Origin: Escherichia coli 042 | GTDB lineage: Bacteria > Pseudomonadota > Gammaproteobacteria > Enterobacterales > Enterobacteriaceae | DNA length: 64,000 nucleotides | Reading direction: 5' to 3' (one strand) | NCBI RefSeq assembly: GCF_000027125.1 | Contig: NC_017626.1 | The notes under the pieces: generated by a model | What the model saw: only the letters and a program-made list of their open reading frames with translations | Told to the model about the DNA's origin: nothing | Databases searched by the model: none | Made by a program: the position numbers and the translations under genes | Shown here: positions 1 to 64,000 of the stretch, one piece after another | How positions within the stretch are numbered: the stretch's first letter is position 1 | Layout: every line of letters begins with the position of its first letter

Positions 1-680
<680 letters not shown>

Positions 681-688
681 GTAACAGT

Positions 689-767
689 GCCGGATGCGGC
701 GTGAACGCCTTATCCGGCCTACATGTCGCACGAACCAGGTAGGCCCGATAAGCGCAGCGCATCGGGC
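689..767. repeat. REP/BIME element (two inverted REP units)
   Basis: gccggatgcggcgtgaacgccttatccggcctaca followed by gtaggcccgataagcgcagcgcatcgggc in the ascB-hycI intergenic gap. Confidence 0.75.
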
Positions 768-837
768 AATCTGGCGTTTGCTATCAGTTCTGATTCCCTC
801 ATCAAGAACATCCCTGTCCTGATTCCTTACTGAAAAA

Positions 838-1308
838 CTACTCTTCTTCCACCGCTAACTGTGCGAAGCCGCCATTCCCTTCCCAGCCTTCCAGCCGTTG
901 ATAAACGGTTTCTACGGCGTCTTTAATCGGCTGGGTCATCGGGTAGTAAAAGCCGACGATATCCGGCTGGATGCCGAGGAAAATCACTTCGCCAATATCT
1001 TCTTTTAACTGGTCGATAAGGTAGTTCAGCGGCATGTTATGGGTAGTCATCATAAACATCTCGGCGATGTCATCCGGGTCGATGATGCGGATCTCGCCGG
1101 GGTTTAGCCCCATATCCGTGGCGTCGACAATCAGCAGTCGTGTCGGGCGCAGTTCGCGGATAGCGACAATGTCGTTTTCCGGTGCGCTACCGCCGTCAAT
1201 CACCACCCAGTTACCTTTCGGCGCGGCGGCGCACTTTTCCGCCAGCAGCGGGCCTGCGCCATCATCGCCCATCATGCTATTGCCAACACAGAGTAAAACG
1301 TCAGTCAC
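838..1308 (-). CDS. hycI: hydrogenase 3 maturation endopeptidase
   Basis: 156 aa ORF, N-terminus [22 protein letters not shown] typical of HycI/HybD proteases. Confidence 0.92.
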   Translation of the reverse strand: MTDVLLCVGNSMMGDDGAGPLLAEKCAAAPKGNWVVIDGGSAPENDIVAIRELRPTRLLIVDATDMGLNPGEIRIIDPDDIAEMFMMTTHNMPLNYLIDQLKEDIGEVIFLGIQPDIVGFYYPMTQPIKDAVETVYQRLEGWEGNGGFAQLAVEEE

Positions 1309-1711
1309 GCAATCTCCTCACCATCAAATAGATGGCGTTTTCCTGATGAATATCATGCAGCATACTTAACAGCATTGTACTCCATTCTTTCTGCTGCGAA
1401 GTTTGCGTTGCCCGGGCTTTATCGAATGCGTTGGCCAGCATCGGCACATGGTTAATGTCGATGACGATCTCACCATATTTCGGCACGCCTTCCATTTTGC
1501 GGCGGGCTTCGCTGCCCGCCTCCAGAGTGGCAATCCATGCCAGATATTCATCCCACGGGCAGGTGAGCGCCGCTTCCAGGCAATCGATAACCCCAAGGTG
1601 GTGACCAATCGCCAGGCTGTAATAGACCACCTGCTGCGCCTCGGCGGGCGTGGCATCGTTCTCATCAATAAATTTACGGCTCAGTTGACTGAACACCACC
1701 TTTTCACTCAT
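1301..1711 (-). CDS. hycH: formate hydrogenlyase maturation protein
   Basis: 136 aa ORF overlapping hycI and hycG ends; operon position. Confidence 0.88.
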
Positions 1712-2475
1712 CGGATACGCGCCTCTTCAACAACATGATTCAGATGGCTGACAATCTCGTTCAGACGCGGATCGTTTTCCGCTTCCAGCCAGCGTGCAAC
1801 CTGCTCTTCGCCCTGCCCTAACTGTGTCAGGAAGTCATCGGCAATCTGGCGACCGTAACGGTAACCCGCCAGGCGGCGTGCTTCGCGATCTACTTTCACA
1901 CGCAGCGGCTGCACCATATCGCCATGCAGGATCTCCGCCGGTTGTTCATCCTGCTCACCCGGCCCACGGGCGTGAATTTTCTGCTCCAGCAGGCCGAGCG
2001 CCATTGCAAAGCCGTATAGCGTAGCGGCAGGCGTTGGCGGGCAGCCCGGAATGTAGACATCCACCGGGACGATTTTATCCGTACCGCCCCACACGCAGTA
2101 GAGATCGTGGAAAATGCCACCGCTGTTACCGCAGGCACCGTAGGAGATACAGATTTTCGGGTCCGGCGCGGACTGCCACGCACGCAGCGCAGGGGATCGC
2201 ATTGCACGGGTGACCGCGCCGGTAAACAGTAAAATATCCGCATGACGCGGTGAAGGAACGACTTTAATGCCGAAGCGTTCTGCATCGAACAGCGGCGACA
2301 AAGTGGCGAAAATTTCGATTTCGCAGCCGTTGCAGCCGCCGCAGTCCACGCGGTAAACGTAGGCAGAACGTTTGATTTTTTTCAGTAACGACGCCTTCAT
2401 GCTGGCGATGGATTCATCCACCGTCATCGGGACCGGAATGCCGTTGGCGTCACGGGGGCCTAATAAATTGCTCAT
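1708..2475 (-). CDS. hycG: hydrogenase 3 small subunit (NuoB-like)
   Basis: 255 aa; CxxC...GCPP cluster-binding motifs ([19 protein letters not shown]). Confidence 0.93.
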
Positions 2476-3017
2476 CAGATGGCCTCTTTCATATGGCGAG
2501 TCAGTTCAATACGGTCGGACGGCACCAGGCATTTCTGGCGCTTACATTCCGGGCAAGTCTCAAAGCTTTCGCGGTGGTTTTCCGCGCGACTGTCACCATT
2601 GTGCTTAAGCAGTGCAATGGCGTAGTCGATCTCTTTCTGGACGGCGAAAGGACGATTACAGATGCGGCAGTTACACAGCGCGAAACGGGACTGTTGCAGG
2701 AAGTCTTCTTTCTTCCACACCGCCAGTTCGTACTCTTGCGACAGTTTGATCGCCGCCGTCGGGCAGACTTCTTCGCAGCGTCCACAGAAGATGCAGCGTC
2801 CAAGATTGAACTCCCAGGCAAGCTCTCCTGTGGCGAGGTCGGTTTCAACCGTTAAGGCGTTTGACGGGCAGGCATTGACGCAGGCCGCGCAGCCGATGCA
2901 CTGCTGCGGGTTCTGCTCTGGCTTACCACGGAAGTTTTTATCAACCGCAATCGGCTCCAGCGGATAAGACGAGGTCGCCGTGCCGGTTTTGATGACTTTT
3001 TTGATAAAGGTAAACAT
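2475..3017 (-). CDS. hycF: formate hydrogenlyase 2x[4Fe-4S] ferredoxin subunit
   Basis: 180 aa; two CxxCxxCxxxCP motifs. Confidence 0.92.
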
Positions 3018-3026
3018 GGCGATTCC

Positions 3027-4736
3027 TTATTTCAGCGGCGAGTTTTTACGCTCAATGCTGTAACGCTCGAGTTCTTTGTACGGCACCACTTTGCTCTTCT
3101 TCTTACGTACATCGACCACGGTCATGCGGTCGGTACAGGAGTAGCAAGGGTCCAGGCTACCGATAATCAGCGGCGCATCGGAAACAGTGTTGCCACGCAG
3201 CATGTAGCGCAGGGTCGGCCAGTTCGCGTAGGTCGCGGCACGGCAGCGCCAGCGGTACAGCTTCTGGTTGTCGCCGGTCATGCTCCAGTGGATATCGTCG
3301 CCGCGCGGCGCTTCGGCAAAGCCCAGCGCAAAACGGTGCGGAATATAGGTAAAGCCTTCCACCATCAGCGGACCGCCCGGCAGGTTATCCAGACCGTAGT
3401 CGATCATGTTCAGCGCGGTATAGACTTCGTTGATACGAACTTTCAGACGGGAAATAACGTCGCAGCCCTGCTCGCTGTGGACTTCCATTGGCAGCAGGCC
3501 ATAACCAACAAACGGGTGATCGGCACGGGTATCGCGGGCGTGACCGCTGGCGCGGACCATCGGGCCAACGTTACTGAAATCGCGGGCGATTTCCGGGTCC
3601 AGACGACCAATGCCGACAGTACGCTGTTCCATATTCGGTGTGCTCAGCAGCACATCCACCAGCTCCTGCACTTCACGACGCATCTGTTGCGCCAGCTGGC
3701 GGGTCTGGATCATGTCATCTTTCAGCAGATCGCGACGAATCCCGCCGATCAGGTTCAGGCCGTAGGTTTTACGCGCACCGGTGAGGATCTCTGCCATTTT
3801 CATGGAGGTTTCACGCACGCGGAAGAACTGCATAAAGCCGGAGTCGAAACCGGTAAAGTGACAGGCGAGGCCGAGGTTGAGCAGATGCGAGTGCAGGCGT
3901 TCTACCTCCAGCAGAATGGCGCGGATCATCTGCGCACGTTCTGGCACCTGAATACCCATCGCGTTTTCCACCGACGTGGTGTAGGCGGTGCTGTGAGCAA
4001 AGCCGCAGATCCCGCACACACGGTCAGAGAGGAAGGTCACTTCGTTGTAACCCATGCGGGTTTCCGCCAGTTTTTCCATGCCGCGATGGACATAGAACAG
4101 GCGGTAGTCGGCGTCGATAATGTTTTCGCCATCGACGAACAGACGGAAGTGGCCCGGTTCGTCAGAAGTGACGTGCAGCGGACCAATCGGCACGACGTTG
4201 TTTTTCTTGTCGCCCAGTTCGTTGATAAACTCGTAGGTTTCAGCATCGGTAGTCGGTGCCGGACGCTGACGATAATCCATGCTGTCTTTACGCAGCGGAT
4301 AAAGTTCATCCGGCCAGTCATCCGGCAGCACCAGACGACGTTCATCCGGAAGCCCTACCGGAATCAAACCGTACATATCGCGCACTTCACGCTCGCCCCA
4401 CACCGCCGCCGGAACGCGCGGCGTCACGGACGGATACTCCGGTTTGTTGGCGTCAACTTCAACGCGCACGGTTATCCAGCATTTGGTGCCCTTCTCCATC
4501 GACAGCACGTAGTAAACGGCGTAATGACCATTCAGTTTGCGTTCGTCGTTACCAAACAGCACCGACAGCCAGCCCCCCTGCTTGTAGTAGAGAAACTCCA
4601 CCACTTCCGGCAGGTAGTTCACCTTCACGGTCACGGTCAGCTGATCTTTGGTCTGCCAGGCGTGGTCCAGCACGACGCCCGGAAATGCCTCATTCAGCGC
4701 GGCGAGATAATGTTGACCTAATTTTTCTTCAGACAT
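3027..4736 (-). CDS. hycE: hydrogenase 3 [NiFe] large subunit
   Basis: Track ORF 3027..4757 starts at an upstream GTG; recognisable HycE begins MSEEKLGQHYL (569 aa); C-terminal DPCYSCTDR Ni-binding motif. Confidence 0.95.
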   Translation of the reverse strand: MSEEKLGQHYLAALNEAFPGVVLDHAWQTKDQLTVTVKVNYLPEVVEFLYYKQGGWLSVLFGNDERKLNGHYAVYYVLSMEKGTKCWITVRVEVDANKPEYPSVTPRVPAAVWGEREVRDMYGLIPVGLPDERRLVLPDDWPDELYPLRKDSMDYRQRPAPTTDAETYEFINELGDKKNNVVPIGPLHVTSDEPGHFRLFVDGENIIDADYRLFYVHRGMEKLAETRMGYNEVTFLSDRVCGICGFAHSTAYTTSVENAMGIQVPERAQMIRAILLEVERLHSHLLNLGLACHFTGFDSGFMQFFRVRETSMKMAEILTGARKTYGLNLIGGIRRDLLKDDMIQTRQLAQQMRREVQELVDVLLSTPNMEQRTVGIGRLDPEIARDFSNVGPMVRASGHARDTRADHPFVGYGLLPMEVHSEQGCDVISRLKVRINEVYTALNMIDYGLDNLPGGPLMVEGFTYIPHRFALGFAEAPRGDDIHWSMTGDNQKLYRWRCRAATYANWPTLRYMLRGNTVSDAPLIIGSLDPCYSCTDRMTVVDVRKKKSKVVPYKELERYSIERKNSPLK

Positions 4737-4753
4737 GCTCAAACTCTCTTTAA

Positions 4754-5677
4754 TCACGCCGCCAGCAAGGAGACGAACGCTAAAAATGCAAAGCCAAACC
4801 CAGCCCAGGTAATGCGCGGAGTAATATCAAGACGCAGACGGGCCATGCTGTTTTCGAACAGCGCGATAACCAGGACGCCAACCACCAGTTTGACGATGGC
4901 AATCACCAACGCCAGCAGCAGCCCACCGACGGTGAAGGTTTCCATTTGTCCCCACGGAATAAACACCCCGACGAACATCTGCAGCACCACCAACTGTTTC
5001 AGGCTGATACCCCATTTCATGACGCCAAAGCCGCTGCCGCTGTACTCAGAGAGCGGACCTTCCTGCAACTCCTGCTCGGCTTCCGCCAGGTCGAACGGCA
5101 GTTTGCCCATTTCGATAAAAGTGGCGAACGCACAGGCACAAAGCGCCAGCACCAGCGGGATGCTCTGGCTCAGCGGCCAGTGATAAACGGTGTCGGTGAT
5201 GTTGCTGATGTTGGTGGAACCGGCAACCTGTGCGGCAACCCACAGACCAAGCAGCAACATCGGTTCGACCAGCACGCCAAGCATCGCTTCACGGCTCGCG
5301 CCGATAGCGGTAAACGGGCTACCGGTATCCAGACCAGAAATAGCAAAGAAGAAACGCGCGATGGCAAAGAGATACAGTAAAGTGATCAAATCGCCCAGCT
5401 GCGGCAGCGGAGAACCAACGGTCACCACCGGCAGCGCAGTAGCGATAGTCAGCATGACGCCCACCATCACATACGGCGTCAGGCGGAACACCCAGCCGGA
5501 GGCATCCGGGCCAACGCTCTGGCGACCCAGCAGTTTGATAATGTCGCGATACTCCTGCAACACGCCCGGCCCGCGACGGTTATGCAAGCGGGCACGCGCC
5601 ACGCGGGTTATACCGGAGAGCAGCGGCGCAACGGCAAATAACACCAGCGCCTGAATTAACGGATATAAAACACTCAT
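4754..5677 (-). CDS. hycD: formate hydrogenlyase membrane subunit (NuoH-like)
   Basis: 307 aa polytopic membrane protein; operon position. Confidence 0.93.
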   Translation of the reverse strand: MSVLYPLIQALVLFAVAPLLSGITRVARARLHNRRGPGVLQEYRDIIKLLGRQSVGPDASGWVFRLTPYVMVGVMLTIATALPVVTVGSPLPQLGDLITLLYLFAIARFFFAISGLDTGSPFTAIGASREAMLGVLVEPMLLLGLWVAAQVAGSTNISNITDTVYHWPLSQSIPLVLALCACAFATFIEMGKLPFDLAEAEQELQEGPLSEYSGSGFGVMKWGISLKQLVVLQMFVGVFIPWGQMETFTVGGLLLALVIAIVKLVVGVLVIALFENSMARLRLDITPRITWAGFGFAFLAFVSLLAA

Positions 5678-5679
5678 TC

Positions 5680-7506
5680 TCAGGCTCCTCGTGAAACAAT
5701 AATCACCACCAGTACCGCCAGTTCAACCAGCGCCATCCGGCGGAACAGCAACGCACTCCCCTCGCACTGCCAGCCCGGCACCAGCGACACCGGATTCAGC
5801 CATTTGCGCAGTTTCAGCACTGGCGCAAACGCCTGTTTCACCGGCATGGCAAAACCGTGAGCAGTAATCACCATTGATTTTTCATGGTCGTAGCCGCACA
5901 CCCAGGCCGCGCCGCGGGAACGCGACGGCAAACGATCGCCTTTGCAAATCGCCATAATGATGAATGGCAGCAGCGGGCAGGCAATCAGCAGCAACGTGAT
6001 CATGGGTTGAGAAACGGTGGTGTTAGCAGGCTCCAGCGGCAGAGGTACAGCAGCAGAGAGCATCGGCAGCAGCCACGGCGCAGCAACACCGCCAATGACG
6101 CAGCAAATCGCCAGTGCCACCACGCTTACGCTCATCAGGAGCGGCGCACAGGTGGCGTTTTCGGCTTCTTTGGTACGCGGCGCGCCGAGGAACGTGACGC
6201 CATAGACTTTCGCCATACACATCACCGCCAGCGCACCGGTAATTGCCAGACCCACAGCGAGCAGCGGCCCCAGCAGACGGGCAACAAACGCGCCACTATT
6301 GCTCAGCTTGAAGAAGGATTGATAGATAACCCATTCCCCGGCAAACCCGTTCAGCGGCGGCAGCGCAGCCATTGCCATCAGCCCGACTAACATGGCGATG
6401 GAGATAACCGGCATTTTCTTGCCAATACCACCGAGTTTTTCGATATCGCGATGACCGGTACGGAACCAGACGCTCCCCGCCCCGAGGAACAGTACGCTTT
6501 TGAACAGGCTATGGTTAAGCAGATGGTACAGACCACCGACCAGGCCAAGAGCAATCAGCGCCGGTTGTTCGAGCGCGATACCCGTTACGCCAGCGCCCAG
6601 CCCCAGCAGGATAATGCCGATATTCTCCAGGGTGTGGTAAGCCAGCAGGCGCTGGATGTTGTGTTCCATCAACGCATACAGACCACCGACGAACGCGGTG
6701 ATCATGCCGAGCACCAGCAGCGCGATCCCCCACCACAGCGGTGCATTACCGCCCAGCAGCGACAGGGTTAAAATGCCCAGCAGGCCAATTTTCATGACTA
6801 CCGTAGAAAACAACGCGGCAGCTGGCGCAGAGGCGTTAGCATGTGCCTGCGGCACCCAGCCGTGCAGCGGAATAATCCCGGCCAGCAGGCCAAAGCCAAT
6901 CACACCGAGCAGCCAGATATCGGAACCGAGCGGCAGCTGTTGCATACGCATATCCAGCAGGCGCAGATCCAGCGTGCCGTAACGCTGCCACAGCAGCCAG
7001 CAGGCAATCGCCAGCAGCAGAGTGCCAAGACGCCCCAGCGCAAACCACAGTTTGCCCTCTTTGCTGTTGCTGGTGAGGAACACCGCACACAGGGCCATGA
7101 TTTCGGCCATTACCACGAACATGCCGAGGTTGCTGGCGATGACGGCACAGACGGCGGCAGCCATCAACATATTGATCTGCAAGCCGTTGCATTTCACCTG
7201 CGCGTGGCGATGCCAGTCAATGTTGTAGAGGCTGACAAACAGACCGCACAGGCCGAGCGTAATCAGCCAAATCGCGTTAAGCGGAGAGATTTGCACATCG
7301 TAGCTTACCAGCGACAGCGCACCGCTCACGCCAACCGCACCAGTCAGCACAGTGAAGCCCGCGGCTGCCGTATACAGGCTACCCACCGCGCCGCCAATTC
7401 CGGCTATCCAGCCACTCAGCGCCTTTTGAAAAGAAAAGAGAAATGCCAGAACAGCGGCGGCGGCAAACCACGCCACGCCACTATTGATCAGGGAAATTGC
7501 GCTCAT
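5680..7506 (-). CDS. hycC: formate hydrogenlyase membrane subunit (NuoL/antiporter-like)
   Basis: 608 aa polytopic membrane protein; operon position. Confidence 0.93.
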   Translation of the reverse strand: MSAISLINSGVAWFAAAAVLAFLFSFQKALSGWIAGIGGAVGSLYTAAAGFTVLTGAVGVSGALSLVSYDVQISPLNAIWLITLGLCGLFVSLYNIDWHRHAQVKCNGLQINMLMAAAVCAVIASNLGMFVVMAEIMALCAVFLTSNSKEGKLWFALGRLGTLLLAIACWLLWQRYGTLDLRLLDMRMQQLPLGSDIWLLGVIGFGLLAGIIPLHGWVPQAHANASAPAAALFSTVVMKIGLLGILTLSLLGGNAPLWWGIALLVLGMITAFVGGLYALMEHNIQRLLAYHTLENIGIILLGLGAGVTGIALEQPALIALGLVGGLYHLLNHSLFKSVLFLGAGSVWFRTGHRDIEKLGGIGKKMPVISIAMLVGLMAMAALPPLNGFAGEWVIYQSFFKLSNSGAFVARLLGPLLAVGLAITGALAVMCMAKVYGVTFLGAPRTKEAENATCAPLLMSVSVVALAICCVIGGVAAPWLLPMLSAAVPLPLEPANTTVSQPMITLLLIACPLLPFIIMAICKGDRLPSRSRGAAWVCGYDHEKSMVITAHGFAMPVKQAFAPVLKLRKWLNPVSLVPGWQCEGSALLFRRMALVELAVLVVIIVSRGA

Positions 7507-8114
7507 TTAGCCTCTCCACTTTGAGCCTGCTGAAACAAGGTGAGATCGCCAAAGTCCGTGTTAAAAGTCAGCTCACGCTTACGTTTGCTGACGCGGGCGA
7601 TATCGGTGTTATCCACCAGATGCAGGGCTTTAGTCGGGCACATCCGCACGCAGGCCGGACCTTGTTCATCAAAACTACAAAGGTCACATTTGACGGCGAT
7701 CGCGCGAATACCTGGCACCCAGTCAAGCAATGTGCTGACACGCGCCGGAGCAGGCGGTGCCGGTGGCGCTTTCGGGGTATTGGCATTTGCCGGAATATCC
7801 AGCGGACGGCTGCCGGAAAATTCAATTGCGCCAAACGGGCAGGCGATGCCGCACAGTTTGCAGCTTACGCACAGACTTTCATTCAACTGCACGGCCCCAT
7901 CAACGCGGGTGATGGCGTTAACCGGGCAGACCACCGCACAGGGCGCATCTTCACAGTGGTGACAGAGCTGCGGCGCAGATTCTTTTTCATTCAGCATCAC
8001 TCTCAGGCGCGGCATTGATTGCAGGCCGTGCTGGCGATGCGTCTCTGAACAGGCGGCCTCACAAGTGTGGCAGCCGATACAGAGCGTGGAGTCAGCAATT
8101 ACAAAACGATTCAC
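7503..8114 (-). CDS. hycB: formate hydrogenlyase Fe-S subunit
   Basis: 203 aa with four Cys-cluster motifs (CxxCxxCxxxC). Confidence 0.93.
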   Translation of the reverse strand: MNRFVIADSTLCIGCHTCEAACSETHRQHGLQSMPRLRVMLNEKESAPQLCHHCEDAPCAVVCPVNAITRVDGAVQLNESLCVSCKLCGIACPFGAIEFSGSRPLDIPANANTPKAPPAPPAPARVSTLLDWVPGIRAIAVKCDLCSFDEQGPACVRMCPTKALHLVDNTDIARVSKRKRELTFNTDFGDLTLFQQAQSGEAK

Positions 8115-8164
8115 CAGGCATTCCTCAGGTGATTGTCATTTTTGACGAAAACATGCCGATGAAA

Positions 8165-8190
8165 TGTCATTTTCGACACTCATCGACACG
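8165..8190. promoter_or_regulatory. candidate FhlA-type upstream activator motif, copy 1 (hycA-hycB intergenic)
   Basis: tgtcattttcgacactcatcgacacg; near-duplicate of the motif at 8818..8840. Confidence 0.45.
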
Positions 8191-8238
8191 CCCATCCCCA
8201 AACAGGCGTAACGCCTGCAAAACGGGCAAAGCCTCAGC

Positions 8239-8700
8239 TCATGCTGCCGGGCTTTGTCCCTTTACCAGTTGGCTTAAATTCACCGGCACATTGTTTTCAA
8301 TGGCGGTATATAAGCTGTCGTAAACGCCAGCGATTTTTTCGAGATAGTGTTCCAGAACCTGTTCGCGATCGCGGATGTTGACCTTGCCATCAATCATGCC
8401 GTCAATGCTCAGTTGCGCCTGCGCAATCCGCTGTTTGTCTTCACCATCTTTTGTTTCGACGTAATACTCGATGGTGTGGCTGTTAAAGCCATCCGCCAGG
8501 GTGACGTAAATACGAAAATGTTCAAAAAGGACGAAACAGAGTTCTTTGTCCGGCGCGCAGCTCATGGCGTGATGCAGGCGCGCTTTCGATAACGTGATCC
8601 CCTGAACCAGCGAATTGCAGTAGATGTGCCACTGGTCCTGTAGGCGACGATGCCGCTGTGCGATGTAATCGGCTTTCTCGCTTATTTCCCAAATAGTCAT
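8239..8700 (-). CDS. hycA: formate hydrogenlyase regulatory protein
   Basis: 153 aa ORF, first gene of the hyc operon, divergent from hypA. Confidence 0.9.
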   Translation of the reverse strand: MTIWEISEKADYIAQRHRRLQDQWHIYCNSLVQGITLSKARLHHAMSCAPDKELCFVLFEHFRIYVTLADGFNSHTIEYYVETKDGEDKQRIAQAQLSIDGMIDGKVNIRDREQVLEHYLEKIAGVYDSLYTAIENNVPVNLSQLVKGQSPAA

Positions 8701-8736
8701 TGTCAGGTTACCCGTTTAACAGAGATGTCAGCTTTA

Positions 8737-8754
8737 AGCATTTTCTGTGCCAAC
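8737..8754 (-). promoter_or_regulatory. sigma-54 promoter (-24/-12) for the hyc operon
   Basis: Minus-strand read TGGCAC-agaaa-ATGC (plus strand gcattttctgtgcca) about 40 bp upstream of hycA start. Confidence 0.6.
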
Positions 8755-8817
8755 TTTTAATTTATTGTTATTAAAGCGATTTTTAAGCTAAAGATGAATT
8801 TCGTCGCCGTGTCGACG

Positions 8818-8840
8818 TGTCATTTCGACATCATCGACAT
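8818..8840. promoter_or_regulatory. candidate FhlA-type upstream activator motif, copy 2 (hycA-hypA intergenic)
   Basis: tgtcatttcgacatcatcgacat, flanked by further tcgac/tttcg repeats (8796..8842). Confidence 0.5.
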
Positions 8841-8865
8841 TATTCACTGCAGGGATAATCAACAC

Positions 8866-8881
8866 TGGCACAATTATTGCT
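8866..8881 (+). promoter_or_regulatory. sigma-54 promoter (-24/-12) for the hyp operon
   Basis: TGGCAC-aatta-TTGCT about 30 bp upstream of hypA start. Confidence 0.65.
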
Positions 8882-8911
8882 TGTAGCTGGCAATAGTTAA
8901 TGGGAGGCGAT

Positions 8912-9262
8912 ATGCACGAAATAACCCTCTGCCAACGGGCACTGGAATTGATCGAACAGCAGGCCGCAAAACACGGCGCAAAACGCGTAACTGGGGTCTG
9001 GCTCAAAATTGGCGCATTTTCTTGTGTCGAAACCAGCTCTCTTGCCTTTTGTTTTGATCTGGTTTGCCGCGGCAGCGTGGCGGAAGGTTGTAAACTGCAC
9101 CTCGAAGAACAAGAGGCCGAATGCTGGTGTGAAACATGCCAACAGTATGTGACGCTACTGACCCAACGCGTCCGCCGCTGTCCACAGTGTCATGGTGACA
9201 TGCTACAGATTGTGGCAGACGACGGTTTACAGATTCGGCGGATAGAAATAGACCAGGAGTGA
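8912..9262 (+). CDS. hypA: hydrogenase nickel incorporation protein
   Basis: Starts MHEITLCQRALELIEQQ; C-terminal CxxC...CPxC zinc site; 116 aa. Confidence 0.95.
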   Translation: MHEITLCQRALELIEQQAAKHGAKRVTGVWLKIGAFSCVETSSLAFCFDLVCRGSVAEGCKLHLEEQEAECWCETCQQYVTLLTQRVRRCPQCHGDMLQIVADDGLQIRRIEIDQE

Positions 9263-9265
9263 GCG

Positions 9266-10138
9266 ATGTGTACAACATGCGGTTGCGGTGAAGGCAACCT
9301 GTATATCGAGGGTGATGAACATAACCCTCATTCCGCGTTTCGTAGCGCGCCATTTGCCCCGGCGGCACGCCCGAAGATGAAAATCACCGGCATTAAAGCG
9401 CCTGAATTTACCCCCAGCCAGACTGAAGAAGGCGACCTGCATTACGGTCATGGCGAAGCGGGTACTCACGCGCCGGGCATGAGCCAGCGTCGGATGCTGG
9501 AAGTCGAAATTGACGTGCTGGACAAAAATAACCGTCTGGCTGAACGCAACCGCGCGCGCTTTGCTGCCCGCAAGCAACTGGTGCTCAACCTGGTTTCCAG
9601 CCCTGGTTCAGGTAAAACCACCCTGCTGACGGAAACTTTAATGCGCCTGAAAGACAGCGTTCCGTGCGCGGTTATTGAAGGCGATCAGCAAACCGTGAAC
9701 GATGCCGCACGCATTCGCGCTACCGGCACACCAGCGATTCAGGTGAATACCGGTAAAGGCTGCCATCTTGACGCACAGATGATTGCCGACGCCGCACCGC
9801 GCCTGCCACTGGACGATAACGGTATTCTGTTTATCGAAAACGTCGGCAACCTCGTGTGCCCGGCCAGCTTCGATCTCGGTGAAAAACACAAAGTGGCGGT
9901 GCTTTCCGTTACCGAAGGTGAAGACAAACCGCTGAAATATCCGCATATGTTTGCCGCAGCTTCGCTGATGCTGCTCAACAAAGTTGACTTGCTGCCGTAT
10001 CTCAACTTTGACGTTGAGAAGTGCATCGCCTGCGCCCGCGAAGTCAATCCAGAAATTGAAATCATCCTTATTTCCGCCACCAGCGGCGAAGGGATGGACC
10101 AGTGGCTGAACTGGCTGGAGACACAGCGATGTGCATAG
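9266..10138 (+). CDS. hypB: hydrogenase nickel incorporation GTPase
   Basis: 290 aa; N-terminal [10 protein letters not shown] metal-binding motif, His-rich stretch, P-loop GSPGSGKTT. Confidence 0.95.
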
Positions 10139-10401
10139 GCGTTCCCGGGCAGATCCGCACCATTGACGGCAACCAGGCGAAAGTCGACGTCTGCGGCATT
10201 CAGCGCGACGTCGATTTAACGTTAGTCGGCAGCTGCGATGAAAACGGTCAGCCACGCGTGGGCCAGTGGGTACTGGTTCACGTTGGCTTTGCCATGAGCG
10301 TAATTAATGAAGCCGAAGCGCGCGACACTCTCGACGCCTTACAAAACATGTTTGACGTTGAGCCGGATGTCGGTGCGCTGTTGTATGGCGAGGAAAAATA
10401 A
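10129..10401 (+). CDS. hypC: hydrogenase maturation chaperone
   Basis: Starts [12 protein letters not shown] (HypC N-terminal Cys motif); 90 aa; track ORF 10102.. is an upstream extension. Confidence 0.93.
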
Positions 10402-11522
10402 TGCGTTTTGTTGATGAATATCGCGCGCCGGAACAGGTGATGCAGTTAATTGAGCATCTGCGCGAACGTGCTTCACATCTCTCTTACACCGCCGAACGCC
10501 CTCTGCGGATTATGGAAGTGTGCGGTGGTCATACCCACGCCATTTTTAAATTCGGCCTCGACCAGTTGCTGCCGGAAAACGTTGAGTTTATCCACGGTCC
10601 CGGTTGCCCGGTGTGTGTACTGCCGATGGGTAGAATCGACACCTGCGTGGAGATTGCCAGCCATCCGGAAGTCATCTTCTGTACCTTTGGCGACGCCATG
10701 CGCGTGCCGGGGAAACAGGGATCGCTGTTGCAGGCAAAAGCACGCGGTGCCGATGTGCGCATCGTTTACTCGCCGATGGATGCGTTGAAACTGGCGCAGG
10801 AGAATCCAACCCGCAAAGTGGTGTTCTTCGGCTTAGGTTTTGAAACCACCATGCCGACGACGGCCATCACTCTGCAACAGGCGAAAGCGCGTGATGTGCA
10901 GAATTTTTACTTCTTCTGCCAGCATATTACGCTTATCCCGACGCTGCGCAGTTTGCTGGAAGAGCCGGATAACGGTATCGACGCGTTTCTTGCGCCCGGT
11001 CACGTTAGTATGGTTATCGGCACTGATGCCTATAATTTTATCGCCAGCGATTTTCATCGTCCGCTGGTGGTCGCTGGTTTCGAACCCCTTGATCTACTGC
11101 AAGGCGTGGTGATGCTGGTGGAGCAGAAAATAGCGGCCCACAGCAAGGTTGAGAATCAGTATCGTCGGGTGGTGCCGGATGCCGGTAACCTGCTGGCGCA
11201 ACAGGCGATTGCCGATGTGTTCTGTGTCAACGGCGACAGCGAATGGCGCGGCTTAGGCGTGATTGAATCTTCTGGTGTACACCTGACGCCGGATTATCAA
11301 CGATTCGATGCCGAAGCGCATTTCCGCCCGGCACCGCAGCAGGTCTGCGATGACCCGCGCGCACGTTGTGGCGAAGTATTAACGGGCAAATGTAAGCCGC
11401 ATCAATGCCCGCTGTTTGGTAACACCTGTAATCCTCAAACCGCGTTTGGTGCGCTGATGGTTTCCTCCGAAGGAGCGTGCGCCGCGTGGTATCAGTATCG
11501 TCAGCAGGAGAGTGAAGCGTGA
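10401..11522 (+). CDS. hypD: hydrogenase maturation Fe-S protein
   Basis: 373 aa; CGGHTH, GPGCPVCV and FGNTCNP motifs. Confidence 0.95.
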   Translation: MRFVDEYRAPEQVMQLIEHLRERASHLSYTAERPLRIMEVCGGHTHAIFKFGLDQLLPENVEFIHGPGCPVCVLPMGRIDTCVEIASHPEVIFCTFGDAMRVPGKQGSLLQAKARGADVRIVYSPMDALKLAQENPTRKVVFFGLGFETTMPTTAITLQQAKARDVQNFYFFCQHITLIPTLRSLLEEPDNGIDAFLAPGHVSMVIGTDAYNFIASDFHRPLVVAGFEPLDLLQGVVMLVEQKIAAHSKVENQYRRVVPDAGNLLAQQAIADVFCVNGDSEWRGLGVIESSGVHLTPDYQRFDAEAHFRPAPQQVCDDPRARCGEVLTGKCKPHQCPLFGNTCNPQTAFGALMVSSEGACAAWYQYRQQESEA

Positions 11523-12529
11523 ATAATATCCAACTCGCCCACGGTAGCGGCGGCCAGGCGATGCAGCAATTAATCAACAGCCTGTTTATGGAAGCCTTTG
11601 CCAACCCGTGGCTGGCAGAGCAGGAAGATCAGGCACGTCTTGATCTGGCGCAGCTGGTAGCGGAAGGCGACCGTCTGGCGTTCTCCACCGACAGTTACGT
11701 CATTGACCCGCTGTTCTTTCCTGGCGGTAATATCGGCAAGCTGGCGATTTGCGGCACCGCGAATGACGTTGCGGTCAGTGGCGCTATTCCGCGCTATCTC
11801 TCCTGTGGCTTTATCCTCGAAGAAGGATTGCCGATGGAGACACTGAAAGCCGTAGTGACCAGCATGGCAGAAACCGCCCGCGCGGCAGGCATTGCCATCG
11901 TCACTGGCGATACTAAAGTGGTGCAGCGCGGCGCGGCAGATAAACTGTTTATCAACACCGCTGGCATGGGCGCAATTCCGGCGAATATTCACTGGGGCGC
12001 ACAGACGCTAACCGCAGGCGATGTATTGCTGGTTAGCGGTACACTCGGGGACCACGGGGCGACTATCCTTAACCTGCGTGAGCAACTGGGGCTGGACGGC
12101 GAACTAGTCAGCGACTGCGCGGTACTAACGCCGCTTATTCAGACGCTGCGTGACATTCCCGGCGTGAAAGCGCTGCGTGATGCCACCCGTGGTGGTGTGA
12201 ACGCGGTAGTTCATGAGTTCGCGGCAGCCTGCGGTTGCGGTATTGAAATTTCAGAAGCGGCACTGCCGGTTAAACCTGCTGTGCGCGGCGTTTGCGAACT
12301 GCTGGGACTGGACGCCCTTAACTTTGCCAACGAAGGCAAACTGGTGATCGCCGTTGAACGCAACGCGGCAGAGCAAGTGCTGGCAGCGTTACATTCCCAT
12401 CCACTGGGAAAAGACGCGGCGCTGATTGGTGAAGTGGTGGAACGTAAAGGTGTTCGTCTTGCCGGTCTGTATGGCGTGAAACGAACCCTCGATCTACCGC
12501 ACGCCGAACCGCTTCCGCGTATATGCTAA
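11519..12529 (+). CDS. hypE: carbamoyl dehydratase (hydrogenase cyanide-ligand synthesis)
   Basis: 336 aa PurM-like fold protein ending PRIC; operon position. Confidence 0.93.
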   Translation: MNNIQLAHGSGGQAMQQLINSLFMEAFANPWLAEQEDQARLDLAQLVAEGDRLAFSTDSYVIDPLFFPGGNIGKLAICGTANDVAVSGAIPRYLSCGFILEEGLPMETLKAVVTSMAETARAAGIAIVTGDTKVVQRGAADKLFINTAGMGAIPANIHWGAQTLTAGDVLLVSGTLGDHGATILNLREQLGLDGELVSDCAVLTPLIQTLRDIPGVKALRDATRGGVNAVVHEFAAACGCGIEISEAALPVKPAVRGVCELLGLDALNFANEGKLVIAVERNAAEQVLAALHSHPLGKDAALIGEVVERKGVRLAGLYGVKRTLDLPHAEPLPRIC

Positions 12530-12602
12530 TAAAATTCTAAATCTCCTATAGTTAGTCAATGACCTTTTGCACCGCTTTGCGGTGCTTTCCTGGAAGAACA
12601 AA

Positions 12603-14681
12603 ATGTCATATACACCGATGAGTGATCTCGGACAACAAGGGTTGTTCGACATCACTCGGACACTATTGCAGCAGCCCGATCTGGCCTCGCTGTGTGAGGC
12701 TCTTTCGCAACTGGTAAAGCGTTCTGCGCTCGCCGACAACGCGGCTATTGTGTTGTGGCAAGCGCAGACTCAACGTGCGTCTTATTACGCATCGCGTGAA
12801 AAAGACACCCCCATTAAATATGAAGACGAAACTGTTCTGGCACACGGTCCGGTACGCAGCATTTTGTCGCGCCCTGATACGCTGCATTGCAGTTACGAAG
12901 AATTTTGTGAAACCTGGCCGCAGCTGGCCGCAGGTGGGCTATACCCCAAATTTGGTCACTATTGCCTGATGCCACTGGCGGCGGAAGGGCATATTTTTGG
13001 TGGCTGTGAATTTATTCGTTATGACGATCGCCCCTGGAGCGAAAAAGAGTTCAATCGTCTGCAAACATTTACGCAGATCGTTTCTGTCGTCACCGAACAA
13101 ATCCAGAGCCGCGTCGTCAATAATGTCGACTATGAGTTGTTATGCCGGGAGCGCGATAACTTCCGCATCCTGGTTGCCATTACCAACGCGGTGCTTTCCC
13201 GCCTGGATATGGACGAACTGGTCAGCGAAGTCGCCAAAGAAATCCATTACTACTTCGACATTGACGATATCAGCATCGTCTTACGCAGCCACCGTAAAAA
13301 CAAACTCAACATCTACTCCACTCACTATCTTGATAAACAACATCCCGCCCACGAACAGAGCGAAGTCGATGAAGCCGGAACCCTCACCGAACGCGTGTTC
13401 AAAAGTAAAGAGATGCTGCTGATTAATCTCCACGAGCGGGATGATTTAGCCCCCTACGAACGCATGTTGTTCGACACCTGGGGCAACCAGATTCAAACCT
13501 TGTGCCTGTTACCGCTGATGTCTGGCGACACCATGCTGGGCGTGCTGAAACTGGCGCAATGCGAAGAGAAAGTGTTTACCACTACTAATCTGAATTTACT
13601 GCGCCAGATTGCCGAACGTGTGGCAATCGCTGTCGATAACGCCCTCGCCTATCAGGAAATCCATCGTCTGAAAGAACGGCTGGTTGATGAAAACCTCGCC
13701 CTGACCGAGCAGCTCAACAATGTTGATAGTGAATTTGGCGAGATTATTGGCCGCAGCGAAGCCATGTACAGCGTGCTTAAACAAGTTGAAATGGTGGCGC
13801 AAAGTGACAGTACCGTGCTGATCCTCGGTGAAACTGGCACGGGTAAAGAGCTGATTGCCCGCGCGATCCATAATCTCAGTGGGCGTAATAATCGCCGCAT
13901 GGTCAAAATGAACTGCGCGGCGATGCCTGCCGGATTGCTGGAAAGCGATCTGTTTGGTCATGAGCGTGGGGCTTTTACCGGTGCCAGCGCCCAGCGCATT
14001 GGTCGTTTTGAACTGGCGGATAAAAGCTCTCTGTTCCTCGACGAAGTGGGCGATATGCCACTGGAGTTACAGCCGAAGTTGCTGCGTGTATTGCAGGAAC
14101 AGGAGTTTGAACGCCTCGGCAGCAACAAAATCATTCAGACGGACGTGCGTCTAATCGCCGCGACTAACCGCGATCTGAAAAAAATGGTCGCCGACCGAGA
14201 GTTCCGTAGCGATCTCTATTACCGCCTGAACGTATTCCCGATCCACCTGCCGCCACTACGCGAGCGTCCGGAAGATATTCCGCTGCTGGCGAAAGCCTTT
14301 ACCTTCAAAATTGCCCGTCGTCTGGGGCGCAATATCGACAGCATTCCTGCCGAGACGCTGCGCACCTTGAGCAACATGGAGTGGCCGGGTAACGTACGCG
14401 AACTGGAAAACGTCATTGAGCGCGCGGTATTGCTAACACGCGGCAACGTGCTGCAGCTGTCATTGCCAGATATTGCTTTACCGGAGCCTGAAACGCCGCC
14501 TGCCGCAACGGTTGTCGCTCAGGAGGGCGAAGATGAATATCAGTTGATTGTTCGCGTGCTGAAAGAAACTAACGGCGTGGTTGCCGGGCCTAAAGGCGCT
14601 GCGCAACGTCTGGGGCTGAAACGCACGACCCTGCTGTCACGGATGAAGCGACTGGGAATTGATAAATCGGCATTGATTTAA
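12603..14681 (+). CDS. fhlA: formate hydrogenlyase transcriptional activator (sigma-54 enhancer-binding protein)
   Basis: Starts MSYTPMSDLGQQ; GAF domains, AAA+ sigma-54 interaction motifs (GETGTGKE, GAFTGA), C-terminal HTH; 692 aa. Confidence 0.95.
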   Translation: MSYTPMSDLGQQGLFDITRTLLQQPDLASLCEALSQLVKRSALADNAAIVLWQAQTQRASYYASREKDTPIKYEDETVLAHGPVRSILSRPDTLHCSYEEFCETWPQLAAGGLYPKFGHYCLMPLAAEGHIFGGCEFIRYDDRPWSEKEFNRLQTFTQIVSVVTEQIQSRVVNNVDYELLCRERDNFRILVAITNAVLSRLDMDELVSEVAKEIHYYFDIDDISIVLRSHRKNKLNIYSTHYLDKQHPAHEQSEVDEAGTLTERVFKSKEMLLINLHERDDLAPYERMLFDTWGNQIQTLCLLPLMSGDTMLGVLKLAQCEEKVFTTTNLNLLRQIAERVAIAVDNALAYQEIHRLKERLVDENLALTEQLNNVDSEFGEIIGRSEAMYSVLKQVEMVAQSDSTVLILGETGTGKELIARAIHNLSGRNNRRMVKMNCAAMPAGLLESDLFGHERGAFTGASAQRIGRFELADKSSLFLDEVGDMPLELQPKLLRVLQEQEFERLGSNKIIQTDVRLIAATNRDLKKMVADREFRSDLYYRLNVFPIHLPPLRERPEDIPLLAKAFTFKIARRLGRNIDSIPAETLRTLSNMEWPGNVRELENVIERAVLLTRGNVLQLSLPDIALPEPETPPAATVVAQEGEDEYQLIVRVLKETNGVVAGPKGAAQRLGLKRTTLLSRMKRLGIDKSALI

Positions 14682-14725
14682 CAGATGTGGTTATACTCGA
14701 TCAACATTCAATGAAAGGAGGCAGT

Positions 14726-15154
14726 ATGGCAGTTTCAGCAAGAAATCAATTAACCGGAACAGTTAGCGCAGTAGCAATGGGCGCTGTGAATGATGAAGTA
14801 GAACTGACGCTGGCAGGTGGTGCAAAGCTGGTGGCAATTGTGACTCACAGCAGCCAGCAAGCGCTGGGTCTGGCGAAAGGGAAAGAAGCGATTGCCCTGA
14901 TTAAAGCCCCGTGGGTAACGCTGGCAACGGAAGACTGTGGACTGAAATTCTCTGCTCGCAACCAGTTTGCTGGCAGCGTGTCGACAATCACCGAAGGCGC
15001 AGTGAACGCCACTGTCCATATCAAAACGGATGCGGGTTTTGAAATTGTGGCAGTGGTAACAAATGAAAGTCAGGATGAAATGAAACTCACCACTGGCTCA
15101 CGCGTTATTGCATTGATCAAAGCATCAGCCATCCTGATTGCCACCAAAGCGTAA
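14726..15154 (+). CDS. tandem Mop/TOBE-domain protein (putative molybdate-binding molbindin)
   Basis: Two ~70 aa internal repeats (ARNQLTGTVS...LIKAPWVTLATE and ARNQFAGSVS...LIKASAILIATKA); aaaggagg RBS before ATG at 14726; alternative start at 14711. Confidence 0.7.
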   Translation: MAVSARNQLTGTVSAVAMGAVNDEVELTLAGGAKLVAIVTHSSQQALGLAKGKEAIALIKAPWVTLATEDCGLKFSARNQFAGSVSTITEGAVNATVHIKTDAGFEIVAVVTNESQDEMKLTTGSRVIALIKASAILIATKA

Positions 15155-15192
15155 GCGCCTTATTTGCCGGAGAGTATGGCTCTCCGGCAGAT

Positions 15193-15537
15193 TTATTTCT
15201 TTGGACGATATTTTTCTGGCAACTCCGGCACCGGACGCTTGTCATCGATGAGATGACGCACGGTTAAGATCGGATGACGCCACAGCATTCTCGGCCCGGC
15301 CCAACGCATAATCTGTTTCATCTCTTCACGCTTTGCAGGCTGGTAACAGTGCACCGGACACTGCTTACAGGCTGGTTTCTCTTCGCCGAACACACATTTA
15401 TCCAGCCGCTTTTGCGCGTAGGCAAACAGCGCGTCGTAATGCTCCGGCTCCGCTGACGCCTGCGGGCATTTCGCTTGATAAAGATCGATCATTTTTTTAA
15501 TCGTCAGTTTTTCACGAGAGATACGCTTGCCGGACAT
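15193..15537 (-). CDS. ygbA: conserved Cys-rich protein of the nitrosative-stress regulon
   Basis: 114 aa ORF with CxxC pairs; position between fhlA and mutS. Confidence 0.8.
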   Translation of the reverse strand: MSGKRISREKLTIKKMIDLYQAKCPQASAEPEHYDALFAYAQKRLDKCVFGEEKPACKQCPVHCYQPAKREEMKQIMRWAGPRMLWRHPILTVRHLIDDKRPVPELPEKYRPKK

Positions 15538-15554
15538 GCTGCCTCCATACTCTT

Positions 15555-15577
15555 AAGGTGTATTTATATTACAACTT
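15555..15577. promoter_or_regulatory. candidate NsrR operator upstream of ygbA
   Basis: aaggtgtatttatattacaactt: imperfect inverted repeat resembling the AAGATGyATTT-n-AAATrCATCTT NsrR consensus. Confidence 0.4.
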
Positions 15578-15823
15578 AATTTGAAAGGGGACTATGGCTC
15601 TGAAGGAGGAGGTTTATTCAACCGACGCAATTTTGCGTACTTGCTTCATAAGCATCACGCAAAAGCTGCAAAACAGCATCTTTCCCGGAATCACCATCAA
15701 GAACTCGCCGTTCGCTTCTTCCCCTGAAATGATTAACTCCGGTATCATGTGCGCCTTATGTGATTACAACGAAAATAAAAACCATCACACCCCATTTAAT
15801 ATCAGGGAACCGGACATAACCCC

Positions 15824-18385
15824 ATGAGTGCAATAGAAAATTTCGATGCCCATACGCCCATGATGCAGCAGTATCTCAAGCTGAAAGCCCAGCATCCCGA
15901 GATCCTGCTGTTTTACCGGATGGGTGATTTTTATGAACTGTTTTATGACGATGCAAAACGCGCGTCGCAGCTGCTGGATATTTCACTGACCAAACGCGGT
16001 GCTTCCGCGGGAGAGCCGATCCCGATGGCGGGGATCCCCTACCATGCGGTGGAAAACTACCTCGCCAAACTGGTGAATCAGGGCGAGTCCGTTGCCATCT
16101 GCGAACAAATTGGCGATCCGGCGACCAGCAAAGGTCCAGTTGAGCGCAAAGTTGTGCGTATCGTTACGCCAGGCACCATCAGCGATGAAGCCCTGTTACA
16201 AGAGCGCCAGGACAATCTGCTGGCGGCTATCTGGCAGGACAGTAAAGGTTTCGGCTACGCGACGCTGGATATCAGTTCCGGTCGTTTTCGCCTGAGCGAA
16301 CCGGCTGACCGGGAAACGATGGCGGCAGAACTGCAACGCACTAATCCGGCGGAACTGCTATATGCAGAAGATTTTGCTGAGATGTCGCTGATTGAAGGTC
16401 GTCGCGGTCTGCGCCGTCGTCCGCTGTGGGAGTTTGAAATCGACACCGCGCGCCAGCAGTTGAATCTGCAATTTGGCACCCGCGATCTGGTCGGTTTTGG
16501 CGTCGAGAACGCGCCGCGCGGACTTTGTGCTGCCGGTTGTCTGTTGCAGTATGCGAAAGATACCCAACGTACGACTCTGCCGCATATTCGTTCTATCACT
16601 ATGGAACGTGAGCAGGACAGCATCATTATGGATGCCGCGACGCGTCGTAACCTGGAAATTACCCAGAACCTGGCGGGCGGTGCGGAAAACACGCTGGCTT
16701 CAGTGCTCGACTGCACTGTAACGCCGATGGGTAGTCGTATGCTGAAACGCTGGCTGCATATGCCAGTGCGCGATACCCGCGTGTTGCTTGAGCGCCAGCA
16801 AACTATTGGCGCATTGCAGGATTTCACCGCCGAGCTACAGCCGGTGCTGCGTCAGGTCGGCGACCTGGAACGTATTCTGGCGCGTCTGGCTTTACGAACT
16901 GCTCGCCCACGCGATCTGGCCCGTATGCGTCACGCTTTCCAGCAACTGCCGGAGCTGCGTGCGCAGTTAGAAAATGTCGATAGCGCTCCGGTACAGGCGC
17001 TACGTGAAAAAATGGGCGAGTTTGCCGAGCTGCGCGATCTGCTGGAGCGGGCAATCATCGACACACCGCCAGTGCTGGTACGCGACGGTGGTGTTATCGC
17101 ATCGGGCTATAACGAAGAGCTGGATGAGTGGCGCGCGCTGGCTGACGGCGCGACCGATTATCTGGAGCGTCTGGAAGTCCGCGAGCGTGAACGTACTGGC
17201 CTGGACACGCTGAAAGTCGGCTTTAACGCGGTTCATGGTTATTACATTCAGATCAGCCGTGGACAAAGCCATCTGGCACCCATCAACTACATGCGTCGCC
17301 AGACGCTGAAAAACGCCGAGCGCTACATCATTCCAGAGCTAAAAGAGTACGAAGATAAAGTTCTCACCTCAAAAGGCAAAGCACTGGCACTGGAAAAACA
17401 ACTTTATGAAGAGCTGTTCGACCTGCTGTTGCCGCATCTGGAAGCGTTGCAACAGAGCGCGAGCGCGCTGGCGGAACTTGATGTGCTGGTTAACCTGGCG
17501 GAACGGGCCTATACCCTGAACTACACCTGCCCGACCTTCATTGATAAACCGGGTATTCGCATCACCGAAGGTCGCCATCCGGTGGTTGAACAGGTACTGA
17601 ACGAGCCATTTATCGCCAACCCGCTGAACCTGTCGCCGCAGCGTCGCATGTTGATCATTACCGGTCCGAATATGGGCGGTAAAAGTACCTATATGCGCCA
17701 GACCGCACTGATTGCGCTGATGGCCTACATCGGCAGCTATGTACCGGCACAAAAAGTCGAGATTGGACCTATCGACCGTATCTTCACCCGCGTAGGGGCA
17801 GCGGATGATCTGGCATCCGGGCGTTCAACCTTTATGGTGGAGATGACCGAAACCGCCAATATTCTGCATAACGCCACCGAGTACAGTCTGGTGCTGATGG
17901 ATGAGATTGGGCGCGGGACGTCCACTTACGATGGTCTGTCGCTGGCGTGGGCGTGCGCGGAAAATCTGGCGAATAAGATTAAAGCGTTGACGTTGTTTGC
18001 CACCCACTATTTCGAGCTGACCCAGTTACCGGAGAAAATGGAAGGCGTCGCCAACGTGCATCTCGATGCACTGGAGCACGGCGACACCATTGCCTTTATG
18101 CACAGCGTGCAGGATGGCGCGGCGAGCAAAAGCTACGGCCTGGCGGTTGCAGCTCTGGCGGGCGTGCCAAAAGAGGTTATTAAGCGCGCACGGCAAAAAC
18201 TGCGTGAGCTGGAAAGCATTTCGCCGAACGCCGCCGCGACACAGGTCGATGGCACGCAGATGTCGCTGCTTTCAGTGCCGGAAGAAACCTCGCCCGCGGT
18301 GGAAGCGCTGGAAAATCTCGACCCGGATTCACTCACTCCGCGCCAGGCGCTGGAGTGGATTTATCGGTTGAAGAGTCTGGTATAA
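15824..18385 (+). CDS. mutS: DNA mismatch repair protein
   Basis: 853 aa; Walker [10 protein letters not shown]; N-terminal [18 protein letters not shown]. Confidence 0.97.
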
Positions 18386-18391
18386 TATTAA

Positions 18392-18418
18392 TGAGCCCCG
18401 ATTAAACTTCGGGGCTCA
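18392..18418 (+). terminator. hairpin after mutS
   Basis: tgagccccg-attaaactt-cggggctca perfect 9-bp stem directly after the mutS stop. Confidence 0.5.
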
Positions 18419-18489
18419 TATATCTCTTATCCGATAGATAAAAAAGGAGTAAAATAAACACTATTAAGAACAAAACATTCAAGAAAAAA

Positions 18490-19353
18490 ATGAGAATAAC
18501 GATTGCATCAATAATTTTAATAATTAGCGCCACTGCAATAGGCGCCGAAGATACCCCTTCACATTTTGATATTCCCGAGCAAGTATTAAATAATATTACG
18601 AAGGAATCACGAAATAAACTGCAGGATATCATTGCCAAGGCTCAACATGGCGATAAAGCCTCACAAACGGTGATGGGACTCATATACCTGAATGGTCTAT
18701 CTGAAAGTCCTTCAGTGAAGGATATAAACAAAGCATTTTATTGGCTCAACCTTGCAGCAAAGCAAAATTATGATGAAGCTGAATTTTACTTAGGACAGAT
18801 TTATCATTACGGATATGATAATACGGGGCCTAACTATCGTATTGCGATATACTGGTATGAGAAAGCGGCAGAAAAAGGGAATGAACAAGCTCAAATAAAC
18901 TGTGCGAATATTTATCAATTTGGCCCACAGGAATTCCAAAACATTAACAAAGCCAAGTATTGGCTTCAGAAAGCAGTACAGAAGGACAATCCTATTGCAC
19001 ATGCAAACTTAGGGATTATCGGAATTCAAGAGAATAAGTATGCTGAAGCTATCCCTCACTTAAAAATAGCGGCAGAAAAGGGTCAGCGACTCGGCCAATA
19101 TAATTACGGGACACTTTTTTTTAATGGTCAGGGCGTTCCCAAAGATATACGACAGGCTAAATACTGGTTTGAGAAAGCTGCTACTCAAAACTTACCTATT
19201 GCACAAATTACTTTAGGACAAATTTATGCCTGGGGGCTTGATGGAAATGGCATAAATAAAGAAGAAGCGTTGCTCTGGTTAAATAAAGCCAAAGCCCAAG
19301 GTCAATTTACTGATAAACAGATCAACGCCATTATTTCAAAAAAAATAGACTAA
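18490..19353 (+). CDS. secreted Sel1-repeat (TPR-like) protein
   Basis: 287 aa; N-terminal signal peptide; about 7 Sel1-like repeats (recurring xAxxWxxKAAxQG); AT-rich coding sequence. Confidence 0.75.
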   Translation: MRITIASIILIISATAIGAEDTPSHFDIPEQVLNNITKESRNKLQDIIAKAQHGDKASQTVMGLIYLNGLSESPSVKDINKAFYWLNLAAKQNYDEAEFYLGQIYHYGYDNTGPNYRIAIYWYEKAAEKGNEQAQINCANIYQFGPQEFQNINKAKYWLQKAVQKDNPIAHANLGIIGIQENKYAEAIPHLKIAAEKGQRLGQYNYGTLFFNGQGVPKDIRQAKYWFEKAATQNLPIAQITLGQIYAWGLDGNGINKEEALLWLNKAKAQGQFTDKQINAIISKKID

Positions 19354-19377
19354 CTCCAAACCAAAATGCTCAAATCA

Positions 19378-20034
19378 ATGCCATCTATTCGCTATCACAA
19401 AATAGAATCATTTAATTATCGCCATATATGGGCCGTTGGTGATATTCATGGCGATTATCAATTATTACAATCCCGCTTACACCAACTCTCTTTTTGCCCC
19501 GAAACTGACTTACTTATTTCCGTAGGCGATAATATTGATCGTGGGCCGGATAGTCTTAACGTGCTACGCCTGTTAAACCAGCCCTGGTTTACATCGGTTA
19601 AAGGCAACCACGAGGCAATGGCGCTTGATGCCTTCGCGACTGGCGATGGCAATATGTGGCTTGCCAGTGGCGGTGACTGGTTCTTTGAGTTAAATGATTC
19701 AGAACAAAAAGAAGCAATAGACCTGTTGCTTCGCTTTCATCATCTTCCGCATATTATAGAAATCACCAACGATATTATAAAATATGTTATCGTACATGCA
19801 GATTATCCGGGTGATGAATATCAGTTTGGCAAGGAAGTAGCGGAAAGAGAGGTACTCTGGCCTGTTGATCGCGTGCAGAAATCACTCAAAGGCGAGTTAA
19901 AAGAAATAAACGGTGCCGACTGTTTTATCTTCGGGCATATGATGTTTACAAATATCCAGACATTTGCCAATCAGGTTTATATTGATACCGGCTCGCCGGA
20001 AAGCGGGCGGTTATCGTTTTATAAAATAAAATGA
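19378..20034 (+). CDS. pphB: serine/threonine protein phosphatase 2 (PPP family)
   Basis: GDIHG, GDNIDRG and GNHE metallophosphatase motifs; about 218 aa from MPSIRY. Confidence 0.88.
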   Translation: MPSIRYHKIESFNYRHIWAVGDIHGDYQLLQSRLHQLSFCPETDLLISVGDNIDRGPDSLNVLRLLNQPWFTSVKGNHEAMALDAFATGDGNMWLASGGDWFFELNDSEQKEAIDLLLRFHHLPHIIEITNDIIKYVIVHADYPGDEYQFGKEVAEREVLWPVDRVQKSLKGELKEINGADCFIFGHMMFTNIQTFANQVYIDTGSPESGRLSFYKIK

Positions 20035-20039
20035 CAAGA

Positions 20040-20075
20040 CCGGGTAAGGCAAAGCCTCTACCCGGCACTTTTTTA
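20040..20075. terminator. bidirectional hairpin between convergent pphB and ecdD
   Basis: ccgggta-aggcaaagcctc-tacccgg stem-loop followed by a T-run. Confidence 0.55.
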
Positions 20076-20312
20076 TTAACGCTTATCTGCCACCAGCAGT
20101 GGCGGAATGCTCGGCACCATTGGCGCGTCATCAATATCTTTCTGCGTCATGCGGAACGCTTCGGGATAATGTTCGCGGCTGGTGCGGCGCAGCGGTTCGG
20201 TATCGCGCCAGGTATAGAGGCAATGCTGGCACTGGTAGACCGTCCAGACATCTTTTACCGGCGATTTCGCCATCACTTCAATCTGTTCATCAGCACAACG
20301 TGGACAAATCAT
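20076..20312 (-). CDS. ecdD: phenolic acid decarboxylase small subunit (BsdD/VdcD-like)
   Basis: 78 aa Cys-containing ORF immediately downstream of the UbiD-like gene. Confidence 0.75.
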   Translation of the reverse strand: MICPRCADEQIEVMAKSPVKDVWTVYQCQHCLYTWRDTEPLRRTSREHYPEAFRMTQKDIDDAPMVPSIPPLLVADKR

Positions 20313-20322
20313 CTTGTTCTCC

Positions 20323-21750
20323 TTATTGACGTGCGGCCAGCATAGCGGTCAGTTTTTCAGCCCAGGCTTTGGTTTCCGGTAAATCCACCACCGGCTGGCT
20401 GTAGTGACCACGGTTGTCCGGGGCGACAGGCGTGGTAGCGTCGATAATCAGCTTGTCGGTGATACCTGCCGGGCTTGAGCCGGGGTCGAGTTCCAGCACG
20501 GACATATTCGGCAACTGCACCAAATCCCCTGCAGGGTTCACTTTCGAAGAGAGCGCCCACATCACCTGCGGCAGGTTGAACGGATCAACGTCTTCATCGA
20601 CCATAATCACCATCTTCACGTAGCCCAGACCGTGTGGCGTGGTCATCGCACGCAGGCCCACCGCGCGGGCAAAGCCACCGTAGCGTTTTTTGGTGGAGAT
20701 AATCGCCAGCAGGCCGTGGGTGTACATAGCGTTCACCGCCTGCACTTCCGGGAACTCGGCTTTCAGTTGCTGATACAGCGGCACGCAGGTGGCAGGCCCC
20801 ATCAGGTAGTCGATTTCGGTCCACGGCATACCAAGATAGAGCGATTCGAAAATCGGTTTGGTACGGTAAGAGACTTTATCGATACGCACCACGGTCATGT
20901 TACGCCCGCCGGAGTAGTGGCCGGTAAACTCACCGAACGGCCCTTCGATTTCGCGTTTACGGCTTTCGATGACCCCTTCGAGGATCACTTCTGAACCCCA
21001 CGGCACATCAAAACCGGTCAATGGCGCGGTGGCGATCGGGTACGGGCTTTCACGCAGCGCGCCCGCCATTTCATACTCAGACTGATCGTATTTCAGCGGC
21101 GTGGCCCCCATCAGGGTGATGATCGGATCGTTACCGAGCGTGATGGCAATCGGCAGATCTTCACCGCGTTCTTCCGCTTTATGCAGATGCAGAGCGATAT
21201 CGTGCATCGGCACCGGTTGCAGGCCGAGCTTACGTTTGCCCTTCACTTCCATGCGGTAGATGCCGACGTTCTGCTTGCCGAAGTTATCCGGGTCGAGCGG
21301 ATCGCGGGAAACCACGCACGCTTTATCGAGATAGAAACCGCCATCACCGTCGTTTAAACGAAACAGCGGCAGAATATCGAACAGGTTGATCTCGTCGCCA
21401 TCGACGGTGTTCTGCGCCCAGGCTGGATTGGCGCGGCGCTCCGGGGCAATGGGGAAGTTATCCCAGCGGCGGATAAACTCATCAATCTGTTTTTTAACCG
21501 GGGTGTTTGGCGGCAGGCCGAGGGAAATCGCGTGGTTCTGCCAGGAACCGATGGTATTCATCGCCACGCGGGCATCGATAAAGCCGCGAATATTGTCAAA
21601 CCACAGCGCCGGTGCACCATCGCCGATACGTCCGGTGGCGTTGGCAGCGGCTGCCAGATCCGGTTCCGCGTTCACCTCTTCACTGATTTTCAGTAACTGG
21701 CCGTGGTCATCAAGCGCCTGTAAAAAGCTGCGTAAATCATCAAATGCCAT
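20323..21750 (-). CDS. ecdC: UbiD-family (prFMN-dependent) aromatic acid decarboxylase
   Basis: 475 aa with UbiD-family similarity. Confidence 0.85.
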   Translation of the reverse strand: MAFDDLRSFLQALDDHGQLLKISEEVNAEPDLAAAANATGRIGDGAPALWFDNIRGFIDARVAMNTIGSWQNHAISLGLPPNTPVKKQIDEFIRRWDNFPIAPERRANPAWAQNTVDGDEINLFDILPLFRLNDGDGGFYLDKACVVSRDPLDPDNFGKQNVGIYRMEVKGKRKLGLQPVPMHDIALHLHKAEERGEDLPIAITLGNDPIITLMGATPLKYDQSEYEMAGALRESPYPIATAPLTGFDVPWGSEVILEGVIESRKREIEGPFGEFTGHYSGGRNMTVVRIDKVSYRTKPIFESLYLGMPWTEIDYLMGPATCVPLYQQLKAEFPEVQAVNAMYTHGLLAIISTKKRYGGFARAVGLRAMTTPHGLGYVKMVIMVDEDVDPFNLPQVMWALSSKVNPAGDLVQLPNMSVLELDPGSSPAGITDKLIIDATTPVAPDNRGHYSQPVVDLPETKAWAEKLTAMLAARQ

Positions 21751-22343
21751 TATTCATTCTCCTGAGAAAAATTCCGGGCCTGCGGCAATCCTTGCCAGCG
21801 CCTGGCGTGAGGATGTTCGAGGCCAAATTGATCCAGCACGCGGGCTACCACATGGTGGACAATGTCATCTACCGTTTCGGGATGGTTATAAAAGGCAGGC
21901 ATCGGCGGCACCATCGCCACACCCATGCGCGAAAGTGCGAGCATATTTTCGAGATGGATTGTGCTAAGCGGCATTTCACGCGGCACCAGCACCAGTTTGC
22001 GGCCTTCTTTGAGCACGACGTCCGCCGCGCGCCCTACGAGACCATCGGCGTAACCAGCGCGGATACCGGCGAGCGTTTTCATACTGCATGGAATAACGAT
22101 CATGCCGTCGGTACGAAAGGAGCCGGAAGAGATAGTCGCAGCCTGATCCGCCGGGTTATGGCTGAAGTCTGCGAGGGCGGCAACATCGCGAGCGCTGTAA
22201 GGCGTTTCCAGTTCAATGGTGGTTTTCGCCCACTTCGACATCACCAGATGAGTCTCGACATTCGGCATCTCCCGCAGCGCTTGCAGTAATGCCACCCCAA
22301 GAGGCGCACCGGTAGCCCCTGTCATCCCGACGATCAGTCTCAT
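21750..22343 (-). CDS. ecdB: UbiX/Pad1-family flavin prenyltransferase
   Basis: 197 aa; N-terminal MRLIVGMTGATGAPLGV flavoprotein motif. Confidence 0.88.
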   Translation of the reverse strand: MRLIVGMTGATGAPLGVALLQALREMPNVETHLVMSKWAKTTIELETPYSARDVAALADFSHNPADQAATISSGSFRTDGMIVIPCSMKTLAGIRAGYADGLVGRAADVVLKEGRKLVLVPREMPLSTIHLENMLALSRMGVAMVPPMPAFYNHPETVDDIVHHVVARVLDQFGLEHPHARRWQGLPQARNFSQENE

Positions 22344-22360
22344 TGTTTATTCTCTTAATT

Positions 22361-22374
22361 GTTCGTATACGAAC
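22361..22374. promoter_or_regulatory. perfect palindrome in the divergent ecdB/hosA promoter region (candidate MarR-type operator)
   Basis: GTTCGTATACGAAC, 14 bp, self-complementary, about 18 bp upstream of ecdB start. Confidence 0.45.
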
Positions 22375-22489
22375 GTTATTATTAAAATACGCCTCTGTTT
22401 TCATCGCGGCAAGCACTGAAAAGTAACAACATCTTCTTCGTCACTGAAAAACCGCTATGATAGCGGCAGATAGTTTGCCCGGAGTTTAC

Positions 22490-22897
22490 ATGGCGTTACG
22501 AAATAAAGCGTTCCATCAGTTACGACAGCTTTTTCAGCAGCACACGGCTCGCTGGCAGCACGAGTTACCTGACCTCACCAAACCACAGTACGCGGTGATG
22601 CGCGCCATTGCTGATAAGCCTGGTATCGAACAGGTGGCACTGATAGAAGCAGCAGTCAGCACCAAAGCAACGCTGGCAGAAATGTTGACAAGAATGGAAA
22701 ATCGTGGCTTAGTCAGACGTGAACATGACGCCGCTGACAAGCGGCGACGCTTTGTCTGGCTGACTGCCGAAGGAGAAAAGGTACTTGCTGCGGCGATACC
22801 GATTGGTGACAGTGTGGATGCGGAATTTTTGGGGCGTTTGAGTGGAGAAGAGCAGGAGCTGTTTATGCAGCTGGTGCGCAAGATGATGAGCAAATAG
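22490..22897 (+). CDS. hosA: MarR/SlyA-family transcriptional regulator
   Basis: 135 aa from MALRNK; winged-HTH MarR pattern; divergent from ecdB. Confidence 0.85.
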   Translation: MALRNKAFHQLRQLFQQHTARWQHELPDLTKPQYAVMRAIADKPGIEQVALIEAAVSTKATLAEMLTRMENRGLVRREHDAADKRRRFVWLTAEGEKVLAAAIPIGDSVDAEFLGRLSGEEQELFMQLVRKMMSK

Positions 22898-22972
22898 GAT
22901 GCTGATTGCCGGGTAGGACGCTGACGAGTCTTATCCAGGCGACAAAACACACCGACTTCCCAAACAAAAGAA

Positions 22973-23002
22973 AAAGGCCAGCCTCGCTTGAGACTGGCCT
23001 TT
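22973..23002. terminator. rho-independent terminator after rpoS (shared with convergent hosA)
   Basis: aaaggccag-loop-ctggccttt stem; T-rich tail on the minus strand. Confidence 0.65.
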
Positions 23003-23017
23003 CTGACAGATGCTTAC

Positions 23018-24010
23018 TTACTCGCGGAACAGCGCTTCGATATTCAGCCCCTGCGTTTGCAGGATTTCGCGCAAACGGCGCAGGCCTTCAACCTGAATCT
23101 GGCGAACACGTTCACGGGTGAGGCCAATTTCACGACCTACATCTTCCAGTGTTGCCGCTTCGTACCCCAGCAAACCGAATCGACGTGCCAGCACTTCACG
23201 CTGTTTGGCGTTCAGCTCGAACAGCCATTTGACGATGCTCTGCTTCATATCGTCATCTTGCGTGGTATCTTCCGGACCGTTCTCTTTTTCATCGGCCAGG
23301 ATGTCCAGCAACGCTTTTTCGGAATCACCACCCAGCGGGGTGTCTACCGAGGTAATGCGCTCGTTAAGACGAAGCATACGGCTGACGTCATCAACTGGCT
23401 TATCCAGTTGCTCTGCGCTCTCTTCCGCACTTGGTTCGTGGTCCAGTTTATGGGACAACTCGCGTGCGGTTCGCAGGTAAACGTTCAGCTCCTTTACGAT
23501 GTGAATCGGCAAACGAATAGTACGGGTTTGGTTCATAATCGCCCGTTCGATCGTCTGGCGGATCCACCAGGTTGCGTATGTTGAGAAGCGGAAACCACGT
23601 TCCGGGTCAAACTTCTCTACCGCGCGGATCAGCCCCAGGTTGCCCTCTTCGATCAGGTCCAACAGCGCCAGACCACGATTGCCATAACGGCGGGCAATCT
23701 TCACGACCAGACGCAGGTTACTTTCAATCATCCGGCGACGTGAAGCGACATCTCCACGCAGTGCGCGACGCGCGAAATAAACTTCTTCTTCGGCCGTTAA
23801 CAGTGGCGAATAACCAATCTCACCAAGGTAAAGCTGAGTCGCGTCCAACACACGCTGTGTGGCCCCTTGCGATAACAGCTCCTCTTCAGCCAAATCGTTA
23901 TCACTGGGTTCCTCTTCAACTAAGGCTTTCTCGTCAAAAACCTCAACTCCGTTCTCATCAAATTCCGCGTCTTCATTTAAATCATGAACTTTCAGCGTAT
24001 TCTGACTCAT
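23018..24010 (-). CDS. rpoS: RNA polymerase sigma factor sigma-S (sigma-38)
   Basis: 330 aa full-length sigma-70 family protein; codon 33 reads Glu. Confidence 0.97.
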
Positions 24011-24072
24011 AAGGTGGCTCCTACCCGTGATCCCTTGACGGAACTAGCAAGCAAAAGCCTGGTTCCGCCGAA

Positions 24073-25212
24073 TTATCGCTGCGGTAAATAACGCAGCGGG
24101 TTTACGGATTTCCCCTTGTAACGAATTTCAAAATGCAAGCGTGTTGAACTGGTTCCGGTGCTACCCATGGTTGCTATTTTTTGCCCCGCCTTCACTTCTT
24201 GTTGTTCCCGGACCAGCATTGTGTCGTTATGGGCGTAGGCACTCAGGTAATCATCATTATGTTTGATGATAATCAGATTACCGTAGCCGCGCAGCGCGTT
24301 ACCGGCATAAACAACGCGGCCATCTGCGGTCGCGATAATTGCCTGTCCTTTGCTGCCTGCGATATCAATCCCCTTGTTGCCCCCCTCAGAAGCGCCAAAG
24401 GTTTCGATCACTTTGCCCTCAGTCGGCCAGCGCCAGGTGGAGATAGGCGTACTGGTTGATGTACTGCTGACAGTCGGCTCGGTTGTGCTTGCTGTTGGTA
24501 CCGTTACAGGCGCTGTGACCGTGGTCGCAGTTGGCTTGTTGTTCGGCAACATTTTGTTAGCACTCTGTTCACCCGAAGACTCAGAATACGTAATTGTCGG
24601 TTGCGACGCAACAGCAACGGTGGAATTTTGTGCAGGCTTGATCACAACTCCTTGCTCTGCTGCGTCGGCCTGGGTAATGGCATTTCCGCCAGTGATTGGC
24701 GTACCGGAAGCATTACCCACCTGTAAGGTCTGACCGACGTTCAGCGCGTATGGTGCCTGAATATTGTTGCGCTGAGCAAGGTCACGGAAATCGTTGCCAG
24801 TAATCCAGGCGATATAGAAAAGTGTGTCGCCTTTTTTCACGGTATAGGTACTGCCGCTATAACTGCCTTTCGGAATGTTCCCATACTGACGGTTATAGAC
24901 GATGCGTCCGTTTTCCATCTGTACCGGCTGCTGAGCTACTGGCTGTACTGGCTGGATTTGCGGTTGTTGAGTAGCCTGAATTTGTGGCTGCTGTACCGGC
25001 TGAATTTGCGGTTGCTGCGCTGTAGACGTCGTTCCCATTTTCGGCGGTGGCGTAATCAACATACCAGAATTGGTATTTGCAGGCGCATTGCCATTAACGG
25101 AGCTTACCGGTGCCGGTGGATTTGAAGTGTCAGAACAGCCTGCCAGCCATAGCGAAACCAGTGACAAAGCCGCAATGCGGCGAACGGTGAATTTTGGGCT
25201 TCCCGCGCTCAT
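24073..25212 (-). CDS. nlpD: murein hydrolase activator lipoprotein (LysM + M23 domains)
   Basis: 379 aa; lipobox LAGC; QPQIQ repeats; C-terminal M23 peptidase-like domain. Confidence 0.95.
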
Positions 25213-25351
25213 TTATCCCCCAGGAAAAATTGGTTAATAACCAGTGACATAATTACCGTGCAAGGCACCATACTGAACACTGGAAAAGATGTTCACGATA
25301 CGCTGACCTGCGGCAAAATAACCAGGAAAAATCCAGGTATTTCCTCACGTT

Positions 25352-26713
<1,362 letters not shown>

Positions 26714-26733
<20 letters not shown>

Positions 26734-27763
26734 AATCACCTGTTGTGTTGATAAGTTCCCTGACAACGCTGGTTGCAAAACTACCCGCCGGAAGCCAGAA
26801 ACGGATTTCTACGGTGACGTCATCCCACCAGTTCCAGCTTAATTGTTGCGGATACAGCAGCATCGCTCTGCGCGCGGCTTCAACTTTTTCGCGCACCAGT
26901 AAGGCTTGTAATTCAGTTTCTGCGGCGACAGCTGCTTGTTCGAATGCCAACGCTTCACGCTGAGTTCCCCATTCGCCACTGCCCGGCAATGCGGCGGTTA
27001 TCATCAGCTCTTTATCGTTGACGCGACGCTGTAATTCCGCCAGTTCTTCGGTGGTTGCGACAAACCAGCTACCACGTCCGGCTAATTGTAGCGCATCGCC
27101 GTCAACAACTTGATTAACGTCTGCTTTTTTGAGGCGCTCAGCAACAATCTGATTAAACAACGCACTGCGGGCTGCCGACAACCAAAAACTCCGTTTATTG
27201 CGATCGCGCACCGGAGTATTGGTTTGCGCCCAGCGCAGCGCGCCCTGCAAGTTGCTACCGCCAATCCCGAAACGTTGGGCACCGAAGTAGTTCGGTACAC
27301 CTTTTACGCAAATATCGATCAGACGTTGTTCAACGTCATCGCGATTGCTCACTTCGCGCAGAACCAGGGTAAAGGCGTTACCTTTCAGCGCCCCTAAACG
27401 CAGCTTGCGCTTGTGCCGCACATACTCCAGCACCTGGCAGCCTTCCAGTTGAAAGGCGCTCAGATCGGGCATTTCCTTGCCCGGCACGCGAGCACATAAC
27501 CACTGTTCCGTTACAGCATGTTTGTCTTTTTGCCCAGCGAAGCTGACTTCACGGGCATGAATTTTCAGGAATTTCGCCAGTGCATCCGCCACAAAACGGG
27601 TATTGCAGCCGTTTTTGAGGATTCTAACCAGAATATGCTCACCTTCACCATCAGGCTCAAAGCCCAAATCTTCCACCACCACAAAGTCTTCCGGATTGGC
27701 TTTCAGCAACCCGGTGCCTTGCGGTTTACCGTGGAGGTAAGTGAGATTATCAAACTCAATCAT
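26714..27763 (-). CDS. truD: tRNA pseudouridine(13) synthase
   Basis: 349 aa ORF, position between surE and ispF. Confidence 0.92.
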
Positions 27764-28239
27764 TTTGTTGCCTTAATGAGTAGCGCCACCGCTTCACAGG
27801 CAATCCCTTCCCCACGTCCGGTAAATCCAAGTTTTTCCGTAGTAGTGGCTTTCACGTTAACATCATCCATATGGCAGCCGAGATCTTCGGCAATAAACAC
27901 GCGCATTTGTGGTATGTGCGGCAACATCTTCGGTGCCTGAGCGATGATAGTGACATCGACGTTGCCCAGCGTATAACCCTTCGCCTGAATACGACGCCAG
28001 GCTTCGCGTAGCAGCTCGCGGCTGTCGGCACCTTTAAATGCCGGATCGGTATCCGGGAACAGCTTGCCGATATCCCCCAGCGCCGCCGCGCCAAGCAATG
28101 CATCGGTCAACGCATGGAGCGCCACGTCGCCATCAGAATGCGCCAGCAATCCTTTTTCGTAAGGAATGCGTACGCCACCAATGATAATTGGGCCTTCACC
28201 GCCAAAGGCGTGTACGTCAAAACCGTGTCCAATTCGCAT
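27760..28239 (-). CDS. ispF: 2-C-methyl-D-erythritol 2,4-cyclodiphosphate synthase
   Basis: 159 aa; [14 protein letters not shown]-terminus. Confidence 0.96.
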
Positions 28240-28949
28240 TATGTATTCTCCTGATGGATGGTTCGGGTGAGGTAAAACTCGGCCAGTGCCAAATCTTCCG
28301 GGCGCGTGACTTTAATGTTATCCGCGCGGCCTTCGACCAACTGCGGATGAAATCCGCAATATTCCAGCGCCGAGGCTTCGTCGGTAATGGTAGCGCCTTC
28401 ATTTAGAGCGCGCGTCAGGCAGTCATGTAACAGCTCACGAGGGAAAAATTGCGGCGTCAGCGCGTGCCATAAGCCGTTGCGATCAACGGTATGAGCAATA
28501 GCATTTTTGCCCGGTTCGGCACGTTTCATCGTATCGCGCACTGGTGCGGCGAGGATCCCCCCCGTGCGGCTGGTTTCGCTCAACGTCAACAATCGCGCGA
28601 GGTCATCCTGATGCAGACAAGGACGAGCGGCGTCATGCACCAATACCCACTGCGCGTCGCCAGCGGCTTTCAGACCTGCCAGCACCGAATCGGCACGCTC
28701 ATCACCGCCATCTACAACGGTGATTTGCGGATGATTCGCCAGAGGAAGTTGTGCAAAACGGCTATCGCCAGGACTTATGGCAATGACGACACGTTTCACC
28801 CGGGGATGCGCCAGCAGCGCATGCACCGAGTGTTCAAGAATGGTTTGATTACCGATTGAGAGATATTGCTTAGGACATTCCGTTTGCATTCGACGGCCAA
28901 ATCCGGCCGCCGGAACCACGGCGCAAACATCCAAATGAGTGGTTGCCAT
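28239..28949 (-). CDS. ispD: 2-C-methyl-D-erythritol 4-phosphate cytidylyltransferase
   Basis: 236 aa; [11 protein letters not shown] motif. Confidence 0.96.
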
Positions 28950-28967
28950 GTTAATTCCCGGGCTGAT

Positions 28968-29279
28968 TTATCGATTGTTTTGCCCCGCAGACTGTGCGCG
29001 CTTCGACGCGTCAGGCACCAGACGATAAAAAGTTTCGCCCGGCCTGGTCATGCTGAGTTCATTACGCGCACGCTCTTCGAGCGCCTCCTGGCCGCCATTG
29101 AGATCGTCAATTTCGGCAAAAAGTTGATCGTTTCGCGCTTTAAGTTTCGCGTTTGTAGCTTGCTGTGCCGCCACATCATCATTGACGCGGGTATAGTCAT
29201 GTATACCGTTCTTACCGAACCACAGCGAATACTGTAGCCAGACCAGAATAGCCAGCAACAGCAGCGTTAGTTTACCCAT
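28968..29279 (-). CDS. ftsB: cell division protein FtsB
   Basis: 103 aa; N-terminal membrane anchor plus coiled coil. Confidence 0.93.
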
Positions 29280-29472
29280 CCTGCCCCCTGAAAAACGGCA
29301 TCATCATCCCATGCATCCGAAGACGACTCTACATCCTCTGTTGGGGATACCGCGACAACGCGGGCAAATGTACCACATTTGTCCATTGTTACGTATACCC
29401 AGGGCGTGCAGAACATAATCTCATTATTAGTTACGGTTTGAATTATGAACAGAGGAGACAAGAAAGTACAAA

Positions 29473-29796
29473 TTAGCCCAGTAGCCACATAAACAGTGCG
29501 CCAAACATAATGCCTACTGTCATCAGGGTGAAAACAATACTGTAGCGTAGCTTTCCGTCCATCAATGAATGCAGCGCAATCCCCACCACTACTGCGACAG
29601 GCATCAGTGCCAGAAAGAAAGGCCAGGTGTAGATAAAGAAGAACAGCGTGTTAGAGCCATAAATCAACATCGGCATCGCCAGCGCAAATAACCAGGAGAT
29701 AAAACCGACCACGGCACCAGGCAGTGACCATGTGGTTTCTTCATCCTCAGTAAGGCTGTCGTTATTTGTTAGTGTAATGTTATGGCTATTACGCAT
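29473..29796 (-). CDS. ygbE: inner membrane protein (DUF3561)
   Basis: 107 aa ORF with three hydrophobic segments. Confidence 0.8.
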   Translation of the reverse strand: MRNSHNITLTNNDSLTEDEETTWSLPGAVVGFISWLFALAMPMLIYGSNTLFFFIYTWPFFLALMPVAVVVGIALHSLMDGKLRYSIVFTLMTVGIMFGALFMWLLG

Positions 29797-29845
29797 ATTT
29801 GATCCTGTTACTTTGACGAACCGGGCATGGAAACCCGGTGGTGTC

Positions 29846-30451
29846 TCAGGATCTGATAATATCGTTCTGTCTCAACAGATCTAATAATTGCTGTACCAAA
29901 TTTGTTACTAATTGTTCACCATTGAGATGAATTTCTGCCGATTCAGGCGCTTCGTAAACGGAATCTATTCCCGTAAAGTTGCGCAGTTCACCGGCACGCG
30001 CTTTCTTATATAAGCCTTTTGGATCGCGGGCTTCGCAAATCGCCAGCGGCGTATCGACAAATACTTCGATAAAGCGCCCTTCTCCTACGCGTTCACGAAC
30101 CATCTGGCGTTCGGCGCGGTGTGGCGAGATGAATGCGGTCAGCACCACCAGTCCGGCTTCAACCATCAAATTCGCCACTTCACCGACGCGACGGATATTC
30201 TCTTTACGATCGGCATCGCTAAAACCGAGATCGCTGCATAATCCGTGGCGAACATTGTCGCCATCCAGCAGATACGTACTGACGCCGAGTTTATGTAACG
30301 CCTCCTCCAGCGCCCCGGCGACCGTTGATTTACCGGACCCGGAGAGGCCGGTAAACCACAGCACTACACCACGATGACCGTGGTGTAGCTCGCGTTGTTG
30401 TACAGTGACTGGATGGCTATGCCAGACGACGTTTTCGTCATGCAGCGCCAT
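29846..30451 (-). CDS. cysC: adenylylsulfate (APS) kinase
   Basis: 201 aa; P-loop GLSGSGKST. Confidence 0.96.
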
Positions 30452-31878
30452 TATTTATCCCCCAGCAAATCGCGTGCGCCCCAGTGCGGAAAGTGGCGAC
30501 GAACCAGGGCATTCAATTCCAGTTCAAATGCACTGAATTCAGATGGCGCAGCAGTTGCCTGGCTAACTGGCTCGTGCACCATACCGGCACCCACGGTCAC
30601 ATTGCTCAGGCGATCGATAAAAATCAGCCCACCGGTAACCGGATTTTGCTGATAACGATCTAACACCAGTGGCTCGTCAAAAGTGAGATCCACCAGGCCG
30701 ATGCCGTTCAGCGGCAGGTTTTCAACTTCGCGTTGGGTAAGGTTATTAATATCAACCTGATAACGAATACCATCAACACGAGCACGCGTCTTCTTACCGG
30801 CAATTTTGATGTCATAACTCTGGCCCGCGGAAAGCGGCTGTTCCGCCATCCATACCACATCCACCGACGCGCTCTGCACAGCCGGTAACGCTTCGTCTGC
30901 CGCCAGCAGCAGATCGCCACGGCTGATGTCGATCTCATCCGTCAGCACTAGGGTGATCGCTTCTCCGGCAAAGGCTTCTTCGCGATCGCCATCAAAAGTC
31001 ACGATCCGCGCGACGTTTGATTCCACACCAGAGGGCAGCACTTTGACACGTTGCCCGACTTCCACTCGACCGGATGCCAGCGTTCCGGCGTAGCCACGAA
31101 AATCGAGATTCGGGCGATTAACGTACTGCACCGGGAAGCGCATTGGCTGGGCATCCACCACTCGCTGGATCTCCACGGTTTCCAGCACTTCGAGCAGTGT
31201 CGGACCGCTGTACCACGGCATACTTTCACTTTGCGAAGCCACGTTGTCGCCTTCCAGTGCAGAGAGCGGCACAAAGCGGATATCCAGATTACCCGGCAGC
31301 TGCCCGGCAAACGTCAGATAATCTTCGCGAATACGGGTGAACGTCTCTTCACTGTAACCCACCAGATCCATTTTGTTGATCGCCACGACCAGATGTTTGA
31401 TCCCCAACAGTGTGGAGATAAAACTGTGACGACGGGTTTGATCGAGCACGCCTTTACGGGCATCGATCAGTAAGATCGCCAGTTCACATGTCGATGCGCC
31501 AGTCGCCATATTGCGAGTGTACTGCTCGTGCCCTGGGGTATCGGCGATAATAAATTTACGCTTCTCGGTAGAGAAATAACGGTAAGCCACGTCAATGGTG
31601 ATGCCCTGTTCGCGCTCAGCTTGCAGGCCGTCCACCAGCAGAGCCAGATCCAGCTTTTCGCCCTGGGTGCCGTGACGCTTACTGTCGTTATGCAGCGATG
31701 AGAGCTGATCTTCGTAGATTTGGCGGGTATCGTGCAGCAGACGACCAATCAGGGTACTTTTTCCGTCATCGACGCTACCACAAGTCAGAAAACGCAGCAG
31801 GCTTTTATGTTGTTGCGCAATCATCCAGGCTTCGACGCCGCCTTCATTGGCGATTTGTTGTGCAAGTGCGGTGTTCAT
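30451..31878 (-). CDS. cysN: sulfate adenylyltransferase subunit 1 (GTPase)
   Basis: 475 aa; G-domain motifs [18 protein letters not shown]. Confidence 0.96.
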
Positions 31879-31879
31879 C

Positions 31880-32788
31880 TTAAAAATACCCCTGACGTTT
31901 TTTCAACTCCATGGATCCCGCTTGGTCGCGGTCAATCACGCGACCCTGACGTTCACTGGTGGTGGAAACCAGCATCTCTTCGATGATTTCCGGCAGTGTT
32001 TGTGCATTTGACTCCACCGCACCGGTCAGCGGCCAGCAGCCCAGCGTACGGAAACGCACCATCCGTTTTTTAATCACTTCTCCCGGTTGCAGGTCGATAC
32101 GGTTGTCATCAATCATCATCAACATACCGTCGCGTTCCAGAACCGGTCGTTCCGCAGCGAGATACAGTGGAACAATGTCAATATTTTCCAGCCAGATGTA
32201 TTGCCAGATATCCTGCTCGGTCCAGTTAGAGAGCGGGAAGACGCGGATGCTTTCGCCTTTGTTAATTTGCCCGTTGTAGTTGTGCCACAGCTCCGGGCGC
32301 TGATTTTTCGGATCCCAGCGATGGAAGCGGTCACGGAAAGAGTAGATTCGCTCTTTAGCGCGGGATTTCTCTTCGTCGCGGCGCGCACCACCGAAGGCGG
32401 CATCAAAACCGTATTTGTTCAGCGCCTGTTTCAGGCCTTCAGTTTTCATAATATCGGTATGTTTCGCGCTGCCATGAACGAATGGATTAATCCCCATCGC
32501 TACGCCTTCCGGGTTTTTATGCACCAGCAGCTCGCAGCCGTAGGCTTTAGCCGTACGATCGCGGAACTCATACATCTCGCGGAATTTCCAGCCGGTATCG
32601 ACATGCAGCAACGGGAAAGGCAGCGTACCTGGATAAAACGCCTTGCGCGCCAGATGCAGCATGACGCTGGAATCTTTACCGATAGAGTAGAGCATCACCG
32701 GATTTGAGAATTCTGCCGCCACCTCGCGAATAATGTGGATGCTTTCCGCCTCCAGTTGCCGCAGGTGAGTAAGTCGTTTTTGATCCAT
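31880..32788 (-). CDS. cysD: sulfate adenylyltransferase subunit 2
   Basis: 302 aa; PAPS-reductase-like fold with SIGKDS motif. Confidence 0.96.
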
Positions 32789-33039
32789 AACCGTTCCTTT
32801 GCAATACCGCTATTTTCTTGCCATCAGATGTTTCGACTATAGGGAGCGCAGGAGAACGAATGAAATTACCAATTAGAATGAGTAGTTCCTTAACGGAATA
32901 ACGATTTGGCAAAGCTAATATCAAAAAGTGCTTAAGGCACCGGATTTCGGGCGTTTAGGAAGATTTGAAATTGTTTTAGCGCATCGGCAGTTTCATACTA
33001 TGGCGGTAAAAAAATTTGCATGGTATTTAAGGACTCACT

Positions 33040-34077
33040 ATGTTTTCCGCATTGCGCCACCGTACCGCTGCCCTGGCGCTCGGCGTATGCTTTATTCTCC
33101 CCGTACACGCCTCGTCATCTAAACCTGGCGATTTTGCTAATACTCAGGCACGACATATTGCTACTTTCTTTCCGGGACGCATGACCGGAACTCCAGCAGA
33201 AATGTTATCTGCCGATTATATTCGCCAACAGTTTCAGCAAATGGGTTATCGCAGTGATATTCGGACATTTAATAGTCGGTATATTTATACCGCCCGCGAT
33301 AATCGCAAGAGCTGGCATAACGTGACGGGAAGTACGGTGATTGCCGCTCATGAAGGCAAAGCGCCGCAGCAGATCATCATTATGGCGCATCTGGATACTT
33401 ACGCCCCGCTGAGCGATGCTGACGCCGATGCCAATCTCGGCGGGCTGACGTTACAAGGAATGGATGATAACGCCGCAGGTTTAGGTGTCATGCTGGAATT
33501 GGCAGAACGCCTGAAAAATACGCCTACCGAGTATGGTATTCGATTTGTGGCGACCAGTGGTGAAGAGGAAGGGAAATTAGGTGCTGAGAATTTACTCAAG
33601 CGGATGAGTGACACCGAAAAGAAAAATACGCTGCTGGTGATTAATCTCGATAACTTAATTGTTGGCGATAAATTGTATTTCAACAGCGGCGTAAAAACCC
33701 CTGAAGCAGTAAGGAAATTAACGCGCGACAGGGCGCTGGCAATTGCGCGTAGTCATGGAATTGCCGCAACGACCAATCCGGGTTTGAATAAAAATTATCC
33801 GAAGGGTACTGGCTGTTGTAATGACGCCGAAGTTTTCGACAAAGCCGGTATTGCCGTACTTTCGGTAGAAGCAACAAATTGGAATCTTGGGAATAAGGAT
33901 GGTTATCAGCAACGCGCAAAAACAGCTGCATTCCCTGCGGGAAATAGCTGGCATGACGTAAGACTGGATAATCAACAACATATTGATAAGGCACTTCCAG
34001 GAAGAATAGAACGTCGCTGCCGTGATGTTATGCGGATAATGCTACCGCTGGTGAAGGAGCTGGCGAAGGCGTCTTGA
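33040..34077 (+). CDS. iap: alkaline phosphatase isozyme conversion aminopeptidase (M28 family)
   Basis: 345 aa with signal peptide; sits next to the CRISPR array as in E. coli. Confidence 0.92.
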   Translation: MFSALRHRTAALALGVCFILPVHASSSKPGDFANTQARHIATFFPGRMTGTPAEMLSADYIRQQFQQMGYRSDIRTFNSRYIYTARDNRKSWHNVTGSTVIAAHEGKAPQQIIIMAHLDTYAPLSDADADANLGGLTLQGMDDNAAGLGVMLELAERLKNTPTEYGIRFVATSGEEEGKLGAENLLKRMSDTEKKNTLLVINLDNLIVGDKLYFNSGVKTPEAVRKLTRDRALAIARSHGIAATTNPGLNKNYPKGTGCCNDAEVFDKAGIAVLSVEATNWNLGNKDGYQQRAKTAAFPAGNSWHDVRLDNQQHIDKALPGRIERRCRDVMRIMLPLVKELAKAS

Positions 34078-34097
34078 TGGGTTTGAAAATGAGAGCT

Positions 34098-34553
34098 GGG
34101 AGTTCTACCGCAGGGGCGGGGAACTCCAAGTGATGTCCATCATCGCATCCAGTGCGTCCGGTTTATCCCCGCTGACGCGGGGAACACACATGAATGTCGG
34201 TTCAGACCGTGTTTTTACCCGGTTTATCCCCGCTGGCGCGGGGAACACTCGTCGGCGTCTTCACCCGTCGCATAACGCTGCGGTTTATCCCCGCTGGCGC
34301 GGGGAACACTGCCAGCGTGTCGGCGTGCGTTTCGCGCTGCCCGGTTTATCCCCGCTGACGCGGGGAACACTCGATCGATAGCTGCGCGATACCTGCGGGG
34401 ATCGGTTTATCCCCGCTGACGCGGGGAACACGGCAGCTATCGAGGCAGTTATCGAGCGTCGCGCGGTTTATCCCCGCTGACGCGGGGAACACCAAAGGAC
34501 ACCGGGAGGCACCCGGCACCGCAGCGGTTTATCCCCGCTGACGCGGGGAACAC
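34098..34553 (-). CRISPR. type I-E CRISPR array: 8 repeats (the iap-proximal one degenerate), 7 spacers of 32 nt
   Basis: 29-nt repeat cggtttatccccgctg(a/g)cgcggggaacac at 34159, 34220, 34281, 34342, 34403, 34464, 34525; degenerate copy at 34098..34126; 61-nt period. Confidence 0.95.
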
Positions 34554-34649
34554 ACTAAGCATACATAACTGTTTTTAAAAAAATTTATTCCGCATCAACA
34601 ATCTACCAACTAAATTAAAACATTTCCTTATTTTTAAAGAACAGATAAC
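34554..34649 (-). promoter_or_regulatory. CRISPR leader (AT-rich, contains conserved motif acaatctaccaact)
   Basis: AT-rich non-coding segment between last repeat and cas2; motif at 34599..34612 recurs at the same distance in the second leader. Confidence 0.8.
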
Positions 34650-35859
<1,210 letters not shown>

Positions 35860-35863
<4 letters not shown>

Positions 35864-36510
35864 GCCTCTGCTCCGGGTTTGATCAGCATCAGACCACAGC
35901 CGAACGCGCGGCTTTTGCCATACCCCTGGCTCAGACGTTGCAGAAATAACCCAGGATCGGTGACCGTAAGCATCCCCGTATAATCCACGCTACAGAACTG
36001 GATCAGTTGCCGGGAGTTTTCCCGCCGCAGTTGCTGTTGTCGGTAGGCATCGACCGAGGTATCCAGTAGTGTAAAACCGCTTCTTTCCCCCTGCGCTGCC
36101 AGCCAGTCCAGCGCCGCCTGTTGTTGATGCAACCAGACATCACGCCCTTCCGCCTGCCCCCTCACCTGCCGTTTCGCCTCTATCAGCAGATCGTGGCGCT
36201 TACCCGCTTTACAGACTGTTGGATTCGCCCGCAGGTTGAAACAAAGGGATTGTCCGGTACGCAGCTCCGGCGCAAATGACCGGCATTCGATGGTGAACGT
36301 ATCACTTTCCGCCGGGCGTTCCTGCGACAGGACAAAAAAGCGAAACGCGCCCTGGAGTTCTTCCCGACGATAAAGAAATTGCCTTTCTTTGCCACCCGGG
36401 AAAAGATCCCACAGCCACTGATGCATCACATATTCACCGCGATCCACCAGATGCAGCAACTGCGCAGGCGAAAGCTGGCCGGTATGTAAGGTTATTCTTG
36501 AGAGGTACAT
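35860..36510 (-). CDS. casE: CRISPR pre-crRNA endoribonuclease Cas6e (CasE)
   Basis: Likely start MYLSRITLHTGQ (track ORF 35860..36648 is an upstream extension); C-terminal G-rich loop GYGKSRAFGCGLM. Confidence 0.88.
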
Positions 36511-37238
36511 GGTTCCTCCTTGCTGAGCCACGGCCCCTGATTGACGGTGCGTTCCCCAAACAGCCACTGCTGGCGATTTAAAGGAACATCCCGGCGGCGC
36601 AATATTTTGCTCGCGACCAGGCCGTCGTGCTCCCCTTCCCACCAGCATTCATCCTGAAGTTTCGGGAGTGAGACTTTCAGTTCGTGGAAACGATCCTGAT
36701 ACTGTTGGTATGCGTTACGTAAGACATCAGACGCGTTGCCTTCGAGCAGTAACGGCGCAAGTGGTAACGCCAGCGGATGACTTTTTCGCCCCAGATAAAG
36801 CGGAAAAACCGGATGACGTAAATCTTCCTGCAACTGTTCGAGGCTGTAAGGCGCATCGGGGGTTGTTGCCACCGCCACCATCCACCAGGCGTCGGTGTAA
36901 TAGTCGCGCCGGGAGATAATCGCGCTTAGCAGTTCAAGATTACTCAACTCTTCGCGACGGCTGAAATAACGCGCTTTACGCACCTCTTTTGGCATCTGGA
37001 CCGTGTGATAATCCCGTGCCCAGCGCGGGTTACGGCTGGCGCAAACCACCAGTGAATAGTGGCGATTAAACGCGTTTAAGCGTTCGGTATCATCACGCCG
37101 AATCCCTACCCCGGCAGCCAGCAGCCCCAGCAATGCTGAGCGCGAAGGCAGTTCATGGGTATGACGCACTTCACCGGGGGCATCGACGCCCCAGGATGCC
37201 ATCGGCCCATGAAGCTGAAAAATTAGATATTGGCTCAT
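36492..37238 (-). CDS. casD: Cascade subunit Cas5e (CasD)
   Basis: 248 aa; N-terminal MSQYLIFQLHGPMASWG typical of Cas5. Confidence 0.88.
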   Translation of the reverse strand: MSQYLIFQLHGPMASWGVDAPGEVRHTHELPSRSALLGLLAAGVGIRRDDTERLNAFNRHYSLVVCASRNPRWARDYHTVQMPKEVRKARYFSRREELSNLELLSAIISRRDYYTDAWWMVAVATTPDAPYSLEQLQEDLRHPVFPLYLGRKSHPLALPLAPLLLEGNASDVLRNAYQQYQDRFHELKVSLPKLQDECWWEGEHDGLVASKILRRRDVPLNRQQWLFGERTVNQGPWLSKEEPCTSQE

Positions 37239-37248
37239 AAGCCGCCCC

Positions 37249-38304
37249 TTACGCGCAGATAAAGTCCAGCACGTCCTTCATGCTTCCCTGTTTGTTCATC
37301 ACGTCAAAACTTGTGTAATCGGTCTTCTGTTCGTAAACCTTATTCATGTTTTCGCGAAGCGTCGTAATACGCTGCACCGCTTCATCTAACTGCCCGGTGC
37401 CGTTAATGGGTTCATAAAAAGCCGCCGCCAGAGAGCGCGGTTGTTCGATACCTTTTTCTGCCATCGCCCAGGAGGCGTAGGCACGACTGGCAAAGCTGTT
37501 TTGTTTACCGGTTGGGGAAACTTTAAACGCGGCTTCCGTAAAGGCGCGCAGGGTCTGATTAGCCAACGCTTCGTCTCCGCCGAGGTTTTCTACCAACAGA
37601 TCTTTATCAATGCAGATATAGGTGTAGAAAAGTGCTGAACCGAATCCGGTTTCACCAAGATGCCCGGCACCGGCATCTTCAGAAGCCTGGCGCAAATCAT
37701 CAACGGCGGTGAAAAAATCATCTTCGACAATCGTTTCACTGACACCAAACGCATGCGCAACCTGGCAGGCGGCTTCAACATTAAACTCGGGTTTATTCGC
37801 CAGCATACGACCAAACATAGCGATATCTACCGCCATGCGATCTTTACGTAACAAAGCGAGATCTTCCTCTTTTGGCGCGCGCTTTTCTTCGGCCAGTTGA
37901 TGGGCCAGCGCTTTTACGGCGTCAAATTCTGCCGGGCTGATATGGACTAGCTGTTCAGTTTCGGCGTTAGTGAGCGGATCTTTTGGTTTTTTGTCGTTTT
38001 TAGCTTTCCCAAGATAATCCGCAATTTTTGCCGCCCATTCGATGGCTTTTTTCTCTTCGATGCCTTTCTCAATCAGGATAGTTGCCGCCTCACGCGCAAT
38101 ACGCCCACTGCGAATACCAATATGGCCCGCCAGTGCCTGTTCAAAATGTGCAGAAGTGCGCCACGCACGTTTCAGACTTTGTGAGGAAACGCGCAGACGC
38201 GTTGCTCCACCCAGTACCACAGTTTTTGGCGCACCGGTGTCATCACGGTTAAGGTTGGCAGCAGGGTAAGCGGTTAACAAATGAAGCTGAATAAATGTCG
38301 TCAT
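37249..38304 (-). CDS. casC: Cascade backbone subunit Cas7e (CasC)
   Basis: 351 aa; MTTFIQLHLLTAYPAANLNRDDTG typical Cas7e N-terminus. Confidence 0.92.
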   Translation of the reverse strand: MTTFIQLHLLTAYPAANLNRDDTGAPKTVVLGGATRLRVSSQSLKRAWRTSAHFEQALAGHIGIRSGRIAREAATILIEKGIEEKKAIEWAAKIADYLGKAKNDKKPKDPLTNAETEQLVHISPAEFDAVKALAHQLAEEKRAPKEEDLALLRKDRMAVDIAMFGRMLANKPEFNVEAACQVAHAFGVSETIVEDDFFTAVDDLRQASEDAGAGHLGETGFGSALFYTYICIDKDLLVENLGGDEALANQTLRAFTEAAFKVSPTGKQNSFASRAYASWAMAEKGIEQPRSLAAAFYEPINGTGQLDEAVQRITTLRENMNKVYEQKTDYTSFDVMNKQGSMKDVLDFICA

Positions 38305-38318
38305 GAGATAGTCCTTTA

Positions 38319-38855
38319 TTAATTTTGTTCGTTATCGGCGTCGCCAGCCTGGTAATATTCCAGCGCCCAGCGGATACGGATAAATTCTGTTGGCCGCTGC
38401 TGGCGGCGGTGATGATTGAGCAGATCGTCGCTCTCCTGGCACCAGCGGAAAATATCGTCTGCCAAAGAGATAAGATTGACGGAACCATTTAATAATTTGA
38501 CCGCGCGACGTAACTGGCGCAGTAATTCATCCGGCGTTTTGACTGCCGACAGGCGAGTAAAACGCCCCTCAGACATTACCGCCGCCAACTGCGCGGCAAA
38601 AAGCTGCCGTTCATCAATGGCTTTTACATTGGCGGCAACGGCGGCAACCAGCGCCAGTGCGGTAAAACGCCACTCCTGTGATTCAATTTTCCACAACGTG
38701 TGGGTCTGCATCAGCAGAGAACGAAACCCTTCTGACAGACAAACATCATTAACCGTTGTGCTACGCCGCAGACTGGCACGATTGCCTCGTTTTTCCTGCA
38801 ACTCTTCGTGCCATTTACGCAGCGTGGCTTTGTGCTCCTCTTTTACAATACTCAT
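38319..38855 (-). CDS. casB: Cascade small subunit Cse2 (CasB)
   Basis: 178 aa alpha-helical, Arg/Lys-rich ORF between cas7e and cse1. Confidence 0.85.
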   Translation of the reverse strand: MSIVKEEHKATLRKWHEELQEKRGNRASLRRSTTVNDVCLSEGFRSLLMQTHTLWKIESQEWRFTALALVAAVAANVKAIDERQLFAAQLAAVMSEGRFTRLSAVKTPDELLRQLRRAVKLLNGSVNLISLADDIFRWCQESDDLLNHHRRQQRPTEFIRIRWALEYYQAGDADNEQN

Positions 38856-40420
38856 TCAGCAGCCTCCTGCTTTTTCTCCCTGGCGGCTTTAGCACTTTGC
38901 TTCTCCGCCGATGTTGTAAAATATTTCTTGCGCGCGGTCATGACGCGTTTCAAATCAACGGGCTCATAAGGATTAGTGAATACACGCTCGTCAAAATCCT
39001 GACGCGCGAATAACCAAATTTCCTTTTGCCATTTGCCGAGTAATTCATCCGCATCCTGACCTTCTTCAATTTGGCGCACTAACCTCAGGAAGCGATGCTG
39101 AGTTTTGTTCCAGAAGTCGATATCCACAAAACTAAAATCACCCCGAGCACCTTTTGGATCGGAGAACCAGGCTTCTTTCAATGCACTCCGTAACAGACTT
39201 AGAATCCGTGAAGCCGTTTGCGCAACCAGCCGCAGCTTCGGTATCTGGCCTTCTTTTTTATTGAGCAGCAGCGGGAAATGGTGTTCGTACCAACAACGGG
39301 CTTTCATGTTGTCAAAATCATAACCAAATCCCCACAGGCCCACTTTTGTCTGCTTCAGACTGCTGGCATTAAAGAGTTTCACCACCAGCGCGGGAAGTTC
39401 CGTATTGTTTTCTGACTTACCCGTTTCGATAAGACCTAACCAGTCGCGCCAGATTAAACCGCCCGGTTGTGGTTTAACGGAGTAAAACTCACCGCCCTCT
39501 TTAAGTGGTACACGGTAAGGCGTTAAGGGATGCTGCCACATGGCATAATTCGCACCATAATTTTTGGTCGTCATCAGGCTCAGGAGCGAGTCATTCTGCT
39601 CGCCGCAAATATCGCAGTTGCCGACTGTCGTGGTATTAAAATCAATACGAATACGCCGCGGCATTCCCCAGTACGCCTGGAGTTTATTGACCTGATCATG
39701 GGTTACCACCGCACCGGCCAGTTCGCTGGTACGCGTCGGGCCAAGCCAGGGGAAAATCAGATCGTCAAATTTTTTGGGTAGCGGTAAGTCGGCTTCATCC
39801 TGCGGCATCACATTGAGCCACAGTTTGCGCCACAAGGGTGTTTGTTGATTGCCCTGATATTCCTGTAATTCAATCAGAGTGGTCATCGGCCCACCGCCGC
39901 GTAAACCGGTGCGATAGCCTTTGCCGCCTGACGGCGCATTTAACTGTAGGGAGAACAGAGCTAACGCAGAACAATGTGGGCACAGGTATTCCGTTACACC
40001 ACGCTTGATAAAGTGGTCTTTATTAAACTTCGTTGTTTGAGCGCCGGGAATCTCAGGCAGTAGCGAAGCGACCGGAATTTTATCTCCGGTGAGCGCCTCG
40101 AAATCCTGCATAAATGAAGGGGAATCTGGGCCAAACTGGAAAGCATGTTCTAAAGATAGCAATGCTTCCCGTAGCTTTTCAGCTTCCAGTCCGTCTTCCC
40201 AGATATCATCCCAACGACGATGATCTTTTGGCGCGAAGCTGGTTTGTAGTAGCCCCAGCAAAAACTGCCACGCCGCTCCCTGGAGATCTGCCCGCGGCGC
40301 AGCGATATCGACAACATTTTCATCCGCCAGATCGACTGGCGCCAGTTTGCCTGTTGTTCCGTCTTTAAAACGAACGGGCAACCACGGGGTTGTCAGAAGT
40401 GAAAACGAGTTCATACGCAT
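38852..40420 (-). CDS. casA: Cascade large subunit Cse1 (CasA)
   Basis: Track ORF 38852..40483 begins at TTG; first ATGs are 21-23 codons in (MRMNSFSLLTTPWLPV), giving about 522 aa. Confidence 0.85.
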   Translation of the reverse strand: MRMNSFSLLTTPWLPVRFKDGTTGKLAPVDLADENVVDIAAPRADLQGAAWQFLLGLLQTSFAPKDHRRWDDIWEDGLEAEKLREALLSLEHAFQFGPDSPSFMQDFEALTGDKIPVASLLPEIPGAQTTKFNKDHFIKRGVTEYLCPHCSALALFSLQLNAPSGGKGYRTGLRGGGPMTTLIELQEYQGNQQTPLWRKLWLNVMPQDEADLPLPKKFDDLIFPWLGPTRTSELAGAVVTHDQVNKLQAYWGMPRRIRIDFNTTTVGNCDICGEQNDSLLSLMTTKNYGANYAMWQHPLTPYRVPLKEGGEFYSVKPQPGGLIWRDWLGLIETGKSENNTELPALVVKLFNASSLKQTKVGLWGFGYDFDNMKARCWYEHHFPLLLNKKEGQIPKLRLVAQTASRILSLLRSALKEAWFSDPKGARGDFSFVDIDFWNKTQHRFLRLVRQIEEGQDADELLGKWQKEIWLFARQDFDERVFTNPYEPVDLKRVMTARKKYFTTSAEKQSAKAAREKKQEAAE

Positions 40421-40511
40421 CCTCTCGTAAAAAAGACCATCCCAGGTCGGTTGTCCATCATTCCATCCTTTTGGGTGTATCAACTATTCAGAGAGCCCTG
40501 TCGCAGGCATC

Positions 40512-43169
40512 TCAACCAACCTTGCCAGTCAATCCTTCCATAGCCGAATACCCGCAACTTTCGTCATCGGTGACTAAAATCACGTTTGCCATCTCCGGAT
40601 CTTGCCGCTGTTCAATGCACCACTGCCTGAACGCATCCCCTTCCAGTAAAGAAAACTCATCCCGATGTTTTTTCCACCAGCTTCGACGCACTCTGACAAC
40701 GCTCATTTCCCATGCGTGAGCACCGGTGGCATAAGGCTTCACCACACCGTCAATACAGGTAGCCAGCCACAGGGAAACAGATTCCTCAGCCAGACGTGTC
40801 GACAGCTTTTCCGGAAGGTAATCGTTGATATTGGCGGCATAGCCAGGCTTGAAGTTCAGGACAAACTTTTTAGCCATTGCGCGATCGCAGTAATATTTGC
40901 CCACTTGCTCCTGCTCACTGCGGGCAAATCCTTCCGGCATTGCCACGTCTTCACCGTAGACTGATTCAATAAGAAGCCGGGCTGCGTGTGGCATCTGAAT
41001 AGCGCCTTGCTCACGCAGCACACGCTGCGTCAGCCAGATTCGCCCATGATCGGGGTAGACATATGCACTGTTACGCATGGCGCTGCCAAACCATTCGTCA
41101 CCCGGAGAGTCATCCCAGACGGGAGCCAGAATCAGCAATTCAGGAGGGGAACGCTCATCTTTTCCGTCACGCTTTAACTGACCATTAATATCGCGGATAT
41201 GCCGCTGTAATCGCCCCGCCCGCTGGATTAGCAAATCAATGTGGGCCAGGTCGGAGATCATTTCGTCCAGGTCACAATCGACGCTCTGCTCTAATACCTG
41301 AGTACAAATAAGGACTTTTCCGGCACGCTGTGAGTTACCTTCTTTACCAAAGCGTGCCAGCGTTTCCGTTTCAATTCGCTGGCGATCGCTAAAAGCAAAG
41401 CGGCTATGAAAAAGTGAAAGGCTGGAAGCGGGAATGACGCCGCGGGCAAGCAGCTGACGATGAACCTTAATAGCGTCATCGACAGAATTCCGGATCCAGG
41501 CGATGCATTTCCCCTGACTTACCGCCGATTCGATATGTGCAATACATTCTTGTTCGCTATGAAGCCAACCCACACACACGTTGCGCTCAACTTCTTTGCG
41601 CGTCGCTACCCGGTGCGAATGCAAATCGGATTTCGTGACATGCGTCAGCCATGGGTAATCATCCTTTTCAAGGAACGGAGCTTCTTGTTGGCCCTCTGCA
41701 CCACGCGCAAAGGCAGCGACGAGTTTGTCGCGCTGCTGTTGAGATAACGTAGCAGAAAGCAAAATGATACTGTTTCCGCCACGCGCCTGCCGCTCAATCA
41801 ATCCTTCAAGAATGCACGACATGTAAGCGTCACAGGCATGGATCTCATCAGCCAGCAGGATTTTTTTACTCAACCCCAGAAGCCGCAGATTATTATGTTT
41901 GAACGGCATCACCGCCATCATCGCCTGATCCAAGGTGCCGACGCCAATTTCAGCCAGCAACGCCTTCTTGTTACTGTCGGCAAACCAGGCCGCACATCCC
42001 TGGCTGAACGCTTGTTCATCCGGTTCTTCTGACCCGACTAAATCACCGGACCAGAGTGATTCATTGAAGCGGTCCATTAATGTATGGGCACTGTGTGCCA
42101 GCACCAGGCTGGGGCGGGATTCTGGCGAATAGAAAGCAAGCCAGGTTTTGACCAGCCGATCGTACATGGCATTGGCCGTTGCCATTGTTGGCAGGCCAAA
42201 AAACAAACCCTGAGCTTTCCCCGCAGCCATCAACCTGTGGACCATGATAAGCGCTGCTTCTGTTTTACCTGCGCCAGTCACATCCTCCAGAATAAATAAC
42301 TGTGGCCCAGGCTGGCTGATATCCAGATCCAGTACCTTTTGCTGTAACGGTGTCGGGTGCTCAATAAAAGGAAACAGTGTATTAATTCCGGTGAAAGGCG
42401 CGGTTTGTGCTTTTGGAGGAAAGACGGTTAAGGCGTTTTGAGCCTGAACTAAAGCCTTCTGCCAGTAATCTTTAATATCCATTGCCTGTGCAACGCGTGG
42501 AAAAAACCGCGTTGACGATCCCGTCCAGTCTGCGAGTACGACGGTTGCAGAGATATACCAGGAAAGTTGTTTTATAAGTTCAACGCCCTCGTCATCATCC
42601 CAGAATGTGGGGATCTCGATGAGCGGGAACAGTGTCTTGATTGCAAGGAGAAAATCTCGTGCGGCAGCTTTGTCTTCAGGCAGAAAATTATCCAGTTCAT
42701 CCATACGATCAGGAGGCTGACCATGATGCCCGGTAGTCATGGGCATCCACATCTCTATTACCCGTTTAAGTTTGCGGGGAGAGAGTGAAGATGAAGGAAG
42801 CAACTCTTCACATTCAATTAAATAATGATTCCACAACCAGTAGCCCAGCGTTGAATGAGAGATCTTTTCGTAATTTTTTCTTGCACTTTCCGGAACCTTG
42901 AGCTGTGGGTGCAGGTAAAGTTGCTGAAAAGAGCGGGCAAATTTTCCAGTATCGTGCCAACACAGCAACCAGGCGAAAAATTGTGCTGCCTGCTCCGTGT
43001 CAGCGATACCTAATTGACGAAAATAGTCAGCCAACCCGAAACAGTTGTTTTTGACCATTAAATAACCCGTCGCGGCTACATCCAGCGAATGCCAGCAAAG
43101 TAGATGATAGTCGTCGCCGCCCTCTTTCTCGCCACGTCGGGTTTTTCCCCAGAAATCAAAGAAAGTCAC
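40512..43169 (-). CDS. cas3: CRISPR-associated nuclease-helicase Cas3 (HD domain + SF2 helicase)
   Basis: 885 aa; N-terminal HD motifs (LCWHSLDV, HDTGK), Walker A GAGKT, DEAH-like LADEIH. Confidence 0.95.
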   Translation of the reverse strand: MTFFDFWGKTRRGEKEGGDDYHLLCWHSLDVAATGYLMVKNNCFGLADYFRQLGIADTEQAAQFFAWLLCWHDTGKFARSFQQLYLHPQLKVPESARKNYEKISHSTLGYWLWNHYLIECEELLPSSSLSPRKLKRVIEMWMPMTTGHHGQPPDRMDELDNFLPEDKAAARDFLLAIKTLFPLIEIPTFWDDDEGVELIKQLSWYISATVVLADWTGSSTRFFPRVAQAMDIKDYWQKALVQAQNALTVFPPKAQTAPFTGINTLFPFIEHPTPLQQKVLDLDISQPGPQLFILEDVTGAGKTEAALIMVHRLMAAGKAQGLFFGLPTMATANAMYDRLVKTWLAFYSPESRPSLVLAHSAHTLMDRFNESLWSGDLVGSEEPDEQAFSQGCAAWFADSNKKALLAEIGVGTLDQAMMAVMPFKHNNLRLLGLSKKILLADEIHACDAYMSCILEGLIERQARGGNSIILLSATLSQQQRDKLVAAFARGAEGQQEAPFLEKDDYPWLTHVTKSDLHSHRVATRKEVERNVCVGWLHSEQECIAHIESAVSQGKCIAWIRNSVDDAIKVHRQLLARGVIPASSLSLFHSRFAFSDRQRIETETLARFGKEGNSQRAGKVLICTQVLEQSVDCDLDEMISDLAHIDLLIQRAGRLQRHIRDINGQLKRDGKDERSPPELLILAPVWDDSPGDEWFGSAMRNSAYVYPDHGRIWLTQRVLREQGAIQMPHAARLLIESVYGEDVAMPEGFARSEQEQVGKYYCDRAMAKKFVLNFKPGYAANINDYLPEKLSTRLAEESVSLWLATCIDGVVKPYATGAHAWEMSVVRVRRSWWKKHRDEFSLLEGDAFRQWCIEQRQDPEMANVILVTDDESCGYSAMEGLTGKVG

Positions 43170-43380
43170 AATGTTTTTATCCTTCAGTAAAACTTAAAGG
43201 ATATTTACGCATATATTAAAAATTATCTGTGATATATATCGTTCAATAAAACATTTACATTATGAATAATCAAATAGTTTTCATCCGTAATATATATGAA
43301 TAATAAACATAGGCATAATATTCACATAAACAATATAAATTAAAAAAGGGTGCAGGAGACCAAACCATCACAATTCAGTA

Positions 43381-43402
43381 CGCGGGGTTTTACCCCCGCG
43401 TG
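43381..43402 (-). terminator. GC-rich hairpin immediately 3' of the hok-like ORF
   Basis: acgcgggg-tttta-ccccgcgt perfect 8-bp stem starting 6 nt after the stop codon. Confidence 0.5.
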
Positions 43403-43407
43403 GTGGC

Positions 43408-43560
43408 TACTTCTTCGATTCGTAAGCGAGAACTGCCTTAAACTCCATACCACGTTCTCTGATACTCAACTCACACAACGAGTCGCCTACCATCAGCGTG
43501 AATCCCAGTACTGTACAACACAGTACGATGATTGCCACAAGGGCATATTTTGTCAGCATG
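43408..43560 (-). CDS. hok: Hok/Gef-family type I toxin (small membrane peptide)
   Basis: 50 aa [50 protein letters not shown]; matches Hok/Gef pattern (TM helix, SLCE, AYES); GGAGG 7 nt upstream of ATG; below the 60-aa track cutoff. Confidence 0.8.
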
Positions 43561-43769
43561 TCTTGCCTCCCTGCAAAGAAGAGACTAACATTCGAATTGC
43601 TTAGGTTCGAACGCTGGCCTCAGGTTGATTGAAATATCGCCTGGGGCTTTTGTCCATCTGGAACCTCGCGAATGCTTAACGCCAGACAGCCTCAAGCACC
43701 CAACGCCATTCTATACCTGTTAATTTTCCCTGCGATGTTCACCTTTAAATGCCGGAATGCTGCTCGCAA

Positions 43770-43812
43770 AATAAAAACGCCCCCATCATTTCTGACAGAG
43801 GCGTTTAATTTA
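43770..43812 (-). terminator. probable terminator of the cysJIH operon
   Basis: aaacgcc ... ggcgttt inverted repeat followed by a T-run on the minus strand just downstream of cysH stop. Confidence 0.45.
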
Positions 43813-43823
43813 TCCGGCAATAT

Positions 43824-44558
43824 TTACCCTTCGTGTAACCCACATTCCCTTTTTAAGCCAAAGAAACGCGTTTCTTCTTCCGCCATGCCGGGTTCCCATT
43901 TACGGGTTGTATGGGTATCACCGACGGATAAATATCCTTCGTCCCATAATGGATGATATTTCAGGCCATGTTTTTGCAGATACTGATATATCGTTCGGTT
44001 ATCCCAGTCGATAATCGGCAGCACTTTAAATACGCCACGCTGAATTGCCAGCACCGGTAAATTGGCGCGACTGCCGGATTGTTCGCGGCGCAGGCCAGCA
44101 AACCACGTTTGCGCATTCAGTTCTTTCAGCGCCCGGTTCATCGGTTCGACTTTGTTGATGTCATTGTACTTTTCAATGCCTTCAACACCCTGCTCCCACA
44201 GTTTGCCGTAGCGCGCTTCCTGCCAGGCGGCGCTTTCGGTAGCGCGGTACACTTTCAGGTTGAGCTTGAGTTTGTCCGTTAACTCGTCAATAAAGCGGTA
44301 GGTTTCCGGGAACAGATAACCCGTATCGGTCAGGATCACCGGGATATCCGGGTGAATCTGATTCACCAGATGCAGGCTCACCGCCGCCTGAATGCCGAAA
44401 CTGGAAGAAAGTACATATTCACCGGGCAGATTATCCAGCGCCCAGGCAACGCGGCCTTCAGCATCCAGTTTTTCCAGTTCGGCGTTAGTTTCTGCCAGCG
44501 CCAGAATGCGATCTACCTTCGGCAGTTCGTTCAGGGCGTTTAGATCGAGTTTGGACAT
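43824..44558 (-). CDS. cysH: phosphoadenosine phosphosulfate (PAPS) reductase
   Basis: 244 aa from [10 protein letters not shown]; C-terminal ECGLH motif. Confidence 0.96.
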
Positions 44559-44577
44559 AGATTCCTCACTGTTTGCT

Positions 44578-44622
44578 TTGCCTGATGCGACGCTCACACG
44601 TCTTATCAGGCCTACAAGACCG
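44578..44622. repeat. REP element
   Basis: gcctgatgcgacgctcacacgtcttatcaggcctaca between cysH and cysI. Confidence 0.7.
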
Positions 44623-44633
44623 GGCTGATGGTT

Positions 44634-46346
44634 TTAATCCCACAAATCGCGCGCCGGATCGAGCACCGGGCGAATGATGCCCGCACGCACCGTAAAGTCG
44701 CCGAAGCCTTCACCCGCTTCGCGCTCTTTCGCCCAGCGCCCTATCAGTTCATCAAGCGACGCCAGGATTTCCGGCTCGGTGATGTTTTCTTTATACATCC
44801 GTGGGATACGTGTCCCAATGCGGTTGCCGCCAAGATGCAGGTTGTAGCGACCCGGCGCTTTACCCACCAGGCCCATTTCCGCCAGCATCGCACGACCACA
44901 ACCGTTCGGGCAGCCTGTTACACGCATCACGATATGCTCATCGCTGACACCATGTTTCGCCATTAAATTATCGATGTTGTCGATAAAAGACGGCAGGAAA
45001 CGCTCTGCTTCCGCCATCGCCAGCGGGCAAGTCGGGAACGAGACGCAGGCCATTGAGTTTTCACGCTGCGGCGTGACGGCATTCATTAACCCGCTCTCTT
45101 TGGCGATCTTCTCGATCTTCGCTTTCTCGCTTTCCGGTACGCCGGCGATGATCAGATTCTGGTTCGCCGTAATGCGGAAATCACCTTTGTGGATCTTCGC
45201 GATCTCCAGCAGGCCGGTTTTCAGCGGACGCCCCGGATAATCAAGGATGCGACCATTTTCGATAAACAGCGTCAGGTGCCAGTTATCATCAATGCCCTTA
45301 ACCCAGCCAATACGATCTCCGCGTCCGGTGAACTCATACGGACGGATCGGTTCAAATTTGATCCCCGCACGACGCTCCACTTCTGCTTTAAACGTCTCAA
45401 CCCCAACGCGTTCCAGCGTGTATTTGGTTTTGGCATTTTTACGATCGGTACGGTTACCCCAGTCGCGCTGAGTCGTCACGACGGCTTCCGCCACCGCCAA
45501 GGTATGCTCCAGCGGCAGATAACCAAACTCACTCGCCGTGCGGGCGTAGGTTTTCTTGTTGCCGTGCTCGATGGAAAGCCCGCCGCCCACCAGCAGGTTA
45601 AAGCCCACCAGCTTGCCGTTTTCGGCGATCGCCACGAAGTTCATATCGTTGGCGTGCAGATCGATATCGTTCTGCGGCGGTATCACCACCGTGGTTTTGA
45701 ACTTACGCGGCAGATAGGTCTGACCGAGTATCGGCTCTTCATCGGTGGTGGCGACTTTTTCCTGATCGAGCCAGATCTCCGCATACGCGCGAGTACGCGG
45801 CAGCAGATGTTCAGAGATTTTCTTCGCCCATTCATAGGCTTCCGCGTGCAGCTGCGACTCGTAAGGGTTCGAGGTGCAGAGTACGTTACGGTTCATGTCG
45901 TTAGCAGTCGCCAGCGCATCAAGACCGACCGAGTGCAGCATCTGGTGCACCGGTTTGACGTTCTTTTTCAGAATGCCGTGGAACTGAAACGTCTGGCGGT
46001 TGGTCAGGCGAATGCTGCCATAGATGGTGTTTTCACCGGCAAATTTATCGATCGCCTGCCACTGTTTGGTGGTAATCACCCCACCCGGCAGACGACAGCG
46101 CAGCAGCATCGCATGACGCGGCTCCAGCTTCTGTTCAGCACGTTCAGCGCGGATGTCGCGGTCATCCTGTTGATACATGCCGTGGAAGCGGATCAGCAGG
46201 AAGTTATCGCCCTTAAAGCCGCCGGTCAGACCGTCGTTTAAATCTTCCGCAATGGTGCCGCGCAGGTAGTTGCTCTCCAGCTTCATGCGCTCGGCGTCTG
46301 CCAGTTTTCCTTCGACCACTAAAGGCCCTGGATGTTTTTCGCTCAT
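44634..46346 (-). CDS. cysI: sulfite reductase hemoprotein beta subunit
   Basis: 570 aa; siroheme/Fe-S Cys motifs (TGCPNGC). Confidence 0.96.
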
Positions 46347-48145
46347 TAGTAGACATCTCGCTGATAACGGCGCTCTACGCGCAGCTCACTTAAAAATTCA
46401 TCCGCCGCTTCGGTGTCCATGCCACCAAATTCGGCAATCACTTCCAGAAGTGCCTGCTCAACGTCTTTCGCCATGCGATTAGCGTCGCCGCAGACATAAA
46501 TGTGGGCACCGTCATTGATCCAGCGCCACAGCTCTGCGCCCTGTTCGCGCAGTTTGTCTTGTACGTAAATTTTTTCTTTTTGATCGCGCGACCAGGCAAG
46601 ATCGATCCGCGTCAGCACGCCCTCTTTGACGTAGCGCTGCCATTCCACCTGGTAGAGGAAATCTTCCGTAAAGTGCGGGTTGCCAAAGAACAGCCAGTTT
46701 TTCCCCGGCGCTTCGTCGGCGGCGCGTTGCTGCATAAAGGCGCGGAACGGCGCGATGCCGGTGCCTGGGCCAATCATAATCACTGGGGTTTCTGGGTTGG
46801 CTGGCAGGCGGAAGTTGTCGTTATGTTCGATAAATACGCGGACTTCGCCCTCTTCTTCCACGCGGTCCGCGAGGAAGCTGGAGGCACCACCGGCACGGGC
46901 GCGGCCTTCCACGTCGTAACGCACCACACCAACGGTGACGTGTACTTCGTTCTCGACTTCCGCCTGCGAGGAGGCGATGGAATACAGGCGCGGGGTCAGC
47001 GGGCGCAGCAGATTAATCAGCGCTTCGGCATTCAGTTGCGCCGGAGAGAAACGCACCATGTCGACAATCGGCGTGGTCGCGGCGTAATGCTGTAACTTCG
47101 CTTTATCGCCCACCAGCGGCAGCAGCGTTTCGCTGCGGGTAAGCGTGGCGTAGTTCTCAACAATGTTGGCGGTGTTGACGGTCAGTTCAAAGTGCCACTG
47201 GAGCGCTTCGCTCAGGGTCAGCGTTTTGCCGTCAACGGTGACAGTTTCATCGCCTTTCAGCCACAGCAGTTCGACAAGTTCTTTCACCAGTGCCGGATCG
47301 TTCTGATACCAGACGCCCAGCGCGTCACCCGGCTGGTAACGCAGGCCCGAGTCACCTAAGTCAATTTCGATATGGCGAACGTCTTTTTCAGAGTTACGCC
47401 CGGTAATTTTCTGGTTAACAGAGAGGCTCGCCACCAGCGGCGCGTCTTTGCTGTACGGGCTGGTGTGGATTTCATTTACCGCGCCAGTAGCGACGGATTG
47501 CGAAGGTGCCGCGACAGGCGCACGCGATTTAAGCGCATCAACCACGCGGGCGCGCCACTCGATGGCAGCAGCCTGGTATTCAACGTCGGCATCGACACGG
47601 TCGAGCAGGCGTTCACCGCCCAGTTCCGCCAGCTTGCTGTCAAAATCTTTCCCGGACTGGCAGAAAAATTCATAAGAGCTATCGCCGAGGCTAAACACGG
47701 CAAACGCGGTGTTTTCCAGCTTTGGCGCTTTTTTGGAGAACAGGAACTTATGCAGCGCGACGGCTTCTTCCGGCGGTTCCCCTTCCCCTTGCGTTGACGT
47801 CACCACGATGAGCAGTTTTTCGCTGGCGATTTGTTTGAATTTATAGTCGCCCGCGTTCACCAGCTTAACGTTCAGTTTTGCCGCTAATAAATCATCGCGT
47901 AATGCTTCAGCAACCCGGCGCGCATTGCCGGTTTGCGAAGCAGAGATAATAGTTATACCCGGCATTTCTGCGGCTGGCGCTGGCGTCGCTGCAAGCGCAG
48001 CAGGCTGCTGATTGAGCACGCCCCAGAAATAGCCAGAAACCCAGGCAAGCTGGGTGGGAGTTAAATCGGTCGTGGCCGCCTGAAGGCGTGCCAGTTGCTC
48101 CGGGTTCAACGGAAGCAACGCGGAAGGTGGGACCTGTGTCGTCAT
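46346..48145 (-). CDS. cysJ: sulfite reductase flavoprotein alpha subunit
   Basis: 599 aa; flavodoxin plus FNR-like domains. Confidence 0.96.
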
Positions 48146-48460
48146 GCGTCGTTATGTTCCAGTAAGCAAAGCTGTTTCTGCGCCCTGTCAGCGCCCATAA
48201 AACAGAAGAGAAGGTAAGGTTAACGGGGTGAACGGTGTGGATTAAAGACGGGATAGCGATAACTAATAACCAAATCGACTAACCTGTTTTAGCAATAGTC
48301 TTTAACAACAAAATAGATTAACCAACCCAATGAAAAACAAATGAATTTAGCCAATCATTAAGATAAATTAGCGATTTTGCGCAACAAAGTCGTTTTAGAT
48401 AATGCGAAAAAACAGCCTTTCCGGTACTCTACGGCGGTTTTATCGTCCTGTAGAGAAATT
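48146..48460. promoter_or_regulatory. divergent cysJIH / queD promoter region (expected CysB-activated cysJ promoter)
   Basis: 315-bp AT-rich non-coding gap upstream of cysJ; individual sites not resolved. Confidence 0.5.
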
Positions 48461-48826
48461 ATGATGTCCACCACGTTATTTAAAGATTTCACCTTCGAAG
48501 CCGCTCACCGCTTACCACACGTCCCGGAAGGACATAAATGTGGTCGCCTGCACGGGCATTCCTTTATGGTGCGACTGGAAATCACCGGGGAAGTCGATCC
48601 GCATACGGGCTGGATTATCGATTTCGCTGAACTGAAAGCGGCGTTTAAGCCAACCTACGAGCGTCTCGATCACCATTATCTCAATGATATTCCAGGTCTG
48701 GAAAACCCAACCAGCGAAGTTTTAGCAAAATGGATTTGGGATCAAGTTAAACCGGTTGTGCCGCTGTTAAGTGCGGTGATGGTAAAAGAAACCTGTACTG
48801 CAGGCTGTATCTATCGCGGCGAATGA
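48461..48826 (+). CDS. queD: 6-carboxy-5,6,7,8-tetrahydropterin synthase
   Basis: 121 aa from [18 protein letters not shown]; CxxHGH motif. Confidence 0.93.
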
Positions 48827-48903
48827 TAAGAGTGTGTCGGCGGTCAATTTCCCTTAAGTAACGCCATGTTAGGGTGTTGTGTTCTGGATATCTGGGGCAT
48901 GAC

Positions 48904-50175
48904 ATGGAAGACAACTGCGACATTATTATTATTGGTGCGGGTATAGCAGGCACCGCTTGCGCGTTACGCTGCACGCGGGCAGGTTTGTCCGTTCTGTTAC
49001 TGGAACGCGCTGAAATCCCCGGCAGCAAAAATCTTTCCGGCGGGCGTTTATACACCCATGCGCTCGCGGAACTCCTCCCGCAATTTCATCTGACCGCGCC
49101 TCTTGAACGACGCATCACTCACGAAAGCCTTTCTCTGCTAACGCCGGATGGCGCAACGACGTTTTCCAGCTTACAGCCCGGCCGTGAATCCTGGAGTGTA
49201 TTACGTGCACGGTTCGATCCGTGGCTGGTTGCCGAAGCCGAAAAAGAAGGTGTCGAATGCATCCCCGGTGCGACGGTGGATGCGCTGTATGAAGAAAACG
49301 GCAGGGTGTGTGGTGTCATTTGTGGTGACGATATTCTCCGCGCCCGTTATGTGGTGCTGGCAGAAGGTGCCAACAGCGTCCTGGCTGAACGTCACGGGTT
49401 AGTGACTCGTCCTGCTGGCGAAGCGATGGCGTTGGGGATCAAAGAAGTGCTGTCGCTGGAAACATCCGCTATTGAAGAACGTTTTCATCTGGAGAATAAC
49501 GAAGGCGCAGCGTTGCTGTTCAGCGGCGGGATCTGTGATGACTTACCCGGCGGCGCATTTCTTTATACTAATCAACAAACGCTCTCGTTAGGGATTGTTT
49601 GCCCGCTCTCTTCCCTTACGCAAAGTCGTGTTCCGGCAAGCGAGCTGCTGGCTCGCTTTAAAACGCATCCGGCAGTGCGCCCGCTTATCAAAAACACGGA
49701 ATCACTGGAGTATGGTGCGCATCTGGTGCCAGAAGGTGGCTTGCACAGTATGCCGGTGCAATACGCCGGTAACGGCTGGCTGCTGCTGGGCGATGCGTTG
49801 CGCAGTTGCGTCAATACCGGAATTTCCGTGCGCGGCATGGATATGGCGCTAACTGGCGCGCAGGCGGCGGCACAAACGCTGATAAGCGCCTGCCAGCACC
49901 GCGAGCCGCAAAATCTGTTTCCGCTTTATCATCACAACGTCGAGCGCAGCCTGCTATGGGATGTTCTACAACGTTATCAGCATGTTCCGGCGCTTTTGCA
50001 ACGCCCTGGATGGTACCGTGCGTGGCCTGCGTTAATGCAGGATATTTCCCGCGATTTATGGGATCAGGGTGATAAACCTGTTCCACCGCTGCGCCAGTTA
50101 TTCTGGCGTCATTTACGTCGTCACGGCCTGTGGCATCTGGCGGGCGATGTTGTCAGGAGTATTCGATGTCTGTAG
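48904..50175 (+). CDS. ygcN: FixC-like flavoprotein dehydrogenase (ETF:quinone oxidoreductase family)
   Basis: About 423 aa from MEDNCDIIIIGAGIAGTA (FAD-binding GxGxxG). Confidence 0.88.
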   Translation: MEDNCDIIIIGAGIAGTACALRCTRAGLSVLLLERAEIPGSKNLSGGRLYTHALAELLPQFHLTAPLERRITHESLSLLTPDGATTFSSLQPGRESWSVLRARFDPWLVAEAEKEGVECIPGATVDALYEENGRVCGVICGDDILRARYVVLAEGANSVLAERHGLVTRPAGEAMALGIKEVLSLETSAIEERFHLENNEGAALLFSGGICDDLPGGAFLYTNQQTLSLGIVCPLSSLTQSRVPASELLARFKTHPAVRPLIKNTESLEYGAHLVPEGGLHSMPVQYAGNGWLLLGDALRSCVNTGISVRGMDMALTGAQAAAQTLISACQHREPQNLFPLYHHNVERSLLWDVLQRYQHVPALLQRPGWYRAWPALMQDISRDLWDQGDKPVPPLRQLFWRHLRRHGLWHLAGDVVRSIRCL

Positions 50176-50426
50176 CCCGTAATCTCTGGCGCGCTGCTGA
50201 TGCGCCACATATTGTTCCGGCAGACTCCGTTGAGCGCCAGACGGCACAACAGTTGATTAACGCTTGTCCGGCTGGTCTTTTTTCGCTCACACCGGAGGGT
50301 GATTTGCACGTTGATTATCGTAATTGTCTGGAGTGCGGCACCTGCCGTTTGCTGTGCGATGAAAAAACGCTACAACAGTGGCACTATCCGCCTTCCGGAT
50401 TCGGCATCACCTACCGCTTTGGATAA
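50166..50426 (+). CDS. ygcO: FixX-like ferredoxin
   Basis: 86 aa from MSVARN; CxxCxxC...C motif. Confidence 0.85.
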   Translation: MSVARNLWRAADAPHIVPADSVERQTAQQLINACPAGLFSLTPEGDLHVDYRNCLECGTCRLLCDEKTLQQWHYPPSGFGITYRFG

Positions 50427-50442
50427 ATAATAAGGATAATTT

Positions 50443-51018
50443 ATGCCCCTCTTACACCTGCTCCGCCAGAATCCGGTGATTGCTGCCGTTAAAGATAATG
50501 CCAGCCTGCAACTGGCAATCGATTCTGAATGCCAGTTTATTTCCGTGTTGTACGGCAATATCTGCACCATCAGTAATATCGTTAAAAAGATTAAAAACGC
50601 CGGAAAATATGCCTTTATTCATGTTGATTTGCTGGAAGGCGCATCGAACAAAGAAGTGGTGATTCAGTTTCTGAAACTGGTGACCGAGGCGGACGGCATT
50701 ATCAGCACGAAAGCATCGATGCTAAAAGCGGCAAGAGCGGAAGGTTTTTTCTGTATTCATCGCCTGTTTATTGTTGATTCGATTTCGTTTCACAACATTG
50801 ATAAGCAAGTTGCGCAATCGAATCCGGATTGTATTGAGATCCTGCCAGGCTGTATGCCTAAAGTGCTAGGCTGGGTGACGGAGAAAATCCGCCAACCGCT
50901 GATTGCCGGCGGGCTGGTGTGCGATGAAGAAGATGCGCGTAATGCGATTAACGCGGGTGTTGTGGCGCTTTCCACCACGAATACCGGGGTCTGGACGTTA
51001 GCGAAAAAATTGCTTTGA
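50443..51018 (+). CDS. ygcP: GlpP-like glycerol-3-phosphate-responsive antiterminator family protein
   Basis: 191 aa ORF with GlpP-family similarity. Confidence 0.8.
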   Translation: MPLLHLLRQNPVIAAVKDNASLQLAIDSECQFISVLYGNICTISNIVKKIKNAGKYAFIHVDLLEGASNKEVVIQFLKLVTEADGIISTKASMLKAARAEGFFCIHRLFIVDSISFHNIDKQVAQSNPDCIEILPGCMPKVLGWVTEKIRQPLIAGGLVCDEEDARNAINAGVVALSTTNTGVWTLAKKLL

Positions 51019-51054
51019 CGGGATACTCGTAACGAGTTGAATTTGTGTGATTTG

Positions 51055-51160
51055 TAGGCTGCACGCCACATCCGACATTCAGCGCCTGATGCGACGCTTG
51101 ACGCGTCTTATCAGGCTTACAAGTCCCCAGCCCAGAACCGTAGGCAGGATCATCCGGCTG
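51055..51160. repeat. REP/BIME element
   Basis: gcctgatgcgacgcttgacgcgtcttatcaggcttaca plus flanking inverted copy between ygcP and ygcQ. Confidence 0.7.
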
Positions 51161-51164
51161 CACG

Positions 51165-52025
51165 TTATTGGCATTCTGCGTGAATGTTTGTCACCAGTGC
51201 CTCCAGCACCACTTTCCAGTCATCAACCACGCCAACATCTGCCTGTGAAAATACCGCTGCGCTGGCGTCATGATTAATCGCCACCACAAACTTGCTATTG
51301 CGTACGCCCGCCATTAACGCTGCTGCGCCGGAAGCGCCAACAACAATACACACCTCAGGTGCCAGCAGATGTCCGGAAATACCAATCACTTTTTCAGCAT
51401 CAACGCCACCGTTCATCACTCGCGCCCGACTGTAGCCCACTTCGGCTCCCAGCTTTTCTGCCAGCATAGCGATTTCCTGGTTATCTGCCTCTCCGCCCTG
51501 CCCCACCACCAGCACCCGTCTGGCCTCAGCTAATGGGTCACGGGTAACATTTTTCAGATCCTCTGTGCTAACCAGCCAGTCGGGAAGCGCGCCGGGGACA
51601 ATGTTCAGTTGCTGCATACCAGAGGGCAATGTGGCGTTTTTCACTGCTCCCGCCTGGCGGGCAAGGGAAAGGCATAGCGGGCGTTTTTCTGTTTGCAGCG
51701 TCGCCGTTAGCGCATTTCCCCAGTGGGATTTGCGCACGCTTACGGTTGAAATATCTAACGAAGTCACCTGGCAGATGCTTGCACCATGTAAACGCCAGGC
51801 CAGCCGGGTCGACAGTTCATCACCAAACGTTCCCGGCGGAAAGAGAACAACGTCCGCTGGCGTTCGCTGCCACTGTTCCACCAGCGCATCCAGCACCTGT
51901 TCCGCCACTACGGGCTGAGGTTCAATCTGCCAGTGTGCCAGGGTACAACCGCTGAAATCCTGTTCTGCCAGCCAGCTCGCTATTGCGGCATTCTCCTGAT
52001 TTATTGTCACAATTGCGATATTCAT
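51165..52025 (-). CDS. ygcQ: electron transfer flavoprotein alpha subunit (FixB-like)
   Basis: About 286 aa from MNIAIV; ETF-alpha C-terminal FAD domain. Confidence 0.88.
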   Translation of the reverse strand: MNIAIVTINQENAAIASWLAEQDFSGCTLAHWQIEPQPVVAEQVLDALVEQWQRTPADVVLFPPGTFGDELSTRLAWRLHGASICQVTSLDISTVSVRKSHWGNALTATLQTEKRPLCLSLARQAGAVKNATLPSGMQQLNIVPGALPDWLVSTEDLKNVTRDPLAEARRVLVVGQGGEADNQEIAMLAEKLGAEVGYSRARVMNGGVDAEKVIGISGHLLAPEVCIVVGASGAAALMAGVRNSKFVVAINHDASAAVFSQADVGVVDDWKVVLEALVTNIHAECQ

Positions 52026-52801
52026 GGCTGCATCCTTTGGCGTAAATAGTCCTGCCATAGCTTTTGCGCTTTTTCTGCTACCGTTTGCCCATCAATCAGC
52101 GTCGCTCCGCGTTGTTGCTCTGCTCTTGCCAGTTGCAGACACTGCATCGCTGGCGATTCGGCAGCAACAGTTTTACGGATAATTGCTGCTTTCCCCGCCG
52201 CCATTCGCTGACGCATTCCCGGTACTGGCAAGGCCACTTCACCGCACTGACGCACGGCAATCACCGCAGGCAAGCGAACCCGGCAACAGCGCAGCCCATG
52301 TTCAGTACGCTGTTCGAGGGTGATAAACGGCGCGTCGAGAGTGAAACGCTCCACCTGGGTGAAGCAGGGCCAGCCCAGCATTTCCGCCAGCAAAAATGGC
52401 GTTTGCCCATTCTGCCCTTCGCTGCTTTGGCAGCCGGTAATTATCAGATCCAGCGGATTCTGACGCTGCCATTCGGCAATATGGCGAGCGACAAATTCCG
52501 GCGCAAAGCGCAGATCTGCCGCCGTCTCCAGTAATACAGCTTCCTCAAACCCAAGAGCCATGAGATAGCGCAGCCATTGCAACGCCCGTTCATCCCCCAT
52601 GCTCAACGCGGTTAAAGACATCGACGTACCGTTTTTTCTCTGCGTCAACAGCAGCGCGGCGGCAGCCTGTTCATCAGCACCGAGTAAACTTCGCAGAAGC
52701 GAAACATCCGGCCCGCAGTTACCCTGAGCCGCCGCCTGCCACTCTTTTTCCGCCAGCATTCCGGCATCCGGTTCGGCTTTAAACGCTAACAGAATGTTCA
52801 T
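52022..52801 (-). CDS. ygcR: electron transfer flavoprotein beta subunit (FixA-like)
   Basis: About 259 aa from MNILLAFK. Confidence 0.88.
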   Translation of the reverse strand: MNILLAFKAEPDAGMLAEKEWQAAAQGNCGPDVSLLRSLLGADEQAAAALLLTQRKNGTSMSLTALSMGDERALQWLRYLMALGFEEAVLLETAADLRFAPEFVARHIAEWQRQNPLDLIITGCQSSEGQNGQTPFLLAEMLGWPCFTQVERFTLDAPFITLEQRTEHGLRCCRVRLPAVIAVRQCGEVALPVPGMRQRMAAGKAAIIRKTVAAESPAMQCLQLARAEQQRGATLIDGQTVAEKAQKLWQDYLRQRMQP

Positions 52802-54116
52802 TCGCACCTCCTACATTTCCCGCCGCCACCAGCGGGAGTGCTTTGGTTTCTGGTGCCCATAGCCAGGTCACAACAAACCCAATCAACAACACTGCCGCCA
52901 GAAGCAATAAGGTGGCCTGCATTCCCCACTGCGCCAGCACCCACGGCAGCAGGCCGGTACTTACCGCCGCGCCCAACCGGCTCATGGCGGTGGCAAAACC
53001 GACGCCCAGAGAGCGAATGTCGGTGGGGAAACTTTCCGCAGGCAAAATGCCCACCAGATTACTGACTGCCGAAATGGTGGTACTGAAGAGAACAAAAAGC
53101 AGCAGCGTTAATGAACTGCCGGAAGGCAAACAGGCCATCACAACCAGCGTTGCCGCCAGCAGCAAAAAACTGCCAAGTAAAAATTTGCGATGTGCCAGCA
53201 GGTGCGTCAGAACTAATCCCAGCAGCGCGCCCACAATTAACAACGCATTAAGCATCAGGCTGGCAGTCAGCGCATCTTCCAGTCCAATCGTCTGGGCGAT
53301 AGTTGGCAGCCAGGTATAAATCACAAACCACGGGATCACGAGGCAGACAAAGAAGACGCTGTTAAACACCGTGCGCCGCCAGTAACGTGAAGAGAACAAA
53401 GTTTTGATATGTTTATGGGTCGCCGTTGCCACTTCATCGCCCAATAAAACATGGGGACCCAAATAGCGATGTACGATAGCGTGAGCTTCTGCAAAACGCC
53501 CCTGGCGCAGTAGCCAGCGCGGCGATTCTGGTGTTCCCCAACGTAACAGGGTAATCAGCAAGGCGGGCAGCGCCGCCGATGCCAGCAGCCAGCGCCAGGC
53601 CTCCGGGCTTTCGCTAATAAAGTGATGTCCGGCAATACTTGCCAGCACATAGCCCACCGTCCACACCACGCTGAATGCGCCCAGCAAAATACCGCGATGG
53701 CGGCGCGGAGAAAATTCAGCCAGCAAGGTGTGGCCTACTGAATAATCGCCTCCCAGTCCAATGCCTATCAAAATGCGCAGGCCAATCAGGTGCTCTGGCG
53801 TGGTGGCAAAAAATTGTAAAAACGAGGCGAGCGTAATCAGCACAAAGCTGAAGGTGAAGATTTTTTGTCGCCCGATATGGTCGGAGATCCACCCCAAAAC
53901 CAGACTGCCAAGAAACAAACCCAGTAGCGCCGAGCCGCCGATCATTCCTGCCATAAACGGCGTCAGTTGCATGGCTGGCGTAAGCTGAATAATGGCGTAC
54001 CCAATGACGCCGAGGACATAACCATCGGTCAGGTGTGCGCCGAAAGTGAGCGCAGCAATTCGGCAGTGAAAACTGTTAAGCGGTAAATCATCCATTCGCA
54101 CCGGTGAAGTGTTCAT
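52779..54116 (-). CDS. ygcS: MFS transporter
   Basis: About 445 aa from MNTSPV; 12-TM MFS signature GRQK. Confidence 0.88.
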   Translation of the reverse strand: MNTSPVRMDDLPLNSFHCRIAALTFGAHLTDGYVLGVIGYAIIQLTPAMQLTPFMAGMIGGSALLGLFLGSLVLGWISDHIGRQKIFTFSFVLITLASFLQFFATTPEHLIGLRILIGIGLGGDYSVGHTLLAEFSPRRHRGILLGAFSVVWTVGYVLASIAGHHFISESPEAWRWLLASAALPALLITLLRWGTPESPRWLLRQGRFAEAHAIVHRYLGPHVLLGDEVATATHKHIKTLFSSRYWRRTVFNSVFFVCLVIPWFVIYTWLPTIAQTIGLEDALTASLMLNALLIVGALLGLVLTHLLAHRKFLLGSFLLLAATLVVMACLPSGSSLTLLLFVLFSTTISAVSNLVGILPAESFPTDIRSLGVGFATAMSRLGAAVSTGLLPWVLAQWGMQATLLLLAAVLLIGFVVTWLWAPETKALPLVAAGNVGGANEHSVSV

Positions 54117-54209
54117 CTTTACCCCTTCATTGTCCGGTAATAAGAACGGCTTCTCACCTGAGAAGCCGAAAAGGCAACGCCCCGTCACCACGGGACGCTG
54201 CCTGACACA

Positions 54210-55664
54210 TTATTTTTCAATCGGATAGATAGTACCCGTGTTCATAATACCGTTAGGATCGAACTGCTTTTTCAGTCCTTCCAGCAACGCCCATGCGCTG
54301 CCGTGTTCCAGTTTGCTCCAGTGAACGCGATGTTTACCGATACCGTGGTGGTGCACCATCGAACCGCCGAGGCGAATGGTTTCTTCGCAGATGATTTTGT
54401 TGAGCGGATTGTGGTACTTGTCGATTTCCTCTTCCGGTTTGCAGTCTACAACGTTGTAGTCGTACACGAAGTACATGTTGGTGCCGTTCTGGTAGCTGTG
54501 AGAGGAGTGACCGCCCAGCATGGTGATGTCGTCGGCGTGTGGGAACTCGGTACGAATACGGTTGATGACGCTTTCGTAGATTTCGTGGATGCAGCTCCAG
54601 CAGCCGGACACTTCGGTGGTAAAGCCCATGTTGCCAGTTTTGAGGATCTGCACACGTTCGGCAGCCACTTTATCCGGCCCCCAGTTCAGGTTGTTAAACC
54701 AGGTTTCGATCAGTTTGCTGTCTACGCGCTGGCACTGCGGGTAGCGAGCAACAATTTCCGCAATCCCTTCGCCCGTCGCCTTCGCAATGCGTGGGTTACC
54801 TTCAGCCATAAAGATCAGCACGCATTTTCCGTCGGCAAAATGGGTGAAGTGTTGGGTGCCATCTTCAGCGTCATACAAACGAGCGATCGACGGACGATAC
54901 CCTTCCACCATGATTTCACGCAGGATGTTGAAGCCGGTTTTCATGTCTTCCAGGATATAGCCGTAGAAGAGGTTGTTTTCCGGGGTGAACTTAAAGATTT
55001 TCACAGTTACTTCAGTGATATAGCACAATGCACCTTCGTTGCCGATGATGATGTGACGAATGTCCGGGCCAGCTGCGCGGCGTGGCACGTTTTTAATACG
55101 TGTGACGGTGCCATCAGCCAATACTGCTTCCAGACCAACGACCATATCTTCGATTGCGCCGTAGAGTGTGGAAAACTGCCCGATACTGCGGGTCGCCACC
55201 AGGCCGCCCATCTGCGCCAGCGGCTTTGACTGCGGAGAATGCCCCGTGGTGTAACCTTTTTCACGCAACGCGTTTTCCAGCACCTCCAGCGGAACGCCAC
55301 ATTGCGCCGTGGCCTGCATATTCTCAATATCAATATTAATGATTTGATTCATGGCGGAGCCGTCGAGCACCACCGAGTTTTCCACAACGGTTTCCAGCCC
55401 ACCTTCGGTGGCGGAAGCACCGGTACGTGGCACACCGTTAATTTTGTGCGCATTCATAAAATTCAGCACACGGGAGACTTGTTCTGTGGAACCGAGTTTT
55501 ACGACCGCTGCCGGAATCGGCAAAGTATAAATACCATGAATATCCGGAAATTTACGAAAACGGTCAATACTGTTTTTCTTTAATACTGTTTCATCGGTAA
55601 TTACGCGATCTGCACCAACAATTTCCTTTAGCTGGTCGACAATCGCTGCGCGAGATAAAGACAT
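54210..55664 (-). CDS. ygcU: FAD-linked oxidoreductase (FAD-binding PCMH-type domain)
   Basis: 484 aa ORF with FAD-linked oxidase similarity. Confidence 0.88.
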   Translation of the reverse strand: MSLSRAAIVDQLKEIVGADRVITDETVLKKNSIDRFRKFPDIHGIYTLPIPAAVVKLGSTEQVSRVLNFMNAHKINGVPRTGASATEGGLETVVENSVVLDGSAMNQIINIDIENMQATAQCGVPLEVLENALREKGYTTGHSPQSKPLAQMGGLVATRSIGQFSTLYGAIEDMVVGLEAVLADGTVTRIKNVPRRAAGPDIRHIIIGNEGALCYITEVTVKIFKFTPENNLFYGYILEDMKTGFNILREIMVEGYRPSIARLYDAEDGTQHFTHFADGKCVLIFMAEGNPRIAKATGEGIAEIVARYPQCQRVDSKLIETWFNNLNWGPDKVAAERVQILKTGNMGFTTEVSGCWSCIHEIYESVINRIRTEFPHADDITMLGGHSSHSYQNGTNMYFVYDYNVVDCKPEEEIDKYHNPLNKIICEETIRLGGSMVHHHGIGKHRVHWSKLEHGSAWALLEGLKKQFDPNGIMNTGTIYPIEK

Positions 55665-55733
55665 AGTAATTCCTTCCTGATAATAAAAATGGAATAATCA
55701 TTAATAAGAGAAAACAGAAACCACCGTTATGGA

Positions 55734-56519
55734 TTAGCGCACTAAATAACCGCCATCAACCACTAATAAATGTCCGTTGACATAATTCGATGCCGGACTT
55801 GCGAGGAATACGGCTGCGCCCATTAAATCCTGAGTATCGCCCCAACGGTTTGCCGGAATATGTTCAAGAACGCGCTGGTTAGTTTCTGGATTACTACGGG
55901 TCGCCAGAGTGATATCGGTAGCGTAATATCCCGGGGCAATACCATTCACCTGAATATTATATTGACCTAATTCATCGCAATAGGCTTTGGTGAATCCGGC
56001 AAGAGCATGTTTAGTGGCAGAATAAGCAGGTGACCATTGTCCACCTAAGTAAGAGAACAATGAACAGATATTAATGATTTTACCGCTTTTCTGCGGGATC
56101 ATAATTTTTGCAGCTTCATAGCTTAACTCGAATGCGGCGGTCAGGTTCACATCAATCATTGGATCCCAGTCGGCACGACCGAAGTCCAGCACCTTATTCA
56201 GCTTACAAATACCGGCATTGTTAACCAGAATATCGACGGTACCGAAACGTTCGCAACAGGCGGCGATTATCTTCTGCGGCGCGCCTTTTGCGGTGATATC
56301 CACCTGCATAAAATCAACTTCAACACCCTGTTTTTCAATCATTCCCTTTGTTTCGCCGTTATCTTTAACGAAGCTTGGAATAAAGATATTTGCACCAGCT
56401 TTGGCCAGCGCCATGGCAAATGCCTGGCCTAAACCGCTATTCCCGCCGGTAACAATTGCGGTTTTACCTTTCAGGGAGAAAAAATCCATTGAGAACGCAT
56501 TGAGAGATTCGATTGACAT
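55734..56519 (-). CDS. ygcW: short-chain dehydrogenase/reductase (SDR)
   Basis: About 261 aa from MSIESLN; TGGNSGLG cofactor motif, YxxxK catalytic pair. Confidence 0.88.
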   Translation of the reverse strand: MSIESLNAFSMDFFSLKGKTAIVTGGNSGLGQAFAMALAKAGANIFIPSFVKDNGETKGMIEKQGVEVDFMQVDITAKGAPQKIIAACCERFGTVDILVNNAGICKLNKVLDFGRADWDPMIDVNLTAAFELSYEAAKIMIPQKSGKIINICSLFSYLGGQWSPAYSATKHALAGFTKAYCDELGQYNIQVNGIAPGYYATDITLATRSNPETNQRVLEHIPANRWGDTQDLMGAAVFLASPASNYVNGHLLVVDGGYLVR

Positions 56520-56837
56520 AGTTAGCTCCAATTTCCGTAAGGCAAAAAAAAAGAAAGGTAACTTCCCCCGCGAGAGGGAAGTTACCTTTCTCATTATCTC
56601 TGGTAACTGGAGATAATTTTTATCATAAGGGCATAATCGCTAATGTGATCGTAATCACAGTGTTATATTCGAATTGTCAAATAATTTTAAAAAGCAGAAG
56701 CGTGATTACTCTCACACAACACCACTGCTTTCCATGTTATTTCTTATTGCAATTACTAGAGACCTGAGAAAAGTAATCCACCTGAAAGGGCGGCTTACTT
56801 TTCTCTTTTTTTTGTCTATTACAAATGGGAATACGAT

Positions 56838-58115
56838 ATGCAACACAACTCATATCGCCGTTGGATAACCCTCGCGATAATTAGTTTTAGCGGCGGCGTT
56901 AGTTTCGACCTGGCTTATTTACGTTATATTTATCAAATTCCCATGGCGAAATTTATGGGATTCAGCAATACCGAGATAGGTTTAATAATGAGTACCTTTG
57001 GTATTGCGGCTATTATTCTTTATGCCCCCAGCGGCGTTATTGCCGATAAATTTTCACACCGCAAAATGATTACTTCCGCGATGATCATTACCGGATTACT
57101 GGGTCTGTTAATGGCAACATATCCACCGCTGTGGGTAATGCTCTGTATTCAGGTCGCCTTTGCGATAACGACGATTTTAATGCTGTGGTCGGTGTCGATT
57201 AAAGCCGCCTCGTTGCTGGGCGATCATAGCGAGCAAGGGAAAATTATGGGCTGGATGGAAGGGCTGCGCGGCGTCGGTGTAATGTCGCTGGCGGTGTTTA
57301 CCATGTGGGTCTTTTCTCGCTTTGCACCGGATGACAGCGCCAGCCTGAAAACGGTCATTATTATCTATAGTGTGGTTTACATTCTGCTGGGCATTTTGTG
57401 TTGGTTTTTTGTTAGCGATAACAACAACCTGCGCAATACCAATAACGAAGAAAAACAGTCATTCCAGCTTAGCGACATCCTGGCTGTTTTGCGCATCAGC
57501 ACCACCTGGTATTGCAGCATGGTGATTTTTGGTGTCTTCACCATCTACGCCATTCTGAGTTACTCCACCAACTATCTGACCGAAATGTACGGCATGTCGC
57601 TGGTGGCGGCGAGCTACATGGGGATTGTGATCAACAAAATCTTCCGCGCACTGTGCGGCCCACTTGGTGGCATTATCACCACCTACAGCAAAGTGAAATC
57701 CCCTACCCGCGTGATCCAAATCCTTTCCGTACTCGGCTTGCTGGCGTTAACTGCCCTGCTCGTCACGAACTCTAACCCGCAATCGGTCGCGATGGGGATT
57801 GGCCTGATTTTACTGCTGGGATTCACCTGTTACGCCTCACGCGGGCTGTACTGGGCCTGCCCTGGCGAAGCGAGAACACCGTCTTACATTATGGGCACCA
57901 CGGTAGGTATTTGTTCGGTGATTGGATTCCTGCCGGATGTCTTCGTTTACCCGATTATCGGCTACTGGCAAGACACCCTGCCCGCTGCAGAAGCCTACCG
58001 CAATATGTGGCTGATGGGCATGGCGGCGCTTGCCATGGTGATCGTCTTTACCTTTTTGCTGTTCCAAAAAATTCGTACTGCTGATAGCGCCCCTGCTATG
58101 GCTAGCAGCAAGTAA
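56838..58115 (+). CDS. yqcE: MFS transporter
   Basis: 425 aa polytopic membrane ORF divergent from ygcW. Confidence 0.88.
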   Translation: MQHNSYRRWITLAIISFSGGVSFDLAYLRYIYQIPMAKFMGFSNTEIGLIMSTFGIAAIILYAPSGVIADKFSHRKMITSAMIITGLLGLLMATYPPLWVMLCIQVAFAITTILMLWSVSIKAASLLGDHSEQGKIMGWMEGLRGVGVMSLAVFTMWVFSRFAPDDSASLKTVIIIYSVVYILLGILCWFFVSDNNNLRNTNNEEKQSFQLSDILAVLRISTTWYCSMVIFGVFTIYAILSYSTNYLTEMYGMSLVAASYMGIVINKIFRALCGPLGGIITTYSKVKSPTRVIQILSVLGLLALTALLVTNSNPQSVAMGIGLILLLGFTCYASRGLYWACPGEARTPSYIMGTTVGICSVIGFLPDVFVYPIIGYWQDTLPAAEAYRNMWLMGMAALAMVIVFTFLLFQKIRTADSAPAMASSK

Positions 58116-58141
58116 GTCCAGAAAATTACAGGAGAAAAATC

Positions 58142-59620
58142 ATGTCGAAAAAATACATCATAGGGATTGATGGCGGAAGTCAGAGCACAAAAGTGGTGAT
58201 GTATGATCTGGAAGGTAATGTGGTTTGCGAAGGCAAAGACTTATTGCAGCCGATGCACACGCCAGATGCCGATACCGCAGAACATCCTGACGACGATTTA
58301 TGGGCATCATTATGTTTTGCCGGTCACGATTTGATGAGTCAGTTTGCCGGGAATAAAGAAGATATTGTCGGTATTGGTCTGGGCTCCATCCGTTGCTGCC
58401 GTGCGTTATTGAAAGCCGATGGCACGCCAGCTGCGCCGTTGATTAGCTGGCAGGATGCACGCGTTACACGCCCTTACGAACATACGAATCCTGACGTGGC
58501 ATATGTCACCTCTTTTTCAGGTTATCTGACGCATCGCTTAACCGGCGAGTTTAAAGACAATATCGCCAACTATTTTGGTCAGTGGCCGGTGGATTATAAG
58601 ACCTGGGCATGGAGTGAAGATGCCGCAGTCATGGAGAAGTTTAATATCCCCCGTCATATGCTGTTTGATGTGCAAATGCCTGGCACCGTCCTCGGACATA
58701 TCACACCACAAGCCGCACTGGCGACACATTTCCCGGCAGGACTGCCGGTTGTTTGTACCACCAGTGATAAACCGGTAGAAGCTCTGGGGGCCGGATTACT
58801 GGATAATGAAACTGCGGTAATTTCTCTTGGCACTTACATCGCATTGATGATGAACGGCAAAGCACTGCCGAAAGATCCGGTGGCGTACTGGCCAATTATG
58901 TCTTCTATTCCGCAAACATTGCTGTATGAAGGTTACGGTATCCGCAAAGGCATGTGGACAGTGAGCTGGCTGCGCGACATGTTAGGCGAGTCGTTAATTC
59001 AGGATGCCAAAGCACAGGATCTTTCACCGGAAGATTTACTCAACAAGAAAGCGTCTTGTGTGCCGCCTGGCTGTAATGGTCTGATGACGGTGCTGGACTG
59101 GCTGACCAATCCGTGGGAACCGTACAAACGCGGGATTATGATCGGCTTTGATTCCAGCATGGATTACGCATGGATATATCGTTCGATACTGGAAAGCGTG
59201 GCGCTGACGCTGAAGAACAATTACGACAATATGTGTAATGAAATGAATCACTTTGCAAAGCATGTGATCATTACTGGCGGTGGTTCGAACAGCGATCTGT
59301 TTATGCAGATTTTTGCCGACGTGTTCAACCTTCCGGCACGACGTAACGCCATTAATGGTTGTGCAAGTCTGGGGGCAGCGATTAATACGGCGGTAGGTCT
59401 GGGGCTATACCCGGATTACGCAACGGCTGTCGACAAAATGGTTCGCATGAAAGATATCTTTATGCCTGTTGAGAGCAACGCCAAACGCTACGACGCGATG
59501 AATAAAGGCATTTTCAAAGACCTAACCAAACACACTGATGTGATCCTGAAAAAATCGTATGAAGTGATGCATGGTGAGCTGGGGAATGAAGATTCGATCC
59601 AGAGCTGGTCGAATGCGTAA
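58142..59620 (+). CDS. ygcE: FGGY-family carbohydrate kinase
   Basis: 492 aa; N-terminal IIGIDGGSQSTK sugar-kinase motif. Confidence 0.9.
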   Translation: MSKKYIIGIDGGSQSTKVVMYDLEGNVVCEGKDLLQPMHTPDADTAEHPDDDLWASLCFAGHDLMSQFAGNKEDIVGIGLGSIRCCRALLKADGTPAAPLISWQDARVTRPYEHTNPDVAYVTSFSGYLTHRLTGEFKDNIANYFGQWPVDYKTWAWSEDAAVMEKFNIPRHMLFDVQMPGTVLGHITPQAALATHFPAGLPVVCTTSDKPVEALGAGLLDNETAVISLGTYIALMMNGKALPKDPVAYWPIMSSIPQTLLYEGYGIRKGMWTVSWLRDMLGESLIQDAKAQDLSPEDLLNKKASCVPPGCNGLMTVLDWLTNPWEPYKRGIMIGFDSSMDYAWIYRSILESVALTLKNNYDNMCNEMNHFAKHVIITGGGSNSDLFMQIFADVFNLPARRNAINGCASLGAAINTAVGLGLYPDYATAVDKMVRMKDIFMPVESNAKRYDAMNKGIFKDLTKHTDVILKKSYEVMHGELGNEDSIQSWSNA

Positions 59621-59666
59621 GTGAGGAAGACCGGGCGGGAAACTGCCCGGCCTGAACATACCTGAA

Positions 59667-59804
59667 TGGTTATCCCCGCTGACGCGGGGAACATAAGTTC
59701 GACAACTTAAAAAATGATAACAAGTCCGGTTTATCCCCGCTGATGCAGGGAACATAATAAAAACTTTAACTAGTTCGGTTTATCCCTGTTTTTACAAGGA
59801 ATAT
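59667..59804 (-). CRISPR. degenerate CRISPR remnant (3 decayed I-E repeats)
   Basis: tggttatccccgctgacgcggggaacat, cggtttatccccgctgatgcagggaacat, cggtttatccctgtttttacaaggaatat, separated by 32-nt and 20-nt spacers. Confidence 0.7.
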
Positions 59805-60257
59805 TAACTACACTCGATGTCTTTAGAATAAAAGACAATACGAATCGCACTTTATCAATTTTCACTTAAAGTATGAACTGGATATCTTTATTCATAAGAA
59901 CTATTCATCAACAGCGTATAGAGGCGATTATGTAAAATCACTCATTAGCCTCAAAACAAAGACAAATTTCCAGATTTATTACTTAATCAATGAATAATAA
60001 GCTTAAAAAATACACTGTTATTCTAAAGAAAAAATTAACAGGCATTAATTAATATTAAAAAAATAATATATTAAAATTTCTTAACGATTTAAGAATCATA
60101 CAAATAACACTTTGATTAAATTTAATTTTTTGTATCGATAATTGTGAACTTCTCTGGCATGGAGAACTATTTTGAACATGAGGTGTTACGTGGATATGTT
60201 GCTTATTACAAGTACTGCTAATATAAAAACTTGAGAAAGAGATAACGGGTTATATGG

Positions 60258-60408
60258 TGGTTTATCCCCGCTGGCGCGGGGAACTCTTGGCATAGGCGCT
60301 ATAGCGGCGCTCTGTGTCCGGTTTATCCCCGCTGACGTGGGGAACTCAAAGACAAATTTCTTTGTTCCTATGGCCAGACCGGTTTATCCCCGCTGGCGCG
60401 GGGAACTC
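60258..60408 (-). CRISPR. second type I-E CRISPR array: 3 repeats, 2 spacers of 32 nt
   Basis: Repeats at 60258, 60319, 60380 ((t/c)ggtttatccccgctg(g/a)cg(c/t)ggggaactc); 61-nt period. Confidence 0.9.
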
Positions 60409-60540
60409 TCTAAACATAACCTATTATTAATTAATGATTTTTTAAGCCAGTCACAATCTACCAACTTTACAGTATCACACAAACAACACATCCATTATGT
60501 TAAAGAGCATTTAATCCATTGATTAAAAAGATAAATATTT
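60409..60540 (-). promoter_or_regulatory. leader of the second CRISPR array
   Basis: AT-rich; motif acaatctaccaact at 60453..60466, 45 nt from the last repeat, matching the first leader (46 nt). Confidence 0.75.
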
Positions 60541-60746
60541 GAAATAACTCTATTCAAACTAAAATCTACCAAATTTCACCGCAATAATTTTCACTCCAAC
60601 GAAAAATTAACGCCATAAAATTTGTAGAGAATGATAATGATTAGTTCAGGATGGGCAAAATGGAGGTTTTTCAGAGGCGACAAAGAATATAAATGAGTAG
60701 AAGTCTTTACAGGTTCCACCCATTTATAACGCTTATAAATGTTTAA

Positions 60747-61418
60747 TCAGGCAATATTTAAATATTTATGCGTTTGCATCGACAAACGCCAGTTGCGCGC
60801 AATGCACGTATCGATACATAAACGAGTAGCATCATCCTTTTGGCTAATCGGCTGCAGTGCAATGACTCGCGGTTTATCATCGGTCAGTGTTGCCAGTAGT
60901 TCATCCAGTGCTTCAATATCACGTACGCGTCCCACTGGATGCTTGATTTCGTTGGCTCGCTCCAGTGCCTGTGACAACACTTCATAGCCGCCGCGCATGT
61001 TCAGCTTTGGCGATACGGTAACCCAGGTATTCGGTGTGCAGCGTACCTCATGAGTACCACTGGTTTCGATCTGGCAGCTAAAACCGTTCTTTTCGAGCAG
61101 GTCAGTCAGTGGCAGCAAATCATGAATGCAAGGCTCACCACCCGTAATCACCACATGCCGCGCGGTGTATCCCTGGCGACCAATGACAGCCAGCAAGTCT
61201 TCACTGCTCGCCGCCCCCCACTTATCACTCTCTTTGGTCTTCGCCAGAATGCTGAAAAGGGAGACTTCCCGATCCTCAAGCTTTTCCCAGGTGTGTTTGG
61301 TGTCGCACCAGGCACAGCCAACCGGGCATCCCTGTAAACGAATAAAAATGGCGGGGACGCCGGTAAAGTAACCCTCACCTTGCAGGGTCTGGAACATCTC
61401 GTTAATCGGGTACTGCAT
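60747..61418 (-). CDS. queE: 7-carboxy-7-deazaguanine synthase (radical SAM)
   Basis: 223 aa; CPVGCAWCDT radical-SAM cysteine motif. Confidence 0.93.
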   Translation of the reverse strand: MQYPINEMFQTLQGEGYFTGVPAIFIRLQGCPVGCAWCDTKHTWEKLEDREVSLFSILAKTKESDKWGAASSEDLLAVIGRQGYTARHVVITGGEPCIHDLLPLTDLLEKNGFSCQIETSGTHEVRCTPNTWVTVSPKLNMRGGYEVLSQALERANEIKHPVGRVRDIEALDELLATLTDDKPRVIALQPISQKDDATRLCIDTCIARNWRLSMQTHKYLNIA

Positions 61419-61590
61419 AGCATTCTCTGTGAAGTGGATAATTGTTAATTATTGCAGATCCTGCCACAACAATCATGTCTTATTAACATTCTGTTACAGG
61501 CAGGTTTAAGGCAAAAAGTGGATGAGATCATAAAGAATAAAATGAAGCGGCGTATTATGTTTTAAGGAATTAATTAAAAGGGACATAGAC

Positions 61591-62193
61591 ATGCTCAGGA
61601 TATTCATCGTAATTATATTTATTGCCAATTTATCAGGCTGTGGATATAACGATATTCAAACCTATGATGAGCAGGTTAACGCCTCCTGGTCTGAGGTATT
61701 GAATCAATATCAACGTCGCGCCGATCTTATTCCTAATCTTGTCGCCAGTATTAAAGGTTATTCCAGCCATGAACAAGAGGTACTGGAAGCCGTAACATTG
61801 GCACGTAGCCAGGCTAATCGCGCCAGTAGCGATCTTCAGCAAGCTCCGGGAGATGCGCAAAAATTACAAGCCTGGCAACAAGCCCAGGCGCAGGTGTCTC
61901 GCACTCTCGGTCAGTTAACGATAATTAGTGAACGTTACCCTGATTTAAAAGCTCAGGAACTCTATCAAAATTTAATGGTACAGCTCGAAGGAAGTGAAAA
62001 TAGAATTGCCGTTGCGCGAGGAAGATATATTAAAGCCATTGAACAATATAATGTCACTATCCGCAAATTCCCCGCTGTATTAACCGCAAAGGTCATGGAT
62101 TACACACCGAAGAAAAATTATTTGCCGGATGACGTCGCAGCTGTGAGTAAAGCACCAATAATAGATTTTAGCCAGAATGCTAATGCGCATTAA
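61591..62193 (+). CDS. lemA: LemA-family lipoprotein
   Basis: 200 aa; lipobox LSGC; LemA-family similarity. Confidence 0.8.
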   Translation: MLRIFIVIIFIANLSGCGYNDIQTYDEQVNASWSEVLNQYQRRADLIPNLVASIKGYSSHEQEVLEAVTLARSQANRASSDLQQAPGDAQKLQAWQQAQAQVSRTLGQLTIISERYPDLKAQELYQNLMVQLEGSENRIAVARGRYIKAIEQYNVTIRKFPAVLTAKVMDYTPKKNYLPDDVAAVSKAPIIDFSQNANAH

Positions 62194-62206
62194 GCGGGGA
62201 AGTTAT

Positions 62207-63100
62207 ATGCGAAATTTTATCTTCCTTATGGCTTTCTTCTGTTCATCTGTGTTTGCCACACAAATTCCAGTACCTGAATCACCCAGGTATGTGAATGACT
62301 TAACCGGCACATTGACAAACAGTGAAGTAAACACCCTGACCAACCAGATTAAAGCCCTGACGCAAAAAAACAACGCACAGTTGGTCGTGTTAGTGGTTGA
62401 AACAACAGGCGATGAAACCATCGAGCAGTACGCAACGCGGGTATTCGATAGCTGGAAACCGGGTGATAAAGACCGCGATGATGGCGTTCTACTGTTAGTC
62501 GCCTGGCAGGATAATACCGTGCGTATTGAAATTGGTTACGGACTGGAAGGTATTATTACGGATGCGCAGTCCGGGAAAATTATTCGCAACAGTATTATTC
62601 CGGCATTTAAAAAAGGCGACCTGGCTGGCGGTTTACAAAAGGGGATCAGCGATATTGAAAGTCGTCTGACGGGGAATAATTTAGCAACGATAACACCGAC
62701 CGATTACCCTTTGCCCTTTAGTGGTTGGTGGGCTTTGTTAGTCTGGGCGATAGTACTGACGTTTATTTCTGCCAGAGGATATGTCAAAACACTGGGACTA
62801 ATTTGCTTCGCAGCTATTGTACTGGCCTTTGTTTTACCTATAGCAGGTTTCAGCGGAAGCTGGGGAGTGCTCGCAACATTACTCTGCTTCGCCACACCGT
62901 TCCTGGCTGTCGCCATCGCTTTTACTCCCTTCGGCAAAAAGGTTCGGGATTCGATGCGTAATACCAACCAGCCATCACGCCATACAAGAAACAATTCTTC
63001 CTCCCACTATTCGTCATCGTCATCCTCTTCATTCGACAATGACAATTTCCGCGGTGGTGGCGGTTCATCTGGTGGCGGTGGCGCTTCCGGGCGCTGGTAA
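62207..63100 (+). CDS. ygcG: TPM-domain membrane protein with Gly/Ser-rich C-terminal tail
   Basis: About 297 aa from MRNFIF; signal peptide, TPM domain, TM segments, tail SSSHYSSSSSSSFDNDNFRGGGGSSGGGGASGRW. Confidence 0.8.
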   Translation: MRNFIFLMAFFCSSVFATQIPVPESPRYVNDLTGTLTNSEVNTLTNQIKALTQKNNAQLVVLVVETTGDETIEQYATRVFDSWKPGDKDRDDGVLLLVAWQDNTVRIEIGYGLEGIITDAQSGKIIRNSIIPAFKKGDLAGGLQKGISDIESRLTGNNLATITPTDYPLPFSGWWALLVWAIVLTFISARGYVKTLGLICFAAIVLAFVLPIAGFSGSWGVLATLLCFATPFLAVAIAFTPFGKKVRDSMRNTNQPSRHTRNNSSSHYSSSSSSSFDNDNFRGGGGSSGGGGASGRW

Positions 63101-63114
63101 CAAAAGGAATTGAT

Positions 63115-64000
63115 ATGCGTATTTTTCTCTTACTTCTGATGCTATGCGGTTTTCAGGTATTCGCTGAACGATTGCCTTCAGTGACTGACTTAACCGGGAC
63201 ATTAACGACAGAAGAACAAAGTGCTTTAAATCAACAATTACAGACTCTCGAGCAGCAAAACCACTTCCAGGTGGCCGTGTTGGTTACGCCGACCACAGGG
63301 GGCAAAAATATTAAACTTGCAGCCTCGCAGAGCTACGGGTTATATCACTGGAAACCCGTTGGAGAGAAGCGATATGGCGAAGGAATCTTAATTCTCGTCC
63401 TCTGGCCGGAAGGGCTGGCGTCAATGAAGATTGGACATGGACTGGAACAGATGTTGCCGCCGGAACAAGCTGCACAAATTGTTCGTTACCATATGCAGCC
63501 AGAATTCGAAAAAAACAATCTCTTTGCTGGATTAACGGGCGGAATTGAAAGCATCGCACAGTTTACCCATATCAAAGCGAACCTTAGCCCTTTGGATGCT
63601 TTAGCCAATCATCTGTTTGCTAATCCGCAACGTTCGCTGCCATGTCTTGCCTGGACACTGCTGATGATCGTTGCCATCGTTGTCCTCTGGCGATTTGCCA
63701 GCCGCCCAGGGCGTGGCATATGGATGATATCGATGATTACCCCTATGGTCTGGTTTTTCTTCTTTCAGGACGATGTCATCATTCGGCGGGTGTCGATCGT
63801 TTGTTTTAGTTTATTGTTCGCAACAACCTGCTGGCAGCGTCTCGCGGTAGTTTTTAATATGTGCCGCGCATTTCCTATGATGCTGGCCCCCAAAAATAAA
63901 AACACTAAAGTGAAAAAACAAAAGAAGACTCCGCAGGTTCGTGAATCAGGACGAAATTCATTGTTTGTCGTGATGCTGATAATTATTGTGGGATGGTGCC
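63115..64000 (+). CDS. second TPM-domain membrane protein (3' end beyond window)
   Basis: ATG at 63115; signal peptide MRIFLLLLMLCGFQVFA; TPM-like domain; not in ORF track, so presumably open to the window edge. Confidence 0.65.
   Translation, partial: MRIFLLLLMLCGFQVFAERLPSVTDLTGTLTTEEQSALNQQLQTLEQQNHFQVAVLVTPTTGGKNIKLAASQSYGLYHWKPVGEKRYGEGILILVLWPEGLASMKIGHGLEQMLPPEQAAQIVRYHMQPEFEKNNLFAGLTGGIESIAQFTHIKANLSPLDALANHLFANPQRSLPCLAWTLLMIVAIVVLWRFASRPGRGIWMISMITPMVWFFFFQDDVIIRRVSIVCFSLLFATTCWQRLAVVFNMCRAFPMMLAPKNKNTKVKKQKKTPQVRESGRNSLFVVMLIIIVGWC

What the first reader, a model, noticed from the sequence alone, without database searches (positions are those of the whole stretch)
8115..8911. Paired sigma-54 promoters and a duplicated 23-26 nt motif in the hyc/hyp control regions
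TGGCAC-N5-TTGC-type -24/-12 elements are present on both strands (8737..8754 minus, 8866..8881 plus). The motif tgtcattt(t)cgaca(y)(y)atcgaca occurs twice in the same orientation, at 8165..8190 between hycA and hycB and at 8818..8840 between hycA and hypA. These are probably the FhlA upstream activator sites. The second copy within the hyc operon suggests an internal FhlA-dependent control point bypassing hycA.
Basis: partly seen in the sequence, partly recalled or inferred. Interest (0 to 1): 0.3.

Follow-up and report, generated by a model that had tools for sequence, protein, structure and literature searches.

The report
Known FhlA enhancers, hyc/hyp promoters
The repeated motif and the two promoter-like elements are real. 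They are the already characterised control sites of the E. coli formate hydrogenlyase genes: FhlA activator-binding enhancers plus two divergent sigma-54 promoters. I found no sign of a new promoter inside the operon.

Summary
The window is E. coli chromosome: hycI–hycA on the minus strand, hypABCDE-fhlA on the plus strand.

**Observation: confirmed.**
- The gapped motif TGTCATTT(T)CGACA(C)TCATCGACA occurs exactly twice, at 8165-8188 and 8818-8839. It occurred in 0 of 100 shuffles.
- The -24/-12 elements lie at 8866-8880 (+) and 8738-8752 (-). They are the ChIP-seq-confirmed sigma-54 sites of hypA and hycA.

**The motif copies are FhlA sites.**
- They are the two best matches in 64 kb to a published FhlA matrix built from footprinted sites.
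- They contain the published half-site CATTTCG.
- They are conserved in 80 hycA loci across Enterobacteriaceae.
- Their spacings change in steps of about 10 bp.

**A third site was missed.** TTTCGTCAAAAATGAC (8135-8150) is exact in 77 of 81 loci.

- No sigma-54 element lies between the distal site and hycB.
- The only hyc-sense candidate sits inside hycA (8616-8631). It reflects the W-H-I-Y-C codons, is not conserved as a promoter, and has no reported ChIP-seq peak.
- From my memory of Schlensog et al. 1994, which I could not retrieve, the hycA–hycB site is the remote enhancer of the hyp promoter, about 0.7 kb away.

**Verdict:** already known, low interest.

The parts
7503..8114 (-). hycB, second gene of the hyc operon (context)
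   Evidence: RefSeq annotation of a 100%-identical genome; ORF
8134..8150 (.). Distal enhancer, sub-site ii: TGTCATTTTTGACGAAA (hyc sense TTTCGTCAAAAATGACA). A palindromic GTCA-N4-TGAC core.
   Evidence: FhlA matrix score 12.1 bits, 4th best in the window. The 16-mer TTTCGTCAAAAATGAC is invariant in the 26-taxon alignment and exact in 77 of 81 loci. It resembles the fdhF upstream CGTCAAAACTGACG.
8165..8189 (.).
   Evidence: Exact motif match. Best FhlA matrix hit in 64 kb, 16.6 of a possible 16.7 bits. TGWCGA-N3-4-TGTCG is present in 80 of 81 loci. Identical in K-12 at NC_000913.3 2849900-2849924. The 71-nt stretch 8125-8195 is >=99% identical in 5360 of 5426 E. coli records.
8239..8700 (-). 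hycA, anti-activator of FhlA and first gene of the hyc operon. It separates the distal enhancer from the promoters.
   Evidence: Annotation; translation
8737..8752 (-). Sigma-54 promoter of hycABCDEFGHI (TGGCACAGAAAATGCT). Inferred transcription start near 8726.
   Evidence: RpoN matrix 15.39 bits. K-12 ChIP-seq site OS27, TTGGCACAAAAAATGCT, 26 nt from hycA. Salmonella ChIP-chip. Conserved in all aligned genera.
8753..8792 (.). A/T-rich spacer with an IHF-like sequence (TAACAATAAATTA, 8758-8770 minus strand) between the central enhancer and the hyc promoter
   Evidence: Conserved A/T-rich block AAATCAATnnnTTAAAAA in the alignment. The exact WATCAANNNNTTR occurs in 23 of 76 loci. That IHF binds here is from my memory of Hopper et al. 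1994.
8793..8840 (.). Central enhancer.
   Evidence: Second-best FhlA matrix hit, 8826-8839, 15.55 bits. Conserved TGACGATGTCGAnnnTGwCGAAATGACAyGTCG. Identical in K-12. Distances to both promoters are quantised in ~10-bp steps.
8866..8881 (+). Sigma-54 promoter of hypABCDE-fhlA (TGGCACAATTATTGCT). Inferred transcription start near 8892.
   Evidence: RpoN matrix 18.75 bits, best in the window. K-12 ChIP-seq site OS28 has the identical sequence, 20 nt from hypA. Also found by gSELEX.
8912..9262 (+). hypA, first gene of the hyp operon
   Evidence: Annotation
12603..14681 (+). fhlA, the activator that binds these sites. It is the last gene of the hyp-fhlA transcription unit. RefSeq labels it 'flhA'.
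   Evidence: Annotation: 'formate hydrogenlyase transcriptional activator'

Best explanation
The two motif copies are the cores of two FhlA enhancers (upstream activating sequences) that serve the two known divergent sigma-54 promoters of the formate regulon.

**Proposed mechanism**
1. Sigma-54 RNA polymerase sits in closed complexes at PhycA (8738-8752, -) and PhypA (8866-8880, +).
2. Formate-activated FhlA is encoded in the same window at the end of the hyp operon. It binds clusters of TGTCG/GACA-type half-sites on one face of the DNA, at the central enhancer (8793-8840) and at the distal enhancer in the hycA-hycB spacer (8134-8189).
3. The DNA loops, and FhlA's ATPase opens the promoters.
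4. The central enhancer lies about -67 to -114 from the hyc start. With an IHF-bent A/T-rich spacer, it drives hycABCDEFGHI.
5. The distal enhancer lies about -700 to -760 from the hyp start. It is the remote enhancer for hypABCDE-fhlA.
6. No separate promoter exists for hycB. hycB-I are read from PhycA through hycA.

**Shown here**
- The elements exist.
- Both promoters are occupied by sigma-54.
- The sites match FhlA matrices.
- The sites are deeply conserved, with helical spacing.
- No conserved internal promoter is present.

**Inferred or from memory**
- Which enhancer serves which promoter.
- The IHF role.
For: **Sigma-54 at both promoters**
- ChIP-seq in K-12, ChIP-chip and FhlA-regulon expression in Salmonella, gSELEX.

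**FhlA identity of the motif**
- The FhlA matrix was built from the footprinted sites of Schlensog 1994 and Leonhartsberger 2000. It ranks 8165-8178 and 8826-8839 first and second of about 128,000 positions, and 8134-8147 fourth.
- The published FhlA consensus is CATTTCGTACGAAATG. Its half-site occurs in copy 2 (CATTTCG). Copy 1 has CATTTTCG.

**Conservation**
- All 80 retrieved hycA loci keep the hypA<->hycA-hycB synteny and both enhancers, although HycA identity falls to 63%.

**DNA-face constraint**
- The distance from distal sub-site i to sub-site ii is 18-22 or 28-31 bp, with nothing in between.
- The distance from the central enhancer to PhycA is 58-61 or 69-70 bp.
- The distance from the central enhancer to PhypA is 42-44 or 53-55 bp.
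- All four combinations of the two central-enhancer distance classes occur.

**Against an internal promoter**
- The only hyc-sense RpoN matrix hits of 6 bits or more between 7900 and 8760 are PhycA and an intragenic site at 8616-8631. That site is not conserved and has no ChIP-seq peak.

**Experimental strain**
- The sites are identical in K-12.
Against: - I could not retrieve the primary footprint and deletion papers (ten literature searches used). The assignment 'distal enhancer to hyp promoter' therefore rests on my memory of Schlensog et al. 1994, Hopper et al. 1994 and Lutz et al. 1990.
- The FhlA matrix test is partly circular. The matrix was probably built from these very sites.
- The matrix scores the fdhF and hydN upstream regions only weakly (8.5 and 7.4 bits).
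- The central enhancer is helically phase-locked to PhypA as well as to PhycA. A strict one-enhancer-one-promoter scheme does not predict this.
- In the Enterobacter clade the distal sub-site spacing drifts over 18-22 bp, so the helical-turn argument is loose there.
Confidence: 0.8

Rival explanations
1. The hycA-hycB copy is an internal FhlA-dependent control point that yields hycB-I transcripts lacking hycA. The most concrete version uses the sigma-54-like sequence inside hycA (8616-8631, -), with the enhancer acting from about 430-480 bp downstream of it.
For: TGGCACATCTACTGCA at 8616-8631 (-) is the third-best RpoN matrix hit in 64 kb, at 14.85 bits, close to PhycA's 15.39. It is the best internal hyc-sense hit at the same codon position in 74 of 81 loci. 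From general knowledge, sigma-54 enhancers can act from either side of a promoter. Intragenic sigma-54 sites are common in E. coli (PMC4591121).
Against: - The sequence is dictated by codons W-H/R/Q-x-Y-C.
- Its median score across loci is 12.3, and only 15 of 81 reach the weakest real PhycA score (13.7).
- In 19 of 81 loci the codon is TGT, which destroys the -12 GC.
- PMC4591121 lists no ChIP-seq peak there, although it does list one in hycC.
- No -24/-12 element lies between the enhancer and hycB.
- The enhancer is conserved in all genera, while this candidate promoter is not.
Confidence: 0.04
2. The two enhancers are not dedicated one-to-one. FhlA bound at the central and distal sites cooperates in a higher-order oligomer that loops out hycA, and the assembly feeds both PhycA and PhypA. 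Alternatively, the central enhancer alone serves both promoters and the distal one only boosts them.
For: - The central enhancer keeps a fixed helical phase to both promoters independently. All four combinations of the two distance classes occur.
- The left part of the central enhancer (8793-8817) lies 49-73 bp from the PhypA -24 element. This is similar to the roughly 60-80 bp spacing I counted by eye in the upstream sequences of fdhF and hydN.
- Both enhancers share the same composite core.
Against: As I recall it, the literature reports separate functional assignments for the two sites. The phase-locking to PhypA could instead reflect steric compatibility of neighbouring complexes. No direct data were available here.
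Confidence: 0.13
3. The conserved blocks in the hycA-hycB spacer act at the RNA level in the hyc mRNA, for example in hycB translation or mRNA processing, rather than as protein-binding DNA.
For: - Sub-site ii sits exactly 20 nt before the hycB start in 67 of 81 loci.
- It is more invariant than typical transcription-factor sites.
- The spacer is transcribed.
- A clade-specific hairpin lies just upstream of it.
Against: - The same composite motif occurs in the central region, which lies upstream of both inferred transcription starts.
- The blocks are DNA palindromes (GTCA-N4-TGAC, TGTC-N6-GACA) that would form only 4-bp RNA stems.
- Kosakonia has a 15-17 nt insertion between sub-site ii and hycB without losing the block.
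- The blocks match the FhlA matrix.
Confidence: 0.02
4. The repeat and the promoter-like elements are chance matches.
For: A degenerate YGWC-N6-GWCR pattern is common: 30 matches in the window against about 13 expected. One-mismatch TGGCAC-N5-TTGC matches are at chance level overall: 10 found against 7.2 expected.
Against: The 22-nt gapped repeat had 0 matches in 100 shuffles. The elements are deeply conserved. Sigma-54 occupancy is shown by ChIP.
Confidence: 0.01

Closest known systems
FhlA upstream activating sequences of the E. coli formate regulon (hyc, hyp, fdhF, hydN-hypF; Schlensog et al. 1994; Leonhartsberger et al. 2000)
   Same: Same organism, same locus, and sequence identical to K-12. 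The sites match the matrix derived from those papers. They contain the CATTTCG half-site of the published consensus. They lie next to the FhlA-dependent sigma-54 promoters.
   Different: Nothing substantive; this is the same object.
Divergent sigma-54 promoters PhycA / PhypA (Lutz et al. 1990; ChIP-seq sites OS27 and OS28 in PMC4591121)
   Same: The PhypA sequence is identical. PhycA is identical except for one spacer base (window AGAAA, K-12 AAAAA).
   Different: Only that spacer SNP.
Remote sigma-54 enhancers such as the NtrC sites at glnAp2 or the NifA upstream activating sequences
   Same: An AAA+ activator bound at a distance contacts a closed sigma-54 complex by DNA looping, sometimes with IHF-assisted bending.
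   Different: The distal FhlA enhancer lies about 0.7 kb from PhypA, inside the oppositely oriented operon, in a transcribed intercistronic spacer. That is unusually far for a natural site.

Membership tests
Sigma-54 (-24/-12) promoter | GG and GC dinucleotides 10 bp apart within TGGCAC-N5-TTGCW | tested here: met
   8866-8880 is an exact match. 8738-8752 has one mismatch (ATGC). RpoN matrix scores are 18.75 and 15.39, the two best in 64 kb.
Sigma-54 (-24/-12) promoter | Occupied by sigma-54 holoenzyme in vivo or in vitro | tested here: met
   From the literature, for the orthologous K-12 and Salmonella sequences: ChIP-seq OS27/OS28, ChIP-chip, gSELEX.
Sigma-54 (-24/-12) promoter | Correct position and orientation upstream of a gene, conserved in relatives | tested here: met
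   The TGG lies 50-53 nt before the hycA ATG and 44-50 nt before the hypA ATG in nearly all 81 loci.
FhlA enhancer (upstream activating sequence) | Sequence matches the FhlA binding consensus | tested here: met
   Matrix scores are 16.6, 15.55 and 12.1 bits, ranking 1st, 2nd and 4th in the window. The CATTTCG half-site of the published consensus is present. Caveat: the matrix was probably trained on these sites.
FhlA enhancer (upstream activating sequence) | Physically bound by FhlA (footprint, gel shift or ChIP) | not testable with these tools
   The primary papers are not held. From memory, Schlensog et al. 1994 footprinted both the hyc-hyp intergenic site and a site between hycA and hycB.
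FhlA enhancer (upstream activating sequence) | Linked to an FhlA- and formate-dependent sigma-54 promoter | tested here: met
   hyc and hyp are listed as FhlA-dependent sigma-54 operons. The central site lies 27-87 bp from the two -24 elements.
FhlA enhancer (upstream activating sequence) | Conserved as non-coding DNA across species that have FhlA/hyc, with face-of-helix spacing | tested here: met
   There is no element between the enhancer and hycB. The hycA-internal candidate at 8616-8631 is not conserved and has no ChIP-seq peak.

The most novel reading that the evidence does not exclude
The hyc-hyp control region may be a single three-part enhancer machine rather than two independent enhancer-promoter pairs. 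The central FhlA site is helically phase-locked to both divergent sigma-54 promoters in all Enterobacteriaceae examined. It may cooperate with the near-invariant distal site, looping out hycA, to fire both promoters. A fringe version adds an Escherichia-specific sigma-54 site inside hycA (8616-8631), which would give hycA-less hycB-I transcripts.
Probability: 0.13. Interest if true: 0.3.

Novelty: already known. Interest (0 to 1): 0.1.

Why it matters
This locus is the textbook regulatory core of fermentative hydrogen production in E. coli: FhlA, formate, sigma-54, and HycA feedback. The finding mainly shows that a tool-free reader can recover known enhancers and promoters from raw sequence.

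Its only forward-looking claim, an internal promoter bypassing the anti-activator gene hycA, would have mattered for engineering hydrogen yield. It is not supported.

The cross-genus analysis done here may help anyone redesigning this region. Hydrogen-production strains often delete or replace hycA, and sometimes the hycA-hycB spacer with it, which removes the distal enhancer. The analysis adds three points:
- a third, near-invariant site;
- ~10-bp quantised spacings on both sides of the central enhancer;
- the absence of any conserved internal promoter.

Tried and rejected
**Literature retrieval**
- All ten full-text searches failed to find an accessible statement on the role of the hycA-hycB site.
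- Direct look-ups also failed: Leonhartsberger 2000, Skibinski 2002 (PMC135417), Hopper & Böck 1995 (PMC176951) and Pinske & Sawers 2016 (PMC11575713).
- K-12 RefSeq carries no regulatory-site features for this locus.

**Pattern searches**
- The ungapped pattern TGTCATTTNCGACA with two mismatches is not above chance: 4 found against 1.8 expected. The gapped full motif is decisive.
- The degenerate YGWC-N6-GWCR pattern is too unspecific.
- The FhlA matrix recognises the fdhF and hydN enhancers only weakly, and hyfA ambiguously. It therefore cannot serve as a genome-wide predictor.
- Two further high FhlA-matrix hits at 63018-63210 lie inside a TPM-domain gene. I regard them as chance.

**Other tests**
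- The generic scan found no terminator on the hyc strand between hycA and hycB.
- RNAalifold on the clade-specific post-hycA hairpin gave no consensus structure, because the sequences do not align. Single folds give modest z-scores of -0.1 to -2.2.
- The exact IHF consensus is present in only 23 of 76 loci, so the IHF role rests on the literature rather than on sequence.

Full report
**1. What the window is.**
- Region 7400-9400 is 100% identical to several complete E. coli chromosomes. It is present in 5425 of 5426 complete E. coli genomes.
- RefSeq annotation of an identical genome places hycI through hycA on the minus strand: hycB at 7503-8114 and hycA at 8239-8700. hypA (8912-9262), hypB-E and fhlA (12603-14681) are on the plus strand.
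- The finding therefore covers the hycB-hycA spacer, hycA itself, and the hycA/hypA divergent control region.

**2.
- By direct reading, copy 1 is TGTCATTTTCGACACTCATCGACA (8165-8188). Copy 2 is TGTCATTTCGACATCATCGACA (8818-8839).
- The gapped pattern matches exactly twice, and never in 100 dinucleotide-preserving shuffles.
- TGGCACAATTATTGC (8866-8880, +) is an exact -24/-12 consensus. TGGCACAGAAAATGC (8738-8752, -) has ATGC at -12.
- With a matrix from 186 sigma-54 promoters (taken from PMC7658346), these two are the two best hits in 64 kb.

**3. The promoters are the known ones.**
- PMC4591121 lists ChIP-seq sigma-54 sites for hycA (TTGGCACAAAAAATGCT, 26 nt from the gene) and hypA (CTGGCACAATTATTGCT, 20 nt). 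Both are marked as confirmed promoters.
- The window differs only by one spacer base in PhycA.
- Salmonella ChIP-chip and expression data list hycA, hypA, hydN and fdhF as FhlA-dependent sigma-54 units.
- gSELEX also finds the hycA/hypA spacer.

**4. The motif copies are FhlA sites.**
- PMC7658346 gives a 14-position FhlA matrix built from 13 sites of Schlensog et al. 1994 and Leonhartsberger et al. 2000.
- Scanning both strands of the window puts 8165-8178 first (TGTCGAAAATGACA, 16.6 of a possible 16.7 bits). 8826-8839 is second (15.55), and 8134-8147 is fourth (12.1).
- This test is partly circular, because the matrix very likely includes these sites.
- PMC4987338 quotes the Leonhartsberger consensus CATTTCGTACGAAATG. 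Copy 2 contains CATTTCG and copy 1 contains CATTTTCG.
- The fdhF and hydN upstream regions of K-12 contain related palindromes (CGTCAAAACTGACG; CGTCACTAGTGTCG) but no full copy of the 22-nt motif.

**5. Phylogenetic footprint.**
- A scan of one genome per species with HycA returned 80 loci. They come from Escherichia, Salmonella, Citrobacter, Enterobacter, Klebsiella, Raoultella, Kluyvera, Kosakonia, Lelliottia, Pseudocitrobacter and others.
- All keep the hypA<->hycA-hycB arrangement.
- I aligned both spacers from 26 taxa. Five features are conserved:
  - both sigma-54 promoters;
  - an A/T-rich IHF-like stretch next to PhycA;
  - a central block, TGACGATGTCGAnnnTGwCGAAATGACAyGTCG, which is copy 2 plus its flanks;
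  - in the hycA-hycB spacer, GTGTCGAnnnGTGTCGAAAATGACA, which is copy 1;
  - a further block, TTTCGTCAAAAATGAC (window 8135-8150).
- The last block is invariant in all 26 aligned taxa and exact in 77 of 81 loci.
- These blocks persist although HycA identity falls to 63% and the rest of the spacers is unalignable.
- Within E. coli, the 71-nt distal stretch is >=99% identical in 5360 of 5426 records.

**6. Spacing argues for protein bound on one DNA face.**
- The two distal sub-sites are 18-22 bp apart (19 loci) or 28-31 bp apart (59 loci). None lies between these ranges.
- The central anchor lies 58-61 or 69-70 bp from the PhycA TGG. It lies 42-44 or 53-55 bp from the PhypA TGG.
- All four combinations of those two distance classes occur in different genera. 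Each side therefore changes independently by about one helical turn.
- This fits the statement, relayed in PMC11291172 from Leonhartsberger 2000, that FhlA binds one side of the DNA.
- It also shows that PhypA is phase-locked to the central site. A strict 'central site serves hyc only' scheme does not explain this. I record it as an open point.

**7. The 'internal control point' inference.**
- An enhancer needs a sigma-54 promoter. Between the distal enhancer and the hycB start there are about 20 nt and no GG-N10-GC.
- In hyc sense between 7900 and 8760, the only RpoN-matrix hits of 6 bits or more are PhycA and TGGCACATCTACTGCA at 8616-8631, inside hycA (14.85 bits, third best in the window).
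- That sequence is codons 24-28 of hycA (W-H-I-Y-C).
- Across 81 loci its median score is 12.3, and only 15 reach the weakest true PhycA score. The second codon varies among H, R and Q. In 19 loci the codon is TGT, which removes the -12 GC.
- PMC4591121 reports no peak there, although it reports an intragenic one in hycC.
- The conserved enhancer therefore has no conserved partner promoter inside the operon.
- From memory of Schlensog et al. 1994, Lutz et al. 1990 and reviews by Sawers and Böck, the hycA-hycB site is the enhancer of the hyp promoter, roughly 0.7 kb away. Here it lies at -703 to -758 from the inferred start at 8892.
- I could not retrieve those papers, so this step is marked as recalled, not verified.

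**8. Mechanism.** FhlA is encoded at the end of hypABCDE-fhlA, which gives positive feedback. Its antagonist HycA is the first hyc gene, which gives negative feedback.
1. Formate activates FhlA.
2. FhlA oligomerises on the half-site clusters.
3. The DNA loops, with IHF assisting at hyc.
4. FhlA's ATPase opens the two closed sigma-54 complexes.

*Shown:* the elements, sigma-54 occupancy, the FhlA-type sequence, conservation, and spacing. *Inferred or recalled:* which enhancer serves which promoter, and IHF binding.

**9. Rivals.**
- A shared or cooperative three-site enhancer (0.13; it is compatible with most of the best explanation).
- An RNA-level role for the distal blocks (0.02).
  - The same motif lies in untranscribed DNA.
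  - The blocks are DNA palindromes.
  - Kosakonia has an insertion between sub-site ii and hycB yet keeps the block.
- Chance (0.01).

**10. Verdict.** The elements are textbook and already known. The one new inference is not supported. Interest is low.

Noticed in passing
window 8134-8150: A third FhlA-type site, TGTCATTTTTGACGAAA (hyc sense TTTCGTCAAAAATGAC), lies about 20 nt upstream of the hycB start. It is invariant in 26 aligned taxa and exact in 77 of 81 loci. In the 26-taxon alignment only this block is invariant in every column; neither sigma-54 promoter is.
   Followed up: yes
window 8616-8631 (-): A sigma-54-like TGGCACATCTACTGCA lies inside hycA (codons W-H-I-Y-C). It is the third-best RpoN matrix hit in 64 kb. 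It is not conserved as a promoter and is absent from the published ChIP-seq list.
   Followed up: yes
window 6280-6295 (-): TGGCGCGTTTGTTGCC inside hycC corresponds to the published intragenic sigma-54 ChIP-seq site IS31 (GTGGCGCGTTTGTTGCC) of PMC4591121. Its function is unknown.
   Followed up: partly
window 8742-8880 and loci L005-L084: Distances between the central FhlA site and each of the two divergent sigma-54 promoters take only two values each, about 10-11 bp apart, in all four combinations across genera. The inter-promoter distance is 91, 101-102 or 111-115 bp. This points to helical phase constraints on both sides.
   Followed up: yes
window 8195-8238 (hyc strand): Only Escherichia, Salmonella, Citrobacter and Intestinirhabdus carry an extra 50-70 nt just after the hycA stop. 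It folds into a hairpin whose inner stem sequence differs between genera. The hairpin is flanked by conserved GCCCGTTTTG and TTTGGGGATGGGC. The E. coli fold is -21.6 kcal/mol with z = -2.0, and no proper U-tract follows. In Citrobacter the stems contain CGTCACGAC/GTCGTGACG, which resemble FhlA half-sites.
   Followed up: partly
window 12603-14681 (+): RefSeq/PGAP labels the formate hydrogenlyase activator gene with the symbol 'flhA' and the product 'FlhA'. This invites confusion with the flagellar export gene flhA. The gene is fhlA.
   Followed up: no
window 63018-63031 and 63197-63210 (-): Two of the five best FhlA-matrix hits in the window lie 180 bp apart inside a TPM-domain protein gene. 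No sigma-54 promoter is nearby, so they are probably chance.
   Followed up: partly

Follow-up and report, generated by a model that had tools for sequence, protein, structure and literature searches.

A gene predicted to encode a ModG-type molbindin lies behind fhlA in Escherichia coli 042 and is missing from K-12

The DNA analysed here is a stretch of 64,000 nucleotides from Escherichia coli 042 (RefSeq assembly GCF_000027125.1, contig NC_017626.1), which is referred to below as the window. Its entire fhlA-ygbA intergenic interval, 511 nt from 14682 to 15192, lies between the stop codon of fhlA (14679-81) and that of the convergent ygbA, which begins at 15193, and it is filled by an ORF of 142 codons on the plus strand that we call mop. 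The ORF starts with the ATG at 14726 and stops with the TAA at 15152-15154. A Shine-Dalgarno sequence, AAAGGAGG, is found at 14714-14721 and the ATG follows 4 nt downstream. An earlier note on this DNA had described an ORF of 142 codons made of two tandem Mop/TOBE domains, with a good ribosome-binding site, right after fhlA. This description holds, because the TOBE and TIGR00638 profiles each match twice and because the GGAG(G) ahead of the ATG is conserved in the orthologs. The mechanical ORF list and some GenBank records begin the gene at a GTG at 14687, which gives a protein of 155 aa. This start was rejected in view of the conservation of both the Shine-Dalgarno sequence and the ATG and of the constant length of 142 aa among the orthologs; since the full-length orthologs start at the ATG behind GGAG(G), the 142-aa call is the right one. 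Gene names were taken from the RefSeq annotation of strain Ecol_316, which is 99.8% identical over the interval with a coordinate offset of 7099. The features of the locus are collected in Table 1.

Table 1. Features of the hyp-fhlA-mop-ygbA locus, in window coordinates
Feature	Position	Strand	Evidence
sigma54 -24/-12 site TGGCACAATTATTGC, perfect match, 32 nt before hypA	8866..8880	+	pattern scan
hypABCDE, same strand as fhlA-mop	8912..12529	+	Ecol_316 RefSeq annotation; hypD and hypE ORFs seen directly
hypD	10401-11522	+	ORF
hypE	11519-12529	+	ORF
fhlA, formate hydrogenlyase transcriptional activator	12603..14681	+	ORF; RefSeq annotation of Ecol_316 and CFT073
fhlA-mop spacer, 44 nt, with AAAGGAGG and TATACT box (14692-14697)	14682..14725	+	sequence
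mop/modG-like CDS, two tandem Mop (TOBE) domains	14726..15154	+	ORF, Pfam, TIGR00638, 1H9J match, AF2, dN/dS
Mop domain 1 (~residues 1-70)	14726-14935	+	
Mop domain 2 (~residues 72-142)	14939-15151	+	
Intrinsic terminator, 14-bp stem then TTTATTTCTTT, abuts convergent ygbA stop codon	15162..15202	+	terminator scan, RNA fold
ygbA, nitrous-oxide-stimulated promoter family, convergent with mop	15193..15537	-	Pfam YgbA_NO 4.2e-41, NCBIfam NF007713, annotation
mutS, beyond ygbA	15824-18385		

Scans of the 142-aa protein against Pfam and NCBIfam matched TOBE (PF03459, E=8.8e-35) twice and the Mop domain TIGR00638 (E=4.1e-42) twice, and they found no domain besides these two, including no DNA-binding or effector domain. 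The best match among all PDB sequences was ModG of Azotobacter vinelandii (1H9J/K/M), which aligned over residues 1-140 with an E value of 5e-33 and 48% identity. The next matches were the di-Mop domain of E. coli ModE (1e-15) and then the single-domain proteins Tub, MopII, and Mop. An AlphaFold2 (AF2) monomer model was built with 28 homologues and had a mean pLDDT of 96.1. When it was searched with Foldseek, ModG (1H9J) was again the top PDB match, with a TM score of 0.95 and an rmsd of 1.3 Å at 48% identity, and the ModE di-Mop domain came next with TM scores of 0.88-0.90. The comparisons of sequence and of model thus confirm that the small gene after fhlA is predicted to code for a full-length homologue of ModG, that is, a di-Mop molbindin of the ModG type. 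Two other identities were considered and rejected. A ModE transcription factor does not fit because the match to NF007957 covers profile positions 124-261 only, scores 88 bits against a cut-off of 369, and the N-terminal winged-helix domain is absent. Similarly, a ModC/WtpC ABC ATPase was rejected because the C-terminal TOBE part alone aligns, with 47-49 bits against cut-offs of 285-440.

The residues that contact the oxyanion are known from Tub. Its type-1 site, on the threefold axis, is made by the backbone of A20-V21-N22, and its type-2 site, at the dimer interface, is made by S4, R6, K60, and A61 together with S40 from the neighbouring chain (PMC11980592). These contacts were mapped onto the window protein by domain-wise alignment. 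They fall on S4/R6/A20/V21/N22/T40/K60/A61 in domain 1 and on S76/R78/A92/V93/N94/T112/K132/A133 in domain 2, and all 16 positions, over both domains, have the same residues as ModG. Across 47 orthologs 13 of the 16 never change, and the other three, V21, V93, and A133, are each replaced in one sequence. Thus the type-2 set of S, R, T/S, K, and A is present in both domains and is invariant except for A133 (V in one ortholog), and the type-1 loop A-V-N is present in both with its A and N invariant. The second Mop domain of ModE does not have the ligand residues and has N76, D78, P112, and N130 instead. Since both domains have the ModG ligand residues and the ModE and ModC scores are far under the cut-offs, the protein is, as judged from its sequence, of the storage-type ModG architecture, and neither a truncated ModE nor the TOBE tail of an ABC transporter. 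Proteins with the ModG/TudG architecture are recognised as a class of storage proteins (PMC11980592). RefSeq labels the protein 'TOBE domain-containing protein' or 'molybdopterin-binding protein', and it is over-annotated by the older database labels 'transporter' and 'molybdate transport system regulatory protein'. Full-text literature searching found no study specific to the enterobacterial gene. The enterobacterial protein is uncharacterised and the kind of protein is already known; what is distinctive are its operon position behind fhlA and a species-wide presence/absence polymorphism that leaves K-12 without the gene.

The two alleles of this polymorphism differ by one clean block of ~470 bp, which begins right behind the fhlA TAA and ends shortly ahead of a terminator hairpin. 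The fhlA and ygbA stops, 511 nt apart in the window, are separated by 36 nt in a genome of the K-12 lineage, and the earlier note was right that the K-12 gap is shorter; the ORF is absent from K-12. Among 5,426 complete E. coli genomes, 1,892 have mop, always as a single chromosomal copy, and 3,508 have the K-12-type junction without mop, and the locus is close to biallelic. K-12, HS, and O157-like genomes do not have the gene, and the junction, read base by base, is identical in four mop-less strains from different sources. The mop+ strains listed include CFT073, APEC O18, APEC O2-211, and an O2:K2:H1 isolate, which we take to be B2/ExPEC types; the CFT073 protein (WP_000301062.1) is identical to that of the window.

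Outside E. coli, the order hypE-fhlA-mop was found in ~35 species genomes from at least a dozen genera of the Enterobacteriaceae. These include E. albertii, another Escherichia species, eight Citrobacter, Pseudocitrobacter, Raoultella, Klebsiella, Kluyvera, Pluralibacter, Yokenella, Enterobacter, Lelliottia, and Kosakonia. In most of the genera with this linkage the fhlA-mop gap is ~45-60 nt, and across them ygbA is usually just downstream. Genes for a metal ABC transporter of the SitABCD type separate mop from ygbA in Raoultella, Klebsiella, and some Enterobacter. This insert has a ZnuA-family binding protein, an ABC ATPase, and two ABC-3 permeases, as identified by Pfam in one Raoultella sp. 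locus (L014, 6687-10106) and by the same spacing in four others (L016, L018, L021, and L025). Hence, the genomes vary at the mop-ygbA junction. In Phytobacter and Kosakonia sp. S29 (L035, L040, and L047, ~4858-6429), mop comes directly after hypE with a gap of ~130 nt and fhlA was not detected in these mop loci, so that mop remains linked to the hyp operon in loci without fhlA. Serratia, Cedecea, and Edwardsiella have the ortholog in unrelated contexts with no molybdenum or formate hydrogenlyase (FHL) genes beside it. The contexts other than fhlA (Serratia, Cedecea, Edwardsiella, Phytobacter, and Enterobacter sp.) gave no functional hints, the neighbours being genes for an aldehyde dehydrogenase, an alginate lyase, an amino-acid permease, a HAD hydrolase, and an ATP-grasp protein. 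Some Salmonella enterica homologues that are 87-89% identical are likewise not behind fhlA (L052/L053, 6001-6429; L058, 5001-5429; L059, 4025-4453). They sit in accessory islands, together with fimbrial genes of the chaperone-usher type and fragments of IS66/IS21, and on two Salmonella contigs the homologue is ~3 kb from an Oxidored_molyb and Ni_hydr_CYTB (YedYZ/MsrPQ-like) pair.

How the gene came to be present in some strains and absent from others, and whether it is still functional, can be judged from these data together with its rate of change. The earlier note had suggested a strain-specific insertion, that is, that a strain or lineage recently acquired the gene between fhlA and ygbA. 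The absence of the gene from K-12, HS, and O157-like genomes and its presence in 35% of complete E. coli genomes would agree with this, as would the Salmonella homologues that do occur in islands with IS elements. However, fhlA-mop linkage is common to E. albertii, Citrobacter, Klebsiella, Raoultella, Kluyvera, Enterobacter, Kosakonia, and others. Synonymous divergence and base composition are also comparable with those of the flanking genes: against E. albertii dS is 0.37 for mop, 0.59 for fhlA, and 0.33 for ygbA, against Citrobacter it is ~0.95-0.97 for mop and 1.2-1.7 for fhlA, and the GC content is 50.7% for mop and 52.6% for fhlA. No repeats, integrase, IS, or other mobility genes were found at the mop borders, and the mop-less junction looks like a single allele. 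The insertion is thus effectively refuted and we regard it as highly improbable. Since fhlA and mop are linked across genera, dS and GC are like those of the neighbours, and one junction is shared, the explanation that remains is that mop was present in the ancestor and that the K-12-type allele lost it. Hence, mop is an old enterobacterial gene that K-12 and ~65% of E. coli lost by a deletion of ~470 bp, and the mop-less state is probably one deletion allele that is now predominant in the species. An even less credible explanation, to which we give practically no weight, is that mop is a non-functional leftover, a decaying ORF kept by linkage alone. The gene is dispensable in most E. coli and a few shortened copies exist: three of the 1,892 E. 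coli matches cover <80% of the gene (e.g. NZ_CP070152.1) and Enterobacter sp. EA-1 has a 113-aa form (L045, 6001-6340). These damaged copies indicate occasional independent decay besides the common deletion allele. For the gene as a whole, decay is refuted by the orthologs. A scan of one genome per bacterial species gave 49 loci, of which 46 have an ortholog with a length of exactly 142 aa that starts at the same ATG behind GGAG(G); 58 columns are invariant across 47 sequences, all of 142 aa; the ligand residues are conserved; and pairwise dN/dS against the window gene is 0.03-0.11, values that indicate strong purifying selection on mop.

The terminator region differs between the two alleles. 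The K-12-type hairpin (AATTGCCGGACAG...CCTGTCCGGCATACT) resembles the hairpin found 3' of mop in C. amalonaticus (L010), which suggests that the mop-less allele was derived from a mop+ allele with that type of terminator. About 55 bp at the terminator hairpin and the 3' end of ygbA are strongly diverged between the alleles (window 15155-15215 against 2583-2640 of the mop-less locus L001), whereas the flanks are ~98-99% identical. The hairpin sequences differ, and YgbA, with 114 aa in the mop+ window, has 117 aa where mop is missing. This divergence gives the impression that both E. coli alleles are old or that one of them was imported.

The position of mop bears on how it may be transcribed. 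A terminator scan found no terminator-like site in the 44-nt fhlA-mop spacer, and RNA folding showed the spacer to be unstructured (dG -6.2 kcal/mol, z +0.34). The first strong plus-strand terminator after fhlA is the 14-bp hairpin at 15162-15192 followed by TTTATTTCTTT (dG -23.1 kcal/mol, z -4.84). In K-12 the equivalent hairpin is directly 3' of fhlA. As mop begins 44 nt after fhlA and the only strong terminator comes behind it, the hyp-fhlA transcript probably has mop as its last gene. In K-12 fhlA is read from the hyp promoters and from a weak promoter of its own. The sigma54 site before hypA is the sole -24/-12 match without a mismatch in the 64-kb window and is a putative formate- and FhlA-dependent promoter from which transcription could read through to mop. 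A match with one mismatch is found on the minus strand at 8738-8752 in the divergent hycA-hypA region, and the two agree with what is known of the hyp and hyc promoters that depend on FhlA. A promoter of the sigma54/FhlA type directly before mop was also considered and rejected, there being no site at that place.

Other promoter and operator candidates were looked for as well. A scan for a sigma70 consensus promoter in the fhlA-mop spacer found none. The TATACT box, ~30 nt before the ATG, was spotted by eye. It is conserved as TATACT/TATAAA in Escherichia, Citrobacter, Pseudocitrobacter, Kluyvera, and Pluralibacter (TATAAA or TATAAC in the last), while the rest of the spacer drifts, and no -35 element to match it was found. 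The box may be the -10 element of a promoter specific for mop. If this is the case, then mop expression need not follow that of fhlA. No ModE operator (TATAT-N7-TAYAT) was found before mop within one mismatch. Elsewhere in the window, three overlapping half-site matches to ModE with one mismatch are found at 43200-43250, a very AT-rich region upstream of an 885-aa ORF (40512-43169, minus strand) that we read as cas3-like; the next ORF beyond them codes for 257 aa (43824-44597, minus strand). A ModE site there was rejected, the most likely explanation being a compositional effect of the AT-rich region.

Based on these findings we propose, as the likely explanation, that mop codes for a cytoplasmic ModG-type molbindin at the end of the hypABCDE-fhlA unit that acts as a local reservoir or buffer of molybdate, and that it is an ancestral and accessory gene. 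By analogy with A. vinelandii ModG, the protein is predicted to form a trimer, the equivalent of a Mop hexamer. Such a trimer would have room for as many as eight molybdate or tungstate ions: the A-V-N backbone would form two sites on the threefold axis, and S, R, T, K, and A would form six buried sites at the interfaces. As the probable last gene in the hypABCDE-fhlA unit, mop is likely to be expressed with the FHL machinery, under the same anaerobic, formate-rich conditions. The protein would then hold molybdate (or tungstate) for the synthesis of molybdenum cofactor for formate dehydrogenase-H (FDH-H) and other molybdoenzymes, a role that we infer from its architecture and position. The earlier note had likewise suggested a protein that locally buffers or signals molybdate, which is plausible and agrees with the place of the gene in the operon. 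Since ~65% of E. coli do not have the gene, it is not essential for FHL. The position beside fhlA could also mean inherited synteny and not functional coupling, and a tight link with FHL is weakened by the dispensability of the gene, by its unrelated contexts in other genera, and by the Salmonella islands.

Two other roles have to be weighed against a molybdate buffer. Mop could be a regulatory molbindin that signals molybdate status, competing with ModE or contacting FhlA or another regulator, and so tunes hyc, fdhF, and molybdoenzyme operons. Its gene is directly behind that of the FHL activator, the di-Mop module is the sensor module of ModE, and ModE-molybdate is said, reportedly by Self and co-workers in 1999, to be a secondary activator of hyc. 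In addition, A. vinelandii ModG has been described as a molybdate homeostasis factor that affects nitrogenase cofactor synthesis (PMC11980592). However, the window protein has no DNA-binding or effector domain, its binding sites are complete in both domains, which is the case in the storage-type ModG but not in ModE, and the regulation of hyc by molybdate was worked out in K-12, which does not have the gene. Signalling is for these reasons an unlikely function. The other role, the 'TudG' one, would be directed at tungstate: the protein would sequester tungstate and so keep it out of the molybdenum cofactor and prevent it from inactivating FDH-H and other molybdoenzymes. It is true that Mop/TOBE sites take both oxyanions, that Tub binds both, that tungstate complexes of ModE and MopII exist, and that many gut proteins with the ModG architecture have been predicted to serve tungsten (PMC11980592). 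But the site residues are identical to those of the molybdate-binding ModG, the sequence gives no basis for selectivity, and the neighbourhood has no tup or tungsten-enzyme genes, and we therefore give a dedicated tungstate function a low probability. A molybdate reservoir remains the reading that we prefer.

As a piece of gene annotation the finding is ordinary, because the protein family is well understood and a generic RefSeq annotation exists. Its interest lies in the species. Molybdate handling in E. coli is known almost wholly from K-12, and the inventory of ModABC, ModE, ModF, and the molybdenum cofactor enzymes omits a cytoplasmic molbindin, although the gene for one is present in ~35% of sequenced E. 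coli, including the uropathogen CFT073, and in most other Enterobacteriaceae sampled. Tungstate is built into the cofactor in place of molybdenum. The position at the end of hyp-fhlA suggests that molybdate is stocked while the molybdo-selenoenzyme FDH-H is made. If the protein is a molybdate buffer or a tungstate trap, it could explain differences between strains in anaerobic formate and nitrate metabolism and in the response to tungstate. It is conceivable, though we are doubtful, that the presence or absence of mop is a natural species-wide switch in molybdenum and tungsten handling, in which mop+ lineages (CFT073 and the strains of APEC/ExPEC type) hold a cytoplasmic oxyanion store induced by formate and anaerobiosis. 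If this is true, then the activity of FDH-H and other molybdoenzymes under molybdenum scarcity and the sensitivity to tungstate poisoning should differ between mop+ and K-12-type strains, and conclusions drawn in K-12 on molybdenum homeostasis and tungstate treatment would not be transferable to about one third of E. coli or to most other Enterobacteriaceae.

Among known systems the window protein is most like A. vinelandii ModG (1H9J/1H9K/1H9M), whose structures are those of Delarbre et al. 2001 as cited through PMC11980592. Both proteins consist of two Mop domains alone, with 142 aa against 145 aa, and the 48% identity runs end to end, with the fold and all 16 ligand residues in common. The surroundings of the genes differ. 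In A. vinelandii modG is in the mod (molybdate transport) locus, is regulated by ModE, and serves nitrogenase (PMC11980592 and references 30 and 41 therein), whereas the window gene comes after hypE-fhlA, has ygbA and mutS as neighbours, no mod genes and no ModE box, and is found in enterics that are non-diazotrophic. The C-terminal di-Mop part of E. coli ModE (1O7L, 1H9S, and 1B9M) has the same tandem Mop fold at ~35% identity, and its first Mop domain has the binding residues SARNQ...T..S...KAPWV in common with the window protein. ModE, however, has an N-terminal HTH DNA-binding domain that the window protein does not have, and its second Mop domain is without ligand residues whereas the window protein is intact in both. 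To the TOBE domains of ModC/WtpC there is a weak similarity over the C-terminal ~65 residues (E 1e-12 to 1e-13), but an ATPase domain is missing from the window protein, whose scores are far too low for the family cut-offs. Finally, each half of the protein aligns with the Mop/Tub molbindins, namely, C. pasteurianum MopII (1GUG), S. ovata Mop (1FR3), and E. limosum Tub (9BEB), with E values from 1e-9 to 1e-5; the identity to Tub is ~40%, the rmsd to these single-domain proteins is 1.2-1.4 Å, and the site residues are the same. These proteins are single domains of ~70 aa that form hexamers, unlike the window protein in which two domains are fused, and because of this fusion a trimer would give the same particle of six domains as the Mop/Tub hexamer.

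Follow-up and report, generated by a model that had tools for sequence, protein, structure and literature searches.

A Sel1-Repeat Gene in a Mosaic mutS–rpoS Region of Probable O157:H7 Type in Escherichia coli

Organization of the mutS–rpoS Region

The DNA between mutS and rpoS in the window (the whole 64-kb stretch of E. coli DNA analyzed here) most likely represents the O157:H7-type short form of this polymorphic region with one extra gene, encoding a Sel1-repeat protein. This gene resides in a 1.8-kb segment (mutS tail, spacer, sel1 and pphB; 18236 to ~20040), which constitutes a separate haplotype and a homologous-recombination mosaic: its divergence from other E. coli is ~15%, and its identity to Pseudocitrobacter reaches 91–96%.

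The interval (18386–22897) is flanked by mutS (15824–18385, plus strand) and rpoS (23018–24010, minus strand). It harbors the Sel1/TPR gene (18490–19353, plus strand; 287 aa; an open reading frame annotated in RefSeq as “tetratricopeptide repeat protein”, WP_001223107.1), pphB (prpB; 19378–20034, plus strand), the ecdB-ecdC-ecdD operon (20076–22343, minus strand; vdcBCD/kpdBCD/yclBCD), recognized by NCBIfam and PDB matches and comprising ecdD (20076–20312), ecdC (20323–21750) and ecdB (21750–22343), and the MarR-type gene hosA (22490–22897, plus strand). These genes were delimited by open reading frames and by the RefSeq entry for an E. coli genome that matches at 100% identity. All genes named in the first-pass annotation of this DNA were recovered in place, and their family assignments were borne out by the reading frames, RefSeq, Pfam, NCBIfam and PDB.

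Four mutS–rpoS patterns are known in E. coli (PMC4209514). The right-hand 2.9 kb of the interval corresponds to the yclBCD/kpdBCD plus slyA/hosA insert described for the O157:H7/EHEC-1-type region (“pattern I”; Ewers et al. 2014, PMC4209514). The gene order and orientation (mutS-pphB-ecdD-ecdC-ecdB-hosA-rpoS) and the absence of ygbI–ygbN are shared with the O157:H7-type, ecdDCB-hosA is 96% identical to it at the nucleotide level, and the published mutS-yclC primers anneal as expected. In contrast, the window possesses an extra 0.97-kb Sel1 gene, and between 18236 and ~20040 its mutS 3′ tail, its spacer and its pphB allele depart from the O157-type sequence (84–85% identity); the predicted amplicon of these primers is 2206 bp vs. 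1318 bp in the O157-type locus. The K-12-type order is mutS-pphB-ygbI-ltnD-otnK-otnC-ygbM-ygbN-rpoS; hence K-12 does differ here, as stated in the first-pass annotation, with ygbI–ygbN in place of ecdBCD-hosA, and the interval is neither identical to K-12 nor ordinary in base composition.

The suspected AT-richness was confirmed by computing the GC content: it amounts to 0.38 in sel1 (GC3 0.33) and to 0.42 in the moderately AT-rich pphB (GC3 0.41), vs. 0.52–0.57 (GC3 0.52–0.68) in the neighboring genes and a mean of 0.520 (sd 0.048, 864-bp windows) over the whole 64 kb, where only one other stretch, at ~59.2–60.1 kb, falls below 0.40 in windows of this size. The mutS-sel1 spacer (GC 0.30) is unlike the O157-type spacer in sequence and contains a terminator-like inverted repeat 3′ of mutS (18391–18419, plus strand; 11-bp stem with seven G–C pairs).

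Recombination Mosaic

The mosaic structure was read from sliding-window identity and per-gene identities. Upstream of 18236, mutS displays 0–1 differences per 50 nt relative to O157-type E. coli and 5–8 relative to Pseudocitrobacter. Within the last 150 nt of the gene (18236–18385, plus strand), the left end of the Pseudocitrobacter-like tract, this relation is reversed: there are 24 differences from the O157-type (84.0% identity) and only 6–8 from two Pseudocitrobacter genomes (96.0 and 94.7%), every change being synonymous. The left crossover thus lies at 18236, inside mutS. The right edge is located at ~20025–20050, since mismatches to the O157-type and to AST85 number 3–7 per 25 nt over 19700–20049 and 0–4 per 25 nt from 20050 on; here, the pphB-ecdD spacer (20040–20075) with its hairpin and T-run (CCGGGTA...TACCCGG) forms the end of the divergent haplotype. 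The dS values are 0.2–0.35 within the shared tract vs. 0.8–1.2 outside.

No flanking direct repeats or integrase were found around the haplotype, and its internal repeats are limited to the 108- and 204-nt Sel1 units. A crossover within mutS along with the lack of mobile-element signatures implies that the segment entered or left the lineage by homologous recombination rather than by island insertion. The same features, i.e., a junction within the mutS 3′ end and adjoining DNA ~15% divergent without such signatures, characterize the horizontal exchange already known to have made mutS and the DNA 3′ of it mosaic in E. coli (mismatch-repair gene mosaicism; see citations in PMC4209514). The present case differs in that the nearest relatives of the exchanged tract (Pseudocitrobacter) can be named and that the tract brings an extra gene.

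The transfer most likely proceeded from a Pseudocitrobacter-like donor to E. coli, since the segment is deeply rooted in Pseudocitrobacter (it is present in two species ~5% apart), whereas few E. coli carry it, with hardly any variation. Still, a single transfer of 18236 to ~21600 in the opposite direction, with a window-type Escherichia as donor and the Pseudocitrobacter ancestor as recipient, would also explain the 94–96% identity of ecdD-ecdC between Pseudocitrobacter and all E. coli types. Under this scenario, which we regard as unlikely although well worth keeping in view, the haplotype would be native to Escherichia, with subsequent loss of sel1 or replacement of the segment in most E. 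coli. One event would then account for two patterns at once: in sel1-pphB, Pseudocitrobacter resembles the window type only, and its ecdD-ecdC is equally close to all E. coli types before a sharp drop to 80% in ecdB and 70% in marR. Moreover, 12 E. coli genomes possess a Citrobacter-like sel1 allele, which suggests that the gene itself may have a long history in this species. On the other hand, the window allele is rare (181 of 5426 genomes) and at least 99% identical within E. coli, both Pseudocitrobacter species carry the segment with matching internal divergence, and the mutS 3′ tail in most E. coli, AST85 included, is of the other type.

Distribution of the Sel1 Gene

The Sel1 gene was detected in 193 of 5426 complete E. 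coli genomes (~3%), and the full block in 192; no true plasmid-borne copies of the gene were found. Most carriers (181 genomes) harbor the window allele at ≥99% identity; the other 12 harbor a second, Citrobacter-like allele ~54% identical to it (the 60–80% class in the genome count). Outside E. coli, orthologs were encountered only in Pseudocitrobacter (92% aa identity) and a few Citrobacter (51–55%), and just two of the GTDB species representatives carry the family. Where the gene order was read, sel1 was situated directly 3′ of mutS, namely in P. corydidari and a Pseudocitrobacter MAG, in Citrobacter spp. including C. enshiensis, and in two other assemblies; for C. werkmanii (L013), the Sel1 gene was found and only mutS was aligned. 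Overall, sel1 is a positional ortholog that immediately follows mutS in Citrobacter and Pseudocitrobacter as well as in a minority of E. coli. The idea of a strain-specific block holds for sel1 and the pphB allele linked to it, both of which are rare, but not for ecdBCD-hosA, which is common across E. coli and has been well documented (PMC4209514).

The Sel1-Repeat Protein

Pfam recognizes four significant Sel1 repeats and a weak one in the protein, and its AlphaFold model (pLDDT 87; 14 paired helices) is a confident SLR superhelix. The N-terminus bears the rule-based features of a Sec-type signal peptide (residues ~1–18; candidate cleavage AIG|AED). All orthologs share a hydrophobic N-terminus (best 12-residue Kyte–Doolittle mean 2.3–2.7) with small residues at −3/−1, and no lipobox was found in their N-termini. 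These features predict a periplasmic location: the protein would be exported via the Sec pathway, lose its signal peptide and may operate as a soluble α-solenoid scaffold binding a partner in the envelope. The dN/dS of 0.16–0.20 indicates a maintained gene. A simple promoter scan revealed no convincing sel1 promoter.

The best Foldseek matches of the model are EsiB/c5321, LceB, LpnE and HcpC. EsiB of ExPEC CFT073, an SIgA-binding SLR protein (PDB 4bwr; PMC3735183, PMC3851747), is the closest by both sequence profile (E = 1.8e-68, multi-repeat) and structure (E = 1.7e-10, TM 0.69 on the query) and is likewise an E. coli Sel1-like-repeat α-superhelix. However, the identity is 28%, the loci differ, and 287 residues with ~6–7 repeats stand against 467 in the solved EsiB chain; the proteins are not orthologs, and their likeness is at the repeat level. 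The same fold and repeat type recur in Legionella LceB and LpnE, Helicobacter HcpC and Oxalobacter SLRs (Foldseek E 1e-8 to 1e-10, TM 0.63–0.71), but at 19–31% identity and without a Dot/Icm context here; the single conserved cysteine (C138) likewise contrasts with the paired disulfides of Hcp proteins. Judging by these identities, the resemblance to EsiB, LpnE and HcpC is one of repeats.

PphB and Its Association with Sel1

PphB fits the NCBIfam equivalog NF007425 (454 bits vs. a cut-off of 332) and λ phosphatase (PDB 1g5b, 9.5e-60), its translation displays the GDIHG, GDNIDRG and GNHE motifs, and its N-terminus is not hydrophobic (best 12-residue mean 0.35). By these criteria, it is a cytoplasmic λ-phosphatase-like Ser/Thr phosphatase of the PPP family. 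Like PphB/PrpB of K-12, it matches the equivalog over its full length, retains the metallophosphatase motifs and sits near mutS; the window allele is 85% (nt) and 87% (aa) identical to the K-12/O157 alleles and 91% (nt) to that of Pseudocitrobacter. Unlike the other alleles, which possess their own 105-nt upstream spacer, it follows sel1 at 24 nt (22–24 nt across E. coli and Pseudocitrobacter). Because of this spacing and the lack of a terminator-like site between 19353 and 19378, sel1 and pphB are probably co-transcribed in the window haplotype.

The first-pass annotation considered the two products a possible secreted-effector-like pair. Spelled out, this would be a horizontally acquired exported repeat protein and an exported eukaryote-like phosphatase acting on host cells. 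The two genes are indeed adjacent, AT-rich and 24 nt apart, the PPP fold is eukaryote- and phage-like, and the best structural matches of Sel1 include host-interacting SLR proteins, EsiB, LpnE and LceB (PMC3735183, PMC10868440). Nevertheless, this reading is highly improbable, and the finding of each gene without the other largely refutes it: pphB, just as AT-rich (GC 0.42), lies next to mutS in K-12- and O157-type genomes devoid of sel1, and Citrobacter and locus L010 have sel1 but no pphB. Furthermore, PphB has no signal peptide (0.35 vs. 2.3–2.7), that of Sel1 predicts Sec export to the periplasm and not delivery to a host cell, no secretion-system or mobile-element genes adjoin the pair within the window, PADLOC returned nothing meaningful, and the paralog PphA/PrpA has been described to target Cpx signaling in the cytoplasm (PMC6610125). 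A like action of PphB itself is attributed to Missiakas and Raina (1997). We infer that the Sel1 protein is not functionally dependent on PphB.

The paralog PphA/PrpA, a reported modulator of CpxAR and htrA signaling (PMC6610125), invites another explanation, a trans-envelope stress module: Sel1, as a periplasmic SLR adaptor, would influence a sensor kinase much as ExoR does ExoS, with PphB tuning the pathway from the cytoplasm. The probable co-transcription in E. coli and Pseudocitrobacter (gaps of 22–24 nt), the co-variation of the linked pphB allele with sel1 and a weak NCBIfam ExoR match (E = 1.3e-8) speak in its favor. Still, the explanation is improbable, as natural genomes may carry either gene alone and the ExoR score is 34 bits vs. 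a cut-off of 450.

The EcdBCD–HosA Module

The NCBIfam scores (VdcB, 313 bits vs. a cut-off of 290; VdcC, 789 vs. 650; VdcD, 121 vs. 30) and PDB matches (1sbz, E. coli O157 Pad1, 3.6e-129 for EcdB; 7ae4, 3e-160) identify a UbiX-type flavin prenyltransferase, a UbiD-type decarboxylase and a small subunit. The product of hosA, transcribed divergently from ecdB, matches “Transcriptional regulator HosA” (PDB 8aga, 5e-82, residues 1–134), which represses the decarboxylase operon and responds to 4-hydroxybenzoate (bioRxiv 10.1101/2024.04.24.590444). Together, they would form the known prFMN-dependent module for the decarboxylation of phenolic acids, inducible by 4-hydroxybenzoate.

Proximity to this module raises the question of a related role for Sel1, e.g., as a periplasmic factor limiting the entry of, or damage by, phenolics or aromatics, as MerG does for phenylmercury. 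Wherever the gene order was read, sel1 lies beside or close to ecdDCB-marR, directly abutting ecdD in L010, and MerG is its best NCBIfam match (E = 1.5e-19, residues 6–170). Such a role has, in our opinion, little chance of being real: the MerG score (70.8 bits vs. a cut-off of 350) denotes a repeat-level likeness, thousands of E. coli genomes carry ecdBCD-hosA without sel1, the sel1 and ecd genes are convergent and not operonic, and their association is inseparable from plain synteny among closely related genera.

Overall, the mutS–rpoS variable region is already well known, and the Sel1 gene, a minor addition to an ordinary locus, is what sets the window apart from the descriptions in the open-access literature.

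Organization and Composition of the mutS–rpoS Interval

The sel1 gene (encoding a 287-aa Sel1-repeat protein), together with the linked tail of mutS and the adjoining pphB allele, constitutes a rare, annotated, uncharacterised haplotype with a clear history of inter-genus recombination. Taken together, the block is an established polymorphic region of the E. coli chromosome, and sel1 is its new element. The DNA considered here is E. coli chromosome; the sequence between 18300 and 23100 is 100% identical to that of strain 300033. The ORF list and the RefSeq annotation agree on the genes in the interval, i.e., mutS (15824–18385, plus strand), sel1 (18490–19353, plus; “tetratricopeptide repeat protein” in RefSeq), pphB (19378–20034, plus), ecdD (20076–20312, minus), ecdC (20323–21750, minus), ecdB (21750–22343, minus), the MarR regulator gene hosA (22490–22897, plus) and rpoS (23018–24010, minus). 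The gene names proposed in the first-pass annotation were borne out by the ORFs, RefSeq, Pfam, NCBIfam and PDB matches. The Rfam scan of the interval gave no match, and a 78-aa antisense ORF (18402–18638), absent from the RefSeq annotation, was attributed to chance within AT-rich sequence.

The GC and GC3 values are 0.38 and 0.33 for sel1 and 0.42 and 0.41 for pphB vs. 0.52–0.57 and 0.52–0.68 for the neighbouring genes; the mutS–sel1 spacer has a GC content of 0.30. In 864-bp windows over the 64 kb (mean GC 0.520, s.d. 0.048), values below 0.40 occur in just one stretch besides sel1. The low GC3 indicates a bias in codon choice, beyond the effect of amino-acid content. H-NS would be expected to silence the AT-rich tract. 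The atypical base composition ascribed earlier to sel1 and pphB was thus found in both genes, but it is specific to this haplotype for sel1 only: pphB is equally AT-rich (GC 0.42) in K-12-type and O157-type genomes.

Relation to Known mutS–rpoS Arrangements

The mosaic mutS–rpoS region has four standard patterns and has long been viewed as shaped by horizontal exchange (PMC4209514). In K-12-type genomes, the gene order is mutS-pphB-ygbI-ltnD-otnK-otnC-ygbM-ygbN-rpoS, in line with the first-pass statement that K-12 carries a different gene set here (ygbI–ygbN). The O157-type locus (mutS-pphB-ecdD-ecdC-ecdB-MarR-rpoS) is devoid of sel1, whereas the window carries it in addition. The right-hand 2.9 kb of the block is thus a described, widespread module, which shares 96% identity with its O157-type counterpart. 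The distance between the mutS and yclC primers in the O157-type locus is 1318 bp, exactly the product length published for EDL933 (Ewers et al., PMC4209514).

In strain AST85, an IS200/IS605 tnpA insertion separates the MarR gene from rpoS (L003, 7229–7687); a similar IS200-family insertion was described in an ST405 strain (Ewers et al., PMC4209514). In Pseudocitrobacter corydidari, mutS comes after an HNH gene and an integrase gene of the phage type (L004, 2739–5169), and what follows the MarR gene is not rpoS but a set of ROK/amidohydrolase/glucosamine-isomerase/SSF-transporter genes (L004, 12453–16864). Hence, the block is not a “mutS–rpoS” block in that genus.

Distribution and Synteny of sel1

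The sel1 orthologue family is tiny. The gene was found in 193 of the 5426 complete E. coli genomes, with 181 of these copies at least 99% identical (including one from a strain labelled O15:H18 ST69); the other 12, e.g., that of AST85, represent a very different allele (54% amino-acid identity). A search of 5.8 billion proteins retrieved homologs from E. coli, P. corydidari (92%) and Citrobacter (50–56%); beyond these came generic Sel1 proteins, none above 36% identity. Among the GTDB species representatives, the family was matched only in a Pseudocitrobacter MAG and C. werkmanii. None of the copies is truly plasmid-borne: both “plasmid” matches at 100% are 4.9-Mb records resembling mislabelled chromosomes. 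No mention of sel1 in the mutS–rpoS region was found in the open-access literature.

In all loci whose gene order was read (that of C. werkmanii excluded), sel1 immediately follows the 3′ end of mutS, with ecdDCB-marR downstream of it. The content between sel1 and ecdD is variable: pphB in E. coli and Pseudocitrobacter, an unrelated ORF on the minus strand with a putative signal peptide in Citrobacter, and nothing in locus L010. The gene is thus a positional orthologue at this site of the chromosome, independent of pphB. The Citrobacter ORF (8982–9608, minus strand, in L007; likewise in L005, L006, L008 and L011) is 153–208 aa long as called, and has no Pfam match; a signal-peptide-like segment, MSFYRRVVLLFLLGISSGAQSA, comes after an internal Met.

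Recombination Mosaic and Direction of Transfer

Up to 18235, mutS in the window is E. coli-like, with 0–1 differences per 50 nt vs. the O157-type sequence and 5–8 vs. Pseudocitrobacter. From 18236 to the mutS stop, there are 24 differences from the O157-type sequence and only 6–8 from the two Pseudocitrobacter genomes, all changes in this tail being synonymous. The published primer F3 reaches 18234, just short of the switch. The haplotype remains distinct through sel1 and pphB, the latter being 85–87% identical at the nucleotide level to that of other E. coli, and rejoins other E. coli at about 20025–20050, at the pphB stop and the pphB–ecdD hairpin. Identity to Pseudocitrobacter rises from 85% in the mutS body to 95–96% in the mutS tail, is 93% in sel1, 91% in pphB, 95% in ecdD and 94.5% in ecdC, and falls to 80% in ecdB and 70% in marR; the corresponding dS is 0.2–0.35 within the common tract and 0.8–1.2 outside it.

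The ORFs, annotation and repeat search revealed neither an integrase nor a tRNA at the interval, and no direct or inverted repeats flank it; with no genuine plasmid copies either, an origin from a mobile element was rejected. The nearest relative switches abruptly inside mutS and no insertion scars are present. From this sharp mosaic, along with the lack of repeats, integrase and tRNA, the mechanism is inter-genus homologous recombination with one crossover inside mutS, and not insertion of an island. The 3′ part of pphB (19825–19974) shows 0 differences from P. corydidari and at most 2 from the Pseudocitrobacter MAG, while the remaining sel1–pphB sequence differs by 7–9%; this segment could stem from another small exchange, later than the first, or reflect a local difference in rate.

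As to the direction, one transfer event from a window-type Escherichia to Pseudocitrobacter would also account for the 94–96% identity of ecdD–ecdC between Pseudocitrobacter and all E. coli types. Still, this scenario appears rather unlikely, since the tract is present in both Pseudocitrobacter genomes, themselves ~5% apart, with matching internal divergence, and the window-type allele is rare and nearly invariant in E. coli. For the same reasons, we infer that E. coli more probably received the tract from a Pseudocitrobacter-like donor.

Predicted Structure and Localization of the Sel1 Protein

Pfam PF08238 detects four tandem Sel1 repeats (i-E 7e-11 to 8e-5) and a weak fifth one (0.15); at the DNA level, sel1 displays periodicities of 108 and 204 nt. 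The structure model (pLDDT 87.2) is an alpha/alpha right-handed superhelix of 14 paired helices. Its top PDB matches are all solved SLR proteins, i.e., EsiB/c5321, LceB, LpnE, Oxalobacter SLRs and HcpC (19–31% identity), and the sequence-profile search agrees with these structural neighbours. Most bacterial SLRs are periplasmic or secreted.

By rule-based assessment, the N-terminus has a basic residue at position 2 and a Kyte–Doolittle mean of 2.68 over residues 3–14, with a candidate cleavage site at AIG|AED. The putative export features (1–2 basic residues, a hydrophobic core of 12–15 residues and small residues at −3/−1) are conserved in all orthologues, and a lipobox is absent from all of them. 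The dN/dS of 0.16–0.20, compared with 0.01–0.05 for the neighbouring genes, indicates that sel1 is maintained under a looser constraint than its neighbours. Some invariant motifs are not explained by the generic repeat (QAQxNCAxIYQFGP, PIAHANLG, AAEKG and QYNY) and suggest a conserved binding surface. We read the Sel1 protein as a predicted Sec-exported soluble periplasmic alpha-solenoid with a putative envelope partner: it would leave the cytoplasm by Sec export (export and fold are supported by computation) and, as a periplasmic solenoid, would bind this partner.

Membership in several known families was ruled out. EsiB of CFT073 (c5321), for which an SIgA-binding assay has been described (PMC3735183), has a solved chain of 467 residues vs. 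287 aa here, and the 28% identity comes from repeat-to-repeat matches in four stretches, not from a full-length alignment; length, locus and score exclude orthology. The match to MerG (NF033786, a periplasmic protein of phenylmercury resistance) scored 70.8 bits vs. a cut-off of 350, and MotX, AlgK and ExoR were all far below the curated NCBIfam cut-offs. A role in anti-phage defence was discarded as well: PADLOC returned a 22-bit partial match of Sel1 to the PtuA ATPase profile and nothing for PphB. The T6SS immunity proteins PA5086–88 gave weak fold matches only (E about 2e-4, 13–15% identity); no consistent T6SS neighbourhood was found among the loci, T6SS genes occurring only in C. enshiensis, upstream of mutS.

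PphB, EcdBCD–HosA and Possible Partnerships

PphB belongs to the NCBIfam equivalog NF007425 (454 bits vs. a cut-off of 332, covering residues 1–218 of 218); its translation contains the metallophosphatase motifs GDIHG, GDNIDRG and GNHE and matches lambda phosphatase (PDB 1g5b) at 9.5e-60. It is a standard cytoplasmic PPP enzyme, which adjoins mutS also in E. coli devoid of sel1. The longest pphB ORF starts from ATG 19366 (222 aa) and the RefSeq one from ATG 19378 (218 aa), and no clear Shine–Dalgarno sequence accompanies either start. The sel1–pphB gap is 24 nt without a terminator in the window (22 nt in AST85 and Pseudocitrobacter), so the two genes are probably co-transcribed in this haplotype. 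The promoter scan yielded 5 sites vs. 5.3 expected from shuffled sequence; hence, no promoter is claimed.

The ecd genes form one uninterrupted minus-strand operon, with junctions overlapping or 10 nt long, and encode three subunits (B UbiX-like, C UbiD-like, D small) scoring above the NCBIfam cut-offs: 313 bits vs. 290 for VdcB, 789 vs. 650 for VdcC and 121 vs. 30 for VdcD. EcdB is essentially the same protein as O157 Pad1 (PDB 1sbz), and EcdC matches a solved phenolic acid decarboxylase (PDB 7ae4). By family assignment, EcdBCD/VdcBCD is a predicted non-oxidative hydroxyarylic acid decarboxylase module. The MarR regulator is essentially the crystallised HosA (PDB 8aga, 5e-82 over residues 1–134), and its gene is divergent from the decarboxylase operon; HosA has been described as a repressor of this operon that responds to 4-hydroxybenzoate (10.1101/2024.04.24.590444).

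The suggestion in the first-pass annotation that Sel1 and PphB might form a secreted-effector-like pair was not supported. PphB lacks an export signal, no secretion-system genes lie beside sel1–pphB within the window, no link to a mobile element was found, and each gene can occur alone: pphB occurs without sel1 in K-12-type and O157-type E. coli, and sel1 without pphB in Citrobacter and L010. Two other context-based alternatives to the effector pair are weak, and it is quite improbable that the mutS-linked Sel1 protein is a functional partner of its neighbours in either way. Sel1 might be the periplasmic arm of an envelope-stress circuit with PphB as its co-transcribed cytoplasmic arm, which we regard as very unlikely; PphA/PrpA, a paralogue of PphB, has been described as a modulator of Cpx signalling (PMC6610125). 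There is similarly little chance that Sel1 is a MerG-like periplasmic barrier protecting against the phenolic compounds handled by EcdBCD–HosA. If true, either partnership would represent an unrecognised accessory module moving between enterobacterial genera by mutS-anchored recombination. Nothing found in this analysis points to a new mechanism.

Other Features of the Window

The rpoS gene (23018–24010) carries Ser in place of Ile198 of the common allele WP_000081550.1, which strain 300033, otherwise identical, shares with K-12-type and O157-type genomes. E. coli commonly shows point variants of rpoS. At 34159–34551 there is a CRISPR array with 7 repeats of type I-E and 61-nt spacing, beside a run of minus-strand ORFs (34940–43169) at the position of the cas cluster. 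The Rfam match at 43544–43701 (minus strand) to the sok antitoxin RNA (RF01794, 109.6 bits) probably belongs to a chromosomal locus of the hok/sok type. A second AT-rich stretch (59600–60750, GC minimum 0.32) is the ygcE–queE spacer, where other strains have the CRISPR-2 array; in the window, it has only three repeats (60258–60406) and a degenerate one at 59727, and TRF detected no array in it.

Significance of the Haplotype

The mutS–rpoS interval is a classic recombination hot spot and a marker used in typing E. coli lineages. The window haplotype represents a fifth arrangement beyond the four usually scored and is predicted to give an unexpected 2.2-kb mutS–yclC PCR product. The sel1 product is an uncharacterised, lineage-restricted, predicted periplasmic protein, and its gene is a possible lineage marker, one carrier being labelled ST69. 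The haplotype also provides a clean, base-resolved case of an inter-genus crossover inside mutS, which fits the idea of repeated exchange of mismatch-repair genes and their flanks.

Follow-up and report, generated by a model that had tools for sequence, protein, structure and literature searches.

The palindrome between ecdB and hosA in an Escherichia coli strain is the published HosA binding site and lies in the predicted start region of the decarboxylase operon

The published HosA site and its match in the window

The DNA site of the Escherichia coli repressor HosA has been described and reused before. According to a preprint summary of Roy & Ranjan 2016 (Biochemistry 55:1120), a palindromic site is located downstream of the operon transcription start, and in the account given by the preprint HosA represses the operon and itself, with derepression by 4-hydroxybenzoic acid. 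Autorepression of hosA is credited to that study by two preprints, and is therefore treated below as a second-hand report. Cao et al. 2018 (PMC6261655) refer to a "14-bp TFBS of HosA", for which binding was established by EMSA and biolayer interferometry, and found that 4-hydroxybenzoic acid dissociates HosA from probe DNA. Liang et al. 2019 (PMC6694116) placed CGTTCGTATACGAACA in unrelated flanks, where it is bound by HosA and released by p-hydroxybenzoic acid (4-hydroxybenzoic acid), and a 16-bp core is therefore sufficient for both binding and release. A third group also reused the HosA motif, and all three cite Roy & Ranjan 2016. Binding of HosA to the fliC promoter is reported as well.

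After HosA itself, the closest solved relative of this protein is PcaV (E = 1.7e-15). In Streptomyces coelicolor, PcaV has an operator OI that is a perfect inverted repeat with a 4-bp spacer, located 10 bp downstream of the operon start, and a second, imperfect operator OV, which is located 20 bp from the regulator's own start codon and accounts for autorepression (Davis et al. 2013, PMC3616709).

In the window, by which we mean the whole 64-kb stretch of DNA that was analysed, the sequence GTTCGTATACGAAC at 22361..22374 is its own reverse complement and thus a perfect 14-bp palindrome. The symmetry ends there, with the flanking T (22360) and G (22375) unpaired. The palindrome lies inside a 146-bp gap (22344..22489) between ecdB/vdcB on the minus strand and hosA on the plus strand, and RefSeq carries no annotation over it. 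A preliminary description of this DNA had noted both the exact self-complementarity and the location in the short divergent ecdB-hosA region; the sequence bears out the two statements, and the gap had been correctly delimited. The features concerned are as follows.

20076..20312, minus strand: ecdD/vdcD, small subunit D (VdcD model NF041205, 121 bits against a cut-off of 30)
20323..21750, minus strand: ecdC/vdcC, UbiD-type hydroxyarylic acid decarboxylase (VdcC model NF041204, 789 bits against a cut-off of 650)
21750..22343, minus strand: ecdB/vdcB, UbiX-type flavin prenyltransferase and first gene of the operon (VdcB model NF041206, 312.8 bits against a cut-off of 290; also RefSeq)
22361..22374, no strand: HosA operator, box 1, GTTCG-TATA-CGAAC, identical to the published HosA oligonucleotides and present in 80 of 80 species loci
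22360..22375, no strand: 16-bp version of the site, T-GTTCGTATACGAAC-G, the segment put in heterologous DNA by Liang et al. 2019
22490..22897, plus strand: hosA, 135-aa MarR-family winged-helix repressor that senses 4-hydroxybenzoic acid

The operon encodes subunits B, C and D of a non-oxidative hydroxyarylic acid decarboxylase (EcdB, EcdC and EcdD in E. coli), with the ecdB/vdcB start codon appearing as CAT at 22341..22343 on the plus strand. Beyond hosA are rpoS, nlpD, pcm and surE. The hosA ATG at 22490 is the RefSeq start in an identical locus (408-nt coding sequence); a longer reading frame from 22457 represents only the first in-frame ATG and is not the annotated start of hosA. The best PDB match of the protein is entry 8aga, "Transcriptional regulator HosA" (E = 5e-82, residues 1-134), with six more entries so named, and its matches to MarR-family NCBIfam models all fall below the cut-offs. 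The segments that putatively form its recognition helix and wing, placed according to the customary MarR-family arrangement and not by structural alignment, hardly vary among 81 orthologues.

Several observations concern the wider locus. A single chromosomal copy of the segment carrying the hosA region is present in 2389 of 5426 complete E. coli genomes, and the region matches that of strain 50579417 at 100% over 451 bp. To the left of the decarboxylase operon, at 18490..20034, the window encodes a Sel1/TPR-repeat protein and a PrpB-like serine/threonine phosphatase; in the strain with the 100% match (locus L083, 1..3838), ygbL, ygbM and ygbN occupy this side instead, a difference in keeping with the polymorphism already known for the mutS-rpoS region. 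Among NCBIfam models, HosA scores best against BagL/FevM and EcdB against BagM/FevK, both from Streptomyces bagremycin/ferroverdin clusters. These matches are below cut-off, and for EcdB the BagM/FevK match still outscores that to VdcB; a MarR regulator beside a UbiX/UbiD pair therefore recurs in distant bacteria.

The palindrome is the already published 14-bp HosA binding site, and hence is not new. If the box is taken as 14 bp, oligonucleotide DNA_HosA-R0 of Cao et al. 2018 is identical over 59 bp to window positions 22339..22397, the layout in the PMC6261655 supplement being CTCATTGTTTATTCTCTTAATT-[box]-GTTATTATTAAAATACGCCTCTG. Oligonucleotide T_H from the same study (PMC6261655) carries GTTCGTATACGAAC. 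In addition, CGTTCGTATACGAACA, which is given in capitals in dsDNA(HosA)-F of Liang et al. 2019, is the reverse complement of window positions 22360..22375. The earlier proposal that the palindrome serves as the HosA operator thus agrees with published HosA binding on identical sequence. A search of full-text literature for the 14-mer gave no matches; the sequence was found in supplementary tables only.

One of these tables requires a caution. Supplementary table S1 of PMC6261655 prints the box as 15 bases, GTTTCGTATACGAAC (beginning GTTTCG), on both complementary strands. No duplex could carry this sequence on each strand, and both the genome and the "14-bp" given by the paper itself disagree with it. 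We take the additional T to be a typographical slip or an artefact of text extraction. Oligonucleotides ordered according to the table would yield an asymmetric site.

Conservation of the box and the predicted promoters

Perfect 14-bp palindromes are not rare in the window, where five were seen against 4.1 +/- 2.1 expected from composition-matched shuffles, although shuffling the 146-bp gap produces one in only 1.2% of cases (p about 0.012). No further copy of the 14-mer was found in the 64-kb window with up to two mismatches allowed. Other candidate HosA boxes in the window amount to one-mismatch matches at 2277 and 26938, which is chance frequency (three found against 2.5 expected). The significance of the palindrome rests on its position and its conservation rather than on statistics alone, and conservation is decisive.

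The comparative set included one genome per species, giving 80 loci whose HosA relatives share 60-99% identity and which cover about 20 enterobacterial genera (Escherichia, Citrobacter, Salmonella, Klebsiella, Enterobacter, Kluyvera, Kosakonia, Leclercia, Lelliottia, Rahnella and others). In every one of the 80 loci hosA is divergent from the decarboxylase genes and the pattern GTTCG-N4-CGAA(C/T) is present; where gaps were measured (74), the box lies 15-36 bp upstream of the first operon gene. The architecture is that of two conserved half-sites, the outer pentamers, separated by a variable YRYR spacer of four bases. When the window is added to the 80 species, all 81 sequences agree at positions 1-5 and 10-13, and position 14 is C in 76 and T in the remaining five, all of which are from Rahnella. 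The outer ten positions have a majority-base fraction of 0.996, and the remaining 136 columns of the gap one of 0.64. In the middle, the four bases follow the Y-R-Y-R pattern yet vary (TATA, TGTA, CATA, TACA, TATG, CACA), and the palindrome is perfect in just 27 of the 81 sites. In most species the box is flanked by Y on its left side and R on its right. Within E. coli, a 34-bp segment is unchanged in 1696 of 2380 genomes; among the variants sampled, one differs just outside the box and another, GTTCGCATACGAAC, has a change confined to the core.

These data bear on the simplest alternative, namely that the palindrome is a chance occurrence or a weak intrinsic terminator with no regulatory role. 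The unremarkable number of palindromes in the window is compatible with such a reading, and a consensus scan called 22360..22375 followed by TTATTATT terminator-like. Against this, the 80 species share invariant half-sites in a gap whose remaining positions are conserved at 64%, and the sequence is identical to DNA that has been bound experimentally. Moreover, the palindrome does not follow the end of any plus-strand gene, its stem is limited to 5-6 pairs, and the tail TTATTATT is not a run of T. The palindrome, which is one of two hairpins called terminator-like in 22250..22600, was therefore rejected as a terminator on anatomy, and we give this alternative next to no credence.

The box follows the 5′ end of the operon and not hosA. 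In Enterobacteriaceae bacterium LSJC7 (locus L069, 2403..3000), where the hosA-ecdB gap is 598 bp compared with the usual length of about 170 bp, the box is 16 bp from ecdB and 568 bp from hosA; no convincing open reading frame was found in the extra gap DNA of this locus. Likewise, six loci without ecdB/vdcB beside hosA, in which ecdC is the first gene, keep the box upstream of ecdC. These are L050, L065, L066, L072, L076 and L080 (Pluralibacter, Superficieibacter, Cedecea, two Rahnella), and in these six species the prenyltransferase must come from a gene at another place or from UbiX.

Conserved hexamers within the gap suggest where transcription begins in each direction. The predicted elements are as follows.

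22407..22412, minus strand: predicted operon -35, TTGCCG, based on conservation
22384..22389, minus strand: predicted operon -10, TATTTT, at a 17-nt spacing from the -35, likewise based on conservation
22456..22461, plus strand: predicted hosA -10, TATGAT, conserved and 82 bp from the box, with a poor matching -35 in the window

On the operon strand a TTGnnn hexamer block occurs in 60 of 74 gaps, mostly 35-36 bp from the box edge, and is evident in the alignments as a conserved GGCAAG block in the operon -35 region. Of the 60 gaps with this block, 58 also carry TAnnnT at 17-nt spacing, mostly 9-10 bp from the box edge. In the window the two hexamers match eight of 12 consensus positions, and a generic promoter scan of 22250..22600 found no promoter in the gap because its threshold was nine. 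From this pattern we infer the hexamers, the start site and the exact position of the box relative to polymerase. The operon would start near 22377, approximately 7 nt past the -10, which would place the operator at about +4 to +17 of the transcript with its center near +10.5. Such a position agrees with "downstream of transcription start" as given in the second-hand summary of Roy & Ranjan 2016.

On the hosA side, TAT[GC]AT is found in 58 of 60 gaps, and in 50 of these 58 it is 34-35 bp upstream of the hosA ATG. A promoter of the form TTAAAA-17-TATSAT is predicted at the column of the hosA -10 in 60 of 73 species. It is not predicted in the window, where the hosA -35 is poor because Escherichia lacks about 25 bp at this place. 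The operator would therefore be about 100 bp upstream of the predicted hosA start. At this distance, simple overlap leaves the reported autorepression unexplained, and repression of hosA from a single distant site is something that we infer rather than observe.

The same -10 column carries a second symmetric element, the palindrome CCGCTAT-G-ATAGCGG (7+1+7) at window positions 22452..22466, which overlaps the predicted hosA -10. Its core, CTAT(G/C)ATAG, is conserved across genera and its outer arms are specific to Escherichia; TTTTT comes next on the minus strand, and the consensus scan called the element terminator-like. It could simply be the -10 region, the site of another regulator, or an insulator against antisense read-through.

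The preliminary description had proposed that the palindrome overlaps divergent promoters, and here it needs correction: the conserved hexamers and the published summary put the site just past the operon start. The inverted repeat does adjoin a marR-family gene, as is typical for this family, but with the promoters as predicted it would lack the overlap with the regulator's own -35/-10 that is also typical of MarR autoregulation.

A version of the earlier proposal can nevertheless be formulated in which one operator is shared by both promoters, such that HosA would repress in both directions by direct occlusion. We consider this unlikely. The hosA promoter that it calls for, and to which we attach an equally low probability, would be on the plus strand with a -35 of TTGTTC at 22359..22364, an 18-nt spacer, and a -10 of TAAAAT at 22383..22388. 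The operator would then cover this -35 and the spacer. This candidate scores 7.5/12 in the window, which is close to the 8/12 of the operon promoter; the second base ahead of the box is T in 79 of 81 sequences, a TAAA(A/C)T block is conserved, and the autorepression reported second-hand would be accounted for. However, such a promoter is predicted in just eight of 73 species, versus 60 of 73 for the TAT[GC]AT promoter, and the hosA leader would then be about 95 nt long. On the opposite strand, the TAAA(A/C)T block makes an equally good operon -10, at the correct 17 nt from the conserved -35. As to the related claim that HosA controls both the operon and itself, the first half agrees with published experiments, while the second is known from second-hand accounts only.

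If the predicted operon start is right, the palindrome falls within the first 20 nt of the 5′ untranslated region, and a role as RNA must also be weighed. In this alternative, a 5′ hairpin in the ecdB mRNA would stabilize the message or tune its translation, with protein binding being secondary. A stem of 5 bp with a 4-nt loop can indeed be drawn 4 nt from a Shine-Dalgarno-like AAGAG. However, at -4.9 kcal/mol the hairpin is weak, folding of the leader is no stronger than that of shuffled sequences (z = -0.07), the ribosome-binding site is unpaired in the fold, and a search of 22250..22600 against Rfam gave nothing at E <= 1. No compensatory changes occur in the stem, whose bases are invariant over 80 species as is the pattern for sequence-specific recognition by a protein, and the sole outer change, to CGAAT in Rahnella, would disrupt a pair in RNA from the ecd strand. 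Direct binding of HosA to this DNA has also been published (PMC6261655, PMC6694116). A primarily RNA-based function is thus very improbable.

We conclude with high confidence that the palindrome is the operator through which HosA represses ecdBCD (vdcBCD). In the mechanism that we propose, a HosA dimer would read the invariant GTTCG and CGAAC pentamers, presumably via its winged-helix domains, and the central YRYR would serve as a spacer without base-specific readout. Bound HosA would cover DNA that polymerase needs at initiation and so keep the decarboxylase operon off, until 4-hydroxybenzoic acid, a substrate of the decarboxylase, binds HosA, causes it to leave the DNA and allows the operon to be transcribed. 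For a site at the predicted position, "occlusion of initiation" would be at least as apt a term as "roadblock".

A second box in other genera

Almost half of the comparative set contains an additional element. In 36 of the 80 species loci a second, imperfect box is found 56-57 bp from box 1 in the direction of hosA. It mostly takes the form GTTCG-YRYR-CGATC, which matches nine of the ten outer positions, with eight of ten in most Klebsiella. A representative is given here.

L040 2901..2914, Enterobacter hormaechei: second box, GTTCGCATACGATC, equivalent to window positions of about 22418..22431

In this locus the second box is 3-4 bp upstream of the predicted operon -35 and overlaps neither predicted core promoter. 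Among the 80 loci, no second box was found in any from Escherichia, Salmonella, Citrobacter or Rahnella, and none is present in the window. A weak candidate in the window, CTTCGTCACTGAAA at 22436..22449, matches seven of ten outer positions and was not counted, given that approximately 0.5 such matches are expected per gap by our estimate.

The gap in the window also contains a direct repeat. The sequence CACTGAAAA occurs twice, 28 bp apart, at 22414..22422 and 22442..22450, in the part of the gap that in Escherichia falls short of other genera by about 25 bp. The repeats may reflect a rearrangement that removed the second box together with the usual hosA -35. More broadly, the ancestral enterobacterial hosA-ecd region could have had two boxes 56-57 bp apart, a perfect one at the operon start and an imperfect GTTCG-YRYR-CGATC one a little upstream of the operon -35, with the Escherichia lineage of the window having lost the second along with about 25 bp that included the usual hosA -35, a scenario that we put forward tentatively and regard as less probable than its opposite. 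If it is true, E. coli strains with this locus would have a one-operator circuit, and hosA autoregulation and induction kinetics would differ from those of Enterobacter and Klebsiella. The second box and its absence from Escherichia are the sole point of this analysis that might be new.

Comparison with known repressor systems

The original observation is real and was correctly interpreted, and it was already known; the one correction is that the site is in the predicted operon start region and does not appear to lie across both promoters. The operator is a characterised one that has already been used in 4-hydroxybenzoic acid biosensors. What the comparative data add is a sharper definition of the site, consisting of two invariant pentamers and a free YRYR core at a fixed distance of approximately 10 bp from the operon -10. 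Such data could aid sensor design or help to explain hosA autoregulation, and constitute refinements to a known circuit.

The nearest system is the HosA operator of E. coli UMN026 (Roy & Ranjan 2016), which Cao et al. 2018 and Liang et al. 2019 took up for sensing 4-hydroxybenzoic acid. It shares 59 identical bp with the window, comprising the 14-bp box with the sequence on either side; the flanking genes are the same, and the neighbourhood is again that of mutS-rpoS. There is no detectable difference between the two; the window simply represents another strain.

PcaV, the next nearest system, resembles HosA in being a MarR repressor of a divergent aromatic-acid pathway that is released by a substrate of that pathway. 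The half-sites differ, with TCAG....CTGA for PcaV and GTTCG....CGAAC for HosA, and the PcaV system has a second operator, whereas the window is without one even though 36 of the 80 other species have an imperfect second box.

More distant parallels can be drawn with two classical E. coli systems. The lac operator O1 is a palindrome centered at about +11 that hinders polymerase at the promoter until a ligand releases the repressor. As predicted for the HosA site, it is positioned just downstream of the start, and like that site it responds to a small molecule, but LacI does not belong to the MarR family, its operator is longer, and it makes use of auxiliary looping sites. Sites I and II of marO, which are bound by E. 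coli MarR, are pseudo-palindromes by the regulator's own gene, and phenolic ligands relieve repression there. MarR and HosA thus share the use of a MarR-family dimer on a palindrome or pseudo-palindrome beside the gene for the regulator itself. Nevertheless, MarR regulates its own operon from sites over the -35/-10 elements and the ribosome-binding site, whereas the HosA site is in the predicted start region of the divergent operon.

Follow-up and report, generated by a model that had tools for sequence, protein, structure and literature searches.

A full-length rpoS allele of Escherichia coli carries a rare, recurrent Ile198Ser substitution predicted to attenuate sigma-S

Can a wild-type general stress response be expected of an Escherichia coli strain whose rpoS gene is uninterrupted and encodes glutamate at codon 33? 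The question is raised by the rpoS locus in a 64,000-nucleotide stretch of E. coli 042 DNA (the window). The original prediction for this locus held that the open reading frame encodes an uninterrupted sigma-S of 330 residues with Glu at codon 33, and that the strain probably has a wild-type general stress response. The rpoS coding sequence occupies positions 23018..24010 on the minus strand, as a single uninterrupted frame with an ATG start, 330 codons and a TAA stop. The ORF listing and its translation contain no internal stop codons, and neither a stop nor a frameshift, the lesions named in the prediction as contrary evidence, was found in the window's rpoS sequence; the claim of an intact 330-residue protein is borne out.

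Against the NCBIfam RpoS equivalog NF004207 (cut-off 394) the product reaches 600.6 bits, and against TIGR02394 (cut-off 378.7) it reaches 477 bits; in the profile search the RpoD and RpoH models scored under their own cut-offs for this protein. Pfam sigma-70 regions 1.2, 2, 3 and 4 are present in the correct order (PF00140 at residues 56-88, PF04542 at 94-163, PF04539 at 174-248 and PF04545 at 262-315). The equivalog scores together with the Pfam regions argue that this is not a chance reading frame. A sequence search against the PDB returned the sigma-S chains 6KJ6, 5IPL and 6OMF at E ~1e-210. For structural comparison we used an alignment-based AF2 model with a mean pLDDT of 86.9, setting aside a single-sequence model with a mean pLDDT of 40.7; the best PDB match of the model used is 5IPL chain F (E = 2e-34, TM 0.85 normalised to target). 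A search with the 993-bp gene matched 5,414 of 5,426 complete E. coli genomes, with annotated rpoS under the match. The window holds the chromosomal rpoS of a non-K-12 E. coli; the gene lies in the usual nlpD-rpoS setting and encodes a full-length sigma-S; both the gene and the allele, WP_000081564.1, are already deposited in databases.

Codon 33 reads GAG (Glu) at 23912..23914 on the minus strand, as predicted. The premise that laboratory lineages often carry an amber or altered codon 33 agrees with the literature on K-12, whose stocks have amber, Gln or Tyr at this codon, while natural non-K-12 isolates have GAG (PMC2700278); GAG was also found in all of the pathogenic and probiotic isolates of a further study (PMC1852560). 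An alignment of codon 33 against reference alleles had been proposed as a check, and by this comparison the window's GAG is the natural non-K-12 allele (PMC2700278, PMC1852560). The K-12 gene (Gln33 in MG1655, amber or Tyr33 in other stocks) is the same gene of the same length class, and the window differs from it in having Glu33, like natural isolates. In the AF2 model residue 33 lies within the disordered N-terminus (residues 1-35, pLDDT <50), and on the family profile E33Q carries a penalty of only 0.5 bits. Apart from codons 33 and 198, the window's RpoS presumably agrees with the MG1655 protein. An rpoS with Glu33 is in itself unremarkable, a textbook gene.

The expression signals of the gene are in place. 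A Shine-Dalgarno sequence, AGGAG (24018..24022, minus strand), was read from the sequence 7 nt 5' of the ATG (24008-24010). The 5' neighbour is nlpD (24073..25212, minus strand), which encodes a LysM and M23 lipoprotein and within which lie the rpoS promoter and the greater part of the long leader. A sigma-70 promoter scan under strict criteria returned no site in the region, and the main rpoS promoter was placed instead by the offsets published for it inside nlpD (PMC1852560). It occupies 24583..24611 on the minus strand, with the -35 hexamer TTGCGT (24606-24611) and the -10 hexamer TATTCT (24583-24588) separated by a 17-nt spacer; the hexamers lie at offsets -601..-596 and -578..-573, in exact agreement with those reported. 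Beyond the gene, 14 nt past the rpoS stop, lies an intrinsic terminator-like hairpin (22971..23004, minus strand) with a 15-bp stem and a T tail. The gene order is the canonical truD-surE-pcm-nlpD-rpoS, and the 3 kb 5' of rpoS, from truD to the rpoS start with promoter and leader included, is identical to that of strains 118UI and C4. From the sequence and the comparison with these two strains, we found no regulatory lesion in the promoter, leader, ribosome-binding site or terminator.

On the other side of the gene, the variable mutS-rpoS region (18490-22897) is of a non-K-12 type, with a Sel1-repeat gene, a pphB-like phosphatase gene, decarboxylase genes and a MarR-family gene. The hydroxyarylic acid decarboxylase subunits encoded here are B, C and D. 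Compared with K-12, the window has the version of this region with the MarR-family gene and the hydroxyarylic acid decarboxylase genes, and the ygbI-N sugar-acid cluster is absent from 18490-22897. The MarR-family gene (22457-22897, plus strand), which lies 3' of rpoS, has a private non-synonymous SNP at 22688: codon 78 of its 146-aa ORF is Thr (ACA) in the window and Ala (GCA) in 118UI, C4 and L025, the closest relative found.

The window's RpoS is not identical to the consensus natural protein, WP_000081550.1. Codon 198 (23417..23419, minus strand) reads AGC (Ser) and not ATC (Ile); the variant base at 23418 is nt 593 of rpoS, a T>G change on the coding strand that converts ATC to AGC. WP_000081550.1, the common natural RpoS found in 118UI, C4 and STEC299, matches the window's protein at 329 of 330 residues and has the same Glu33, but it carries Ile198, encoded by an ATC within a GATC site, where the window has Ser198. 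In a base-by-base comparison with 118UI and C4, which have the same nlpD-rpoS region and an rpoS one base away from that of the window, the sole rpoS mismatch falls at 23418.

This change is rare. No identical copy of the 993-bp gene is present in the 5,426 complete E. coli genomes, where the best matches are one mismatch off, and none of 5,400 genomes contains an exact match to a 61-mer centred on nt 593. At nt 593 itself, the 5,426 genomes have T (Ile) in 5,370 cases, G (Ser) in 4, A (Asn) in 1 and C (Thr) in none; the collection is without some reference genomes, ED1a among them, and the frequency of 4/5,426 is a property of that collection. These counts were made with 31-mers, which force the 28-base word of megablast across the variant base, and the 31-mer context was invariant in every haplotype examined. 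The four Ser198 genomes are those of O26:H11 strain 11368, E2865, UTAK-8 and NCTC9041, all annotated with WP_000081564.1. Their protein, shared by ED1a (CU928162.2), is 100% identical to that of the window, with Glu33, Ser198 and the same AGC codon. In a public protein collection the window's exact RpoS protein is found on 277 contigs and the Ile198 form, WP_000081550.1, on more than 1,000. The accessions listed for the exact protein include CBG35765.1, which may belong to strain 042. Over 25 kb the best match among the complete genomes reaches 99.7%, and look-ups with the exact MutS and decarboxylase C subunit proteins led to contigs that resemble the window closely without being identical to it.

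Consideration of the residues tolerated at position 198 gives insight into the likely cost of the substitution. Of 134 enterobacterial RpoS cluster representatives, 132 have Ile at column 198; the remaining two are the window's allele and a gap. The top 120 homologues were too near E. coli for tolerance at this position to be judged, and representatives at 50% identity were used. A first diverse panel (n=132) held a few frameshifted E. coli variants, and a recount on 99 cleaner sequences gave the same outcome: these 99 sigma factors, whose identity to E. coli RpoS is 42-71%, have Ile at column 198 in 62 cases, Val in 22, Leu in 13 and Met in 2, so that the column is aliphatic in 99/99 and polar in none. 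Nearby columns are hydrophobic as well (96% at column 199 and 91% at column 202 of the 99 sigma factors), and the spacing of hydrophobic positions 198, 199 and 202 (i, i+1, i+4) is that of the buried face of a helix. In the AF2 model residue 198 sits at pLDDT ~98 in the middle of H195-202, the second helix of the three-helix unit of sigma domain 3 (H169-189, H195-202 and H206-215). The conservation and the helix periodicity suggest that the Ile198 side chain is buried.

Scored on a profile HMM of the diverse panel, I198S carries a penalty of -5.6 bits, against 1.1-2.2 bits for conservative replacements; the penalty for I128N on the same profile is -5.1 bits. The main core-binding and -10/-35 contacts of sigma-70 factors are made by regions 2 and 4, and residue 198 lies outside both. 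The comparison with I128N is instructive in view of the known behavior of that allele, in which RpoS activity is abolished in the clinical STEC strain Kai1 though the full-length protein is made (PMC5405132). Another clinical missense rpoS allele, D118Y, has reduced activity (PMC7845604). Both alleles yield a sigma-S that is expressed at full length with one missense change, the state predicted for the window's allele, and I128N, with a similar profile penalty, also replaces a conserved helix Ile with a polar residue. They differ from it in location and in the kind of evidence: I128N and D118Y map to the beta-prime interface in region 2, with effects demonstrated by experiment, whereas I198S falls in region 3 (domain 3) and its effect is a prediction from sequence. 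Because single missense changes, hydrophobic-to-polar or other, are documented to abolish or cut the activity of full-length RpoS, function is not readable from ORF integrity, and an intact frame with a given codon 33 is an insufficient proxy for RpoS function. Full length, Glu33 and intact signals all speak for the wild-type stress response that had been thought probable, but the rare I198S, which the original prediction overlooked, speaks against it.

The Ser198 codon is not confined to one lineage. It is spread over at least four clusters of rpoS haplotypes and occurs with four downstream gene arrangements, and it is always AGC among carriers. The Ser198 haplotypes are 24-30 substitutions from the window's rpoS, all of them synonymous, and every other difference between Ser198-carrying haplotypes is likewise synonymous. 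Carriers of WP_000081564.1 have other downstream genes than the window, and the carrier loci, compared in pairs, are 10-78 bases apart over 4 kb, save for one near-identical pair. Since the DNA backgrounds and the downstream genes differ, the shared Ser198 points to parallel mutation and not to common descent. Near-identical alleles with T at nt 593 were found for three of the backgrounds, which argues that the T>G change arose repeatedly. The Ile198 counterparts of the window's type are 118UI and C4, without any other rpoS difference; that of the ED1a type is STEC299, with one further synonymous difference; and for the O26 type only 11368 (human) and E2865 (bovine), whose rpoS genes are identical to each other, match at 100%, with many genomes one mismatch off. 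The simplest reading of Ser198 on several backgrounds is recurrent mutation. We also considered recombination and regard it as less likely, given that the synonymous sites that flank nt 593 are still those of the window's own haplotype; recombined tracts would need to leave out the polymorphic nt 573, just 20 nt from nt 593.

Among the 10 Ser198 places listed, four appear to be culture-collection (NCTC) strains (GCA_900449655.1, GCA_900636605.1, GCA_900450205.1 and GCA_900448755.1; labelled L008, L011, L012 and L014), of which only NCTC9041 is confirmed by name. This list, which is skewed to long contigs, hints at an enrichment of Ser198 in long-stored strains.

Why this particular base should change repeatedly may be related to its context. 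The ancestral sequence at rpoS nt 591-594 (window 23417..23420) is a GATC Dam motif, now GAGC and lost through the T>G change, which leaves four GATC sites in the window's rpoS out of five in the ancestral form. In the ancestral GAG-ATC the mutated T lies opposite the methylated adenine of the other strand, and GATC is a documented mutation hotspot at the methylated base (PMC13250602); methylation of this site thus possibly raises the local mutation rate and helps recurrence. The hotspot alone gives an incomplete account, as its products are mainly A:T>T:A (PMC13250602) and the observed A:T>C:G change is not typical of it. An A:T>T:A change at nt 593 would give I198N, which is found in one genome, against at least four for T>G. 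The T>G change also makes a perfect 5-nt direct repeat, AGAGC GC AGAGC, and templated misalignment through this repeat is conceivable as a matter of speculation. The transition that would give Thr at nt 593 is absent in the 5,426 genomes, which suggests that either selection or a very specific mutational route favors Ser.

An indication that rpoS may be under selection in these strains comes from the closest relative found, L025 (GCA_000352325.1), which differs from the window at 7 of 21,428 bases. Two of these differences lie in rpoS. Each changes the protein: the window has I198S, and L025 has Gln318stop, an independent nonsense change of codon 318 (CAA>TAA; window 23059, L025:8692). By a binomial calculation, the chance that at least two of seven differences would land in rpoS is 0.039. 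The same gene struck independently in close strains would be the expected signature of selection on rpoS. Gln318stop and the C-terminal change of the Escherich strain (PMC5793043) belong to the rpoS lesions that truncate the protein or affect its C-terminus in stored or evolved strains. Lesions of the L025 type are nonsense or frameshift changes, whereas in the window's rpoS the change is missense and the C-terminus is complete. Natural inactivation of rpoS is also seen in the complete genomes of CAVP879 and CAVP880, in which the gene is split by an IS1A insertion.

We propose, leaning somewhat towards this reading, that the window's sigma-S is attenuated, with activity that is lowered and not abolished. 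The T>G change at nt 593 places a serine on the hydrophobic face of the second sigma-3 helix, where this small polar residue would most likely loosen the core of domain 3. This domain carries the extended -10 recognition helix and joins regions 2 and 4, and its loosening would make sigma-S less stable or less able to engage core RNA polymerase and the extended -10 element productively, so that less holoenzyme would form or the holoenzyme would be less competent. Reduced RpoS activity has repeatedly been selected under nutrient limitation and in storage (PMC2700278, PMC7527412, PMC5793043), and selection for a tuned-down rpoS, through the balance of nutritional competence against stress protection or during long storage, may have produced I198S repeatedly. 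No published I198S phenotype was found in the searchable literature, whose scope excluded Bleibtreu et al. 2014, nor were specific RpoS phenotypes found there for strains 042, 11368 or ED1a.

The view that the substitution is functionally neutral, leaving a normal sigma-S response, is a possibility that we rate as rather unlikely. It draws on the intact reading frame, Glu33, promoter, leader and terminator, and on the persistence of the allele in several natural lineages, with human and bovine isolates of identical rpoS and occurrence on 277 contigs; such persistence might count against a strongly deleterious I198S. Serine is small and could be accommodated at position 198, which would speak against attenuation, and AF2 still models the Ser198 protein with confidence, though the method is insensitive to point mutations. 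Set against neutrality are the lack of polar residues at column 198 in all 99 diverse sigma factors and all 132 enterobacterial RpoS representatives, and a profile penalty equal to that of the proven loss-of-function change I128N. Recurrence at one base would also be unexpected of a neutral change while I198T is absent and the other differences between haplotypes are synonymous.

At the other extreme, I198S might be a null allele, whose sigma-S is made but essentially inactive or quickly degraded, as with I128N. A hydrophobic-to-polar change at an invariantly aliphatic position that costs as much as I128N (PMC5405132) is compatible with this, and the rpoS nonsense change in L025 suggests that the lineage tolerates or favors loss of function. 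We nevertheless consider a null improbable, because selection for any null would yield many and varied lesions and not one repeated missense change, and because lineages in circulation, such as those of human 11368 and bovine E2865, have kept the allele, which suits partial function better. The position of residue 198 outside regions 2 and 4 argues in the same direction. That the G at 23418 is a sequencing or assembly error, the true residue being Ile198, is very improbable: the difference from otherwise identical alleles is a single base, as an error would be, but the same change is found in many independent assemblies from varied technologies and groups (ED1a, 11368, E2865, UTAK-8, NCTC9041 and others), and its sequence context is not a homopolymer.

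Attenuation of sigma-S by I198S, our preferred reading, can be extended to an evolutionary one, which we put forward tentatively and with some doubt: I198S may be a recurrent, positively selected, partial-function allele, with the T>G change at the GATC of codons 197/198 repeatedly tuning down sigma-S. If true, several widely used reference strains (O26:H11 11368 and ED1a, with the window's strain) would have a weaker general stress response than has been assumed, and codon 197/198 would act as a natural 'dial' in trading stress resistance against growth. The recurrence of a single, exact base change in many backgrounds is a small, clean case of parallel evolution at rpoS. For work on stress resistance, biofilm, virulence and evolution, a wild-type sigma-S should not be assumed for the window's strain, and the same caution applies to reference strains that share the allele, such as O26:H11 11368 and ED1a.

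Elsewhere in the window we noted a type I-E CRISPR-Cas locus. Its array (34219-34553) has a 61-nt period and ~5-6 units of the repeat CGGTTTATCCCCGCTGGCGCGGGGAACAC, and it adjoins a cas block (34940-43169) that ends in a cas3 gene of ~884 aa with HD and C-terminal Cas3 domains. Just past cas3, a full-length sok antitoxin RNA lies at 43544-43701 on the minus strand (Rfam RF01794, 109.6 bits, gathering score 59), and its presence implies a chromosomal toxin-antitoxin locus of the hok/sok type.
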